Shown here: positions 1 to 64,000 of the stretch, one piece after another
How the letters are laid out: each line of letters starts with the position of its first letter
How positions within the stretch are numbered: the first letter of the stretch is position 1
Source: Eledone cirrhosa
Lineage: Eukaryota
Length of the DNA stretch: 64,000 nucleotides
Assembly (NCBI GenBank): GCA_964016885.1
Contig: OZ024755.1
Span: 9,734,001-9,798,000 of the forward strand
Direction of reading: 5' to 3'
Notes under the pieces: generated by a model
Database searches by the model: none
What the model saw: the letters and a program-made list of their open reading frames with translations, nothing else
What the model was told of the DNA's origin: nothing
Translations under genes and position numbers: made by a program

Positions 1-199
1 TAATTATTTGTATACACGCACACACACACACACATATTTATATGTGCGTGTATTTGTATACCTATGGCAAGTGTTTTCGCGTATGCTTGTGTATGTACGT
101 GTATGGATGCGTGTATGTATTTATTTAATTTCAATTACCTCTGTATTTTATTTACTTTATTCTTAACTCTGAAGCGGAGAATCATTCGGTTTCCTAGTT

Positions 200-672
200 A
201 AAATTTTAGTCTACGACTTCAGTTGTACCATTTGCGTGGTTTTGTCTTTGCGTGCAGTTGTTCTCGGCGCTCCACATATGACGTATTATCTTCGTTTTTT
301 CCATTCATTGCCAGAGAACGACTATGAACCACCTAAGAGAATATTAGTCTACGACTTCTTTTATAACAAATGTGGTTCTGTCTTTGCGTGTAATTGTTTT
401 TCACCGCTCCAAATAATGACGTATTATATTCGTTTTTTCCCGTTCTTTGCCATGGAACGTTTCCACGAACCAAAGTATCGTCTTCCTGTCTTCCTCCGGT
501 TGCAACGTTTTTTTGAAATATTCACTTCTGCGTTCACAGATTGACTTTGTTAGTTTCAGAAGATCCCGTTAAGGGTGAAAGCAGCAATTCTTTGCTTAAA
601 CTTTAATCTGTTATTTTAATAAATATTTACTCTACGGTTCTTATATATTTGATATTTATCCTTATCGAGCCT
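200..672. mobile_element. Helitron-related internal fragment with a tandem ~140-bp duplication
   Basis: 505-620 matches 57851-57967; units 204-312 and 343-452 are duplicated. Confidence 0.55.
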
Positions 673-705
673 TCTTTGGATTTTAGTCTTCAAATTTATT
701 ATTAT

Positions 706-748
<43 letters not shown>

Positions 749-878
749 TAAATTTATATCCAGTTGGTATCAAGAAATTAAATGTTCAGAGTGGAGCCAT
801 TCTTGTTTATACCTAGTTTGTATCAAGTAATTGAAATGTTCAAAGTGTAAAGAATCTATTTAAAGTTGACAAACTTAC

Positions 879-920
879 CATAATTACAGGTTCTAAACGT
901 GCAACAAGATCTTGGTATGA
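879..920 (-). CDS. PFKFB: PFKFB exon 11 (gene continues past window start)
   Basis: SYQDLVARLEPVIM; TTTCAG and GTAAGT borders. Confidence 0.96.
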
Positions 921-1044
921 CTGAAAATACAATGGAAACATTGGGTAAACAAGAGATTGTTTGGGTGTGAGTGTTACGTTTGTAGAAGTAGTGTAATAGG
1001 AGAGAAGAGACAAAATATAAAGAGTGGGGTCAAAATTATGAGTA

Positions 1045-1320
1045 AAAAATAGACAAGAGAAAAGAAATATAGTGAGATAGGAGAGGAGGAGACGGAGAGG
1101 AGCAGAAGAGAGAAAGAGAGGAGGGGGAGGAGGAGGAGGAGAGGGGGGATGAGGAGGGGAGGGGTAGAGATGAGGAGGAGGAGGAGGAGGAGGAGGGGGG
1201 CGAAAGAGAGAGGAGGATGAGGGGGGGGAGAAAGAGAGGAGGAGAAAGAAGAGAAGGGAGAGATGGGAGAAAGAGAGATGGAGGAAAGGGGAAAGAGGGA
1301 AGATGGAGCGAGGAGAACAA
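1045..1320. repeat. Polypurine (GGA)n/(GA)n tract in a PFKFB intron
   Basis: Almost pure purines on the + strand; produces spurious Pro/Ser/Leu ORFs. Confidence 0.9.
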
Positions 1321-1379
1321 AGGTTAGTCTTGTGAGCCACATGGCAAGTATCATGTTTGCCATGATAGTGTTTGTATCA

Positions 1380-1616
<237 letters not shown>

Positions 1617-1693
1617 AAGTCATTTGGCATGTTTCTAGGACTGGATGCCTCCAAAATTATATAAATAAAAATGAAAATAAAAATTAAAAATCA

Positions 1694-1888
<195 letters not shown>

Positions 1889-2441
1889 TCAAGAGTTTTA
1901 ACATGAGAGACACTAGTAATTTAGTAAGTACAGTGTTAATGACTTTTCTGAGGGTTGAGAGAACTCTTTAGTCACATCTAAGACATGGCATCCTCTTTAT
2001 TGCTGGAGCCATGATAAAATGCATCCTATACACTCTGCAAAATGGTTGGAATCAGGAAGAGAATCAAGTTGTTAAAGCCACACAAACTCTTCAGTCATGT
2101 CGACAAACTCCCTAGTGCTGGTGAGATGAAAATGCACCCAGTACACTCTGTAAAATTGTTGGCATTAGGAAGGGAATCCAGCTGTAGATATCATGCCAAA
2201 CAAAGAATTGTGTTGAAGACATGATAACCTCCCTAGTACATGGTGCACTTTGTAGTGGGTGAGAACGCATACAAGTAAGATGAGGGCCCCAGCCCACCAG
2301 AGATCAGTGGCTCTGATTCAGTACTGAATTAGTCTGTGGCGACCTGTTTAACCCTTGTTAACAGGGGGAAATGGATCGTGATTATTATAGATGTGAGTGA
2401 GTGTGTCATACATTAATATTTACACAACCAATGACATCTTG

Positions 2442-2689
2442 TTAACCCTTTAGATACCAAACTGCCTGAAAGTGCTCATGGTTCCACGAAATAAAACTTT
2501 ATTTTAAAGTGTTTATATTTATCTAAAAACCTATCATAATTACATGTAAGGACACTTGTTAAGTTATGTTCCAAACACCAGTAATATTGAGAAAGTTAGT
2601 TATATCACTAAATCCCTCCAAATTCTTGATTATTTTCAAAAATATTTGAAAATCATTGGGAATGTAAAATATGTTAATGAAAGGGTTAA
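2442..2689. mobile_element. Second piggyBac-like MITE family, ~250 bp
   Basis: TTAA-CCCTTT...AAAGGG-TTAA termini; decayed copies near 9335, 11675, 15060, 25765, 37390, 39243, 55605 and 59470. Confidence 0.75.
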
Positions 2690-2726
2690 TATAGCTTTAA
2701 TTAGTTTTGAAAGTAATTCTTCATAC

Positions 2727-2798
2727 CTGCCATCCACGTTCTGAGAGGTCACTATCACCACCAATCTTGCCTTCCAGATTCATCAGACTTTCTCCATG
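2727..2798 (-). CDS. PFKFB: PFKFB exon 8 (histidine phosphatase RHG motif)
   Basis: HGESLMNLEGKIGGDSDLSERGWQ; R|HG is split by the intron. Confidence 0.97.
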
Positions 2799-3592
2799 CT
2801 AACAAATGAATGAAATAAAATAAAATAATTAATTAATAATCAATAAAATAAATAAATAAAATAAAATGAAAATTTTAAACTTTTATTTAATGCAATTTTT
2901 CTACATCAAAATTAATCAAGGATAATATTTAATTAAAAAGGGAAATATGTTGATTGTTAGATTAGACCAACAAAACTACATTGATACTTTTGATACTATT
3001 TTCTGGTTACAATTCCCAGCATAAAGGCCAAGTGACAGACATCACAAAGCACCCCATTCTACATTGTATTCTTCAACAAATCTTGCAATCCACCACCTCC
3101 TGGATTGGTACTTTATCAATCGACCAAAGATGAAGTTAACCTCAGCAGGATTTGAACTTACAGCATGAAGAGTTGGAACAAACACTGAAGCATTTAATAC
3201 AATGCTCTAATGACTCTGCTTATTTACCACCTTATATATAATTAAATCAAGCCAAATATCAAGTGTGAAGTAATAAATTGGAATAAAATACCAGGATGCT
3301 TGTATATTACTTTAGAATTTGAAATAAAATGTTCAGCTCCCACCTATACAGCGTTAGCTGGCCTCCTGTGAAGCTGAATCTCATTGGAGGTTTCTGGGGT
3401 GTTTTAATGATAAGCCCTAATCTTATCACGAAAAAGGTGAAATGAAGCATGTTGCTAAAGAACACTAAGCTCTGCCTGGTCAAGGAATTGAACCCACAAC
3501 CTTATGATTGTGAGTCCAACACTTTAACCACTTGGCCAAGTACCTTCACATTATTTCCTCATTTAGAAAAAAAGAGAACCAAATATACAAAC

Positions 3593-3666
3593 CCTAGTAA
3601 GGTAAATTGTTCTTGGGAGGACATGAATATTCATGAGGTAGTACACAACACGACTCTGAAGATGTC
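3593..3666 (-). CDS. PFKFB: PFKFB exon 7
   Basis: GHLQSRVVYYLMNIHVLPRTIYLTR, the kinase/phosphatase junction. Confidence 0.97.
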
Positions 3667-3916
3667 CTGAAAATATGAATAAAATAATTATTGTTATGTT
3701 AATTAAAAATACTAAATATCAATATATCATAAGCTTAGAATAAAGATTCTATTTGAAAAGGTCCAGATGATGAATAATAAATATCCTCCAAGCTCTTGAT
3801 TATTCACAAAATTATTTGGAAACCATCAGTAGTGTCTTTCTTTATAAATATGGTAATGAAAGGCTTAAACATTATAAGCTCTTGCTCTCATGTTTAGGAT
3901 GGTGCATCTCTTTTTG

Positions 3917-4195
3917 ACATACAGACAGTCTACATTATATTATATACCATACAGACACTCTATATTATATTCTATAACTTACAGACACTCTACATCACAT
4001 GCTATAACATACAGACAGTCTACATTATATACTATAATATACAGACACACTACATTTTATTATATACCACACAGACACCCTACACTACATTATATACCAT
4101 ACAGACACCCTTCACTACATTATATACCATACAGACACCCTACATTACATGTTATAATATACAGACACCCTACATTACATTATATACCATACAGA
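3917..4195. repeat. 30-bp minisatellite, ~9 units
   Basis: CATACAGACACCCTACATTACATTATATAC-like units. Confidence 0.9.
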
Positions 4196-4428
4196 ACATG
4201 CTACAATATACAAACACTCTACATCATATTCAGATGATATTATTATCAATATAACATATGACACACTTGGAGTGCATCACTTATTAACTATTTTAAGTAC
4301 TGCTCTAATAATGGGTTGTCATTGCTATGTTTATGGTTATAATACATCTACTAATTTATCCATTAAGCTTCTTCACCCTTAAACAATACAACCTCTGCAA
4401 TATAGCAATCACACATGCACATAAAGAC

Positions 4429-4469
<41 letters not shown>

Positions 4470-6213
4470 GATAGAGAGAGACAAACACACACAGACACAT
4501 GCACCCACACTATCTCTCCGCATTCCACATAAAAAACACATTATTTTTAAGAATGCTTCAGAGCAGACTTTTTTCTACTGTGTGTATATAGGTCTGGAGG
4601 ATTTTCAGCTATGTCAAGGACATGACACCTTCCCTACTGTTGGTGCCACAATAAAATGCACTCAATAGAGTGTAGGATCGTATGCAGGCTCCTCAGTCCA
4701 TTTACAGCTCAGTGGTTTTACTTGAATACTGAATGGTCTGTGACGGCATGCTCAACCCTTGCTAACAGGGAAAAATGGACACTAAATGATTATACACACA
4801 CACATACATAGTTAAAGAAATGACAACACAAACAAAGCATAGAAATGTAAAAACACAGTGTCTTAGTATCATATACATAGCTACAACAGTTAAGATAGAT
4901 TCAATCATCACCATCAATTATTATATAGCTACTGTTAACACAGAATCCAGAAACTCATCAGATCAGAGATTATCTTGGTTTCATGTGGTGTTAAGCAACT
5001 GAAAGTATAAGAATAGCTGCCAGGCAAGACTCCCTCTTGGATGAGACATCAGTCCATTGCAAAGTTAACTTCCAACTGCTGATAATAGACTTTTCAGCTC
5101 AGTAGATTGGAGCAATGTAAATTGAAGTGCCTTAATCACTGAATTTGGCAATTGAATTCACAACCATACGATTGCCAGCCCAACATCATATAACCACTTG
5201 GCTACTCAACAAAATAAAATACCAGTCAAATACTGAGGCTCAATTAAATGGAGGACTTCCCCTACATCTCCAAAAATTTATGGCATTGTACCAATATTAG
5301 AAATTGATATTATTTAAACAGTCTAATATTTAGACAACTAGTTGTGGTACTAACCACATACACTACAGAAGTAGAATTGAATCTATCAAGATGTAGTTTG
5401 AACAAAATATGATAATTTTGGTTGCTTTGTTATTTGTAGATGGTAAAACAAGGATTTTTAAGCCATGGCATAAACACAGTACAAAGCCTGGCAACCAGCC
5501 AAAGAGATTCACCAAGAAAATAACATGTACACAATCCTTCCATATCCTTGCCAGAATTACTATCAGTTACAGCAATTTATAATAACTACCACCAAGTCTA
5601 GAACTCTTCAAACTTTACATATACATATTCCACTAAATATTTATATACATTAGCCTCATTCAACAACAGTTTATTTCACAAATTCTTTCTGTTTAATCAA
5701 TGCACATAATACTCTGTAAATTAAAACGATTGGCTACTTTGAGTTAATGATTTAATGGTTGGATTATATTCAACTATTTGGATTATATTATGTATTTATA
5801 TTATATAAATATTATGTATTTTATTTGTCTGGTCTACAGTTCCAGGCAATTCATCATTATTATCATATTACACCTGTTTTTCCATGCTGGCATAGATTGG
5901 ACGTCCCGTCAGGGTCACAAAACAAGATGGGTCAGATATCCATATCTTGCTCATATGTTCCATATTTTGGCATGGTTTCTACAGCTAGACGTCCTTCCTT
6001 ACCCCAATCACTTTACAGGGTGTACTGGGTGTATTTTATCATAGCAACAACACTAGAGAGGTTTTAGTGGCTTTGACACAACTAAAGGGTCCTCTCAACC
6101 GTTTTAGGCATGGTTTCTATAGCAGGAGGTTCCACCTGTTGCCAACCACCCTTACTATAGTTCAGATATTTTTTGTAAAAAGAAAATATAAAAATGATTT
6201 TTCCATTGGTTTC

Positions 6214-6857
6214 ATAATAAACTCATGTTAACTGTAGTTATATAATAAACCAGTGTAACTGTAGTTATATAATAAACCCGTGTTAACTGTAGTTATATAA
6301 TAAACCAGTGTTAACTGTAGTTATATAATAAACCAGTGTTAACTGTAGTTATATAATAAACCAGTGTTAACTGTAGTTATATAATAAACCAGTATTAACT
6401 GGTTATATAATAAACCAGTGTTAACTGGTTATATAATAAACATGTGTTAACTGGTTATATAATAAACATGTGTTAACTGGTTATATAATAAACATGTGTT
6501 AACTGGTTATATAATAAACCAGTGTTAACTGTGGTCATATAATAAACCTGCATTAACTGTAGTTATATAATAAACCCGTGTTAACTGTAGTTATATAATA
6601 AACTAGTGTTAACTGTAGTTATATAATAAACCAGTGTTAACTAGTTATATAATAAACCAATGTTAACTAGTTATATAATAAACCCGTGTTAACTGGTTAT
6701 ATAATAAACTTGCGTTAACTGGTTATATATTATATAATAAACCAGGGTTAACTGGTTATATAATAAAGTTGTGCTAACTGTGGTTATATAATAAATCAAT
6801 GTTAACTAGTTATATAATAAACCTGTGTTAACTGGTTATATAATAAAGCTGTGTTAA
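6214..6857. repeat. 25/28-bp minisatellite
   Basis: TATATAATAAACCAGTGTTAACTG(TA)GT units, more than 20 copies. Confidence 0.95.
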
Positions 6858-7545
6858 AAGGCATTAAATAATGATGATGATGACTGCAATAACGAGATAG
6901 TATCAACTATGAGAAAACAGTCTATAAACAACAGAATACCATACATTCATTAACACATACACATAATACCATGCATTCATTAACACATACACATAAATAC
7001 ACACACAATCAAACACACATTAACATACACATAAACACACATACTCATGCTCACACAAAAACATTTAAACACACACAAACACCCATCAACACACACCTTC
7101 CCTCTTCTTGCTTCATAGACATATAGTAAAATAAATGCACTTCATATACCTGTGACTGCAATAAAGAAGACACTGATAAACAGACAGGATTACTCTCTAA
7201 ACAACACTAAATAGCAATGCTAGCGTGGAAGATGGACATTTAACGAAGATGATGATGATGCAACAGTAAAATGAAGTTAATACCTACTTATTACCTCCTC
7301 CTCTTAACTGTGATTAAAGAAGGAAGATATGACAAATGTAATACAAGGATCCCTACACCAAAGATCTTTCCTTTTAAATCTTAGTAATATATTCTCTGGT
7401 TATATAGAAGAATAAAAACTGAAATTCAACTGAACAGTAAATGTAGACAAGAAAAGAAAGAAGCAGCCAATCATTAGATTGAACCAAGAAAATTGTTTTC
7501 ATTGGTATTTCCATTGCTAATACTATCTGTTAGATGCAACTATAT

Positions 7546-8062
7546 ATAGTTTAGGGAGCTGCTTCCTCTGTTGACAAAGAAGGGTTTCTCCCTGTGTACG
7601 AAAGGATGGTTATATGATGCCTGTGTGAGATGCGAGATGCTGCATGGTAGTGAGACATGGGCAGCAACTGCAGAAAATATGCGACAGCTGGAGAGAAATG
7701 AAGCAAGTATGCTCTGTTGGATGTGCAATGTCAATGTGCGTGAACGACCAAGCATAGACGAGTTGAGAACGAAACGGGTAGTTGTGGTGTGCAGGAGAGA
7801 AGGCTGAGATGGTATGGACATGTGATGCGCATGGAGGATGACCGCTGGATGAAGAAATGCCAGGAAGTCCCAGTGGAGGGAAGATGCAGTAGAGGTAGAC
7901 CACGAAAAACATGGGCGGAGGTAATGAGAGCAGACCTCAGATCGCTGAAACTCACGGAGGAGATGACGAAGGACCGTGATAATTGGAGAGATGCTGTGCT
8001 GAATAGGACCCGTCCAACCCTTGCAAGCAGGGAAAAGTGGACGTAAAATGATGATGATGATA
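7546..8062 (+). mobile_element. RTE-clade LINE 3' fragment
   Basis: Frameshifted MLHGSETW...RRLRWYGHVMRM...GRPRKTW...DRDNWR; ends in an (ATG)n tail. Confidence 0.9.
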
Positions 8063-8093
<31 letters not shown>

Positions 8094-8210
8094 TATATAA
8101 AATAAAATAAAATAAAATAAAATAAAATAAATAATTCAAATGTTTAAATCTGCATACTGAGGTGTTGGTATACAACCAACATATACTCAAAATTTATAAA
8201 TATATATATA

Positions 8211-8411
8211 TAGGAAAAAAGTCAGGACCCCGACGGCTGAGCTCTGGTCATATTGACAGCTAAATCTGAACTGTTCGGATCTAGCTGTTGAAATGGCTGG
8301 AGCTCAGTCGTCGGAGTCCTGACTCTTTTCCTATTACCCACTCTACTACCCTAAGTATTGAGTACTCTGGTGCGTTATGGTCCACCTGGTATCTTACTAA
8401 ACCCTCTTTGT

Positions 8412-8412
<1 letters not shown>
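8211..8412 (+). mobile_element. Palindromic (TA)n-inserted element, family B (half-hammerhead, Penelope pLTR-like)
   Basis: About 60-bp imperfect inverted arms plus a tail; homologous to 38306-38474 and 60875-61070. Confidence 0.6.
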
Positions 8413-8439
<27 letters not shown>

Positions 8440-8442
<3 letters not shown>

Positions 8443-9157
8443 AACGAAGCTTGCATGCTCCGCTGGATGTGTAATAGTAATATACGTGAACGGCAAAGCA
8501 TAAACAAACTAAGGAAGAAATTAGGAATAAGAGGGATCAGATGTTTACTCGAGAGAAGACTACGTTGGTATGGTCACGTGATGCGCATGAAAGACGACAG
8601 CTGTATAAAAAAGTGCAGGGCAATAAAAATAGACGGTAGCCATGGAGTAGGCAGACCCAGAAAAACCTGGGATGACTTGATAAATTCCGACCTCACACAC
8701 TTACACCTCTCCAAGACTATGTCACTGGACCGTGATCTTTGGCGCTACACAGTAATACAGAAGACCCGCCTTACCTAAGTACAAAGTGAAACCTACTACA
8801 GTCAGTAGGCACCTCTAACAAAATATACCCCCGTCCCACTACCCCCACCCCATCCACACCACCCCTTTCAATGTAAAGTTATGTTGGTACCACAACATCC
8901 AGTCCGAAACAAATGTGGTCGTGTAAGTGTCACGACAAAAAAACACACAGTCCACGCTGTAATGTGGCCGTGTAGGTAACACGGTAAAAACCTCCCAGTC
9001 CACACTGTAAATGTGGTTGGTGTTAGGAAGGGCATCCAGCCGTAGAAAACCCGCCAGACAGTCCTATGCGAGCAAGACAACCACTCTTGCCTCAAGTGGG
9101 AAAACTCCCGTCCAAACCCATGCAAGCGTGGAAGATGGACGTTAAACGATGATGATA
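8440..9157 (+). mobile_element. RTE-clade LINE 3' fragment with long 3' UTR
   Basis: ERRLRWYGHVMRM...GRPRKTW; (ATG)n tail; near-identical inverted copy at 26657-27295. Confidence 0.9.
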
Positions 9158-9793
9158 ATATATATATATATATATATATAGTCTTTCCATTGCTAATGCT
9201 ATCTGTTAGTTGCAACTCCTAGCAGTATATATATATATATATATAGGTAAAGAGTTTATCAGATTGGACCAAGGAAACAATATTTTCATTGGTCTTTCCA
9301 TTGTTGGTACTATCTGCTGAACTTGCGATAATCTAACCCTTTCATTCTCATATTTCTAATAAAAGACATTGCTTATGATTTTCAAGTGATTTTGAAAATA
9401 TTCAGGAATCTGAAGAAAATTTGTAATTTAATTAATTCTGTCATTATTAAGTGTTTAGAACATAAAGGTTCTTACATAAAATTATGACGGAAAGTTGTTA
9501 TATAATTTTAAACACTTTAATCCTTTAATTACCATATTATTAACGAAACACATTGCCTATTATTTTCAAATCCCTTTGAAAATAATAAAAATATTAGCAG
9601 GAATTTATTATTAAGATAGTCTTGGAAAGATAACAAAAGATCTTACATAAAATTATGATGGAAGATTTTAAATAGATATAAACACTTTAAAACAAACAGT
9701 TTTGTGTCACAGAATTGGGATGATTTCAGGCAGTTTAGTATCAAAAGGGTTACAATAGTTTTTAAATTATAGATAAAACAAAAATAAATTTAC

Positions 9794-9977
9794 CTGCTAA
9801 TTTATTTACCAAAAATCGTTCCCCTTGATTAAATATCTGGATAAAAGACATATTGCGATCATGAACATAATCTAATTTTTCATATGTCTGGTCATAGTGC
9901 TTAATCCGTTGTAAAAAGTCTCCTATTGCTTCATTTTTATCCATTCCCATATAGTCAGGACTGCAAATCTTCACCTC
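9794..9977 (-). CDS. PFKFB: PFKFB exon 6
   Basis: EVKICSPDYMGMDKNEAIGDFLQRIKHYDQTYEKLDYVHDRNMSFIQIFNQGERFLVNKLA; overlaps ORF 9762..9974. Confidence 0.97.
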
Positions 9978-10815
9978 CTACAACAAACACAAGAGAAGCA
10001 ATGAAATGACTTAACTCTTTAGCATTTACGTTACTCTATATTTACTATTGTATTTTTGTGATAAAAGCTTTATCCCGCATAAGTATCTCATATAATATCA
10101 AATCTATGAGATTTTGATGTTATTTATTTTGAGAACAATACCTTAACATCAGTATGAGTGGCCAGTTACAGCCGGTTTGAACAGAAAGAGGAGAGAGAAT
10201 TCTGGCCAGATACATGCTTAAAAGGTTAAAGAAATGAAATTAGCATGGACATGTGATGCATATGCACGATAATTGTTGGGTGAAGAAGTGCCATGAGTTC
10301 CCAGTGGAAGGATGCTGTAGTAGAGGAAGGCCAAGGAAAGACATGGACAGAGGTGGTTACAGCTGATCTCAACCCTGACCTTGATAAAGGAGATAACAAA
10401 GAATGCAGCAGGTGAAGGGAAGCTGTTCTGGAAAAGACCTATCCAACCCAGGCAAGTCAGTAAATAAAATTGCAACAAAGAAGTGTATGTCTGCAAGCAT
10501 GTGCGTGTGTGTGAGTCAGTGCAAGCATGTGTGTGCATGTGTATATGCATGTATGTGTGTCTGAGTGTATGTGTGTGTGTATTTTCGCAACCAGGTAGAA
10601 ATGACATTTTAGACAGCAGTCAGTTTATTTAGAGATGTTTTGACTAATCTTACAGACATTTTGTTTTCCTAAGCAGCTAAAGAAATATATAGAAATATAG
10701 AAATAATATAAAATATAAACCAAAACAGTATTAAAATAAACAAATAATAAACCATTTGGCAAGTATGGTAATTTGGAAAAGGAAAATAATATATATATAC
10801 ACATACAAACACGCA

Positions 10816-10848
<33 letters not shown>

Positions 10849-11506
10849 CTGTGTGTGTGTATATACACACACACATACCATATATACATATACATACACA
10901 CATACCATATATACATATACATACACACATACCATATATACATATACATACCGTATATATATATATATATATATACATATGATTACACAAACATATACAC
11001 ACACACATAGATAGATAGATGTACACACACACACACACACGCATATATATACCCATATATATATAAATAAACAAGAAAAGTATCCTATTGCAGTCAGAAT
11101 GTCGATTGCTGCTGTAGAAAAACAGTAAAAATCTGGAGACTCTGCTTCTAAGTATGAGTAAGCCATTTCAAGGTTGTACAGGTTTCAAGGAAAAATCTAC
11201 ACAACACAAAAGTTTGTAATCTGTTATTGGTTCCAAATGCTGAAGGTCATGGTCAAATGAAACAGCTGTTACAGTCAAGGTCATTGCAGGTTGCATCAGC
11301 AACAATTATACACTAAATTATGTATATAAAAGACAGTGTTTATTTTAAGGGAATTTTAGAACTGCTATGTTTGATAATCTCTGAGTCTGAGAAGCATTTG
11401 TAATCAAACTATTTTTAACATTAAATGAGTATTTTAAGTCTTTTAATCATCATTTACTATGTAAATGCATATAGTAAAGTCACCCCCACAAAAAAATAAC
11501 GAATTA

Positions 11507-11662
<156 letters not shown>

Positions 11663-11878
11663 TTATTCAGTATTTTAACCCTTTCATGATTGTATCTTTG
11701 ATTTCTAATAAATTTGTAAATAATCAAGAATTTGGAAGGATTTAGTAATATAACAAACTTTCTCATTATACATGCCTACATCATTGGGATCAAAAGGGTT
11801 AAGGAAATAAAAATACAGTCTTCTTTTACAAAAAAAGATAGAATAATGATTAAGAATAAATAGAAAAGATTCACTTAC

Positions 11879-11942
11879 AGCAACTTCCCCACCACTTGAG
11901 AGATAAGACCGTGCATCTTCAATGGCTAACAGAGCACATTTA
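11879..11942 (-). CDS. PFKFB: PFKFB exon 4
   Basis: HKCALLAIEDARSYLSSGGEVA; phase 2/0; TTTCAG and GTAAGT borders. Confidence 0.95.
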
Positions 11943-13376
11943 CTGAAAGATAAATTAATATTTTCAGTTTTTCAAACATTTTTATCAGATCAAATATGTA
12001 ATTTATTTATAAATTCATGTTTGAAACAACCAGATATAACTTCTACTTTAATAAGAATGGTCTTGAAAGATGTTATTTTATTCTGATCAATAAATTTTAT
12101 CAAGATTTGCATGCATGGTCCCTAACTGCTGGAGGAGTTGTATTGACATTTTTAAACCTGGCGGAGCACATCTACTCTCCAGGTTTATTAAGATTTATAG
12201 AATTTAAGTTGCAGAAGGTATCCAAATTATTTGATTTAGAATAGGTACATCATATCCCTGTATGTCATGACGTTTGGTGCCATGAAAACATTTCTTCAAT
12301 GGAGAAAATAAATCAATTTTTCATCATTTGTTTTTCAATCCTGAAAAAAAGAACACTTGGGATGTGATCAATGGAATAGCCTGCACATGAAATTAATGTG
12401 TTAGTGGCTGAGCATTCCAAAGACATGTACCCATAATATAATTTTCCTGGTGATTCTGTGTGCTAAGGCTAGCTCTCTGAATTTCAGGTACAACTCCCAG
12501 TACTAGGCAGGTACTTTTTTTAATAACCTCGAAAGGATGAAAGGTATAGTTGAACTCTGCAAAATTTGAACTCAGAACAGAAACATGGAACAAATACTGC
12601 AAAGCATTCTATCCAATGTTATAACAACTCTGCCAATTCACCACCTTTTAGATAAATATATAAACATTTTAAAACAAACAGTTTTACATTACAGACCCAG
12701 AGCTAGTTTCAGGCAGTTTGCTATCAAAAGGAGGCAACATCTTGTTCTGATTAAAACATTATTCCATTGAAGACAGAAGAAATTCAATGTCAGCCTCTTT
12801 GATTTATTATAATAAAATAATACAATATTGATTTTATAGTAACTGGAGCAACATTTTCGTTTATTAGAGCAGGTGTAACTACAGTGAAAGATCAAGAATT
12901 GGATTCATTCCAGGAATAAATAGCTTTCTGTTATTTTGTTTTTCACCAGTAAATAAATAGACCGTAGATGTAGATATGGCTGTGTGGTTAAAGAGTTCAT
13001 GTTGCAACCATACAGTTTCAGTTTCAGTCACCCTGTGTGGTACCTTGGGCAGGTGTTTTCTACTAATGCCCTGGGTTGGCCAGTGCTTGTAAGTGGGATT
13101 TGGTAGATGTAAACTATAGAAGCCCATCATATATGTGTGTGAGTGAGCGAGCAAAGGAGTGAGTGTGAGAGCAAGTATAAGTGAGAGTAAGTGGGCATGA
13201 GAATGGCTTACCTAGGGAACAGAGGCAAATGTTGGGTACTAAAAGAAAATTACTGTGTGCCAGTCATCTCAGACTAAGGTTTCTAATATTGGGCACTTTT
13301 ATTTATCATGGGGGTCCTTTTTGAGACGTTTTACTGCTTGAAGCTCTTCCTAGTGCCAACCATTTTAGTCGTTTCA

Positions 13377-13667
<291 letters not shown>

Positions 13668-16268
13668 CTAACAATAAAATAAAATATGAGATTTTGGCTT
13701 TGAAAATATCCATTTTACTTGATAGGGTTGGACTGGTCACCATAGACCAAAACAGTACTTAAACAGAACTACTGATCTCTCAGATAGGTGAGGGGTTGCA
13801 TCTGCCGTTACATATGTTCTCAGCACTGGGGAAGTTGTCATGACTGACACAATTGAAGAGTCCTCTCTACCCTTTATTTGAAAAGTTTTCTACAGCTGGA
13901 AGCCATTCACATCATCCCTTACTTTACAGTGTACTGGGTGTGTTTCATTGTGTAAATACTTTTGTAGTAGCAAACCAGAAAAGTATATTTGTTGCTCTTT
14001 TTTTTTATAGACCAACACAAGATAAAATTCAATGATGTAGCTAATTTGTAACAGTAAAATCCAACTATAAATTGAAATGTGGTTGTGCCAACATAACTGA
14101 CTATGAAAATAGCTAATCACTTAAAAAGTCAGGTAAAGTACCTTTGAAGATGGAAAAAAGTAAACAGAGGCACCTGATTGTTATTATTATTATTATTATA
14201 GTCATTTATGTTGGGACAACTACATTTCAATTTTCAAATGTTTCTAATGTTTCTTAAGTCAACTGAATATTGATAAATTGTGTTTAGCAAGACACTTTAT
14301 TTAACATTGCTCCAGTTTACTCAGCTGTAGAAATGAGATGATAGGGACTGGGTTCCCTATCATTCCACTGCAAAGTGGACGTGTAGGCACCACGGCAAAA
14401 AAGCACCCAGCACTCACTGTAAATGAGGTTGGTGTTAGGAAGGGCATCCAGCTGTAGAAATCAAGCCAGAATCAGTTCCCGTCCCACCCTTGCAAGCAGG
14501 GAAAAGCGTACGTAAAATGATAATGATAATGGCAAAACACAGTGCAGCAAAGCATGTCAATGTGAAAATAATTATAGATCTAGACACTTCACTTTCATGC
14601 AAGACTACACAAATGGGTTTTCTATTTCCTATGAGATCTACAGAAACACATTAAATCAATTCTCAAATATATATATATTGTGTGTGTGTGTGTGTGTGTG
14701 TGCTTTTTTAATAGTTATTTATTGATATAATTATAATCTCTCCTTTCATAATGTTTATAAGGTGGAGTCATTATGTTGGTGATGTCGCTACAAAACTAAG
14801 CAATCAGTTTTTTACTGTCACTAATTAAGTATCACAAACAAGCAAAGAATGAACTTAACGTTAAAGTTTGAGTCAACACTTTTCTGACCTTATTTCTAAT
14901 GTAAGACATAACCTATAATGTTCAAATGATTCTGAAAACAATCAAGAATTTCAAGGGATTTAGTAATATAATTAATTTTCTCATTACTTAGCATAACTTG
15001 GAGCATAACTTAAAGGGAGTTCTTACATAAGATTACAATCGAAGATTTTGAAATAAACATAAATATTTTCATTCTTGATACCCAACCCAACCAAAACTAG
15101 CTCTGGTTCTATGAAACAAAACTATCCATTTTAAAAGATTTCTATTTAAATTGAAAACTTCCAATGTTATTTTATATAAGAATCGTATACTTAAATAATT
15201 ATTTCATTACTAAGATAATAACTAAGTAAATCCTTCAAACTTTTTCATTAATTAATTGAAATAAGGTTTCTTTCATTCGAATTATGGTAAAAAAAAAAAA
15301 AAAAAAAAGAGTTGGAATAAATAGCTTAGAACCACAAGGTAGTTTCAGGTGCTTTGGAAAAACATGACACTGGTAGTGATGAGAGTGAAAAGTGAGACAT
15401 ATAGAGATACATTTACAAATAGAAGTGTATATGAAATTATATACAATATTTTTATGTCTATTAATGTCGATCCAGGAGACAGTAGAGGCCCAGGAAGACC
15501 AAAAAGGACTTGGATGGAGGAAGTCTGTTGGGATCAAGCTAGGCTTGGCCTGGCCCAAGTGAGACCAGTGGACAGAAACACATGGAGCAGGGCGCTAGGA
15601 AGTGCTGTCAGGCAGGATCCACCTCTACTTAGGGATTAATTGTGTCCTGCATAATCAAAAACTGGATGATGATGATGATTAAACATACATGAGTCTTGCT
15701 GTAGGTATTTTAAGCTGTGATCATTTCATAGCTACTTTATGTCATAATCAATACATTGAACATAACATGATGCCAGCTTAAAATAATCAAAGGGAAGGGA
15801 GACATAGGTATGTTTATTATACATAAACTATATTGTATATGCTTCCATAAACAGCTCTGAATAACAGTGTTAGTGCTACAGTTGACATTTACCATTGCTG
15901 GGATTTCTTTGGTGCAGGGTAAAGAGGAAATTAATCTTACACATGAGACAGGTTATCAAACACTCCAAGAAAGTGTTAAATTAAATGACATTTCAAAATG
16001 AAACGTGATCCTTTTTCTAACTAACCACAATTCTAATTTGAGAAACTAAAAAGATAAAGAAGCCGATCATTTTCTGAAAAGTCAAGGTTTCTGATAAAGT
16101 TTAACTTTTAACTGATAAAATTTAATGCTTAAAAGTATTTAGCAGAAAATATCTAAAAACAGGTTTGCTAATTCAAACATTTATAGTATATTTATTATGA
16201 ATGAGAAAATTTGCAGTATTACGGTAAAGACTAATTTTTAACTCAATATTTTGTAATATTGAGTGTTA

Positions 16269-16308
<40 letters not shown>

Positions 16309-16569
16309 GTGATCGTCATTGTTTAACATCCATTTTATTCCACGCTTACATTGGTTAGGCAGGTTGTTCGTATTATGAAACAAGTCTGGTCAGTTGCCCT
16401 CACTGTACCTTGCTCTCTCTCTCTCACACACACACACACTTATATCTGTATACATACAGGGTGTGAAACCGAGACTGCACAAATGGGTATATAAATATAC
16501 ATATATTTAATATGTTGACATGTAAAGATACCAAAAAATATGAATTATGCTGTAAATTGAAAAACATAA

Positions 16570-16618
16570 ACACCTTTAAGTGATTTCTGGAACTAGTTTG
16601 GCCCTCATCAGAAGGTGT
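16570..16618 (-). ncRNA. Degenerate minimal hammerhead motif
   Basis: ACACCTT-CTGATGA-gggccaaactagttcca-GAAA-tcact-TA-AAGGTGT; 7-bp stem I, weak stems II and III. Confidence 0.5.
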
Positions 16619-17195
16619 GTAGTATAGTATCATTTTATGTCCACTTTTCCCTGCTTGCAAGGGTGGGATGGGAACTGATTCTGGCTTGATTTCTACAGCT
16701 GGATGCCCTTCCTAACACCAACCTCATTTACAGTGAGTGCTGGGTGCTTTTTTTCTGTGGCGCCTCCATGACCACTTTGCAGTGGAATGATAGGGACCCC
16801 AGTCCTATCATCTCATTTCTACAGCTGAGTAAACTGGAGCAATGTGAAATAAAGTGTCTTGCTCAAGGAAACAACACATCACCCGGTCTGAGAATTGAAC
16901 TCACAACCTTTCGATTCATTCAAACAGCCACAAGGAAACATGTATTTGGTGAGTGTTTATATACCCATTCACTCTTAGTATTATCCTGAAATGGATGTAC
17001 TAAGGTGTTTATCATTTTTTCAAATCACAACAAAATTCATATTTTTTGGCATGTTTACATGCCTACATATGAAATATCTGTGTATTTATATACTCATTGG
17101 TGCAATCTTTCAGGTACACTCTATATGTATACAGACATAGCTTTATGGCACACTTTGGTTGCTAACTCACTTCTTAATATGTGTGCGTGTGTATA

Positions 17196-17246
<51 letters not shown>

Positions 17247-17859
17247 GAAGACTGGTAAGGAAGACTAGTAAACAAAAGAATGTTCTGACAAAAGAAAAGG
17301 TTACAAATCAGCTGAGAAAGTAACAAAAGCTTGTATGTGAAGATTTTTATGTAAAGGTTCTACTTGTTACAGCAAGTTGAGACATTATTATAGATGTTAT
17401 ATACAATAGAATAGGTTATTGGGTTTTGTTATTGTTGTTGTTGTTTTCATTCCATTGTTGTTTCATCATCATCATCGTCATCACTTTATACCTGCTTTTT
17501 ACATTGGTATGGGTTGGACAGTTTGGAGTAACCTCATTGTACACATACATTTCATAATTTGGCATGGTTTCTATGGTTGGATGCCCTTCCTAATGCCAAC
17601 CTCTTTTCAGAATGTACTGGGTATGTTTTTTTTCTGGCACCAGTACTATCACTTTTCAGAGTGAACTGGTTGCATATTTTGTGGCACCAACACTAAAACT
17701 TTACAGGGTGTACTGGGTGCATTTTATTGTGTGGTTCCAATACTGGAGAGCCTGTTACATGGATTCAAGTTAAAACAATAATAATAATAATTTTCCATAT
17801 TTGCATAGGTTGGCATTTCTATGCCTCTTTCCTTTGAGTATCAGTGATGCTAATAATAA

Positions 17860-18629
<770 letters not shown>

Positions 18630-19168
18630 TTAATTAAATAGATATAAAGTGATGAATAAATATATTAAATATATTGAATACCATTATCCTTTGAGTGTAA
18701 TACAGCCTCTATTTCTGAAGCTAAAAGAAAATAGGAATAAAATATATCCTTATGCATTATATCATACAAGCCTGGAGTAGAGCCATGTCTATATAAAACT
18801 ACCCATTATACCAACTAATATACTGAAGAAACAACTAATGCCCTATGCAACTGAAGTACACTTTCATTGCCCACAAGGCTAGGTATATAAGCAAAAAGAT
18901 AGAGTTGCCATGGGATCTGCTTTAGTCACTAAGTTTGCAACATTTCTACTTGTTGACAATAGCAAAGACTGGGACATCAAAACAACAAATCTACCAAGTT
19001 TCTTGCTGTATTATACAACAACGTTCTGAAACTAAAAAAAATGGGAATGAATTACATCCTTGAGTAAAGCTATAGCTATGTAAATTGTTTGTAATCATGT
19101 ACCATGTTATCCATCAAAATCTTGATCTTACACATATATTTCACTACAATATACAGTTTCTCATGACA

Positions 19169-19385
19169 TTAACCCTTTAACATTTAAACCGGCTGTATCT
19201 GGCCAGAATTCTCTCACCTCTTTCTGTTCAAACCGGACATAAGTGGCCACTCATACTGATGTTAAAAGTATTATTCTCAAAATAAATAACATCAAAATCT
19301 CATAGATTCAATATTATGTGAGATAAAACCTTTACCACAAAAATATAATAGTAAATATAGAGTAATATAAATGCTAAAGGTTTAA
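19169..19385. mobile_element. piggyBac-like MITE, ~215 bp
   Basis: TTAA-CCCTTTA(A/G)CATTTA...TAAATGCTAAAGG(G/T)-TTAA; copies at 10011-10229, 21854-22071, 33920-34134, 42552-42762 and a partial near 59060-59260. Confidence 0.8.
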
Positions 19386-19569
19386 AAAATGTAAAAACAG
19401 GATGTTTAGCATGTTGTGTAGAAGTTCTCACTAAGTGTATTTGCAATCTTGCTATTTAAAATAAGTAGTGTTAAGCGCAGTAAACATTTCTGAAAATGTG
19501 TCCTTGTGTATAATGTGAAACAATTAAATAACATTTTAAAAAATCCCCCAAAAAGCAAAACAAAAAATT

Positions 19570-20045
19570 AAAAACTGGTGGTTCTGCAGACAGTTTTGTT
19601 AGTAAAATGTTTTGTTAGTAAAATGTTTTGCAAAGAATCACAAACTGAAGATCTTTCCTATTTGTGGTGCAGTAGGTTTAGCTACAATCTCAGAACCATC
19701 TCAAATTTATGGATATTGTAAAGTTAATGTTTTACTTGGCAAAACTTCATATCCAAATACTTGTGTCTCTTTGTAACTATGTTGTGTTATGTGAAGACTT
19801 CATGAAATAGCAAGCTAGTATTACATTTTAATTTTGAGGTAAAGAACCTTGATTCTAAGTGATCTGACACACATGCCGCTACTGTTCCAGCAGCTTCTTT
19901 ATTTACAAACTGTTCACCTGATTGTCATCCAATAGCAACAAAATCTCATAAATTTTCTCTTGTTGACAATTTCATAAAGAAAGAAATTGATAAAATATTG
20001 GCAGAAGGAATAATTGAATGTGGTAATTGTCCATGGAGAAAATGA
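19570..20045 (+). mobile_element. Ty3/Gypsy pol remnant (protease to start of RT)
   Basis: Manual translation SLFTNCSPDCHPIATKSHKFSLVDNFIKKEIDKILAEGIIECGNCPWR resembles a Gypsy RT N-terminus; upstream TGGSADSFVS resembles a decayed aspartyl protease. Confidence 0.75.
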
Positions 20046-22781
20046 GTATTAATCACACACACACATGCACATACATACACATGTATGTACACATACACGT
20101 GCACACACATTTGTACACAGAATTAATTGTGCACACACACATACATGCACACACACAAATGCATGTACAAACACAAACATTTTAAGGCCATTTACCTCAC
20201 TAAAGTAGAGGTTACTCTTGCTGGCTCCATTGTTACAGCACACACCTATGTAGGTTTACCTGGCTTTCCTACAAGGTTAATAATAGTGGACCCAGTCTTA
20301 TTATGAAAAGCAATGTGAAATGAAGTATCTTGTTCAAGAACACAACACACCACCTGATTCAGGAATCGACTCCTCCATATTATGATTACAAGTTCAACAC
20401 TAACCACTAGACCATGCATCTTCATGAATTACTGACAAAATGATTGAAGCAAATAATTGTTCTGGAACTATATTTCATTTGGATGAAGTAACTATTAGTA
20501 GAAATTCTCAGGAGGAATAAGATAAAATTGTAAATTTATATGTTAACAGTATAATCTGACATTTCATAATGAGAAACGTCGATTTTTCTATCAACTGTAT
20601 TGATCTGCTCAGTTACAGAATTAGTAAAGGAATACAAATTGAAGGTGTGTGGCTAAGTGGTTAGGGTGTTGGACTCATAATCATAAGTATGGGTTTGATA
20701 CCAGGACGAGGTAGGTTGTTGTGTTCTTGGTCAAGACACCTTATTTCACACTAATTTTCATATAGGACTGAGGCCTCTGAAAAACCTTCTGTGGGATGCA
20801 GCATTATATGAGGCCACCTCCTAAACTTGAATAGATGTGAGATGTAACAGTAACATAGGACTGGGGCCCCTATCATTAAAACGCTTGAGAAATCTATGAA
20901 ATCCAACCTCATAGCATGCCAGCTAAACCTACATAAGTATGAGCTATAACTATCACTTCATTTCATTAATGGAATGAAAAGATACTGTGTTAGAACACTT
21001 ACAGATTTAACACCCCCAAAGGAGTGATTCTAAGGTCTTGTCACAAATAATCAGGATATTTGCATATGATACAAAATAGATTCCACATTAATCTGATCTA
21101 ATTTAAACACCGACTCTTAACATCCTGTAGTGATTCAACAGAAAATATCTAAAAATGTTTTCAGTATCTTTACCGATGGTCAGATCAATGTGAAAATTTG
21201 CAGTATTAAATACAGACATTTTTTCTAAAAATACTGTTACATATGCAAAGTTGTTAATTAAATTAACATCCTGTAATGATTCAACAGAAAATATCAAATG
21301 TTTAAAGTGTTTTTATAGTGGACAGATGGTTGTGAAAATTTTCAGCACTAATTTTGAATGAGATGATATCTTGTTAATGTGCTGTACAGGATATCAAGAG
21401 TTAACACAGAAGCACTCAATGCTTTACAAAAATTAAGAAGACAAACTAAATTAACAGGATATTTTACCGAATACATTTATCGAAGAAGATGGTTTTTCTG
21501 GAGTCATTTTTGCAACACTGAATCAAAACAATCACCTTCTTGCTTTTCACTCTTGAAAATTATCAGCTAATGAAAGGTGAATAACAATCATATTATTATA
21601 TGATTGAACCTATACATTGGTGTAGCCAGCCTTTACAAGGCAGACATTTTAGTTACTGATCAGCATTTTGTTGCATTTATGTTTAATAATAAATGCCTCA
21701 GTAAAAATAATGGCAAACATTTCTTAAGATGCTGTGTTGACTTGTCACAATACGTTATGACATCATATACCTCCATAGTAAAGAGGTTGCTTCAGATATA
21801 TTTACTTGTGCATTTTGTTTGGCTATGACAAATCTAGTCATCTACATGAGTCTTTAATCCTTTAGCATTCACATTACTCTATATATACTATTATATTTTC
21901 ATGGTAAAGGCTTTACCTCGCATAATTATCTCACATAATATCGACTCTGTGAGATTTTGAAAGTATATATTTTGAGAACAATACCTTAACATCAGTTTGA
22001 GTGACCAGTTACAGCCAGTTTCAACAGAAAAAGGTAGAGAATTCTGGCCGGTTTCAACATTAAAGGGTTAAGCCATCGTGGAGTGAGTTACATGACACAG
22101 TATTATTTGCTTCATTTGATGAAATAAAAAAATATATCATTGCTTCATGTATTCTCTGCTCAGAGCTGAAGCTTACATAGACCTTTATATCTAAGTCACA
22201 CATATTTCAACCAGCATGATGTAACATATACTATTGAATGGCAAAATAGGAACCTGCCTCATTCACATATTTTAATGTCTTTTGAGCAAAATTTACTCTA
22301 GATTGATATATCAGCAAAAATTATAAACTCCATAAAAGACAAAGAATTTTATGAAATTGCTAAATCAGAAAACAGAGGGTGGATGAACAGAGAACAAGGT
22401 ATAGATGAACTAAGAGAAAAGCTGGGTATAAGCAGAATCAGAAGTAGTGTGCACGAGAGAAGACTGCAATGGTATAGACATGTGATGCACATGGATGATG
22501 ATCAGTAGATGAAAAAGTGCCAAGAAATCCCAGTGAAAGGAAGCTACAGTAGAGGAAGACCTGGGAGGAGGTGGTGAGAGATGACCTCAAATCACAAACG
22601 CACAAAGGAGATGACGAATGAATGCAACAAGTGGAGATATATTGTGCTGAAAAAGACATACCCAAGCCATGCAAGTATGGAACATCTAACATAAAATAAC
22701 GACGATGATGATGAAGGGAATCTATGATTCAAGTTGAACATTTTTTGCTAATATCTCCATATTTGGCTTGTATAACACTCA

Positions 22782-23716
22782 CTAGAAGTGGTACCCGGCG
22801 TTGCACGGGATAATGTATTTTGGAACATGGGCCGCTAACAGACCTAATCGTGGAAAAACTGCATGCCTGGACAATATGTAAAGAAAATAAACCGAATACT
22901 CTGATGGCTGAATAATCTAAGATTTTCCTCGATGAAGCAGGAAAAAAGCAGGTTTTCACCTAATGCGGGCCCTAGGGGATCAAGAAATTGAATTTTTTTT
23001 ATGTGCATAATATGCCTTGAAATTTTGGGAAAATTGGCTAGACGTAACGCCTCAAAAAAGCCCTAAAAAGCTGAAAAAAATGAAGTTTTTCACCTAATGC
23101 GGGCCCTAGGCCATAAAAAAGTTGGATTTTCTTTGCTCACAGTATGAAGAAGAGACTGACTAATTTATAGTTACAATTTCAAGGAAATCAGTCTGACGTA
23201 ACGCCTAAAAAAAACCTAAAACCCTGAAAAAACGCAGTTTTTCACCTAATCCGGGCCCTAGGGGATGAAAAAGTGAATTTTTTTATGTGCATAACACACA
23301 CATACACACAGACATCCTCAGGGAAGTGACGTAATGCAGACAGTCAGACATACAGACAGATATTATAAGGGCGTGACGTTATATGTATTCTAGGGCGGGT
23401 AAAATTCCCGAGGTCCATGGACGAGTTCTCTCCAACGGTCTCTGTCCCTCATTATCGCTGCCATGTCCTGCGCAACGTTATATGTATGTTTCTATCTAAA
23501 AAGAGAAAGACTAAGAATTATAGAGAGAGATCGCTAAATCGCCTAATGCAATCCCTAGGGCATTGAAAATTTGAAATTTTTTTTGCTCAGAACACTCCCT
23601 GAAACATAAGTATTACACGTGTAAAGTTTGAAAACAGTCAGTTGGGTGGTTCTCGAGTTTTAGGGATTCAAACTCACACACACACAGTCGGACATCCTCA
23701 GTTTTATATATTTAGA
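22782..23716 (-). mobile_element. Non-autonomous Helitron
   Basis: Minus strand starts A|TC(TAAATATATAAAA), ends with hairpin CCCG-tgcaacgc-CGGG then CTAG|T; internal repeats (TTTTCACCTAATGCGGGCCCTAGG-like, three copies). Confidence 0.85.
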
Positions 23717-26295
23717 TATATGTTAATGTCTTCCTGCAGTTTAATCTAGGACTGAGATGACCTGCCCAACAAATACCAGCATAGAAAACTGACATAAAAT
23801 GATGAAGATGATAACATATTGATAATAAATATATTATGATGTGTTTCTCTTAGTGAGGGTGGATCTGGTCTTTAAAACCAACTGGTGAAAGCAATAGACA
23901 TGTTTCAGTATTATCAGGCCTCTTCGGTGAAGCATATTCTACACATCTGTGTATTGCAAAGGAAAAGGAAAAAAGCCAATTGGACCAAGGAAACAATGTT
24001 TCCAGTGTTTATCCTCATTGTTGGTATTATCTGCCAGTCACAGCTGCAAGAAGATGCAACATGATTATTATCGTATCGGACCAAGAAAACAATGTTTCCA
24101 TTAGTTTTTTCATTGCTGATAAATGAAGCAACACAATTGTTAAATCGGACCAAGGAAACAGCGTTTCCATTAGTCTTTTCATTGTTGATACTACATATCT
24201 GCCCGTCACAACCCCTGGTAGAAGGAGCAACAGGAAATAAAATATTTTGCTCAAGAAAGCAATGCACTGGTTGGTCCAGAAATTGAACCTGCAACCTTAT
24301 AATCATGAGTTTAACACCCTCACCACATGGCTATGTTATGTGCCTTCACAAAAGATTCCATCTTTTATATATATATATTTTTTAAATAAATAAAAAATCC
24401 ATTGATTGTTCATATAGAGCAGTCAGTTGCCATATTGAAAATATTCTAATGAATTTGAAATTATCAATATTTTACTATCCAGGCACTCTGAAAATGGTTG
24501 GCACCATTTTCTTTCGATCAAAAAATACTAGAATATAAAAAAAATAAAAAAAATGAATGTATTAATATGTTCTATAAATGGAAAACACCAGAAAGAACAA
24601 TTGAGGTGGTTAAGAAAGTGCAAGGGAAATTATTTTTATATAAAAATAAAAAACAAAACAGTGCTAATTTTGATTACAAAATAGGTGGGGTGGGTGGGGA
24701 GAGATTGAGGGGAGACAGGGCCAAGAGGTCAGAGTGGAGAGAGAGAGAAAGGCAAGTAGAGAGGAGAGGTGAGGGAGAGACAAACCAGAGGTGGGGAGAG
24801 GTGTGAGAGAGAGACAAGAGGTGGGGAAAGTTGATGGAGACAGAGACCAGAGTGTTGAGAGAGACCAGTTGTGAAGAGAGAGAAAGGTCAGAGATGGGAG
24901 AGACCAGCAGTGTTGGAGAGATCAGGGTAGAGAGAGAGAGAAGTCAGAAGTGAGAGAAGTCAGACTGAGTCTTTTGTGCTGGTCCTTTGAAATATGGGTG
25001 CAACTCATTTTTTCCAGCTGAGTGAAACAAAAGCAACATGAAATAAAGTGTTTTGCTCAAGGACAAAATGTGCCTCCAGGAATGAAACTCATGGTCTCAA
25101 TTAAACTACATGTGTTATTGTCATGGAGTTTAACCTCCCCAGGAGATATAGCTGTACTCACTACGCTTGGCCAATTGCAGGTTATACACACTCACAGAGA
25201 TAAACATATGCACACGCATATTTATATATACTCATACAGATATATACACTCATGATCTCTGCCTCCTATAATTAAGACAATTTGTTTGCTTGAATAAACT
25301 TAACCAACATTACGAGAACTGATCCACCATTAAACCGTATTTTCTGTGCATCTGTGTGTATCTGTGTGTGGTGTGTGTGTGTATCTGTGTGTGGTGTGTG
25401 TGTGTATCTACACGTGTGGTAGTCGTACTGTCCTATTTTCAAGTAATAGACTAATATTGATCATTAATTAGGTTTTCTAAAGGACAATTAAGCAACAAAG
25501 TATTTCTAGGAGTAGAATTCCAGTCTCTGTAATCTGGGTTCATTATCATCATCATTTAATGTCAGTGTCTCCTTTTAGCAAGGGTTGAATGTCCCCTGTT
25601 GGCCAAGGTTGAAGGAAATTGCCCTCAATTAGAAAATTCCATTAATGTCAGTGTCCCCTGCGAGCAAGGGTTCAAGGAATGTCCCCTAAAAACTGGCACC
25701 TAATCTCTTACTTCTGGCCATCCCTACATTGCTGTGGAAACAGACATGTTTTAATCCTAAATATTAACTCTTTACTTTCCAAATTTATTAAAATCACTGT
25801 CTATAATTTACAAATAAGGAGGGATTTAGTAAATATAACTTGTTCATTATTAAGCTGATGTTTGGAACATAACTTTAAGGTTCTTACATAAAGTTATGAT
25901 GGAAGTATTTTTTAGATAAATATAAACATTTAAAAATAGTTTTTGTATTGTAGAACTAGGGATGATTTCAGTATCAAAAGGATTAAGCCTGCCAGATACC
26001 AACTTGCCTTTTGGCATACTTTTTAAACAAAGCTGCATATGTCTGCATTAGTTAGCAGAAAGTGTTCTGACATATGATACTGTGCCGTTTTGATCCATCA
26101 TTAGATCTTCTCTGATAAACTTTGTTACACTATCTTTTGTTTATTCTTATGGTTTCATGGCTGACTAATCTGGCCAGACATGGAAAGTCACACATACACA
26201 TACATGTGTGTATGTGTGCATTTGTGGTACGAGGACCAGAATGACAACAAATCAGAGTATTACTTGATGCATGGAGGTGTGTGCGTATGTGTGTG

Positions 26296-26297
<2 letters not shown>

Positions 26298-26334
<37 letters not shown>

Positions 26335-26367
26335 GTGTGTGTATATATATGTATATGTGTGTGTATA

Positions 26368-26406
<39 letters not shown>

Positions 26407-26439
26407 ATATATATATATATGTGTGTGTATATATATATA

Positions 26440-26524
<85 letters not shown>

Positions 26525-26531
26525 GTGTGTG

Positions 26532-26574
<43 letters not shown>

Positions 26575-26585
26575 ATATATATATG

Positions 26586-26618
<33 letters not shown>

Positions 26619-26655
26619 ATATATATATGTATATATATATGTGTGTGTGCATATA
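26298..26655. repeat. Compound (TA)n/(TG)n microsatellite
   Basis: Visible directly; similar tracts at 10790-11065, 27296-27652, 44550-44720, 45280-45410, 47478-47846 and 58730-58838. Confidence 0.95.
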
Positions 26656-26656
26656 T

Positions 26657-27291
26657 CATCATCATCATCAACGTTTAACGTCCGTGTTCCATGCTTGCAT
26701 GGGTTTGGACGGGGGTAGTCCCACTTGAGGCAAGAGTGATTGTCTTGCTCGCATAGGACTGTCTGGCAGGTTTTCTACAGTTGGATGCCCTTCCTAACAC
26801 CAACCACATTTACAGTGTGGGTCTGGGAGGTTTTTACCGTGTTGCCTACACGGCCACATTACAGCGTGGACTGTGTTTTTTTGTCGTGACACCTACACGA
26901 TCTCATTTGTTTCGGCCTGGATGGCGCGGCACCAACATAACTTTACATAGAACGGGGTGGTGTGGATGGGGTGGGGGTGGTGGCGGGACGGGGTGTATTT
27001 TGTTAGAGATGCCTACTGGCAAGGCGGGTCTTCTCTGTTACTGAGTACCGCCAAAGGTCTCGGTCCAGTGACATTGTCTTGGAGAGGTGTAAGTGTGTGA
27101 GGTCGGAGTTTATCAGCTCATCCCAGGTTTTTCTAGGTCTGCCTATTCCGTGGCTACCGTCTATCTTTATTGCCCTGCACTTTGTTATACAGCTATCGAC
27201 TTTCATGCGCATCACGTGTCCATACCAACGCAGCCTTCTCTCGAGTAAACAACATCTGATCCCTCTTATCTCTAATTTTTTCCTTAGTTCG

Positions 27292-27295
<4 letters not shown>
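26657..27295 (-). mobile_element. RTE-clade LINE 3' fragment (same subfamily as 8440-9157)
   Basis: ORF 27003..27215 contains GRPRKTWDELINSDL; shared UTR and tail. Confidence 0.9.
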
Positions 27296-27330
<35 letters not shown>

Positions 27331-28424
27331 GTATGTATATATAATATATATATATATATGTGTATATATTATATGTGTGTGTATATATAATATATATATA
27401 TATATGTGTATATATAATATATATATATATATATATATGTGTATATATAATATATATATATATATGTGTGTATATATAATATATATGTGTGTGTATATAT
27501 AATATATATACATGTGTGTGTATATATAATATATATATATGTGTGTGTATATATAATATATATATGTGTGTGTATATATAATATATATATATATGTGTGC
27601 GTGTATATATAATATATATATATATATTTATTTATATATATATATATATATATTATTCAGAATATTAATAAATGAAGACATTCACATAATCAAAATATAT
27701 GTTTTATTATATATATTTCTAAGATACTGTGTTGTTTTTTCAGTACGTCCTCGTCAGATAAAATACATGAATTGATGTATGACATACCTCAACGGTCTTG
27801 ATAGTTCAATTCCAGTATTGGCAGTGATTTATTACAACAAATCTCAACATTTATATACCACAAATAATAACATGAAAAATTTAAATTTAAGGAAGAAGAG
27901 GATGTGGAGCGAGATAAGGATATAAGGAGGGGGGGGGGGGATATGAGCAGATGCAAGAAAAAAAAATACAAACATACATAAATAAATATTTAAATGAGTA
28001 AATAGATGTATTAGGGAAGAAATATATAAAAGAAAAAAAGGCAGAAAGAGAAGAAATAACGACAAAAAAGAAAGAAATGAGGGGAGTAGGTAGAAAGACT
28101 GTTGTCTTCAAATATTAAGTCGAATGGAGGCAACCAATTAAATAACATGAAATTTTTAATATCTTTTGTATTTGGTTATGTTTAAGCTAATTATACTTAT
28201 ATATTATATCAAAATTAAATAAATAAAATTATTTTCTATAGCCGTCAGATATATAGTTTAAATAAGTAATACATTCACCAAATATTTTGTTACAACTTTT
28301 AAAAACATTTTTATCTTTAAAGCATATTTAAATAATTAAGTGTATTAGGATATTTATTAAAACACATGCATATATCACCACCAGTACATATATATTTTTT
28401 ATATTAAGAGTGTGTGTGCGTGTT

Positions 28425-28474
<50 letters not shown>

Positions 28475-29065
28475 CACACACATACGCACACACCTCCATG
28501 CATCAAGTAATACTCTGATTTGTTGTCATTCTGGTCCTCGTACCACAAATACACACATACACACATGTATGTGTATGTGTGACTTTCCATGTCTGGCCAG
28601 ATTGGTCAGCCATGAAACCATAAGAATAAACAAAAGATATTTCATTTCATTTCATTTGAGTTTGAGTCCATGCTCAGGCCAAGTCGAAGACTCCACCCTG
28701 TAACAAAGTTTATCGGAGATCTGTAGATCTAATGATAGATCAAAACGGCACAGTATCATATGTCAGAACACAATTGTTTTTTTTTTGTCTTCTCTGCGCA
28801 TGCGTTTGCGTGTGTGTATAGTGTTTTGTTTGATGTGTGTTCTTGTTTGGGTGACTGTGTATTGGTTAATGAATTCTATCTTAGTTTACTAGTGTGTGTT
28901 TATATGTGTTTGTTGTTATTGTGCTTGTGTATGTATTTATTTATTTATACTTATCTTAGGTCAGTGTTGTTTGTTTGGGTGTTGTTATTCCATTTATTTT
29001 TTTCTGTTTAGCCTTGGCCTTCTAAGTTCTATATATATATATATATATATATATCATCATCATTC

Positions 29066-29413
29066 GGAGGCACATGGCTTAGTGGTTAGAGCATTGGCCT
29101 TGCAATCGAAAGGTTGTGAGTTCAATTCTCAGACCGGGTGATGTGTTGTTTCCTTGAGCAAGACACTTTATTTCACATTGCTCCAGTTTACTCAGCTGTA
29201 GAAATGAGATGATAGGGACTGGGGTGCCTATCATTCCACTGCAAAGTGGTCGTGGAGGTGCCACGGCAAAAATGCACCCAGCACTCACTGTAAATGAGGT
29301 TGGTGTTAGGAAGGGCATCCAGCTGTAGAAATCATGCCAGAATCAGTTCCCGTCCCACCCCTGCAAGCAGGGAAAAGTGGACGTAAAAATGAAATGAAAT
29401 GAAATGAAATGAA
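29066..29413 (+). mobile_element. Full-length tRNA-derived SINE with RTE-type tail
   Basis: A box TGGCTTAGTGG, B box GAGTTCAATTC, central GTTAGGAAGGGCATCCAGCTGTA, (GAAAT)n tail. Confidence 0.9.
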
Positions 29414-29415
29414 TT

Positions 29416-29754
29416 CATCATCATCATTTCATTTTACGTCCACTTTTCCCTGCTTGCAAGGGTGGGACGGGAACTGATTCTGGCTTGATTTCTACAGCTG
29501 AATGCCGTTCCTAACACCAACCTCATTTACAGTGAGTGCTGAGTAATTTCTTGCCGTGGCACCTCTATGACCACTTTTTAGTGGAATGATAGGGACCCCA
29601 GTCCCTATCATCTCATTTCTACAGCTGAGTAAACTGGAGCAATGTGAAATAAAGTGTCTTGCTCAAGGAAACAACACATCACCCGGTCTGAGAATTGAAC
29701 TCACAACCTTTCGATTGCAAGGCTAATGCTCTAACAACTAAGCCATGTGCCTCC
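29416..29754 (-). mobile_element. Full-length tRNA-derived SINE, same family, inverted
   Basis: Near-identical reverse complement of 29066-29390; truncated copies at about 14283-14530 (+) and 16630-16913 (-). Confidence 0.9.
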
Positions 29755-29826
29755 ATCATATATATATATATATATGAGAAAAGGGAGGTATGGTTCTATA
29801 CAAAACAGTGGATATAGAGAAAAGGT

Positions 29827-30307
29827 GAAGTTGGAAATAGCACGGAAAATATATTTAAGGGTCTTTTTCTTTTTTTATCCTTTCTTCAAAGTGACATTAT
29901 TGAAAAAATGAGAGGGACAATTCTTTTTAAAAAAAGTATATAAAGTATATAACTTTATATACATTATAAAATTTTTTTAAAAAGAATTTCCCTCTCATTT
30001 TTTCAATAATGTCATCTTTTCAATAATTGTTTCTAATTTTTGCACAAGGCCAGCAATTATCCCAGTGCATTACTGGTACTTTATTTTATCAACCCCATAA
30101 GGAAGAAAGGCAAAGTTAACCTCGACGGGATTTGAACTCAGAACGGCAAGGGCCGTAACTATGCGTCAAAGCATGGTGTCTGACCCTCTACCGATACTGC
30201 CAATCCACCGCCCTCCATCTTTTCAATAATGTCACTTTGACGAATCAAAGAAAGGATAAAAAAAGAAAAACAGACCCTTAAATATATTTTCTGTGCTATT
30301 TCCAACT

Positions 30308-30309
<2 letters not shown>
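29827..30309. repeat. AT-rich foldback palindrome interrupted by a SINE
   Basis: GAAGTTGGAAATAGCAC...GTGCTATTTCCAACTTC arms, centre near 29950. Confidence 0.8.
30028..30215 (-). mobile_element. Same Nin-like SINE with 15-bp TSD
   Basis: TSD CATCTTTTCAATAAT at 30013-30027 and 30216-30230. Confidence 0.9.
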
Positions 30310-30351
<42 letters not shown>

Positions 30352-30406
30352 TGAGATTCTACAGGACTAGAACTGTTTCATTCTTTAGAAATCATCAGGA
30401 ATCTCA
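30352..30406 (-). ncRNA. Type I minimal hammerhead ribozyme motif (family A, left arm)
   Basis: Minus strand reads TGAGATTC-CTGATGA-tttctaaagaat-GAAA-CAG-ttctagtc-CTG-TA-GAATCTCA: 8-bp stem I, short stem II, stem III, GUA site. Confidence 0.75.
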
Positions 30407-30408
30407 AT

Positions 30409-30457
30409 GATTCCTGATGATTTCTAAAGAATGAAACAGTTCTAGTCCTGTAGAATC
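30409..30457 (+). ncRNA. Type I minimal hammerhead ribozyme motif (family A, right arm)
   Basis: GATTC-CTGATGA-tttctaaagaat-GAAA-CAGttctagtcCTG-TA-GAATC. Confidence 0.75.
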
Positions 30458-30540
30458 TCATCTATATTAAAACTTTTATACTCTGCAATGTATTGAGTAC
30501 CTTACTTACTGTGGTTACCTCCGATTCAACCCGGAATAAC

Positions 30541-30589
<49 letters not shown>

Positions 30590-33577
30590 CATTGTACCTT
30601 TGAAATATGTATAATAAAATATACATTTTGATCATGAGAATATTTTTCATTTATTAACATTTTGAATAATATATGTATATATATAAGTGTGTGTGTGCGT
30701 GTGCGTGTGCGTGTGCGCGTGTGCGCGTGCGCGTGTGCGTGTGTGTGTGTGCGCGTGTGTGCGCGTGTGCGTGTGCGTGTGTGTATACAGAGAGAGAGAG
30801 AGAGAGAAAGTCAGCTATTTAACTTTGCTCTTATTTAAAAAGAATTTAATTTATGTAAATGTTTAATCTATTTATGTATATTTAATCTTTGAAAAGATTA
30901 TATTGTTCACAATATATCTAAGGCAGTATTTTAATGTCTAAATATGATTCTAAATGCCACAATGTTACTGGCATTTTTCAAGTAAAGCCAATAGTTTTTA
31001 TAAGCATTAAACCTACATTTCACAAAATGGATTATATTGTGAATACGTTTTTTCTTCTTTTATAATCCAACCGTTTCTAGCAGAGAAAGCAAACATTAAA
31101 CAATGGTGATGATGAGGAGGAGGTGGCTGATTAGTCATGATAAAACAATGTCTTTGGAAGACATCTTGCTGTCTATAGATTCTGCACATCTTTTTACAAG
31201 TCTTGCAAGCATAAGTCACTATTGGCATGGTGATTGATATATAGAGGTGGAGTTTGGTGCCTTGGTTCATGGAGGAGTTGGCCCAAACAGGTGGAGGAGT
31301 TGGCCCATACAGGTGGAGGAATTGGCCCATACAGAATTTTGGAGTTAAGGGGAAATCCATGTCTCTGGACAGGGGTTTATTCCAGGTGGTGTTAGTCGGA
31401 ATGTACTGAGCCCAGGTGTTATGTACGGCAAGGTTATAATTACCTGTAGTCAAGATTCAAGTTCCCGCCCAACCACTCCCCCATCAATTCCAACAACACC
31501 AAGGTTTTCTTTTCTTTTTTTTATCAAAACCATATAACCATATCTGAATTGTCAAGTTGAGGGGAAAAAAATAATAATTTTCGAATAATTTATGTAAATA
31601 CCTAGTGTTCTGAAAAATGCATTAAACCATAAAACCAATAAACCATATCAGAACTGCTAGGTCAAGCAGAAAATTTTGTTTCCATAAATTCCTACAGTTA
31701 TGGAAAAAAACATAAGCATAGACATAGCTGTGAGGTTAAGGGGTTTGCTTCACAACCATGTGGTTTCAGGTTCAGTCCCACTGAGTGGTACCTTGGGCAA
31801 GTGTCTAAGGTAGCTACAGGTTGACCAATGGTTTGTAAGTGAAATTTTGTATACAGAAACTGTATAGAAGCCTGTCATGCGTATGTTGTCATATAGAAGC
31901 CCGTCATATTGATGCCAAGTGTGGTAGAGTGTCGGTTACCATGCTTCACAGCATAGAGTTACGGCCCTTTACGTTCTGAGGTCAAATCCCACAGAGGGTA
32001 ACTTTGCCTTTCATCCTTACGGGGTCAATAAAATAAAGTACCAGTAATGCACTGGGGTTGATTTAATTGACTTTCCCCTCCCCCAAATTGCTGGCCTTGT
32101 GCCTATAGTAGAAATCATATGTGTGCATGTTTACATTTACAATTTGTTTGAGTAATGAGAAGGGATTGATAAAATGCATACCATTCTTGAAAAAGAATAT
32201 AAGTACCAGGGTCGAAATAATCAACTATATTCCTCCAAGATGGTGTTCCAGCATGGCCACAGAACAATACTTGAAACCGTAAAATAACAAAAGAATGACT
32301 ACAATGAGTTCTGTTCACTATTTTACCATTAATGCAATGACCTCTGTTCTTTTAAGTTTGCAAACAATTGATGCCACACCAATAATGCCTATTTATTCTT
32401 CACGATGTTCTACTTCTCATTAGCTTAACAACTCTCTCTAATTAAACACAGAAACTATCTTAACAACTCTATATCTAATTAAACACACAAATCTTTATAA
32501 ATTATCGCTTCACTGAAAATCTTCATCTAACCTGATTAAGTTTTGTGTGTCAATGACTAATGTTAATTTGGGGTACTGTTTTTTCTGAAATTGATTGAAC
32601 GGAGACAATAAAGGATAGGAGAGAATATTCAGTCTTGTTGAATACATGATGACAAAACAACTCTAGTGCTGGTGCCTAAATGAACCCAGTACACTCTGTA
32701 AAGTGGTTGAACTGGTGCCACGATAAAATGCACCCATTACACACTGTAAAGTGGTAGTACTGGTGCCATAATTTAAGTGCATCTAGTCCACTCTAAAGTA
32801 ATAATGCTGCTGCCATGATAAAATGCATCTAGTACACTCTGTAAAGTGGAAATACTGGTGCCATAATTAAAATGCACCTCTAATGTAGTAGTGCTAGTGC
32901 CACAATAAAATGCACCTAGTATATTTGTTAAACTGTTCACATACTGAGTCAGTACTTAAGCAGGGATACTGACCTAACAAATTAGCTGGGGGCCTGTATA
33001 TCATGATCCTGTGTCCTACTTAGTGCACTTTGTCATGATACCAGAGGTTGTCATGTCTTGTCATTGATGCAATTAAAGGGTCCTCCCAAACATTTATTTG
33101 GCAGGTTTTCTATAGCTGGATACTCTTCCTATCACCAAGCATTATACAGAATGTACTGGGGGCATTTAACATAAGGTGGTTGTCTTGTCATTGATACAGC
33201 TAAAAGGTCCTCACACCCATTCATTTGGCAGGTTTTTGTACCAAGATACTCTTTATAGAGTTTACTGAGTGCATTTATCGTGTAGATCACAAACACTAAG
33301 GAGAGTGCTGTTAATCAATTTTGTTGTCCAGGTATTTTTTGTCAACAGGTGTAAGTCAGCCGAAATTAATAATACTTTTTACAGAAAAAGTCTAATATCT
33401 GAGAAGTACATTCATTGCCAACTGACTGTAACCATAGAAATGAGTTAAAAGTTTTACAAAGAATGTTGCCAATAGTTAAAATAGTCTATAGAGGAGAGAA
33501 ACATTTTTATTTCTTTTTAATTGAAACAAATAGCAGTAAAATATCTTGCACTTATACAATAAATATGAAGAGGTGGA

Positions 33578-33740
33578 GGCATGGCTGTGTGGTTAAGGAG
33601 TTCACTTCTGAACCTCATGGTTTCAGGGTTGAGTCCCACTGTGTGGTACCTTAGGCACGTGTCTTTTACTATAGCCCAAGGTTGACCAATGCCTTGTGAC
33701 ATTTGGTAGACGGAAACTGCAGAAACTTGTGTGTGTGTCT
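33578..33740 (+). mobile_element. tRNA-derived CORE-like SINE (third family)
   Basis: TGGCTGTGTGGTTAAG...GGTACCTT(A/G)GGCA; copies at about 12975, 31722 and 54560 (-). Confidence 0.7.
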
Positions 33741-35198
33741 AGTAACTTTTGACAAAAAGAAACTTGAACAAAATAAGTTATGTTCTAAACAGGGACTAAA
33801 TAATGAGAAAGTTCCAGTATATTACTAAATTCCTTCAGATTCTCGATTATTTTCAAAATTACTTGAAAACCTTAGGCAGTGTTTTTCATCAATATGATAT
33901 TGAAAGGGCCAAAACTGTATTAACCCTTTAGCATTTAAACTGGCTACATCTGGCCAGAATTCTCTCAGCTCTTTCTGTTTAAACTGGCTGTTACCAGCTG
34001 CTCATACTGATGTTAAGGTATTGTTCTCAAAATAAATAATATCAAAATCTCATAGATTCGATATTATGTGAGATAAAGCCTTTATCGCAAAATACAATAG
34101 TATATATAGAGTGATGTAAATGCTAAAGAGTTAATGTATTAGAGTCAAGATAAGACTGACCTAAATAACAAGGTTTATATTGTTTTGTAGTTAAGGGTGA
34201 TAGAATTTTCTACTCATGACTGTGCATAGTTTTTAGTATGACTTGTGGTACACAAATCACACATATATATATATAAACTGAAGTAGGCAGAAGTTCACCA
34301 ACTTGCATTCTTTGACTATACAATACCACCACTACCACCACCAACAACATCATCATCAACATCACCACTAGAGATCTATTCATAATATATATGTAACAGC
34401 TAAAGCTTGGTTGTTCAGATAATGGTGGAACTGGATTTATCTGGTTCTCTGCTAGCATTTCAAAGAGTTAATTACTTGTTTTGTTTTGTAGTTCATCAAT
34501 TGCAAAATCCAAAATCTATTTTTTTAAATTTTGGTTGTGAAGTTCTCTTTTTGCTAACACTTTTGACACTACACTGCCTGGAACTGTCCCTGGTTCTTTT
34601 ATATAAATCTGTTTATTAAAAAACCTTCTTCTTCGCCCACTTATTCCTGGGAGTTTCGTGGGGGCAGAATCCTCAAACATACATTCCAGAGGGTCCTATC
34701 AGAAGCAACTGTCTCCAATTGATCCCACTGTATCCCCAAGTGAGACCAACTGAGCGCATGGCAGTTATCTAACAAACCTTCCATAATTTTATGTTTGAAC
34801 CTTTATTAAGTTATGCTCCAAACACCAGATAAATAATGATAAAGTTAGTTATATTACTAAATCCCTCATTTTTTTTGTCATTTTCAGAATTATTAGAAAT
34901 ATGGTAATAAAAAAGGTTAATCTCCTATCATATATTTCAGATATTTGCACTGAAATAATTCTTCATCATGTCTCTTACTTTACACAAAATATGGTATAAT
35001 AATGGTTTCTGATTTAGGCATAAGGCCAACAATATATATATATATTCTAAACCTTAACATAGCTGCTTGTGTGTGTGTGGAAATATATATATATATATAT
35101 ATATCATCATCATTTTATGTCCGCTCTTCCCTGCTTGCAAGAGTGGGACATATATATATATATATAATAATAATAAATAGGGAACAAAGAGTCACTAT

Positions 35199-35324
35199 TG
35201 CATCATATACATATTTAATTACATATGTTTCACTGCCGATCAGCTCGAGGAACGCTCGAATAATGTTCGTTCCTGACTCTGGAATCGGAAGCTCCTCAGA
35301 TATGTGTTCTCACATGTAGATGCA
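35199..35324 (-). ncRNA. Hammerhead-like motif with extended stem II
   Basis: CATAT-CTGAGGA-(CCGAT..AGGAACG..CGTTCCT..ATCGG)-GAAA-CATATgtaattaaATATG-TA-TATGATGCA; stem I register is off by 1 nt. Confidence 0.6.
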
Positions 35325-37940
35325 CGTCCAATCATATATATATATATATATATATGTTTGTATGTACACACACACAATCCACAAGCAGCTATGTTAAAGT
35401 TTAGTGAAGAAACTGAATATTACTTATTCCTATTCTATTAGTAAAACAATGAGTTATGTAGTAGTTTATTTGTAATTATCTAAGCAACAAACACACAATG
35501 TTTCTATACCAATGTTATTTATAAAAGATAAGCCACATTTAAAATAGCTACCAGAGATCAAATAAGTAATATCTCATTGTTTTTTTTTCTATGAAAGTGA
35601 TGCTCAACACACAAAACTAAACAATTATCTCTTCAGTTATATTTTCAAACTAGTGGTCCCATACTGTCAATAATGATAGCAATAGTATTGAACATATTTT
35701 AGTTTTGGAGTCTACGGTTAGTATGCCACATATAGAACGAAGCCAAAATTCGGCTCTGTATGAGCGAGACATGGTCACCTGACCTGACATTGCAAACATG
35801 TTGATAACATGTCAACGACCCAAGAGTTTTTAATCTTGGTGTGAAATATTCTGATATTCTGTAAAGGTTATTTTATAAATTCCAGACTTTTGGTTTCAAA
35901 CTGATAATCTGCTCAGAGGGATTAAGGAAAAATGAACGGCATTTCTATTTTTAACCCTTTTATTAACATGTTTCTAATGGAAGATACTGCCTATGGTTTT
36001 CAAATCATTTTGAAAATAATCAACAATAACTGACATTTGAACATAATCAAGGATTTGAGGGATTTTGTCACATAACTATCATTATTAAGAGGGCGATGGA
36101 TTGGCAGTATCGGTAGAACGTTGGACAGCCTGCTTTGCAGCATATAGTTATGATTCTTTACGTTCTGAGTTCTAATCCTGCCATGGTTAGCTTTACTTTT
36201 CATCCTTATGGGGGTCAATAAAATGAAGAACCAGAGCGTAGAGAGCCAGAATGAATACTGAAGTATTTAATCCAACACTCATACAACGCTGCAAATTCAA
36301 TGAGTTAATAACAACAACTACCCTGAAACATATGTTTAATGTTATCACCACTACCACCACCACAATCATCCCCACCACCACCATCACTACTACCACTACC
36401 ATCATCACTACTGCCACCATCATCATGGATTGGAAGGGCCTTTTCCAATACAGCTTCCCTCTACTTGCTGTGAAACTTTGACATCTCCTCTGTGAGTTTC
36501 TGAGATCTACTCTCATCACTTCTGCCCAGATCTCCCTTGGTCTCTACAGCAGTATCCTTCTACTTTTTCACCTAACAATAATCATCCATATAAACATCAC
36601 ATGTTCATACCAGTGCTGTCTTCTCTCTCTTGCACACTACATTTGATTTCTCTTATATTAAGTTTCTCTCTCAGTTTATCCATATTTTGACATTATATTA
36701 CTAAAAAATCTTATTTCTTTCAAATGATACCAAATCTTACATTTCGAAAGACATACAGGACATAAAGGTGTTGTTTTTTCTTCCTCAGCTGAACTGAAAC
36801 TCATTAAATATCACACCTGTATGTTACTATATATTATCAATATTACTAGAACTAATCTGTTTTTTTTCAAAAGATTTACATTGTTGATACGTGTGACCTT
36901 TGCTAATAGTTTAAAAGTGCCTTGGCATTAAGCTTGATATGCTAACATGTGGAAACAATTTTCAAAACCAATGTAGGTTGAATGGCTGTGAGATTAAGGT
37001 GTTGGACTGATAACCACAGAGTCATAAGTTCAAATCTTGGTATATCCATTTCGTTGTGCTTCAAGTGAGGAATGTAAATATCTGCTCTACCCATTATATT
37101 TATCTAAAACTTCAACACCTGTTTTATATATAAGTGGCTCGTGACAGGGAATACAATCAACCCAAAATGCTCAACTCTTATTTTATAGTGGAGTGGTTTG
37201 TAAGAAAGAGTATATCCAGCCATAAAAACAACTGCTCCAACGCAATAAGAAATATTCTGTGTTTTTATGTTGACTGTGTGTTTGTTTATATTATGAAGAT
37301 AGTGCCCTAGTTTTTCAGTTTTGAACTGAAATATTAGGGCTATTTTCATAGATCAATCTAATTTATATTTACTTAGTCTCTCTAATCATTTCCTTACCGT
37401 ATTTCTCATAAAAGATGCTGTCTATAATTTTCAAATAATGTTGAAAATAATCAAGAATTTGGAGTGATTTAGTAATATAACTGCCTTTTTCGTAATTAAG
37501 CAAGCATTTAGAACATAACTTAATGGTTTTGCATCCAGGGCCAGTTTCAAGCAGTTTGGTATCAAAAAGGTTTAAATTACAAAGGTGTGTCTTTACTTCA
37601 AAAGAAATTGAAAATTCTAGGGGGTGGATTGTCTTTTTTTTTGGTGGTGGTGTGTGTGTGTGTGTGTGTGGGGGGGGGGGGGCATTTTGCATAAAAAATA
37701 GCCAATAAGCTAGAAACACGTGTCTCTATTTAAACACTTATGATTAATAATGACTTCATATTTTTATAACCTCAACATTTTAAAAATATATAAAGAAAGA
37801 AATACAAAGAAATCTACAAATATATAGCAGTTTAAAAGATATTTCCCTCACTACCCGTTTAACATAAAGAATTTGATTGAATCAACTAACCAAACAACCA
37901 AACAAAATAACATTCATTTAGTTACAGCTATAAACCTTAC

Positions 37941-37962
37941 AGTCTGGTTTCCTTAACTTCAT
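37941..37962 (-). CDS. Candidate alternative first exon of PFKFB (MKLRKPD+T)
   Basis: CAAC-ATG AAG TTA AGG AAA CCA GAC T|GTAAGG; 22 nt, phase 1, compatible with exon 2; in unique-looking sequence. Confidence 0.35.
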
Positions 37963-38305
37963 GTTGAAACATCTATAAATGTTTTTGTTTCTAAAAACTA
38001 TAGAGAGCCATCCAATCGTAAATGATTTTTTTATCCAAACAGAAACTTTAGTCTTTATGTGTCCTTTCTCAGTGTCACATCCTAGATTGTTTGAAATATT
38101 TGACTAGATATATACTTCGAAAACAGGTTTATTGTAAAGAAACAATTATATTTCTTTCATTATAACTTTAATAACTCCAAGTTTATGTAATAGTCCCTTA
38201 AATGAATATATCTATATCATCTATGTGATTTAAACCATTACAAGCTCCCTAACTATAACAGCAATCCAGGTGATAACTCTCTCTCTCTCTCATATATATA
38301 TATAT

Positions 38306-38474
38306 AACGAAGGAGTTGTGGTAAGGAACCAGATGGACCATAACGCACCAGAGTACTCAATACTTAGGGTAGTAGAGTGGGTAACAGAAAGTATGACCCC
38401 GACGGCAGAGCTCAAGCCGTTTCGACGGCTATTTCTGGACTCTTGAGCTCTGCCGTCGGAGTCATACTTTCTCC
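38306..38474 (-). mobile_element. Family B palindromic element
   Basis: Minus strand carries GAAA-CGGC-ttgagctct-GCCG-TC-GGGGTC; short inverted arm; flanked by (TA)n. Confidence 0.6.
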
Positions 38475-38602
38475 TATATATATATATATATGAATTATTT
38501 TCCCACATCTTACGTTAACTATTTTTCCATTTTGACGTTATAGTCACTTATATATTATGAAATACTCTTGGCTTCACGCTCACAATAATTTCTATACTTT
38601 TC

Positions 38603-38636
<34 letters not shown>

Positions 38637-38720
38637 ATATGCAGTTGACAGCTGTGGGAAAGGAGTATTTAGTACCAAAGTAGAGTTTTAATATTCATTT
38701 TATTATGGCTGAATAGTGAG

Positions 38721-38826
38721 TCTTGTTACTCTGGAGTTTCGCCTGTTGATCACAGGGTCATCAGACAAGAACTTGATCCTGTCTGATGACCCTGTGCTAA
38801 ACAGGCGAAACTCCTGTGTAACATGA
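38721..38826. ncRNA. Back-to-back hammerhead pair (family C): 38721-38770 minus (intact), 38777-38826 plus (diverged)
   Basis: Minus strand reads TCTTGT-CTGATGA-cCCTGTgatcaACAGGc-GAAA-CTCcaGAG-TA-ACAAGA; all three stems pair. Confidence 0.8.
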
Positions 38827-39026
38827 TTCACTATTCAGTCTTAATAAAATGACGATATATATATGTGTGTGTTTGAGAGACGAGGAAAAAAAGAATAAGA
38901 ATAAAGAAGAGATGGAGAGAAAGTAAAAGAAGAGAAAGTAAAAGAAGAGAAAGTAAAAGAAGAGATGGAGAGAAAGTAAAAGAAGAGATGGAGAGAAAGT
39001 AAAAGAAGAGATGGAGAGAAAGTAAA

Positions 39027-39102
<76 letters not shown>

Positions 39103-40939
39103 AAAATGAAATGTATCTTCAGATTTTAGATAGTGAAGATGGAATGTATTTATGTGAGAAACTTAGGAAAGCTAGTTAGACAAGATGTAATACTGACAGA
39201 TAAATCAACTAGTAGAGACGAGGGAAGGGAACTCGAGGGGGGACCTTTTTGATACCAAACTGCCTGAAACTTACCCTCCTGCTACAGCAAAAACCTGTTT
39301 ATTTTAAAGTGTTTATATTTATCTAAACACATTTGTTTGAATTATTCTCCAAACATCAGCTTAATAGTTAGAAGTTAGTGACATAACTAAATCACTCCAA
39401 ATTCTTTATTTTCAAAATGATTGTAAACATTATGATTTAATAGAAATATGGAAATGAAAGGGTTAAATGTATTTAAGCTATAGTATTATATTACTGTTGT
39501 TGATGCCTTTTCTGGCATAGCTCACAAGTTAACATTCTTTCTTTAACAGATTGTATAGGACTTCACTATTAATGCCCATGTTTTCAAACTGTGCTTCATT
39601 ACACTGATTCCTTTTTTTTTTTTTTTTTTTTTAAAATCAACCTCGAAAGGCCCAAAGGCAAAGCTGACCTTTGTGGGATTTGAAAGCAGAGCAGAGAATA
39701 CTGAAAAGCATTCTAATGACTTTGCCAATTCACTACCTCCATACACTGTATAGTCAATATAACATAGAGAACTACAAAACAACTATATAATATATTTAGT
39801 ATAAGCAGTATAGAGAACTGCATAACATCTATATGATATATTTAGTATAGACAACTACAAAATATTTAGTATATGCAGTACAGAGAACTGCATAACAAGT
39901 ACATGATATATTTAGTATACGCAGTATAGAGAACTACAAAATAAAGGAGATGGTGGGGGGGGGGGGCGAAGAAAGGAGGGGGGTGGAAGGAGAGAGAGAG
40001 AGAGAAGGAGAAAGAGGGGGGGGGGGGGGGAATTGAGCCCAGTATTGGGCTGGTACTTTATCAACCTCATATGGATGAAAGGTACAGCTGATCTTGGCTG
40101 GATCTGAACTCAGAGCTCAGGTAGCCAGAGCTGGAACAAATACTGAATCATTTTTATTCCAATGCTTTAACAATCCTACCAATTTGTCACCTTAGAAACA
40201 TTTATGAGGAAATGGAAATACAACAGTTTTAATTTCAATCCTGGCATTAAAACAGACTTGAAACTAATATCTAAGGAGTGACGACCACTGTATATCAGAA
40301 ATTCAAATAAAATTTAACTCATTTGATACAAACCTACCTGAAACTACCAGAAACGAAATAGAATGCATCCTGTACACTCTGTAAAGTGGTAGTTCTGGTA
40401 CTACAATAAAAAAAGACCCAGTACACACCAAAGTGGTTGGTGTTACGAAAGGCATCCAGCTTTAGACATCCAGCTGTAAACATTAGCAAGGAGAGATCTC
40501 TTCAACCAGTCTAGTCAGACTGTGACAACCCAGTAAACCCATGCCAGCATAACAAGTTGACATAGCATTATAGTGATGATGGTGATGGTATATATGGGAT
40601 TCCCCCATTTTTTTTTTATTAGCTACTCATATTTCTGTCTTCCTTTTGGAATTTCAACTCAATATCAATTGACCAGTAATAGCTTTTAAACTTTCTATCT
40701 ATCTTCCTCCGCTGTGTGGAAGCCCATCATGTGTGTGTGTTTAATGTTTATATAGAAATTCAACAAGATGAGATAAAGTAGAAGATATCAAACTAAGTCA
40801 CTAAAATCAATCCCCCACTCCCAGAATTTAGGTTGATGTGAGAAATATAGTAATTTCATAGTTATGTAAACACCTACTGTTTTGAAACATGGCCTGGGTC
40901 AACACTAGGCAAACCCTATCAAAGTTATATATAAATATT

Positions 40940-41385
40940 CTTCTTCTTCGTCCACTTATTCCTGAGAAGGTCTTAGGGGCCAGAGTCCGCAAACATTCCT
41001 TCCAGCAGATCCTGTCAGACGCAACTGTTTCCAACGGTTGGATAACATCCAACCGTCTTGTTTGAGGTCTACCCCTAAGTCTCCTGTCAGTTGGTTTTGC
41101 CCATAAAATCTGTCAAGTGATTCTTTCCTGAGACATTCTCACCACATGCCCATAGTATCGGAGCTATGAGCTCTCAATTCGAAGACATATCAGTTCTACC
41201 TGGAGTGACTCTCTGATCTCCAAGCTACACACTCTATTGAGTAATGTACCTCCAAAGACTTTTCGGAGGAACCCTATTTAAGCCACTTGCATTCACGATT
41301 GTATTTTTTCGGTCATTACCCATGATTCATGACCATAGTTAAGGGTTGGCATGAATACTGAATTGAAGATAGCGAGTTTGGCTGT
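40940..41385 (-). mobile_element. Degenerate RTE-type LINE 3' fragment (second family)
   Basis: Remnant YGHESWVMT / YYGHVVRM / GRPQTR-like motifs on minus strand; (AAG)n tail; related tail at 34625-34770. Other decayed RTE ends near 10245, 15480, 22400, 31130 and 36430. Confidence 0.7.
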
Positions 41386-44300
41386 GACAACCCATTTCAA
41401 CCTAAATCAGCCAAAACCAGCTCTGGTTCTATGAAACAAAAACTAACCTTATTAAAGGGATGTTATTTAAATTAAAATCTTCCAGCATAATTTTATATAA
41501 GAACTATATGTTGAGTTAGTATCTTAGTAATGAAATAATTAGTAATTTCATTAAAACATTGAAATACTTGGTAACAATATAACCCTCTGACATCAGTGTC
41601 ATAGATGGCTGGTCGCCCTAACAATAACACCACTCCATGTTGGAACTCACGTAGATATAGCCTATTATATACTAGGTGCTTTGTTTTTAAAATCTAAATA
41701 GAGCATATCAATAGAAAGTACAGTGTCATTCAAATGACTACTTTCAACTTTTAATTATATAGAAATCAATTACAATATTTCGTATTGATTAATGAAATTT
41801 CGTTTTATCATGAATGACATTTACAATAACATTTTGTTGTAGTCAACAAAGTGATGACTTTTTTTACTACCAAACCACCTGAAACAACTCATGGTTCTGT
41901 GAGTGTCTTTGTTCCTTTCTTTTATATTTCCTGAGATACTTTACCTAACTTATTCAACTATTGTTTATAGCGACTATTAATATAGTTATCTGCAATGCAG
42001 AGATTATGTTTTCAAATTAAAAAAACTGTTTCTTTTAATGTGTTTATATTTATCTATAAACTTCCCATCATAATTTTATCTAAAAACCTTTTGGTTGACT
42101 GAATCAATTGATAGGGTCTCAGACCTCACTCGTTTATTGAGTGAGGTGGAACTCGTCAAATCAGACCGAGAAATCAATGTTTCCATTGGTCTTTCTATTG
42201 CTGATACTATCTACCACTCGCAACTCCTGGCAGAAAGAGCAACATAAAATAAAGTGTCTTGCTCAAGGACACAACACTTCACTCGGTTCAGGAATCAAAC
42301 TCAGAACCTCCCAATTGCAAATCCAATTCTCTAACCACTAAGTTATGAAAAAGTCAATTATATTACTAAATCACTCGATTATTTTGAAAATTATTTCAAT
42401 ATCATGGACATTAGAAATATGGTAACAAACCTTACCAATACACTGCCTGTGTTTCAATTAATTTTGAAAATAATCAAAAATTTGATGGGATTTAATAAAA
42501 TAATTAACTTCATTAGTAAGCTGATATTTAGAACATTACATAGATAGTAACTTAACCCTTTAGCATTTAAACTGGCCATATCCAACCAGAATTCTCTCAC
42601 CTCTTTCTGTTCAATTGGGCATAACTAGACACTCATACTGATGTCAAGGTATTGTTCTCAAAATAAATATAAAAATCTTATAAATTCGATATTATCTGAG
42701 ATAAAGACTTTACTGCAAGAATACAATAGGATATATAGAGTAATGTAAATCTAAAGGGTTAAATAAAATAATTGTTTCTACTTTTGGCACAAGGTCAGCA
42801 ATTACCCCAGTGCATTACTGGTAGTTTATTTTATCAACCCTGTAACGATGAAAGGCATAGCTAAACTCGGAAGGATTTGAACTCAGAACATAAAGGTTCA
42901 TAACTCTATGCTGCAAGGCATGGTGTATGATGCTCTACTGATACTGCCAATCCAGAAAGTTTTATTATAAGTATTGACATCTGTATGGTAAGTCCAGGGC
43001 AGCTTCAAGTGGTTTCAGGCAGTTTGGTATGTAAACAAGTTGCTTTGCATCATGTAAAGAAATAGTTGGTTTTGTTTGTAGCAGTTGGGAATTTCTTTAT
43101 TGGCAATGGTTGGTGGAAATATAGAGCAGAGTGAACTAGAGGGAAAACACGTAGATATATACTATGTGTATATGTATTAATCAATACAAAATATTGTAAT
43201 TGATTTCTATATAATTAAAAGTTGAAATTAGTAATTTGAATGACACTGTACTTTCTATGTGTGTATGTATGGATAGATGGATTGTATGTGTGTGTGTGCA
43301 TATGAATGTATGCGTGTTTGTGAGTGGGTGTGCATAGGGCTGTGTGTATGCATGTGCGCATGACTGTGTGAATTGTATGCGTAGGGCTGTATGTAAGTAT
43401 GGTTGTGTATGGATGGATTGTATGTGGGTAAGTTTTACATTGCCAGGTTGGGTATGAGCCTGAGAATCTACTCTATTAAAATGCCTCAAACAATAAGTGT
43501 CTCATATAGCCTGGAGATGTTTGGAACTGAAGAACTGACAAGGTAGAGGGCCAAAAGTGAGTTATTGGTGCCTTAAAACCAGTTGCACTGGGTACACAGA
43601 ATTTGTCAGCCTTGAAGGGTCACTTTGGTTCCAAAACCAGGGTAGATGGGACTCTCATAGTTATGACAACCTATCTGTGCACAGGAAGTCAGAAATATTT
43701 CTGGTTGTGAAGGACACTGGGAGTGAAGGACCGAAGCTATTGTCAAAGCGTTTTTCTAAGAGTGGGAAACTCTTAAGTTAAAACCTGCAGTCTACATGGT
43801 TACTGGTCACCTTGCTTAGGGTTATCATAGATAATCACTAAGACTTAATGGTACTCCTATTGTACAAGAGTTTGTCATTATAATCCATGATGTACAGATG
43901 TTTCTTTTACAATCTCCTCATCTGTCATTCTATCTGTGTATCTTTGGTGCCCTATCTTGTTTTTTCTAGCACAAGCCAGGACTCTGAATTCTCAGCACTT
44001 CTTATAGTCTAAGTCTAACGTGCTTGTTAGGCCGGGGCTTATCCCGGTTTCAAGCGACATGATTCCTTCCTGGACAGGATTCCCGACCATCATAGGGCTA
44101 AACCCCCACCTATTGCTGGTACTCATTTTCAGCTGAGTATACTGGAGCAATGTAAAATGAAGTGTTTTGCTCAAGAACACAACACGCAACCCAACCCTGG
44201 AATCGAACCCATTACATTATAATCGTAAGTCCAACACCCTTACCATTAGGCCACACACCTCCACTACTTCTTATAGGCAACAGACATATATCACTGGCTA

Positions 44301-44610
44301 TTTTGGGTATCACACAAGACTGTGCCAATGCAATATCAACACTTCCATAGTTTCATCGCCTCAGAAGATGAAGTATAGGCAGGAGCAGATGTGGTTCTTA
44401 GGCAGTCATATTGTTGGAGTTCTACTGGGGTTAGGTCTTGGTCATGCCATACTGGTGTATATCTTTTGCAAGGGCAGAGAGGTACTGGTGGTGATGGAAT
44501 CGAGGAATCACAAAGAGATGACAATCATCCATGAAGATGGAGTTATCACCATGTATGTGTATATGTATCTACAAGTATGCACGTGCATGTATGTATGTAC
44601 ATACGTGTAC

Positions 44611-44652
<42 letters not shown>

Positions 44653-45276
44653 ACGTGTACATATGTATATACGTGTGTGTACGTGTACATATGTATATAC
44701 GTGTATGTATATATATGTATAGTAGAAATAGAAGTTCTAGTACTAGTACTACTAGTAGTAGTAGCAGCAGTAGCATGGTGCATTACCTAGTAGTACTGTT
44801 TCATCGCTTGCATAAATGACATGATTCCTTAAAAAGATATTACCTCTCCTGGTTTATAAAAAGTATAGTGTAGCTGTGATATGTATGTTGTTCCCCACCC
44901 TCCCTTAAAACATCGTTATCATATTTCTAGTGAAACTCACTGCCGATGATTTTCAAATAACTGAAAATATTCCCGAATTTGGAAGGATTTAATAATATGA
45001 CTAACTTTATCGTTATTAAGCTGGTCTTTGCAGCACGACTTAACAAAGGTTCTTATATAGAATTATGATGGAAGTTTTACATCAATATACACACTTTAAA
45101 ACAAACAGTTTTGTGTAGTAGACCCAGGGGTGGTTTCAGTACCAAAAGAGTTAAATGACAGTCTATTTCTCGCTTCACAAACCACCCCTAGTTCTCAAGT
45201 ACAAAACTGTTTATATTTATCTAAAGGTCTTCCATCATAATTTCATGTAAGAACCTGAGAAAGTTATTTTACTAAA

Positions 45277-45369
<93 letters not shown>

Positions 45370-45723
45370 TGTGTGTGTATATATAGGTGTGTGTGTGTAT
45401 ATATATATATTTGAGAAACCATAAGCAGTATCATCCTTCGTTAGAAATATTTCTACTATAGGCACAAAGCCAGCAATTGGGGGGGGGGGGGGGGGGGGCT
45501 CGATGAAATCGACCTCAGTGCATTACTGGTGCTTTATTTTATCAATCTAGTAAGGATGAAAGGCAAAGTTAACCTCGACGGGATTTGAATTCTGACCGTA
45601 AAGGGCCGTAACTATGCTGAAAAGTAGAAATATGATAACGAAAAGGTTAACTAAAGCAAGACAAAAATTTACATAATTTATGCGTGTTGTGATTGTACAC
45701 GTGCGATGTAATTCTTTCGAATC

Positions 45724-45757
<34 letters not shown>

Positions 45758-46227
45758 GCAATAACCAGGTCACGATTGAAGATTGAAAGCGGGGGGGAGG
45801 GCGGTGTCAATAACGAAACAACAATTCATTCCACTTCTAGCAAAAATAACTCTCTATTTGGTACCTTATTGCCCTGTAACAGATATCCATAACAGAAAAG
45901 CCTTAAGGGCAACCCATATTAGCAGAAATATAATTTATTGACAGTGATGACAGACATGAATGAGAATCTATATCTAACCGTAAATTATGGTTACAGATTT
46001 TTTTTTCTACACAAAGTAATAATTAATCAATGGTAACGAAGACACCGCGTAAACATTAAAACATTTACATAATTGATAAATACTATATATGTGTTGTTAT
46101 TGTAATTATGTTATGCTGCTGAACGAGAATATAAAACTGACAAAACAGCAATAAAAAAACATTTGTTCGTGTAAGTAAGCAAGATATGGTTAAAAATAAA
46201 CAAGGAGTGAAAGTTTTAAATATTTAC

Positions 46228-46264
46228 CTGTTCCCCACCGATAAACATCGTATTCTAAGCCCAT
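46228..46264 (-). CDS. PFKFB: PFKFB putative first coding exon (MGLEYDVYRWGT+G)
   Basis: ATG at 46264, 37 nt, then donor CAG|GTAAAT. Phase 1 matches exon 2. Lies in a non-repetitive, CpG-richer region. No homology evidence for this exon itself. Confidence 0.6.
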
Positions 46265-46589
46265 GATGAATCCGTTCAATTTCTCACAGTTAGCGAAGAA
46301 AGTAAAACGGGTGGAAGGAGTCCAAAGAGGGTTCGGGTGGACGTAAAGGAATGAGAATGGGACAAGGAAAAGATATATTATAGTAAAGTAGATAGATGGA
46401 CATGTATCGTGTATCTCAGCTCGATTATGATGAACACATTGACGTAGTTGTACTTGACAGTAACAGAGGTCGAAGAGGGAGAGAGACTTTAGCTACTGTT
46501 TACATACAAATAAATAGTTGTGTGTGTGTGTGTGCGAGGGAGGTGTGTATGTGCATGAGAGAGAGAGAGAGAGAGCTGTGTATAAGACA

Positions 46590-46900
46590 GAGACACAAAG
46601 AGAGAAGGAATGTGAGAGAGACACAGAGAAGGAGGTGTGTGTGTGAGAGAGACACAGAGAAGGAGGTGTGTGTGAGAGAGACACAAAGAGAGAGGGAGTG
46701 TGAGAGACAGACCGAGAGAGATAGAGGTGTGTGTGAGAGACAGAGAGAGATAGAGGTGTGTGTGAGAGACCGAGAGAGATAGAGGTGTGTGTGAGAGACC
46801 GAGAGAGATAGAGGTGTGTGTGAGAGACCGAGAGAGATAGAGGTGTGTGTGAGAGACCGAGAGAGATAGAGGTGTGTGTGAGAGACCGAGAGAGATAGAT
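46590..46900. repeat. 28-bp GA/GT compound minisatellite
   Basis: GACCGAGAGAGATAGAGGTGTGTGTGAG-like units, just upstream of the putative exon 1. Confidence 0.9.
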
Positions 46901-47798
46901 CAGTTGAATTTGGAGTGAAAAAAGCAGTGTAGGCTAGCAGTTGTTGCTACTACAGCTGGGTGTCGACGATAAAGAGGGCGGGGTAAAAACCAGGAGAAGA
47001 GGTTAGGTTAGGTTGGAGAAAGAAGGAAGATAGTTGATAATAAAAAGGCTAAGATAGGGTGAGACAGACGTGTTGAATTAAACTGTCAACAATAGAGATT
47101 CTGCAATAGGTAAATGTAACGATGATGTAAAGTAAAACAGGAAGGAGAAATTATGCATTATACCTCGCCTTTATACCTTTTGTATTTATATCAAACGTGT
47201 TTAGATAGCATGGCTTTCCTCATGTACTACACACGTAGACAACAATATTTAATACCAAAATACGACTTTTCACTATTTTTTATCCAATAAACTTGATTAT
47301 CTTTTTTCTTTTGTTATATATAAAGAAAAGATTTTGAATAACTGACGTTATCTTACGTTCCCCGTAGACTATTGCTAATCGTTGAAAAACTACATATAAA
47401 GGGTGTCCCCTTAAAATGTATAACACTTCAACACCATTGTAATCAAAGTGTGTATACATTTTTTGGTGACACCCTGTATACACACACATACATTACATTA
47501 CATTACATTATATATATATATATACACACATACATATACATACACACATATATATACACACACATATATATATATACATATATACATACATACACACACA
47601 TATATACATACGCACATATATATACATACATACGCACATATATATATATATACATACATACATACATACACATATATATATATACGCACATATATACACA
47701 TATATATATATATACGCACATATATATATATATATACATACATACACATATATATATACGCACATATATATATACATACATACACATATATATATACG

Positions 47799-47834
<36 letters not shown>

Positions 47835-48621
47835 CACACACACATATCTATCAGATTTATTCTTAAATACATGTTAACCAGCAATGTTGTGTGGAGATTG
47901 TTTAAGAAACCGGAGCCAAACTCGATAATTAAGAGTAAATGCTAAACAATAGCAAGGTATGCGAGATATGAGAAAAACAACTAGAAAAGCACATGCACAC
48001 CTGAATAACACATGCATACCTAAATAACACATGCATACCTAAACAACACATGTACACATGTAGTTTCTAGTAATTACCGAGATATTTCTATACCAATAGC
48101 AGCGATGTTTTTTTTAAAAAAAACGTTAAACAAACGATGAGGGCGATATCAGTTTCGTTTGAAGTATAAAATATTTATTTCTAATTTTTAACAAACCTCA
48201 TTTGAAATATATTTATTCACCACAATTTTAATTCTACAAATATATATTTTGGTACTGTTTTCAAGTTGGCTTTCAAGGACCACCCGGTGAATTTAACATG
48301 GTTAACGAAGAAGACAACACTAATAGGACCAAGAAAACACAATTTAATATCCAAACCCTTATCTGTGAACTGATAGGACATATATCAACAAATGAATTAC
48401 CATCGATCGCATTTTTACTTATTTCAAAGATTTTAATTTGCATTGACAACAATGAACACGTCAGGTAAGTGATATGAAATTTACTTTTTATGTATTTATT
48501 TTTAATTTGAAGATGTAATTACATCTTGGAAAAGTCGTTTTTTAACACTAAAACTGTTACATTCACTTGTTAAAATGTTCGTCGCACGATTTGCGAACTG
48601 GTCACTAACAGTTCCGCTGTA

Positions 48622-48657
<36 letters not shown>

Positions 48658-50645
48658 AAAGTTTATATGGTTCGTTGATTATTCAACGAATACAATTTTA
48701 CAATAGATTAGAAGCACTCGACAATATTTTCTGGAGTATGCCACTATTGGAATTGAATAATCAAAACCGTAGCGGTATGTCGCATATACAATCTCACATA
48801 TATTTTATCTGATGAAAACGTACTTAAACACTATTGTACCTTTGAAATATGTATAATAACATATATATTTTGGTTATGAGAATATTTTTCATTTATTGAT
48901 ATTTTATAGTCTTTATTATGGTTAAGTGATGAGTCTTGTTACTTTCGAGTTTCACCTGTATACCCACAGGATCATCAGAATTAAACTTACCACTTAGCCT
49001 TAATAAAGAACATACATTCCTTAATGTAGTGTGTAGTTGAGTGTGTATGTCCTCTCTTGTCTTTATTTATTCATTTACTCAGACTAATTTTTATCGTAAA
49101 TCATATTTATATATATATACATATACAATATGTTTCTAAAAATAAAGTTTGCGCTCTTATTTTTAAATGCAAGTATATAAGATTTCAGTTTTTAAAAAGT
49201 TTATGAATAATTCAAATTTCAGACTAATATATTGTTTTAATAATAATTTTCTAAAATTAAACTGAAAAAAATTAAAATGTGTGATGTGATGTGATCACGT
49301 TTTGTTTCTGTGGAATATCGCATTGTTTATCTCATTCCCAGTAAATGTAAGTTAAATTTAGAACCAAGAAATAGTTAATAAGAACAACACCACGGAAGGT
49401 GGGAGCTTAGAAATTAGATAAAAGTAAACACGATAGAAGACAATTCTTCCCTCGTATCGTGTGAAATATTCTTTTAAATATAAAATCGTTACAGTTAGAG
49501 CAAATAGCACACCAAATTTCGGTGTTTTCAAGGAAATACAAAATAATTCACAACTTAAAACCTCTATGAGCGACCGATTATTTTAAATATAAATTTATTT
49601 GAGATTTAGTTGTTTAAAATTAATTATCCAGCATTATTCCTGATGTTTAGCCACAGGTCAGCCTTAAGTAGATTTATTATCAAAGACGTTTCAGCCTTCA
49701 CTATCCCATCTAGGAATGCATTTTTGGCTGCTATTTCTAGCGAGTAGAAGAGCGACAAGGTAGAAGCATCCCCAAGCTTTGTTATTTTTAGCTTTCGAAA
49801 CGAACGACTAGCAATGGTGTGTACTTCAGTATTCCTTAAAACATGTGTAATTAAGCTATTTTGGTGTAAATGTTTGTTGGTGGTTTGCTTAAAACAACAA
49901 CAAAAATTCGATTATGATTTCATTATATTAGAATTTCAAATTGATTAAATAAATCAGCTTTTTTCGTAACATTTTCAATGAAGAGTATTTACAGAACTAT
50001 AGATATGTTTATACTTTCATCGCATGTAGTATCGTCAATAATTGAAGATATTAATTTTTAAAAACTCAACATATAAAAAAGTCTTAATGTTGAGTAGATG
50101 TTTAATTAGTTAATCAAAATTCGTAATATTGGTTAGAGGAGAATATTGAGTTAGTTCGCTTAACGACTTCTTCGACCTTGAGCCAAGCATTGGGGGGGGG
50201 GCAAGGTTAAGGTTATTTCAAGTGCCACACCGAGAGGCGGGACCAACGTGTGTGAGTTTGTATGTGTAAAGCTGGCATAAACAGTCTTGTGAAATACAAG
50301 TAGGTTACGATCGTCATCCTTCGTATGAATATATATTAGGAACAGTATATTTATGACTTTCAAACCAAAAATTTCTAAATTTTCTCTTTAAAATTAACAA
50401 AACACCCATATTTATGATAAAAATTCATAAAAATGTCTTCACATTTTTTTTCTAACGATGTTGTCAACTATGTAAAACGAAGTATTTAGTGTCTTTTTTT
50501 TTTCTCAATAATGATCTCATTTTTATTTATCCACCCCACTTTTATTTTTCTCATGTTTATTAAATACTTTTATTATTCTCTACCATAAAACCATAAATAA
50601 ATATATCGTAAATAGATTTTTAATCAAATGATGAACAAACGATAA

Positions 50646-50678
<33 letters not shown>

Positions 50679-50795
50679 ATACGTTCACATTTTTTTCTAA
50701 ACAAATTATGAAATTTTGAAGAATTAGTAAGAATTAATAGTAATTTTCAATACCATACAGGTTCGTAAGTCGAGTAACAAGGTCTATTGTAACTA

Positions 50796-50840
<45 letters not shown>

Positions 50841-51983
50841 TTCCAAACAGGCTTTCCTCATGATTTCAAACGAATGAAAAGAGTTCTATTTGTATAGAAG
50901 TCATTTTTATATGAAATAAATATATATATATATTGCTGCGATATATTATTAACAGTTCAAATCCCGCCGAGGTTAACTTTGTCTTTCATCCTTACGGGGT
51001 CGATAAAATAAAGTACCAGTAATGCACCGAGTATTTGCTGGCCTTGTGCCAAAAGTAGAAACAATTATTAACAAGTTGTGAGAAAGAGAGAGAGAAAATA
51101 TAAGAAAATATAGGAAATCTAGGTGCGACTATATAGAAATGTTAGTATCTGCTTATATAAATAAACTAGCATTATTACATCTTTTATAATGTTATCGAAA
51201 TAGGTCTACGTGCGAACGAATATGTTTTCTATATTGGGACATAAAACTATTGGGTATCCTCATTAAATCATTATGTATTCATTTGACCTTAATACATGAA
51301 AATTAAAACTAAAAAGGTCACATGTTAAAATCCATCATCAGGTAGAGATATTCTCAAAGGAATTGCCGAGAAAGGTGAAGACATGATTCTAGTAACAAAA
51401 TGAGAATAAACATATTTCGCAGGCTTCAACTACTTAAGTGCGTGTAATTGTTTGTGAGTGTGTTAGGGTGAGGTTGTGTATGTGTATTTATTTGTGTGTG
51501 ATTCTATGTATGTGTGTGTTGAGATTTAGTACAGTCCGTATCTCTAGTTTTTTTTTTTTGGGGGGGGGGGGGGTATATTTTTGATAATATAGTTTACCTG
51601 TTGTAAAATAAACTTTCGTTCTTAAAATGTTAAGAGGAAGAAAGAGAAATGCTAACGGGTGTCTGCTGATAATTCCTTGCCAATCAGATTACACACATAT
51701 ATACATACACAACCTATATACACACCCATACACATATATATGGTGTATGTATATGTTTTTATATACATAGACACAGACCTACATACACACGGGCACACAT
51801 GTACATACACTACATAAATACAGTCAGAGAGATAGATAGACAATGAAATAAGATAACAGGAATGTATCAATTTATTGTTTTTCCCATATTTGCGTCTTTG
51901 TTTCTTTTTTTTTTTTTTTTTTTGAAAATACGTGCTATTCCACGGGTCTCCTCAGAAACAATCATTGCCAAAGCAGACGACAT

Positions 51984-52277
51984 AGAGAGAAGCATAGCTC
52001 TCTGGGAGATGGTGAGGTAAAGAGAGAAGTATAGATCTGAGGGAGATGGTGAGATAAAGAGAGAAGTATAGATCTGAGGGAGATGGTGAGATAAAGAGAG
52101 AAGCATAGCTCTCTGGGAGATGGTGAGGTAAAGAGAGAAGTATAGCTCTCTGGGAGATGGTGAGGTAAAGAGAGAAGCATAGCTCTGAGGGAGATGGTGA
52201 GATAAAGAGAGAAGCATAGCTCTGAGGGAGATGGTGAGATAAAGAGAGAAGCATAGATCTGAGGGAGATGGTGAGAC
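51984..52277. repeat. 39-bp minisatellite, ~7.5 units
   Basis: AGAGAGAAGCATAGCTCTGAGGGAGATGGTGAGATAA-like units. Confidence 0.95.
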
Positions 52278-55200
52278 AGAGGAATTACAGGTACCACTGA
52301 GAAGTACGAGAGAGTACCTAATAAAATGGAACAGATGAGATCAAAGAATCGAGGGACCAGTTACTAGACATTAAGAAGTGTGTGTGTGTGTGTGTGTGTG
52401 TGTTTTGATTTGATGGAAGGAATGCATTGCGTCATCGATTGAATATTTTTCTCGGTGCACCTGCACCAACACAGGTTCTTATGCACTTGGAGATTTTAAA
52501 ATGGCTCCCAGCCCCAGGGATGGATTAAGCTTGCGTGTGTAGATCCTGAACCTAGTTGAAATTTAATTGGAGCAACCAATTAGCACTTCACTGACTTGAA
52601 ATAGGACAATCTACACTGACGTACATTATCTGAAAGAATGCCTTTAATCATAGGCCTGCTTGATACGGGATGACTTGGGGCTACACAAAGTTGGCTAAAT
52701 TAATGTGTATCTTATTGTTCTTTGGAACAATATTTGAAGAGGAAATACATTCACATTTGAAATCCAGATATCTTCAATTTTACATCTACTCTTCCATGCT
52801 GGCATGGGTTGGACGAGGGGATATTTTAAGGTAATGTTTTACAGCCGAATGTCTTTCCTGACACCAACCTTTTTAGTCACTTCTTACGACATGCAGGGAT
52901 ACAGTGTACCTAATCTAAAAAGCCTTTTGTTTTAGCTGTAGGCTAATAATCAACTGAATGGAATCACTATTTCTGACCATTTCATTACCATATTTCTAAT
53001 GAAAGACATGTCTATGATTTTAAATGATTCTGAAAATAACAAGAAATAAAAAAAATGTGTAAAATGTGAAGAACCATTAACTGAAGCAGTTTAGGAAACC
53101 AAGAGATGCTTTATTAAAGGGAGGATTTCCATGTGAGAGGAGGGACATTCTCAAGCCTAATATCCTTTCAAGATGTTAGAGGCTTGACATATGTGAGGAA
53201 GATTTTTTTTTGTTATCATGTGCCGGATCCAGGGTTGACGTCTATGGGCTGCAGAAATAATACTTAAATAGGAAAGGAATATAAGAGAGATTTGTAGCCA
53301 GTCTCTTGACAAAATTAGCTAATTTAATTCTGCAACAAATTGGGCACAAATTCAGGGAGATTACTCTAGTAATATTGTTGTATATGTTATCAATCTAATC
53401 TTAAACATTCATAGTAGTTCTCAACTTAGATCAAGTGTCCAGTTTGAGTAAAATATTAATTCCTATAAGCCTTCTTTTTATTGAGATGAAAGTAAAATCC
53501 GATGAAATATGACAGCAAAGAGACGGATGTTAAGTAAGGATATTACATATGAAATGAGAGCAAAATAAATAAATTTCATTGACGCAAGAAATATGATTTG
53601 CAAAAGTCATATAGTCAAGAGTATACCTTCTCATATATAATAAGGCACTTATATAGACACACATAGTTTATTTCTTTTGTAAATTAGTTTTACATTCGTA
53701 ATTAAAATATTTTAAAACAAAACATCCGGTACATCGAATTTTGCTTTCACTTCAATATAAAGCAGTCTTATAGGATTTTCCTAAATCGAAAAATGATTTC
53801 ACCTAAACGACATGATGTTAATTATCTGACTGACTATACCACCAAACCCACTATAACAATCCATGAGAAACTACCCTAGTCATTATCGCGGGTGTAAGGG
53901 AGACCACTCTTACTGCACTTTCGTGTTTCAAAGATGAAAAAGCATATTTGATTATATATTTATTTACAAACAAAAAGATAAAGAAAAAAGAAATAGTATC
54001 TATTATATACATATTTATGTCGCGGGTAACAGCCACTGCATTAACAATTCCGCCCCAGGGGGTTTCTTCTTCAGGTGATGAAAGAAAATATGTCAGTAAT
54101 AATTTTATTTAACGTGTTCTAATGAAATTTTGATGTGGTTTCGGAATTGTACTTTTTTTATTCATATAAATTACTAAATGATTAACAGTTTATAAAAAGA
54201 GAGTAATAGGGGGGAAAAAAAGAGAAGACAAGCACACCCAATTACATGCCAGAACGGGGGCGGTGGAGTTATCACTAATTATTTCTTTTTAATTAAGCTA
54301 AAACACTTACAGCATTGCCATGGGTGATGACAAAGTTAAGGCATTGGCCTAACCAAACACCGCCACGGACATTATCTGATGCTTCAGCCACCAGTATTTA
54401 TTTTTTAGAGTCTAGCACTGATTTTATTAATCGTATTTTTGCCAAACCACTGTTACGAGATACACACACACACACATCACAATCCTTGTTACTGGGGAAA
54501 CAGATTAAATGATTACATACACACACACATATATAATATATATATATACATACACAAACAAACAACGGGTTTCTACATAGTTTTCGTCTACAAAATTTCG
54601 TTGACACGGCATTGGTCAACTTGAGGCTATAGTAGAAGACAATTGACCAAGATACCATGCAGTGTATTGGACCAAGAACTACGTGGTTACAAAAATGAAC
54701 ACCTTAACCACACAGCCATGCCTACACCTATATTATCATCACCGTCGTTTAACGTTCGTTTTCCCTGCTAGCAAGAGTTAGATATGTCTTTAAAGACTGG
54801 TCAGTATTCAAGTGAGACCCCTGACTACCATGTGGGCCATGCGGGAATGTATCCTGCATACATACATTCCCGCACACTATCAAATACTCCAACAGGCTGG
54901 TGACCCGATATACGATACTACTCTCTACCGAGTGCCCATGTTATCGTGGCATTAACACTTGGAAAGTTGTCATGTCTTTGACACAGCTGAAGAGTCCTCC
55001 TGGCCCTTTGTTTGTCAGGTTTTCTACTACAGTTAAATGCCCTTCCTATCATCATATATTTCTTCATGATTAAATGCAAACAGATTAGTGAACTGAAAAA
55101 CAAATCCAAGTTACAAAAGCCTTCCTTAGTCAATAGTAGTAATTGATTGATTTGTTATATTAAAACTGGTGTATGTGGCATAGGAAGTATGCCATGCTGG

Positions 55201-56281
55201 AAAAGAGATAATGTGTAAGAGAGAGGGGTGGTGGATGGAGATAGGTGGTAGAGGGGGAAAGGGGAAGAGATAGAGAGGTACATTCAGTCACACAGAACCA
55301 CGATAGTAGTGTGGAGGTAGATAGAACCATGATAGTAGTGGAGGTAGACTGAGATAGTATCACTTGAGAAAATACCTTAGCTCAGCAGAGCACAGAAATA
55401 GCAGTGTAATCAACATTCCTACTATTTTGGTGAGTGTCGGTAAGTTTACTTAGATCAGGTAACATAGTTCCTGCCATAGAATAATATTACAGTCTTTTTA
55501 AACCTTGTTGATATGTATAGATACGTGCAGGTAACTATACATCTGAATACAGGTGAGAACAGATGAAAGAAATGAATTACTCTCAATATATCTCTAATTA
55601 GTCTTTTAGCTCTTTTGATACCAAACTGTCTGAACCTACCCACTGCTTCTATGATACAAAGTTGTTTATTTTAACCCTGTCTTTATCATATTTCTAATTA
55701 AAAAACACACTACTTATTATTTTCAAATAATTTGGAAAATAATCAAGAATTTGGGGGAACTTACAGTCCACATCGAGGGTACTAAAGAAACTTGTTAAAA
55801 AATTTTAACACAGCCTCTATGTTGCATGATATGCCTAAACTGAAGGCAAAAAATTAGAATATGAACTTTGCAGCAAGCTCCATCGATTTTGGGGGTGTTT
55901 AGGGTCTGGGCAATGATTAGTCAGTAGGAGCTTTTTTATAGGTGGTGTTTGGAACATAACTTAATATGGGTTCTTGCATAAAATTATGATGGAAGGTTTA
56001 TTGATAAATATAAACTCTTTAAAATCAACAATTAAGTATTGTTGATCTAGGGGCAGTTTCAGTCAGTTTAGTATCAAAACGGTTAAAGTTTTTATATTTA
56101 TATAAAAACCTTTCATAATTTTAAGTAAGAAAATGGTTATGTTATGCTCCAATAATTTTAAGTAAGAAAAGGTTATGTTATGCTCCAAACACCAGCTTAA
56201 TAATGCAAAAGTTACAAAATATTTCTATTTTTTTTTTTTTTTTAAATTAATTGAAAATTATATGCAGTCTTTCATTAGGAA

Positions 56282-56367
56282 TATGAGGGTTGGCTGAAAA
56301 GTTTATAGGCTAACCAAGATACTCTCACGGAATGACCAAATGAGGTTTATTTTTCAAGATAGTCCCT
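56282..56367 (+). mobile_element. Mariner-like terminal fragment
   Basis: TATGAGGGTTGGCTGAAAAGT resembles a mariner TIR; no partner end seen. Confidence 0.45.
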
Positions 56368-57494
56368 GAAAAGAAACAATGCTTAAATGCCCTCCTGGCC
56401 AATGGAGCACTGTGTTTAAGCACACCTAAGCACAGTGGTAAATCTGGCACTGATCAGCAGGCGTATGGATCAAACCCACACCTCTTGTTTGTACAGTAAG
56501 GAGGAGGAGTGTGGGAAATGTTGGTTTTGTTAAATGCAATTTGTGTTAGAAAACACAGTTCAGAAGTAGAATGGTAAATGTTGTCAGTGAGAGCTTGAAG
56601 AGACACTTCTAATTAGTTTAATGTAGGATTAGAGTTGGTATGGGGAAGGGTATGTGTGTGTGTGTATGTATAGTTAATGTTAATGTGTGTGTGTGGTTAG
56701 AGCTAATATGAGTGTGTGTGTGTGGTTAGAGCTAATATGAGTGTGTGTGTAAATATGTCTACACATCACCTTCAAAATGACAACTGTATCAAGACCTAAT
56801 GCTCATTAGTTAATTATTTCCTGTAATTATCTGTTTTAGTTCAGCAAATTCAAAAGACAGGTGATCTGCTCAGTCAGGCTGACCTGGGGCTAAACAATGA
56901 CGTGACTAGTGCTTAGTTACAGTTCATTTAACCCCTTTTGTAGCCATATACAAACACTGCGCAATTGTGGTGAGAAGCAGTGTTTGGCAATTGAACAGAG
57001 ACAATGTTGGGTCTGAGAAAACTCTTCAGTCTGACCTAGCATTTGACAACCTCTCTAGTGATGGTGTCACAAAATACACCCAGTACATCCTGTAAAGTGA
57101 GTGCTGTTGCCACAATAAAATATACCGAATATACCCTGTAAAGTGGTACTACTTCATAGTAACACTGACCAGCTGTCACTATCTCACCGAATCAGTTGAA
57201 TGATATGATGATATGTTTCCCAGCCTCCATGTCGTCATTTTGTCCCTAATCATTACTAACAACAAAGTGATAATAGTTATTGTTGTTAGAGCTCATATCT
57301 ATGTAGGTTTAGCTAGATTTCTACAAGGTTGCATTTCATAGGAGGGTTTTCTTTAGTGTTTTAATAATAATTACCCCAGTCCTATCATGTTTTTGTTGTT
57401 GTTCTTACAGTTCACACTTATGTAGGTTTAGCTGGCTTCCTATACAAGATTGCAACTCGATAAAATTGTTGGCCTAAATCAGAAACCAGTATTA

Positions 57495-58127
57495 TCTATA
57501 TATCTAAAACAGAGAATGTCTGCCTGTCTGACTCCCTAAAACTCGAGAACCATCCAACTGATTGTTTTCAAACATTACATATGAAATACTTATGGTCCTG
57601 TGAGTGTTTTGAGCAAAAAATATTTCAAATTTTCAATGCCCTAGGGACCACATTAGGCGATTTAGCAATCTCTTTCTATAATACTTAGTCTTTCTTTTTT
57701 AGATAGATACATAGATATAACGTTGCGCCCTTATAATATCTGTCTGTATGTCTGGCTGTCTGCATTACGACATTATGACGCTATATGTGTGTGTGTATAT
57801 ATGTATATATAGTGTGTGTTTGTATATATATATATATATATATAGTGTGTAACGTTTTTCGAAATATTTACTTCTGCGTTCACAGATGGATTTTTTTAGT
57901 TTCAGAAGATCCCGTTAAGGGTGAAAGCAGCGATTCTTTGCTTAAACTTTAATCTGTTATTTTAATATATATATATAATTATATATTCGTGTACAGATAT
58001 TTTTGCATACACAATAACAAAATATAAACAAACGTATTTATTTCACGAGGCTCGATAAGGATAAATATATATCAAATATATAAGAGCCCGAGAGCAAATC
58101 CCGAGCAACGCCGGGCCATTCTGCTAG
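57495..58127 (+). mobile_element. Non-autonomous Helitron (related to 22782-23716)
   Basis: A|TCTATATATCTAAAA start; CCCG-agcaacgc-CGGG hairpin and CTAG|T end; 5' part homologous to 23320-23716. Confidence 0.85.
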
Positions 58128-60874
58128 TTAATACTATTATCATAAACATTACCACCATCACCCCCCACCCCCCATTATCACCGCCACCACCACTTATTGA
58201 CATTGGATCTGACCATGGTGACACTATTCATTTCTGTCCCCCTCCTCTATAAGACTCCTTGTTGACATTTACCACTCCCCCCTCCCTCCTTACAATCCCC
58301 CATATCTGATGATAAATGAGATGGGGAGAGAAGACTTTGCTGACATCTCTCTCTCTCTCTCTCATGTAGTACCCATTTTTCATCCTCTCCTACCATGACA
58401 CAACCCAATTGCTATCCTGTAACCTTACTCACCCATCTAACCAGCACCACCACTACCATAACCCTCTCTCCCCTACCACCTTGCTATAGAAACCATGCCA
58501 AAAAACTGAACACACTGAGGTAGATGTAGTTCCTGCCCCCTCAGTCGACCAGCCCATCAAGGAGGACAGTAGCTTCAATTAAGTAGAGGCTGTCTATAAT
58601 GACCACTCCAATTTATAATAGCAAGGAAGAACGGATGTAAAATGATAATACAGGAACTTTGTACAGGATATTAATACCTACATGTATATACACATAGGTA
58701 TTAATATTCTGACATATACAGACATTTATGCATATACACAAATACACACACATATATATGTATATACACATACGTACATATATATATACACATACATACA
58801 TATATATATACACATACATACATATATATGTATATATAAGCTAGCAAGGGAAACAGACAGTAAATGTTTGTGTTTGTATGTGTGTGCGCACATGTATACC
58901 TATATTGATATCCTCTTCCATTTCTATAAGTAGTTTTCAATATAAAGGATGTTATGCAGACAATACTACCCCACCAGCTTTTGACATTGATCCCTACTGA
59001 TTTCAAGGTCAGCAGACCAATTAACCCCCAACCAGTCCAGGTTCTATCATACAAGTGTTATTTAAACCGGCCGTATCTGGACAGAATTCTCTCACCTCCT
59101 GTTCAAACCGGCTGTAACCGTCCACCCATACTTATGTTAAGGTATTGTTCTCAAAATAAATAACATCAAAATCTCATAGATTCAATATTATGTGAGGTAA
59201 AGCCTTTACCATGAAGATATAATAGTAAATATAGAGTAAGGTAAATGATAAAGGGTTTAACTGTTCATATTCATCTAAAAACTTACCAACAATTTTATAG
59301 AAGAACTTTTATAAAGTTGTGCTCCAAACATCAGATAAATAATGAGAAAATTATATCACTAAATCTTTCCAAATTTCAGATTATTTTCAACATTTGAAAA
59401 CCATATACATTAGAATTCATCATCATTATCACCGTTTAACGTCCATTTTCCATGCTAGCATGGGTTACAAAAGGGTTAAAGTGTTTATATTTATCTAAAA
59501 ACCTTCCATAATAATTCTATGTAAGAACCTTTAAGTTATGTTTTAAGCATCAGCTTAATAATAAAAAAGTTATATTACTAAATCTTTCTAAATTCTTGAT
59601 TATTTTCGAAATTATTTGAAAGTCATAGGGAGGGGTTTTTCACATTATACCACCACCAAGGCTAAGGCTGGTCTCATATCACCAACACCACCACCACCCA
59701 AACAAGACCTGGATCTCTATAATAAAGCTGGTCTCATACCACCATCACCACCACTCAGGCATGACCTGGTTCTCTGACCAACCCAGTCACAGTCAACACA
59801 TGCCAGTATGGAAAATAGATGCAAAATGATGATGATGATGACAATGATATGTGCATGCATAGAAGAATATGCTAAACATAGGGTAGAGAGGACCCTTCAC
59901 TTGTGTCAAAGATACGTCTTTAGTGCTGCTACCATAGTAGAGAGGGCATGTCACTCGTGTCAAAGATATGACAACTTCTCTAATGCAGGTGTTATCATAA
60001 AATTCACCCAGTACACTGTAGAGTGCTGGAATGTATGTGAGATTCAGGCCCCTGGCCCATCTGAATGGTCAGTTGCTCCAATTAAGTGCTGACAGTCTGT
60101 GGAAGAACAAACGTTAAATGATGATGATGATGATATGTTAAATGATATATGCAGTGGGGATTTATATGAGCACAAGAAATATATTCAGTAGTAAGTAAAT
60201 ATACGACACTTACCAAATGATAATCCTTGAGAATAGCAGGGCATATCTAAGACATATGTTGATGAGATAAGATAGAAGAAATATTTCACTGTCCTAACAG
60301 CAACTCGTGTCAAATAAATAATCAGATTTCTTCATACAGAAGTTTATATATACCAAAGAGTGTGTAACTGAGAGAAAGAGAGCGAGATAGAGAGGAGGAG
60401 GCCACCAGGAAATGTTTCAATAGCCTAAGCCTGAGTCATTTTAATTAATTTGTTTAAACAAAATATGACTAGAGAATCACATCCAGGAAAGTTCTTTAGC
60501 CCACACACACACAACTGATGTAAATACAAGATGAATTACAAACAGACAGAAATGATAGGGAAGACAATTTGCTCCAAAGATATTGTTAACCTTCAGAATA
60601 TAAAACAATGAAATCAAACAACCAGTATATATAGCATATACATATATATATATTATTGGCAATATGACCCTCCCAAAGCATAACAACATTATATATATAT
60701 CATCATTTCATTTTACGTCCGCTTTTCCCTGCTTGCAAGGGTGGGACGGGAACTGATTTTATATATATATATATATAATTGTTTCTACTTTAGGCACAAG
60801 GCCAGCAATTACCCAGTACATTACTGGTACTTTATTTTATCGACCCCGTAAGGATGAAAGGCAAAGTCATATAT

Positions 60875-61070
60875 AATGAAGGAAATGTGGTAAGGAACCA
60901 GATGGACCATAACGCACCAAAGTACTCAATACTTAGGGTAGTAGAGTGGGTGATAGGAACGAATAGGACCCCGACGGCTGAGCTCAAGCCGTTTCGACGG
61001 CTAATTCTGGGTCCAGAATTAGCCGTCGAAACAGCTTGAGCTCAGCCGTCGGGGTCCTACTCGTTCCTAT
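60875..61070 (-). mobile_element. Family B palindromic element
   Basis: 58-bp inverted arms 60953-61010 and 61013-61070; flanked by (TA)n. Confidence 0.65.
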
Positions 61071-61160
61071 ATATATATATATATATGTTATTCCGGGTTG
61101 AATCGGAGGTAACCACAGTACTCAATACATAGCAGAGTATAAAAGTTTTAATATAGATGA

Positions 61161-61259
61161 GATTCTACAGGACTAGAACTGTTTCATTCTTTAGAAATCA
61201 TCAGGAATCAGATTCCTGATGATTTCTAAATAATGAAACAGTTCTAGTCCTGTAGAATC
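61161..61259. ncRNA. Back-to-back hammerhead pair (family A): 61161-61209 minus, 61211-61259 plus
   Basis: Same motif as the 30.4 kb copy; 66-bp inverted arms with a 1-nt spacer and one mismatch. Confidence 0.75.
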
Positions 61260-61281
61260 TCATCTATATTAAAACTATATA

Positions 61282-61361
61282 TATAGGGTGTCTCAAAAAA
61301 TGTATACATACTTCAACAGCATTCTAATAAATGTGTATACATTTTTGGGGTACACCCTGTA
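61282..61361. mobile_element. Tc1/mariner-like mini-MITE, ~80 bp
   Basis: TA-(C/T)AGGGTGT...ACACCCTG-TA terminal inverted repeats; second copy at about 47397-47478. Confidence 0.7.
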
Positions 61362-61725
61362 TATATTCTTTTATATATGTTCTTTTACATACATTCCTCT
61401 ATTCTTTTGCTAGTTTCAGACATTAGACTGCGGCCATGCTGGGGCCTAACATCGAAGGGATTTAGTTGATCAGTATTTATTTCTTCAAGTCCAGTACTGA
61501 TTTTATCAACCGCTTTTTGTTGAACCACTAAGTGACAGAACATAAATAGCGTGTATGTTTGTACATGTAGGTGTGTGTATATGTGTATGTGTACTGTAAA
61601 AAGTAAAATAAACTGCACTAAATTTAGACTTCATGAATACACTCATTATATTAACTTATTGAATTTTCAACATTGTAAAAGCTTAGTATGCTTTATGATT
61701 TTACGTAAACAAAACTATTTATCCT

Positions 61726-61920
61726 GTGATGTGACAAGGGCATTGACAGTGGGTATGATGAGGTAATTAATCTTTGATTTGACAAGGGCATTGATACTCT
61801 ACACACACTCACCTTGATGTGACAAGGGCATTGACAGTGGGTATGATGAGGTAATTAATCTTTGATTTGACAAGGGCATTGACACTCTACAGACACTCAT
61901 CCTGATTTCACAAAAGCATT
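61726..61920. repeat. Tandem duplication of ~90 bp
   Basis: TGATGTGACAAGGGCATTGACAGTGGGTATGATGAGGTAATTAATCTTTGATTTGACAAGGGCATTGA occurs twice. Confidence 0.85.
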
Positions 61921-62369
61921 CATCATCAATCATAATTTAATATCATTTTTTTTTTGCTAGCAAAGGTTGGCCGAATCTCCACCAATGGAGTCAGTACTGA
62001 AGAGTAGATGCAGACCTCCCCGTCTCATCAGAGAGATCAGTATCTCATAAGATCCTGCATGCTGCCAAGTGCATTTTTTCTTGACACCAGCACTAGAGAG
62101 GTTGTCATGTCTTTGACACAACTGATGTGTTCTCCCAACACTTTGTTTGGCAATCTTTCTACAGCTGGATACCCTTCCTATAACCAACAACTTTATAGTG
62201 TGTTGTGGATGTTTTTATCGTGGAGATCACCAACACTAGAGAGGCTGTTGTGCCATCGACATAAGTGAAGGGTCCTCTTAATTTTTGGTATGGTTCTACA
62301 GCGAGATACTCATCCTATCACCAACCCTCTTTCAGGGTTTATAGGATTTATTTTCATGGCCTCAGCACT

Positions 62370-63040
62370 CGCATCGGCGTTTCCCTGAGGCTCGGCCTCC
62401 GGATCTGCCAGCCACACCAATGTCGTTGCGGTTTCACTCCACCCGCTTTCCTGTCGCCACAGTGCCGGCCGCATTCCACGCCATGTTGCCCTCAACGAGG
62501 TCATTAAGCATGGCTTGGACGCTGCAGGCTTCTCTTCCCAGCTCGAGCCGGTGGGGCTGGATCGAGGGGATGGCATGACCATCTTCCCGTTCCGCGGTGG
62601 CAAACCCCTCATCTGGGATGCCACTTACACCAACACTTTCTGCAGCCGCAACCTGGTGCAGTCTGCGACTAACCTAGGTTCTGCTGCACGTCGGGCTGAG
62701 GGGGCCAAACTCCTCAAATACCGGTCGCTCTCCGACAGGTTTGCAGTCGTACCGCTGGCAGTGGAGACTTCTGGTGTCCTCGGCCCCAGAAATACCTCCT
62801 TACTCACCACCATAGGCGCTGAGCTGGCCAGCCGCAGGTGTGAGCCCCGCGAGTTGAAGTGGCTTTTTCCAGCACGTCTCCTTTGCCATCCTCCGGGGAA
62901 ACGCCTTCTCCATTCTGTCTGCTGGGGCTGTGGGTGGGCCCCATCGCGTACTGTTGTAGTTGTAGAAGAAACAGGAAGACAACAACTGGAAAGTTTGATT
63001 TTCTACTTTATCATTTACTGAAATATATATACTTTGTCAT
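62370..63040 (+). mobile_element. CRE/NeSL-like non-LTR retrotransposon 3' fragment (restriction-like endonuclease)
   Basis: GC-rich; LGLRICQPHQCRCG zinc knuckle, RH..LNEVI, LEPVGLDRGDG, LIWDAT, AE..K..KY, PLAVETSG, RGNA; frameshifted. Confidence 0.85.
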
Positions 63041-63503
63041 AAAAACGTTCTTGAAATTGTCAGTTATTGTCTGTCTCAACTGAAGAGCCCTCCCTGTCTT
63101 AGTGTGAAGGAAGGGTGGAAGAGAGAGAAGAATATTAACTCGAATTTGGGCAGGGGAGGGGGGGGGGGACACACCAGTGTATAAGAATTTTCAAAGGGGA
63201 ATGTAGTGATGGTGAGAATAGCTACTAAGGGGTAATAGGAGACCTGAATGGGATGGTGGATATCATGAGGGGGGGGGGGGGTACTCACCAGCAAGGCATA
63301 ATTTAAGGGAGGGGGCTTAGTTATTGTGGGAATAGCCAAGGAGTAATAGTGGAGGGGCAGGGATGGGGTAGTGTAGTGAGGTTGGGAATAACTATGAATA
63401 GTGTTGGAAGCATGTGTAGGGTGGGAGTTGTATAGTTGAGGATAGCTATTAAGGAGTACTAGTGAAGGATGGAAAGACAAGGATGTGTCAGGATACATTT
63501 AAT

Positions 63504-63689
63504 TGTTTCTACTTTAGGCACAAGGCCAGCAATTATCCAGTGCATTACTGGTACTTTATTTTATCGACCCCGTAAGGATGAAAGGCAAAGTCAACCTCGG
63601 CGGGATTTGAACTCAGATCGTAAAGGGACGTAACTATGCTGGAAAGCATGGCGTCCGACCCTCTACCGATACTGCCAATCCACCGCCCT
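63504..63689 (-). mobile_element. tRNA-derived SINE with Nin/Deu-like central domain and 20-bp TSD
   Basis: GCCTTTCATCCTTACGGGGTCGATAAAATAAAGTACCAG domain; TSD TGTGTCAGGATACATTTAAT at 63484-63503 and 63690-63709. Confidence 0.9.
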
Positions 63690-64000
63690 TGTGTCAGGAT
63701 ACATTTAATGCTGGTAGGTGAGTCATCACCAGAGTAGTCAGTTACCACTCCTCACAGTTCTTTCTCAACTGTTAGGTTTAGCTCACCTCATCCCACTTAG
63801 ATTACTTTGCATTTCTTTGTACAGCTGTCATCCTCCACACATATCCTTGACCACTATATCCAATTCCTCTTATGCCAAGTTTTTCTCTCAGCTTTCTTAG
63901 GCATTAGCTCTGAATTTGACAAGAGCATTGACCCTGACTGTGAGGAGGGATTTGACCCTGAGTGTGAAGAGGGACTTGACCCTGAGTGTGAAGAGGGACT

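Follow-up and report, generated by a model that had tools for sequence, protein, structure and literature searches.

A 199-bp unit in an intron of the octopod Eledone cirrhosa carries two hammerhead motifs on the opposite strands of a perfect palindrome, inserted between two (TA)n tracts, and the question that it raises is how such an arrangement comes into being and whether the host gene makes any use of it. We have compared the unit with its relatives across the genome, as well as within the window, i.e. the whole stretch of 64,000 nucleotides that was analysed. In our judgement the unit is probably a minimal head-to-head insertion of the 5' leader of a Penelope-like element (PLE), consisting of its pseudo-LTR (pLTR) and tail, and is formed afresh with every insertion, through twin priming on a transcript that had not been cleaved.

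The palindromic unit, its hammerheads and its host gene

The two arms of the unit are exact reverse complements of 61 bp each, separated by the loop TCAAT (Table 1); no other perfect palindrome with arms of at least 20 bp and a loop of less than 30 nt occurs in non-simple sequence of the 64-kb window, except for two of 20 bp. Folding of the unit as RNA gives a predicted free energy of -114.2 kcal/mol (z -20.4), which was equalled by 0 of 200 shuffles. The sequence-only reading, made before this analysis, had described the perfect 61-bp arms and the flanking (TA)n tracts as we find them, while the tail, to which it had given 70 bp, measures 72 bp.

Table 1. Positions of the unit, of its parts and of related features (window positions unless a contig is named)
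Feature	Position	Strand	Remarks
(TA)n tract, left half of target site	30320-30349 (outside the short arm: 30320..30342)		sequence
Short arm: pLTR leader, beginning with the G of GATTC and reaching the short 3' end (arm position ~59-66)	30343..30403	-	type I hammerhead, same strand as the PFKFB pre-mRNA
Junction loop TCAAT	30404..30408		differs among copies
Long arm, part 1: type I hammerhead	30409..30469	+	motif reading
Hammerhead parts of the plus arm	stem I 30409-13/30453-57; CUGAUGA 30414-20; weak stem II 30421-32; GAAA 30433-36; stem III 30436-39/30448-51	+
Long arm, part 2: Penelope tail	30470..30541	+	in full-length copies, followed without interruption by the leader of the 713-aa ORF
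(TA)n tract, right half of target site	30542..30583		sequence
Second copy of the 199-bp family, reversed	61081..61276		minus-strand long arm, loop of 1 nt, small tail deletion
First PFKFB coding exon shared by the isoforms (6PF2K domain), bounding the host intron downstream	18468..18593	-	starts at 18593
Alternative first coding exon of PFKFB	46229..46264	-	MGLEYDVYRWGT, then GT donor; matches isoform annotated in a related octopus
Second alternative first coding exon of PFKFB	60215-60253	-	GT donor at 60253; matches isoform annotated in a related octopus
78-bp satellite array	contig C28 from ~30,496,700 (L157:7727-9001 onward)	one strand	higher-order period ~311 bp
Small 78-bp array	contig C1:350,200,300 (locus L158)

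The host gene, PFKFB, is located on the minus strand, with matches to the 6PF2K and histidine-phosphatase domains, and ten of its exons match a named octopus protein, most of them at 90-100%. Since the common exon starts at 18593, and the alternative first exons lie at 46264 and 60253, the unit appears to be situated in the first coding intron of the two corresponding isoforms; this placement, which is based on the proteins of relatives rather than on RNA, agrees with the earlier assignment to PFKFB intron 1. The first exon of other isoforms, MSLKSSVPLLNK, was sought in the window and not found. The same intron contains, about 600 bp from the unit (29066-29754), a tRNA-derived, SINE-like inverted repeat of 323 bp (95%), which is a longer source of double-stranded RNA than the 199-bp unit.

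Both arms contain the core of a type I hammerhead (CUGANGA, GAAA, NUH, helices I and III) in the form of CUGAUGA, GAAA, stem III ACAG/CUGU and a GUA triplet, with predicted cut sites after 30452 on the plus strand and between 30360 and 30359 on the minus strand. Stem I comprises 5 bp in the plus arm and 8 bp in the minus arm (TGAGATTC/GAATCTCA), where it is lengthened by the TC of the loop; stem II, on which the sequence-only reading is silent, is weak, having 3 bp and a U-U mismatch at the place where helix II is usually closed by G10.1-C11.1. Motif reading thus upholds what had been proposed about the opposed type I cores and the cut after 30452, while a stem I of GATTC/GAATC holds for the plus arm and not for the minus arm. 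The same reading had staked the motif on covariation of its stems among genomic copies, and helix I does covary between sister families (GATTC/GAATC, GCTTC/GAAGC, TCTTGT/ACAAGA and ACGGTG/CATCGT); the loop of helix II is variable across these families and its stem is kept. A search with Hammerhead_1 models, also proposed at that stage, has a different outcome: for a 231-bp stretch, the one hammerhead family that Rfam returns is Hammerhead_3, with 16.5 and 14 bits where the gathering score is 48.5, in an output that hides three clan overlaps and does not list Hammerhead_1, and over the whole window it returns no hammerhead at E values up to 1. Many miRNA hairpin matches were also returned by Rfam for the 231-bp stretch, and have been dismissed as meaningless.

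In the predicted ensemble of a lone arm, the hammerhead fold has a share of 0.03% (plus arm) or 0.1% (minus arm), and in that of the whole unit a share of about 1e-55; helix III is predicted to pair at -12.8 kcal/mol as an interrupted dimer, against -1.4 kcal/mol as a hairpin. The accessible text of Cervera and de la Pena 2014 (PMC4209133) describes minimal PLE hammerheads that share with the octopod motif the type I topology, an extra base after A9, a short helix I and an interrupted, palindromic, dimer-capable helix III, the latter a usual feature of the hammerheads in metazoan PLEs, whose cleavage as lone units is poor; these hammerheads have G10.1-C11.1, whereas the short octopod helix II with its U-U resembles that of the axolotl HHR_Amex2, for which weak monomer cleavage is reported (PMC7229834). 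The ribozyme in the window is predicted to be weak as a monomer, and the hairpin would block it in any transcript; because of this predicted weakness of the lone arm, the hairpin lock exists in principle, but there may be little for it to lock.

The genomic family and its parent element

A genome search with the unit has yielded 1,206 candidates, and all of the 40 copies that were scored are full length, at 97-100% identity, ending precisely on the right side. Exact patterns have located 1,124 palindrome centres and 7,717 arms genome-wide, with 0 control matches in either case; the arm pattern is required to reach GATTC, so that arms truncated inside the ribozyme lie outside its sample. The arm matches are divided between the strands as 4,992 and 2,725, an excess that is largely explained by the 78-bp head-to-tail array described below, since its junctions lie nearly all on one strand. 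Among the first 100 exact-pattern arms, which are all located on contig C1 and are otherwise unselected, 88 have ends that run into TA repeats.

The complete and near-identical scored copies, covering all 199 bp up to a precise right end, are what would be expected if the palindrome were itself a SINE- or MITE-like master, non-autonomous and mobile as a whole. The loops, however, are not those of an inherited centre: 25 different loops occur among 45 loci, the arms of which are nearly invariant. Loci L001-L030 were picked by likeness to the window copy, which biases the loop counts towards TC, and the argument from loop variation rests instead on the genome-wide palindrome-centre pattern; one locus (L116) that duplicates another (L115) was dropped, and this duplication indicates that the assembly may hold some duplicated haplotype. 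Furthermore, the spacing between opposite arms forms a continuum from 0 to about 7 kb, and the whole unit is without a surrounding terminal inverted repeat. The reading as a master element is therefore largely refuted, and we attach next to no weight to it. That the loops differ while the copies are 97-100% identical indicates that the palindrome is likely rebuilt at each insertion; the unit in the window is one of more than 1,000 near-identical, 199-base Penelope leftovers, likely debris of a mobile element and not a device of host control.

The loci with arms several kb apart contain an ORF. In full-length copies, an intact ORF of 713 aa is located directly behind the arm and tail, with its ATG 180 nt after the G of GATTC, and in most full-length loci the arm and tail that precede it have 96-100% identity; at least 73 genomic places match the ORF P0001 at 95-100%, many of them with open frames, and one locus (L161) has direct pLTRs at both ends, about 6 kb apart. 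The ORF of locus L151 contains the motifs YRDDG, SSDKTKN (DKT), RWR, CNCLNKEAC (CxCx5C), CDLCISE and NKLSEHCPNCMH, and its protein has the GIY-YIG-like VYKC..TYIG, together with CDLC and CMH; Pfam places GIY-YIG below its cut-off (E 0.022) and gives no match to a reverse transcriptase (RT) family in the parent ORF. Both hallmarks of a Penelope pLTR are present, namely the leader of an element with RT and GIY-YIG and the inverted, 5'-truncated copy with a one-sided tail, and the truncated inverted pseudo-LTR that had been recognised in the unit from its letters alone can now be traced to the parent behind the arm and tail. The 180-nt leader contains 3 or 4 upstream ATGs at L151 and other full-length loci, 2 or 3 of them inside the hammerhead.

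The closest counterparts that we have found are the C-terminal EN+ PLEs of the Hydra clade (Craig et al. 2021, PMC8557442), which, in the available sections of that paper, likewise have a single ORF with RT and C-terminal GIY-YIG, DKT in place of DKG (here SSDKTKN), a CxCX5C linker, no CCHH, and CxxC and CxH around a conserved E and N (the linker, cysteine and histidine motifs being read by eye in the octopod protein), as well as a pLTR hammerhead, (TA)n targeting (here in the 88 of 100 arm ends), copies that are inverted and truncated at the 5' end and, in some cases, a tail. The octopod family differs from the clade in having RWR at the place of RWK, a tail of about 67-72 nt instead of 30-40 and a very high recent copy number, with more than 1,000 minimal palindromes in the octopod genome. 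Elements of the clade are shorter than 3 kb; the octopod ORF measures 2.1 kb, its 3' UTR contains long TA/TG microsatellite tracts, and the pLTRs of L161 lie about 6 kb apart. The hosts of the clade include Mollusca, and the same sections name no cephalopod family. The parent is a recently active, autonomous PLE with Hydra-clade motifs, its placement in the clade being made from motifs and not from a tree.

Formation of the head-to-head arms

The 5' ends of the arms are concentrated at one site: at this end, 40 of the 100 arms lie within 0-2 nt of the A before GATTC, as against 11 that stop 3-29 nt upstream of it (p ~1e-30), and the remaining 49 continue into upstream element sequence. An inverted partner within 20 nt accompanies 31 of the 40 arms that end at this +1 site, and the other 9 have no partner; with 9 solo arms at +1 and 49 arms that run upstream among the 100, the palindrome is one insertion product among others. 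In 52 upstream-bearing arms, picked by a CCAAT-like box, TATAAATA is found 31 nt before the G of GATTC in 37, 33-38 nt before it in 12 and not at all in 3; the stop site of the arms is an initiator-like A, 30 nt after a TATA box, and CCAGATT at +1 fits the initiator consensus. We infer that the A before GATTC is the start of transcription. Since an AG preceded by a run of T coincides with the +1 site, a splice acceptor is an alternative reading, which would count against twin priming; in the Penelope of D. virilis, an intron ends at helix I (PMC4209133, available part).

In only 57 palindromes do the two arms stop no more than 20 nt from the place of ribozyme cleavage, and an arm starts exactly at the cut site in 4 of 50 among those listed (hand count). 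That so few palindromes end there argues that the copied RNA is mostly uncleaved; the start site, the cap and the lack of cleavage are all read from DNA junctions. At least one arm has GA before GATTC, in place of the CA of the parent, in 22 of the 50 listed loops, and 10 of these 50 loops consist of a single A or T (hand counts). A copied cap G is the simplest reading of the GA, although a fold-back at stem I yields identical letters; the loop TC may likewise represent a copied cap G plus A+1.

The 3' ends of the arms fall into two classes, at positions ~59-66 (59-72 where the alignment enters TA) and 130-133, and 41 of 44 inverted pairs combine a long with a short arm; the exceptions, which have been kept, are two loci with tail deletions (L052 and L062) and one with a neighbouring insertion (L078). 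In the 44 palindromes, 9 changes are shared by both arms and 18 are private, a variant of the stem-II loop is present in both arms in 6 of 6 carriers, and the difference within pairs is 2.1%, against 5.7% between loci, which points to one template for both arms. Losses at the inner ends are asymmetric, which favours an independent synthesis of the two arms: 7 of 24 long partners start at position 31-77 beside a complete short arm (in four cases at 55-77, adjacent to the short priming site), whereas such a loss occurs in 0 of 14 short partners. Of 29 long arms selected by their tail, 9 begin between positions 7 and 43, and in 1 of 15 pairs of this set it is the short arm that is cut.

Twin priming, the reading that we consider probable, is built on features that we have observed, i.e. 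the parent, its copy numbers, the concentration of 5' ends at one site, the pairing of long with short arms, loops that vary and insertion into (TA)n. In this reading, the pLTR contains a TATA/initiator promoter from which a capped mRNA would start at the A that immediately precedes stem I of the hammerhead; the RT-endonuclease would nick both strands of a (TA)n target, and cDNA would be primed at two internal sites of the RNA, located about 66 and 133 nt from its 5' end. Both cDNAs would run off this 5' end in the manner of strong-stop DNA, the long one having to displace the short one and sometimes stalling, and their 3' ends would be joined with a few untemplated or slipped bases, leaving a palindrome with a tail on one side only, in which the twin hammerhead would be a passenger, locked in the hairpin in any transcript and likely decaying neutrally. 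The asymmetric losses from long arms would fit two primers on one RNA, since the long cDNA would have to displace the short one; they could also be deletions that followed insertion.

Fold-back self-priming, in which a single cDNA or an antisense template copies itself and the endonuclease resolves the product at the short site, likewise predicts pairs of long and short arms and shared variants, and the loops TCAT, TCATC and TCATCTTA match a stem-I fold-back. The base after TC is nevertheless variable (A 12, T 5, C 5; hand count of the listed loops), solo short arms that start at +1 do occur, and in the 7 of 24 pairs described above the short arm has 30-76 nt that are absent from the long arm, which copying could supply only with a later deletion. 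We regard fold-back as unlikely, even though it is the interpretation given to junction palindromes in the Penelopes of Adineta vaga (Arkhipova et al. 2013, PMC3846280). As far as the available part of that paper shows, those elements share with the octopod family the head-to-head inverted pLTRs, the one-sided tail, the TATA box and initiator in the pLTR and the palindromic junctions; their few copies are explained by self-priming on antisense RNA, whereas the hundreds of independent junctions in the octopod favour two primings on the sense transcript.

A more specific form of twin priming, in which the palindromes are abortive strong-stop products, made with strand displacement on a capped, uncleaved mRNA that begins with the hammerhead, seems to us evenly balanced between being right and wrong. 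If true, it would explain the head-to-head pLTRs and the one-sided tail of Penelopes in one step, and the ribozyme would be an off-switch in the 5' leader, decapping its own mRNA or trimming tandem read-through RNA, rather than what produces the template. In the Anolis element Poseidon PAc (Frangieh et al. 2024, PMC11167929), two RT start sites bound the tail, as inferred here, and in vitro both target strands are nicked and extended on an uncleaved RNA template at AT-rich targets; its hammerhead overlaps the start codon, whereas that of the octopod forms the very 5' end of a 180-nt leader, and the accessible text describes no head-to-head products.

To judge from the accessible literature, inverted truncated pLTRs with a one-sided tail, the TATA box and initiator of the pLTR and pairs of hammerheads on opposite strands are already in print, the latter as the dual motifs of Schistosoma, which lie 100-700 bp apart, whereas the octopod arms are directly apposed (PMC4209133). 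The formation of inverted pLTRs and tails, as well as the role of the hammerhead in Penelopes, are still called open in the available parts of PMC8557442 and PMC11167929. A literature search that covered few subscription papers, and neither Repbase nor the supplements of Craig et al. 2021, found no account of the octopod family or of Penelope twin priming; what is new here is the octopod family, its scale and the junction statistics that point to twin priming on the uncleaved 5' leader. A single genome here offers upwards of 1,000 independent junctions as well as dozens of intact ORFs, which makes this young family a useful natural data set for the Penelope mechanism, in which twin priming and fold-back are testable against each other by counting and in vitro.

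Proposed host role and sister families

On the minus-strand PFKFB pre-mRNA the antisense arm precedes the ribozyme arm, as the sequence-only reading had maintained, and its further claim, that the ribozyme should be locked in a long hairpin, accords with the predicted ensemble of the whole unit. It had inferred that the hairpin would let the host pre-mRNA tolerate the ribozyme and would supply double-stranded RNA on which ADAR editing or Dicer could act; on this view, the palindrome would be kept since it locks the ribozyme and thereby spares the host pre-mRNA, and would be a regulated substrate of ADAR or Dicer. The very stable hairpin, with the antisense arm made first, is in line with this proposal, and double-stranded RNA formed by repeats in introns is a usual target of ADAR; the monomer fold, however, is predicted at no more than 0.1% of the ensemble, with U-U at the base of stem II, solo and run-on arms are made as well, and the window copy is young, one among more than 1,000. 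Some filtering of unpaired ribozymes is plausible, given that tandem retrozymes are rarer than expected in Xenopus introns (bioRxiv 10.64898/2026.07.22.740005, available part).

An older sister family, family B, has been used to follow the decay of such units. In 29 loci, the best matches to the window copy, the two arms have a mean identity of 87% and diverge independently (298 private changes vs 27 shared), the catalytic core is mutated at 5.2%, against 5.1-5.3% elsewhere, and an intact core remains in only 31 of 58 arms, so that hairpins and cores appear to decay neutrally. A seemingly better conservation of the core (5.5% vs 7.9%, p 0.03) vanished when private changes only were counted (p 0.19 for all columns; p 0.92-1.0 without edge or polymorphic columns). 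Since the ribozyme is predicted to be weak and this older family decays neutrally, no host role is supported; a palindrome kept for the benefit of the host is very improbable, and as a regulator of PFKFB the unit is likely without consequence.

Family B is represented in the window at 38546-38855 (query part 38640-38855) by a palindromic twin hammerhead with stem I TCTTGT/ACAAGA, the centre of which is located at the 5' edge of stem I; it has 2,293 candidates in the genome, the best ones at 82-87% identity. A third family, at 60877-61063 and 38300-38476 of the window, forms a long and short palindrome between TA tracts, with a hammerhead of which just the 3' half is present (GAAAC, stem III and GUC), folded inside stem II. 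With a looser pattern, at least 4,206 head-to-head CUGAUGA pairs have been counted, against 97 in controls, belonging to several families with covarying stems, and they constitute a large potential source of intronic double-stranded RNA; the lineage of Eledone cirrhosa is known for heavy A-to-I editing.

The same hammerhead also occurs as a 78-bp head-to-tail satellite, with 1,755 junctions, at least 1,752 of them on one strand, the unit of which corresponds to pLTR positions of about -14 to +64. Non-LTR retrozymes consist of head-to-tail units with a hammerhead (PMC7229834 and bioRxiv 10.64898/2026.07.22.740005, both in their available parts), an organisation that is found in the 78-bp array and not in the head-to-head unit of the window; the array is visibly cut from the pLTR, and its period of 78 bp is shorter than the 150-450 bp described. 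It looks like a very small array of the retrozyme type, the ribozymes of which could work as dimers, and possibly it was the same end of the pLTR that seeded this satellite, which may be among the smallest retrozymes. An unrelated 18-bp satellite of at least 351 copies (L157:1-6342) adjoins the 78-bp array.

Follow-up and report, generated by a model that had tools for sequence, protein, structure and literature searches.

A back-to-back pair of hammerhead ribozyme sequences lies in the PFKFB gene of the octopus Eledone cirrhosa. The question raised by this locus is whether the copy that is sense to the gene cuts the host pre-mRNA, as was proposed in a preliminary description, or whether the pair has an origin unconnected with the host. 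The window, that is, the whole stretch of DNA that was analysed, is 64,000 nucleotides long; its features are collected in Table 1.

The hairpin in the PFKFB intron

The inverted arms that had been described were recovered at 38695-38770 and 38777-38852; they are 76 nt long and 88% complementary. A type I hammerhead was located on the minus strand by a descriptor scan (C3 at 38764, N17 at 38727), and the same scan of 30 Markov-simulated windows gave no matches, which bears out the genuine fold claimed for this strand. The minus arm contains CUGANGA, GAAA, an NUH site and three helices with helix I open, and the GUA site is where it had been placed. Three paired stems had been reported: stems I (6 bp) and II (5 bp) hold, whereas the third pair of stem III (3 bp) would close a 2-nt loop, so that this stem is of the short, near-palindromic type. 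At position 10.1:11.1 a C.C mismatch is found in place of the canonical G-C pair; C.C are also the commonest letters at this position across 34 arms of the repeat family to which the hairpin belongs (family C). A search against Rfam at the gathering threshold returned no matches in the window.

About ten substitutions had been attributed to the plus copy. Over the extent given to the arms in the preliminary description nine differences were counted, seven of which are private to the plus arm when judged against the commonest family C letter and two of which are changes of the minus arm. The 34 sampled arms were those that could be aligned without gaps from 82 loci (90 loci less eight duplicates). 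The hammerhead core is intact in ten of them, core and all stems are kept in only one, and the minus arm of the window is unusually intact (three differences, against a median of seven). The window copy consists of one long arm and one short arm.

Table 1. Coordinates of the hairpin, of related repeats and of PFKFB exons in the window.
Feature	Position	Strand	Remarks
Long arm (hammerhead plus ~60-nt tail) of putative Hydra-clade Penelope-like family C	38635..38772	-	
Type I hammerhead, whole	38721..38770	-	Descriptor scan
Stem I	38770-38765 with 38726-38721	-	
CUGAUGA	38764-38758	-	
Stem II	38756-38752 with 38746-38742	-	C.C at 10.1:11.1
GAAA	38740-38737	-	
Short stem III	38736-38729	-	
GUA	38729-38727	-	Predicted cut 38727/38726
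Tail	38635..38692	-	On long arm only; in a long copy leads into 5' UTR and ORF start
Tail motif	38665-38690	-	Degenerate in window copy
Short inverted arm without tail	38775..38852	+	Core intact, stems I and III damaged; predicted antisense lock
(TA)n target microsatellite, left flank	38606..38634		
(TA)n target microsatellite, right flank	38855..38864		
Family A hairpins	30343-30540; 61085-61282		Long/short arm pairs; much younger, very abundant
Family B hairpins	38310-38472; 60880-61070		Third inverted-pair family; apex inside hammerhead
First shared PFKFB coding exon	18459..18596	-	End of host intron
PFKFB alternative first coding exon	46229..46264	-	Upstream of element; 10/12 residues as in O. 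bimaculoides isoform N-terminus
PFKFB alternative first coding exon, distal	60206..60250	-	E 1e-8
Probable candidate first exon of the preliminary description	37941..37962	-	ATG to GT donor, phase 1; without homologue support
SINE-like inverted repeat, same intron	29066-29754		323 nt, 95% complementary; likely editing substrate
Further CUGAUGA-bearing repeat	48800-48900	+	Weak stems; possible other Penelope-like end

The PFKFB exons are 90-98% identical to those of Octopus bimaculoides, and on the minus strand the coding exons extend from 18596 down to 879. From these exon positions and this orientation the hairpin is intronic and its minus arm is sense to PFKFB pre-mRNA, in an intron downstream of two first exons, just as had been stated. 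The candidate first exon proposed nearby has its ATG and GT in the right phase but matched none of the N-termini of 15 of the 21 members of the octopod PFKFB cluster. The window yielded no match to the commonest PFKFB first exon (MSLKSSV type).

By computation the full hairpin folds at -102.2 kcal/mol (z -19.8), compared with -45.7 kcal/mol when the hammerhead is enforced, a predicted penalty of 56.5 kcal/mol. The core bases are unpaired with a probability of at most 0.006 in the predicted hairpin, and opposite CUGAUGA, GAAA and GUA the arms are fully matched. An isolated arm is itself predicted to favour another fold (hammerhead P ~2e-4 in a model that ignores tertiary contacts). In minus-strand transcription the ribozyme arm follows the antisense arm (38852-38775). 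The idea that arm divergence weakens the antisense lock thus finds no support in these models, in which the core stays fully paired; per base the lock is only somewhat weaker (-0.64 kcal/mol) than in another hammerhead family, family A (-0.74 and -0.80 kcal/mol).

Covariation was examined in 31 aligned family C arms (29 of the 34 ungapped arms and the two window arms). Compensatory changes were seen in none of 15 stem pairs, and stem pairing amounted to 83.7%, compared with 84.0% after shuffling; the lack of compensatory pairs is as expected of dead copies of one master. Between families the stems differ and the core is retained.

An active minus-strand hammerhead might nevertheless cut PFKFB transcripts from the upstream promoters and so favour a downstream first exon, perhaps with A-to-I editing loosening the hairpin. 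The sense orientation downstream of two first exons would suit such a role, the minus arm is among the most intact, with two private changes against seven on the plus arm, and A-to-I editing is described as widespread in squid repeats. We regard this reading as highly improbable. The asymmetry between the arms falls short of significance (p=0.18), and among hundreds of copies an intact one is the kind that catches a reader's eye. The predicted pairing of the core, the poor showing of the lone arm and the order of transcription all speak against it, as do the C.C mismatch and the minimal stem III; editing would probably strike essential core adenosines as well, and the downstream exon is without homologue support. 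Metazoan Penelope-like hammerheads of this kind are reported not to cleave as monomers and to cleave weakly as dimers, with low activity overall (PMC4209133), and the hammerhead of an anole element is reported to have needed protein in order to cleave, with no RNA ends at its site (PMC11167929). The proposal that this copy is the best candidate for active cleavage in the intron is therefore unsupported by the models; the window ribozyme is predicted to be locked in the long hairpin and is probably inert in PFKFB pre-mRNA. For PFKFB the insertion is probably irrelevant; the intron contains many decayed repeats, of which this is one. Back-to-back hammerhead hairpins are themselves likely substrates for A-to-I editing.

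Family C and its relatives

Family C is a dispersed repeat: a first look gave 2051 candidates, the 40 scored ones showing 86-100% identity, and exact matches to three 30-31-mers numbered 300 (for one 31-mer), 33 and 168, with none for the reversed controls. The genome holds at least several hundred dispersed end-fragments of this kind, and the window element is one of them. On inspection of the flanks (which were not counted) the copies were found mostly in (TA)n or a similar microsatellite, as is the window copy.

Walking upstream through longer copies led into a long 3' UTR and then into a GIY-YIG-type endonuclease, a CxCx5C linker and reverse transcriptase (RT) sequence. The endonuclease region, 3' UTR and family C hammerhead were colinear on one strand in six of 17 ten-kilobase stretches (loci L103, L106, L107, L110, L134 and L137). 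At L208 the hammerhead and tail, preceded by an inverted arm, run on into a 5' UTR and the N-terminus of the ORF. The hammerhead unit thus occurs at both element ends, at the 3' end in these six stretches and at the 5' end in L208, although never at both ends of one copy. An RT followed by a C-terminal GIY-YIG domain and linked to a terminal repeat, as in endonuclease-bearing (EN+) Penelope-like elements, was pieced together from overlapping decayed copies; no single copy carries the whole path from RT to hammerhead on one strand, and L134 contains all of the parts but with its 5' half inverted.

The Hydra clade is described as defined by a C-terminal GIY-YIG domain together with RWK-, DKT- and CxCx5C-type motifs (PMC8557442). 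In translations of the decayed family C copies the first two were found in variant form (MKWK for RWK, ANKT for DKT), along with CNCRDQTQC for the CxCx5C linker, CHLC..E..N..CLH for the pattern of CxxC and CxH around E and N, and YRDD. Atlas leads comprised a GIY-YIG cluster at 0.95 and RT-bearing clusters at 0.87-0.91. A Pfam search with seven decayed ORF fragments returned no RT or GIY-YIG family, and a PDB sequence search gave one irrelevant match (E 0.51). From the motifs and a by-eye comparison with published proteins, in place of a tree, family C would belong to the Hydra clade; the preliminary description had not noted a Penelope-like origin.

Several loci had a more complicated history. 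An ORF upstream of the copy at L053/L072 was considered as the link between hammerhead and protein and was rejected, as it lies in a distinct nested element that has ends of its own. When the whole L208 locus was used as a query, matches to a different repeat dominated the output. L072 (G000:C7:72741000-72750999) is a long family C copy into which at least two other elements have inserted, and one of these has a 270-aa RT-thumb frame and a 5' inversion, with no in-frame endonuclease seen; the CUGAUGA-bearing repeat at 48800-48900 of the window is also nested there. In L134, L106 and L136 the ORF has its 5' part turned round with respect to its 3' part, an arrangement resembling that of twin-primed insertions.

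Family A is represented by 15,436 exact matches to one 30-mer. RT sequence follows its hammerhead on the same strand in three of 30 loci and is 34-56% identical to that of family C; near-intact RT frames lie after the hammerhead in L248, L256 and L266. A TATA box was found at -36 (counting, as throughout, from C3 = 0, so that the cut falls after +37) in ten of 11 picked copies, and the apices lie a few bases before the core. Upstream extension was seen in about half of the copies sampled, which makes the 5' wall weaker than in family C. The tails of families A and C align better than 993 of 1000 shuffles. Family C had been called unrelated to family A; this is true of the stems, whereas the tails share motifs and the proteins are similar to the extent given above. 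The architecture common to the two families points to a shared mechanism of transposition rather than to convergence on a host function.

In family B the GAAA, a long stem III with a palindromic loop and GUC are retained and the CUGAUGA is missing; its tail has a CTCTAC..GTATTGAGTAC motif in common with family C (3/1000 shuffles). A tail motif CTC-TAC..GTA-TT-GAG that can be folded as stem-bulge-stem, with differing inner stems and loops, occurs in the three octopus families A, B and C and, by eye, in Hydra-2_aMil, an element from a coral. This motif, which lies between the two priming sites proposed below, is a possible protein-binding signal.

Copy geometry and the origin of the hairpins

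For an unbiased view of the 5' ends, 58 copies were sampled by patterns downstream of the cut site; 60 loci had been fetched, of which L142 (the partner arm of L141) and L192 (the same place as L014) were dropped. The 5' start lies within -14..+38 of the core in 57 of the 58 copies (14 of these at -10..-7), which gives a sharp 5' boundary near -9, and one copy extends upstream into the UTR. The 3' ends are bimodal, with 31 at +61..77, two at +87 and 25 at +119..135. An adjacent inverted partner is present in 36 of the 58 copies; 25 of 35 classifiable pairs combine a long with a short arm (p=0.008) and ten are like/like. In a second, tail-selected sample of 30 copies (including four segmental duplicates and two places seen before) the partner was short in 12 of 14 cases. 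A deletion in the reference copy displaced some 5' values above +40, which are ~+44 to +61 as judged from the junctions. An inverted 5'-truncated copy with a one-sided tail is thus found in family C. Such copies and tails are described as typical of Penelope-like elements, and the way in which they form is stated to be open (PMC8557442). Insertion from self-cleaved RNA was rejected as the main route: none of the 30 tail-selected copies starts at +38, and starts at +37/+38 were seen in two of the 58 copies, at the edge of what the sampling pattern can reach.

Among 24 longer family C copies a TATA-like 8-mer occurs at -37..-40 in 22 and TTAGTT at -11..-6 in 16; the latter resembles an invertebrate initiator. 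A TATA box sits ~30 nt before the start of transcription. AT-rich words of this TATA-like kind are, however, common, and the AG at -9/-8 could be a splice acceptor instead of a transcription start, as is described for Drosophila Penelope (PMC4209133).

The family C hairpin very probably arose when the hammerhead-plus-tail end of a Hydra-clade element was inserted, abortively and as an inverted pair, in (TA)n, and its ribozyme is predicted to be locked and likely inert. The element RNA would start ~9 nt before CUGAUGA, as suggested by a TATA-like word at -39 and by TTAGTT. The endonuclease would nick both (TA)n strands, each nick would prime reverse transcription internally, at ~+74 or ~+130, and the two cDNAs would run off the 5' end of the RNA before being joined head to head. 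The ribozyme would serve the RNA of the element itself and not PFKFB, and would probably do so as a dimer or with the help of protein. Internal priming at two sites agrees with the behaviour in vitro of the anole element, for which nicking and extension of both strands, two internal start sites and the use of uncleaved RNA are described (PMC11167929).

Two other origins were weighed against this one. The hairpins could form a non-autonomous family copied whole from short masters, in the manner of retrozymes or SINEs: short copies far exceed long ones, as the single upstream extension among the 58 attests, and animal retrozymes are described as non-autonomous derivatives of Penelope-like ends (bioRxiv 10.64898/2026.07.22.740005). 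Whole copying is nevertheless improbable, as apex junctions and arm lengths vary between copies, 40 oriented loci had no foreign flank in common, and the same inversion occurs at various points in long copies (L106, L134, L136). Retrozymes are moreover tandem arrays, and only one of the 40 top-scoring places is tandem. A variant within the preferred explanation, with overlapping confidence, has a single cDNA fold back at the 5' end of the RNA, copy itself and end at the AT-rich +74 through microhomology to the target. In 14 of 36 pairs the two arms are truncated within 7 nt of each other, as such snap-back would predict, yet 11 of 22 unpartnered arms also end near +74, which therefore looks like a priming site in its own right, and both strands are described as nicked and extended in vitro (PMC11167929); on balance snap-back is rather unlikely, though less so than whole copying. 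At L031 (G000:C2:310208815-310209291) three tandem 173-nt family C units with microsatellite between them were observed, which may be a local duplication and not a retrozyme.

A farther-reaching reading of the two-nick insertion, which we put forward as tentative but quite possible, is that the hairpins are a fossil record of integration, in which two primers, one per strand, were extended from two fixed sites inside the 5' end of uncleaved RNA and ran off 9 nt before the core, the tail stem-loop being the landing site of the protein. If this were true, family A would provide a test system, given its near-intact RT frames and the 15,436 exact matches to one 30-mer.

Comparison with known systems

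Searches of the literature on hammerheads and octopus, on Penelope and twin priming and on Penelope and octopus returned nothing on these hairpins, and family C and its copy statistics were not found in the literature searched; repeat libraries fell outside this scope and may already hold an entry for the family. In the main text of the O. vulgaris repeat paper the words 'ribozyme' and 'hairpin' do not occur. Already published are the hammerheads of Penelope-like ends, the inverted 5' copies, the one-sided tails and the octopus Hydra elements, and a supplement lists an O. bimaculoides member of the Hydra clade (PMC8557442). What is offered here is an explanation of eye-catching back-to-back octopus hammerheads as by-products of a retrotransposon, which should put a stop to regulatory-switch readings.

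The closest relatives of family C would be the described Hydra-clade elements (Hydra-1_oBim, Hydra-2_aMil and Penelope-13_HM; PMC8557442), with which it shares a C-terminal GIY-YIG domain, RWK-, DKT- and CxCx5C-type motifs, (TA)n and a terminal type I hammerhead. Several of the published families have the same stem III (ACTC..GAGT), a pyrimidine mismatch at 10.1:11.1 is common in their hammerheads, and an inverted 5' copy that bears a hammerhead on either strand is described for Penelope-13_HM (PMC8557442). Family C differs from Hydra-1_oBim in its stems and is a separate family (PMC8557442). It is further distinguished from the published Hydra elements by a low-complexity 3' UTR of more than 1 kb, by the decay of all long copies seen and by the dominance of end fragments of 130-220 nt.

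With the minimal and canonical hammerheads described for metazoan Penelope-like elements (PMC4209133) family C has in common a short palindromic helix III, dispersed single motifs and pairs on opposite strands. The opposite-strand pairs described there are 100-700 bp apart, whereas the arms of family C abut, and family C lacks the G10.1-C11.1 pair of those type I hammerheads (PMC4209133). Non-LTR retrozymes (PMC7229834; bioRxiv 10.64898/2026.07.22.740005) are likewise described as non-coding, with a type I hammerhead and an origin from Penelope-like ends, but as head-to-tail tandems; family C consists of head-to-head pairs or single arms, and the window copy does not have the tandem arrangement of a retrozyme.

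The element PAc of Anolis (Poseidon clade; PMC11167929) belongs to another clade, and its tail is 30-40 nt long and lies inside the ORF, whereas that of family C is ~60 nt long and lies in the 5' UTR. Like family C it has a hammerhead at the start of the element and an AT-rich target, and two start sites of reverse transcription on an uncleaved RNA template define its tail (PMC11167929). The copy statistics of family C thus amount to a specific, testable model, in which the result obtained in vitro by Frangieh et al. 2024 (PMC11167929) would be carried over to another clade.

Follow-up and report, generated by a model that had tools for sequence, protein, structure and literature searches.

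What is the palindrome of about 190 bases that lies close to one end of a 64,000-nt stretch of octopus DNA (Eledone cirrhosa, contig OZ024755.1, positions 9,734,001 to 9,798,000; hereafter the window), and how did it form? The unit, called A2 below, consists of two inverted arms of 66 nt each, which are 98% complementary, separated by a 1-nt spacer and marked by a lone mismatch (position 61189 vs. 61231), with a tail on one arm only and (TA)n runs on both sides; the arm coordinates bear out what an earlier note had claimed on these points. Block-wise dinucleotide shuffling of the window, repeated 30 times, gave arms of 15 nt at most when no more than one mismatch was allowed. Read in the sense of the ribozyme, the unit is made of two 5'-truncated element ends set 5' to 5', only one of which has a tail. 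This core, two hammerhead-bearing ends in a (TA)n target, is directly observed. As for its origin, we consider it likely that A2 is an ORF-less insertion product of a Hydra-clade Penelope-like element (PLE), rebuilt at each insertion by the joining of two cDNAs. The coordinates of the features are collected in Table 1.

The hammerhead call in family A, to which A2 belongs, is based on the core motif and three helices. Each family A arm has a stem I of 5-8 bp, CUGAUGA, a 3-bp stem II (U.U at its base), GAAA, a 3-bp stem III and a cut after GUA, and its hammerhead points outward from the palindrome centre. The tailed arm of A2 shows the 3-bp stem II with U.U at the base, together with a self-complementary loop III. 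In the untailed arm, a G-to-T change at 61231 disrupts one stem II pair, and the arm ends about 21 nt past its cut, at TA-like bases. A relaxed hammerhead scan gave five matches in the window vs. none in each of the 30 shuffles. With Rfam, no hammerhead was matched at the gathering score, nor among the 150 listed of the 153 matches with E up to 5; among the matches listed, only simple-repeat matches to miRNA models appeared.

Table 1. Position and strand of the features analysed (window coordinates, unless a contig is named).
Feature	Position	Strand	Remarks
(TA)n run, tail end of A2	61068..61086	.	common to A2 and to the family B palindrome B3 on its left
A2, one-sided tail (3' extension of the long arm)	61087..61143	-	ends 79 nt past the cleavage site
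A2, bulged hairpin of the tail	61118..61138	-	4-bp outer stem, 2-nt bulge, 3-bp inner stem; +28 to +48 from the cleavage site
A2, tailed (long) arm, duplicated part	61144..61209	-	begins 44 nt ahead of the cleavage site
A2, type I hammerhead motif of the tailed arm	61161..61209	-	core at 61204, predicted cut after 61166
A2, 1-nt spacer	61210..61210	+	lengthens stem I of the untailed arm
A2, untailed (short) arm	61211..61276	+	second hammerhead 61211-61259, cut after 61254
(TA)n run right of A2, short	61276..61288	.	seen in the sequence
A1, sister unit	30343..30541	+	untailed arm 30343-30403 (-), spacer 30404-30408, tailed arm 30409-30541 (+)
A3, decayed solo (non-palindromic) family A arm between (TA)n runs	50845..50920	+	75% identity
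B1, older family B palindrome with tail	8213..8411	+	1-nt spacer
B2, family B palindrome with tail	38307..38474	-	25-nt spacer carried by the tailed arm
B3, family B palindrome with tail, 2-nt spacer, abuts A2	60876..61067	-	hammerhead without 5' core
C1, family C palindrome with tail	38635..38854	-	6-nt spacer, two hammerheads
C2, decayed family C copy	48895..49010	-	one hammerhead inside the spacer of a short inverted repeat
6-phosphofructo-2-kinase/fructose-2,6-bisphosphatase coding exons	879-18596	-	residues 38-387 of the Octopus bimaculoides protein
L003	contig CBDDTI010000061.1, 1-4302		four PLE insertions in 4.3 kb
L005	contig CBDAUV010000069.1
L018	contig JAAESD010000473.1

Seven palindromic units from three sequence families (A1, A2, B1, B2, B3, C1 and the decayed C2) and the solo arm A3 were found in the window; both family A units, the B units and C1 end at (TA)n runs. 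The near-identical inverted copy which the earlier note had placed 31 kb away is A1, found at a distance of 30.7 kb in the opposite orientation, with inverted arms (30343-30403 and 30409-30469) of 61 nt that are 100% complementary around a 5-nt spacer, and with predicted cuts after 30360 (-) and after 30452 (+). Two substitutions and an indel of 9 nt within the tail separate A1 from A2; the remaining differences amount to 4 nt in the centre, 5 nt where the untailed arm ends and 1 nt where the tail ends. The tail quoted for A2 is indeed present, but it is not quite the same in both copies, which are set apart there by one substitution and the 9-nt indel. The element had also been described as young, which agrees with the two substitutions and with arms that are 98-100% paired, and as a ribozyme-bearing retroelement aimed at (TA)n, which agrees with hammerheads in both arms and ends at (TA)n.

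Perfect short-spacer palindromes can come from breaks or library artefacts, and an assembly chimera, a local duplication or, at a fragile (TA)n site, hairpin formation at the DNA level could be invoked on that account. Such an origin is extremely unlikely here: the A1/A2 homology ends at the TA runs, the arms of older units have diverged to 82-88%, and the same geometry is repeated in three families and in the unrelated record L003 (see below). Local duplication in particular, a possibility raised in the earlier note, is contradicted by the other matches within 2 kb of both units, which are repeats recurring elsewhere in the window.

Elements were seen to pile up at shared (TA)n runs, namely at 61068-61086 (B3 and A2), at 30320-30344 (a hammerhead-less palindrome and A1) and at 38475-38634 (B2 near C1), and the PLEs of L003 are likewise stacked at shared (TA)n runs; these runs are landing sites used repeatedly. 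The hammerhead-less palindrome (29773-30320) is AT-rich, abuts A1, lies between (TA)n runs and has an extension of about 50 nt at one end. The palindrome, which is split by a repeat some 200 bp long whose duplicated target measures about 17 nt, occurs once in the window and could be a Naiad-type PLE product. A short repeat abutting the tail of A1 (30575-30676) was found again by eye at about 48800-48900, where the copy is a loose hammerhead-core match. Directly after A2 lies an imperfect palindrome of about 70 bp (61289-61360), related to a second one at 47400-47477 (85% identity); we take both to resemble Tc1/mariner-type MITEs.

Concerning the wider setting, ten tblastn matches to 6-phosphofructo-2-kinase/fructose-2,6-bisphosphatase were obtained at 0.9-18.6 kb on the minus strand, nine of them at 90-98% to the Octopus bimaculoides protein. 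A GC-rich frame of 210 aa (62389-63018, +) has unnamed eukaryotic proteins as its nearest Atlas clusters (0.95-0.96), and its motifs presumably resemble those at the restriction-like endonuclease end of CRE-type non-LTR elements. At 29066-29754, two 323-nt repeats in inverted orientation, separated by 43 nt and 95% complementary, have sub-threshold tRNA-like heads and are assumed to represent two SINE-like copies, tail to tail. LINE 3' fragments, presumably RTE-like, occur at 7550-8046, 8450-8778 and 27007-27368, several of them ending at (TA)n or (GAT)n runs.

The type of element is already known from the published anatomy of PLE insertions, which are 5'-truncated, often bear an inverted 5'-truncated copy at their 5' end and have a 30-40-bp tail at one end (PMC8557442). 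Head-to-head 5'-truncated copies with a one-sided tail are thus common to Penelope, Neptune and Naiad insertions and to the octopus units, although the general PLE tail measures 30-40 nt vs. 57-80 nt in the latter. Paired minimal hammerheads on opposite strands, 100-700 bp apart, have also been reported in Schistosoma (PMC4209133). Naiad/Chlamys elements have no canonical hammerhead (PMC8557442), and membership of family A in that clade was ruled out by its canonical hammerhead core.

The palindromic units very probably originate from the end of a Hydra-type PLE. (TA)n is the target of nearly all insertions by members of the Hydra clade, which have a hammerhead close to their 3' end (Craig et al. 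2021, PMC8557442); they include an Octopus bimaculoides family, Hydra-1_Obim (PMC8557442), and 31 PLE families of Octopus vulgaris are reported to be recently active (PMC13282606). The units share with this clade the (TA)n target, the 3' hammerhead, short and long classes of 3' end and a bulged hairpin, as well as the U.U at the base of stem II, seen by eye in 14 of the 25 tabulated families and in family A; an inverted 5'-truncated copy, as in the octopus units, is noted for the Hydra-clade element Penelope-13_HM (PMC8557442). In the Hydra table of the same paper, the distance from cut to end falls between 30 and 48 nt for 10 of 24 families and between 88 and 153 nt for 11; it is 63-70 nt in two and 355 nt in one, a tally that leaves aside Penelope-18_HMa (a 5'-end row), the antisense Penelope-13_HM row and two families without a row. 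The end classes of the window, +15 to +34 and +79 to +99, are similar, if slightly shorter. The asymmetry of the inverted copy in Penelope-13_HM (126 vs. 41 nt) was discarded, as it hinges on the minus-strand numbering of the table.

Unlike Hydra-clade PLEs, the octopus units have no ORF, measure about 200 bp as a whole and have both arms cut down to the hammerhead. Families A to C do not resemble the published 3' end of Hydra-1_Obim (by eye), and four family A motif terms had no occurrence in the available part of the Hydra/Naiad supplement of PMC8557442, where line breaks could mask a match. No RT or GIY-YIG ORF was found in the window by Pfam on 188 of the 230 stop-to-stop frames of at least 62 aa (the 42 others being of low complexity), a search that missed the ORF of L018 too; the units are therefore PLE products and not autonomous PLEs. 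Five ORF pieces from L003 and L018, run by tblastn against the window, gave one weak match (E 0.074), with no ORF joined to any octopus copy. A small imperfect palindrome at 37292-37482 overlaps a region where tblastn weakly matched a Hydra-type endonuclease (48 aa at 33%, E 0.074) and is perhaps a decayed PLE remnant. As for copies linked to an RT + GIY-YIG ORF, which the earlier note had in mind, none was found for family A (tblastn, window), but the same hairpin does lie 3' of Hydra-type ORFs in L003 and L018.

These loci come from a degenerate scan of GTDB genomes for the hammerhead core plus the tail motif, which returned 18 loci: L003 and L018 with all three hammerhead helices, L005 with two, and 15 with none, the last being taken as chance on that ground. 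The exact 24-nt core of family A had no match in GTDB genomes, BLAST of three window arms against all 18 loci gave nothing at E 0.01, and the tailed arm had no match among phage and plasmid records. L003, L005 and L018 are contigs of bacterial bins with animal-type PLEs and microsatellites, and are probably host DNA within GTDB genomes. As they were fetched with motifs derived from the window, their likeness to it is partly circular and alignment scores are no proof; in local alignment, four of the 12 pairs of window arms and these loci, chosen by shared motifs, scored above all 300 shuffles.

The RT + endonuclease frame of L018 (512 aa) stops 187 nt before the cut, and that of L003 (493 aa, accompanied by a 125-aa inverted piece) is 54% identical to it, the ORFs of the two loci ending 176-187 nt ahead of the cut. 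Both long frames have YRDD, a CxCX5C linker and an endonuclease core without cysteines. The published signatures of Hydra-clade proteins are CxCX5C linker, no CCHH, DKT, RWK; Neptune elements have a CX2-5CxxC linker, a CCHH endonuclease and a preference for microsatellites (PMC8557442).

An 11-nt motif of the tail occurs seven times in the window, six of them within these tails, vs. 0.67 expected for a motif that was picked after the tails had been viewed. This motif makes up the 3' half of a hairpin that has a bulge of 2 nt and whose pairs were counted by script because a MAFFT alignment was out of structural register. All seven pairs are present in A1, A2 and B1-B3, while the hairpin of C1 is decayed. 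Between the octopus units and L003/L018, the stem is altered on both sides. The 5' half of the hairpin was outside the search pattern, and it forms 7/7 pairs in L003 and L018 vs. 4-6 of 7, and never 7/7, in the 15 helix-less loci. L003 contains another Hydra-type element, one that the pattern did not pick up, and its hairpin is built on a different inner stem; in all, the three Hydra-type, ORF-linked ends of L003 and L018 have 7/7 pairs. In family A the tail hairpin is weak (z -1.5), the predicted fold giving the outer stem but not the inner one. By eye, bulged hairpins were recognised in Hydra-2_Amil and Hydra-2_Ajap, where they lie at the 3' end, and in Hydra-1_Ajap, where one lies at the 5' start; this last position suggests that the tail is the beginning of the following unit in a tandem. 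Neither this hairpin nor a fixed breakpoint is mentioned in the available part of the main text of PMC8557442.

The hairpin also bears on whether the parent could be a Neptune element, or another PLE with a C-terminal endonuclease, yielding the same type of product. Neptune elements too prefer microsatellites (PMC8557442), and the end of a Neptune-like element in L003, which has a 76-nt inverted 5' piece, likewise lies at (TA)n, 96 nt past its cut, which means that end distances alone are not specific to Hydra. This element, however, does not have the bulged hairpin (best 5/7 pairs, in a single control) found at 7/7 in the three Hydra-type ends, and a Neptune parent is improbable.

How a Hydra-type end becomes a palindrome may be approached through the breakpoints, counted in the six well-kept units (A1, A2, B1, B2, B3 and C1) of the three families. 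The tailed arms, 123-140 nt long, run in every case from 38-44 nt ahead of the cut to 79-99 nt past it. The untailed arms all end 15-34 nt past the cut, where the element sequence is itself TA-like, and five of the six start 40-50 nt ahead of it, the exception being B2 (16 nt). Breakpoints fall within about 12 nt, the spacer is 1-6 nt in five of the seven units, and the junctions differ among all seven. The clustering of tailed-arm starts 38-44 nt before the cut makes the breakpoints non-random relative to the ribozyme, as the reading in the earlier note implied. The fold-back point which it placed just 5' of stem I suits families A and C, but not family B, whose arms keep the same distance to the cut and yet begin 3' of the expected CUGAUGA core position; what is constant is therefore a distance and not a structural landmark. 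Ribozyme cleavage was rejected as the cause of the centre, the arms starting 38-50 nt upstream of the cut, and so was a splice acceptor, as A, B and C have no common AG (by eye).

In a fold-back, a single tail-primed cDNA would cross the hammerhead, fold over and use itself as template until a jump brings it to the (TA)n target. The arms within one copy are more alike than the same arm between copies, as such a process predicts, and it fits B2 and C2, where the spacer belongs to the tailed arm (25 nt in B2; in C2 the whole hammerhead, the short arm beginning just after stem I). A tailed-arm spacer is, however, what fold-back needs throughout, and in B1 and B3 the spacer matches the untailed arm, at 3/3 bases when compared with sequence from the long arm of B2 vs. 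0/3 the other way. In A1, the untailed arm has its stem I lengthened by the spacer to 8 bp (three extra pairs, chance about 0.02), and stem I pairing points the same way in A2. The anatomy of L003 is (TA)n, then an untailed arm that ends at about +32 and reaches 569 nt 5' into the ORF, then a tailed arm from -47 to near +107, i.e. the untailed arm exceeds the tailed one by over 500 nt. That the centre arose by a single cDNA simply folding back, as envisaged in the earlier note, is on these grounds unlikely.

The same note offered two ways of relating the copies, the palindrome either forming independently at each insertion or being itself mobile. In the second case, a 190-200-bp non-autonomous element would have its hairpin RNA copied by the PLE protein, later deletions accounting for the variable centres and ends. 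The total size is similar across all three families, the centre of A2 can be obtained from that of A1 by a 4-nt deletion, and the tail of such an RNA would remain single-stranded, so that its hairpin would be kept. Family B argues to the contrary: among its 62 columns, 15 are copy-specific (about 9-10 events, six of the columns deriving from one 2-nt indel), one is crossed and none is arm-specific. B1 and B2 also differ at the base adjoining the centre, in a way that fits natural sequence rather than one master; all seven junctions differ, a solo arm (A3) exists, and L003 has the same tailed-arm start with a partner as long as an ORF. Mobility of the unit itself is thus quite unlikely, and the copy-specific variants of family B, in which no arm-specific one is found, speak for separate formation at each insertion.

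Two separately primed and end-joined cDNAs fit all cases seen, and a two-cDNA (twin-priming) route is the one that we favour, with some reserve. A PLE protein (RT + GIY-YIG), acting in trans, or in cis from a parent located elsewhere, would bind the RNA at the conserved tail hairpin and would cut both strands of a (TA)n run. A first cDNA would be primed internally 80-100 nt past the ribozyme cut, just beyond the hairpin, and give the tailed arm, and a second one, primed at a TA-like site 15-35 nt past the cut, would give the untailed arm. Both cDNAs would halt some 40-50 nt ahead of the cut, the simplest reason being that the RNA starts there, and their ends would be joined with the loss of 0-6 nt from one side. 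The template would be uncleaved RNA, and the palindrome, remade at every insertion, would be a dead end, a read-through transcript of which may form a long hairpin locking both ribozymes. That a transcript start lies behind the fixed breakpoint is proposed tentatively. In Penelope of D. virilis, the start is 46 nt before an intron whose end meets helix I, so that a start right at the ribozyme is not general. Taken by their parts, we infer a protein site at the hairpin, twin priming, and an RNA 5' end behind the stop at -40 to -50.

L003 offers a further case between (TA)n runs, at 3236-3336, where two tail pieces that do not overlap (+55 to +5, then +65 to about +115) make up an inversion, a form that two primers on one RNA would give. 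In L1, twin priming reportedly involves two primers at one target site and results in an inverted 5' piece. The form at L003:3236-3336 is the same, whereas the two cDNAs of the octopus units span the same stretch of RNA, which would need two RNAs or two passes. The inverted piece at L003 3236-3286 stops 5 nt past the hammerhead cut of its parent family, unlike the octopus units, as if it had been copied from self-cleaved RNA.

Biochemical precedent comes from PAc, the PLE protein of the anole (Poseidon of Anolis carolinensis), which in vitro cuts and extends both strands of AT-rich DNA, with a dimer being modelled, uses uncleaved RNA and starts reverse transcription at two internal sites bounding the tail (PMC11167929). 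One internal start lies 85-92 nt past the hammerhead cut (111-118 minus 26; PMC11167929). PAc differs from the octopus case in belonging to another clade and in having a hammerhead that overlaps the start of the ORF, and the available part of the same paper gives no account of inverted products.

When folded by prediction as a whole, the units reach -107 to -114 kcal/mol with hammerhead helix probabilities of 0.0; in a single arm folded alone, stems II and III form poorly (at most 0.05), in agreement with reports of low activity in minimal PLE hammerheads. By these models, the palindromic units are unlikely to be working ribozymes. The self-complementary loop III would form a duplex of -9.4 kcal/mol in family A and -27.3 kcal/mol in family B. 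Type I hammerheads with such a loop III are what would be expected of an active retrozyme, that is, an element, short and non-coding, which cleaves itself, forms a circle and is inserted again. For non-LTR retrozymes an origin from PLE ends is reported, and they have in common with the octopus units a short, non-coding sequence and a type I hammerhead (10.64898/2026.07.22.740005). Yet retrozymes can cleave themselves and are arranged as head-to-tail tandems, both of their hammerheads lying on one strand (10.64898/2026.07.22.740005), whereas the octopus units are head-to-head, with hammerheads on opposite strands that are both predicted to be locked in the whole-unit hairpin. Moreover, family B is without the 5' core, the breakpoints lie away from the cleavage site, and no head-to-tail, retrozyme-like tandem appears in the tandem-repeat list of the window. 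An active retrozyme is therefore very improbable.

Inverted copies, one-sided tails, TA targeting and hammerheads in PLEs are already in print. A literature search, made outside subscription papers, Repbase and some supplements, found neither a description of ORF-less head-to-head hammerhead palindromes from octopus nor any paper dealing with the tail hairpin or with PLE twin priming, and within the same scope a fixed arm start was not found in print either. How the tandem and inverted structures of PLEs form and how microsatellites are chosen is described as open in PMC8557442, and the in vitro study, in its available part, stops short of explaining either (PMC11167929).

As the smallest complete PLE products, with four measurable breakpoints each, these stubs are of use here, since a genome-wide tally of them could separate fold-back, twin priming and mobility of the unit. 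The conserved hairpin is a candidate protein-binding site for the little-studied Hydra clade. It is possible, though with the balance somewhat against it, that throughout this clade the bulged hairpin positions the protein, with two primers from one (TA)n cut being placed on a transcript that starts 40-50 nt before the ribozyme cut, the minimal outcome being a 200-bp palindrome made afresh and present near one per 9 kb in the window. If true, the hairpin and two-primer reading would account at once for the inverted repeats, the tail at one end only and the abundance of solo PLE hammerheads, and would define a minimal RNA for an in vitro test. For annotation, such palindromes resemble miRNA precursors or MITEs and yet are PLE debris. 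Cephalopods are known for heavy A-to-I RNA editing, and the stubs would, if this reading is true, be a large source of perfect RNA hairpins of 60-80 bp in octopus.
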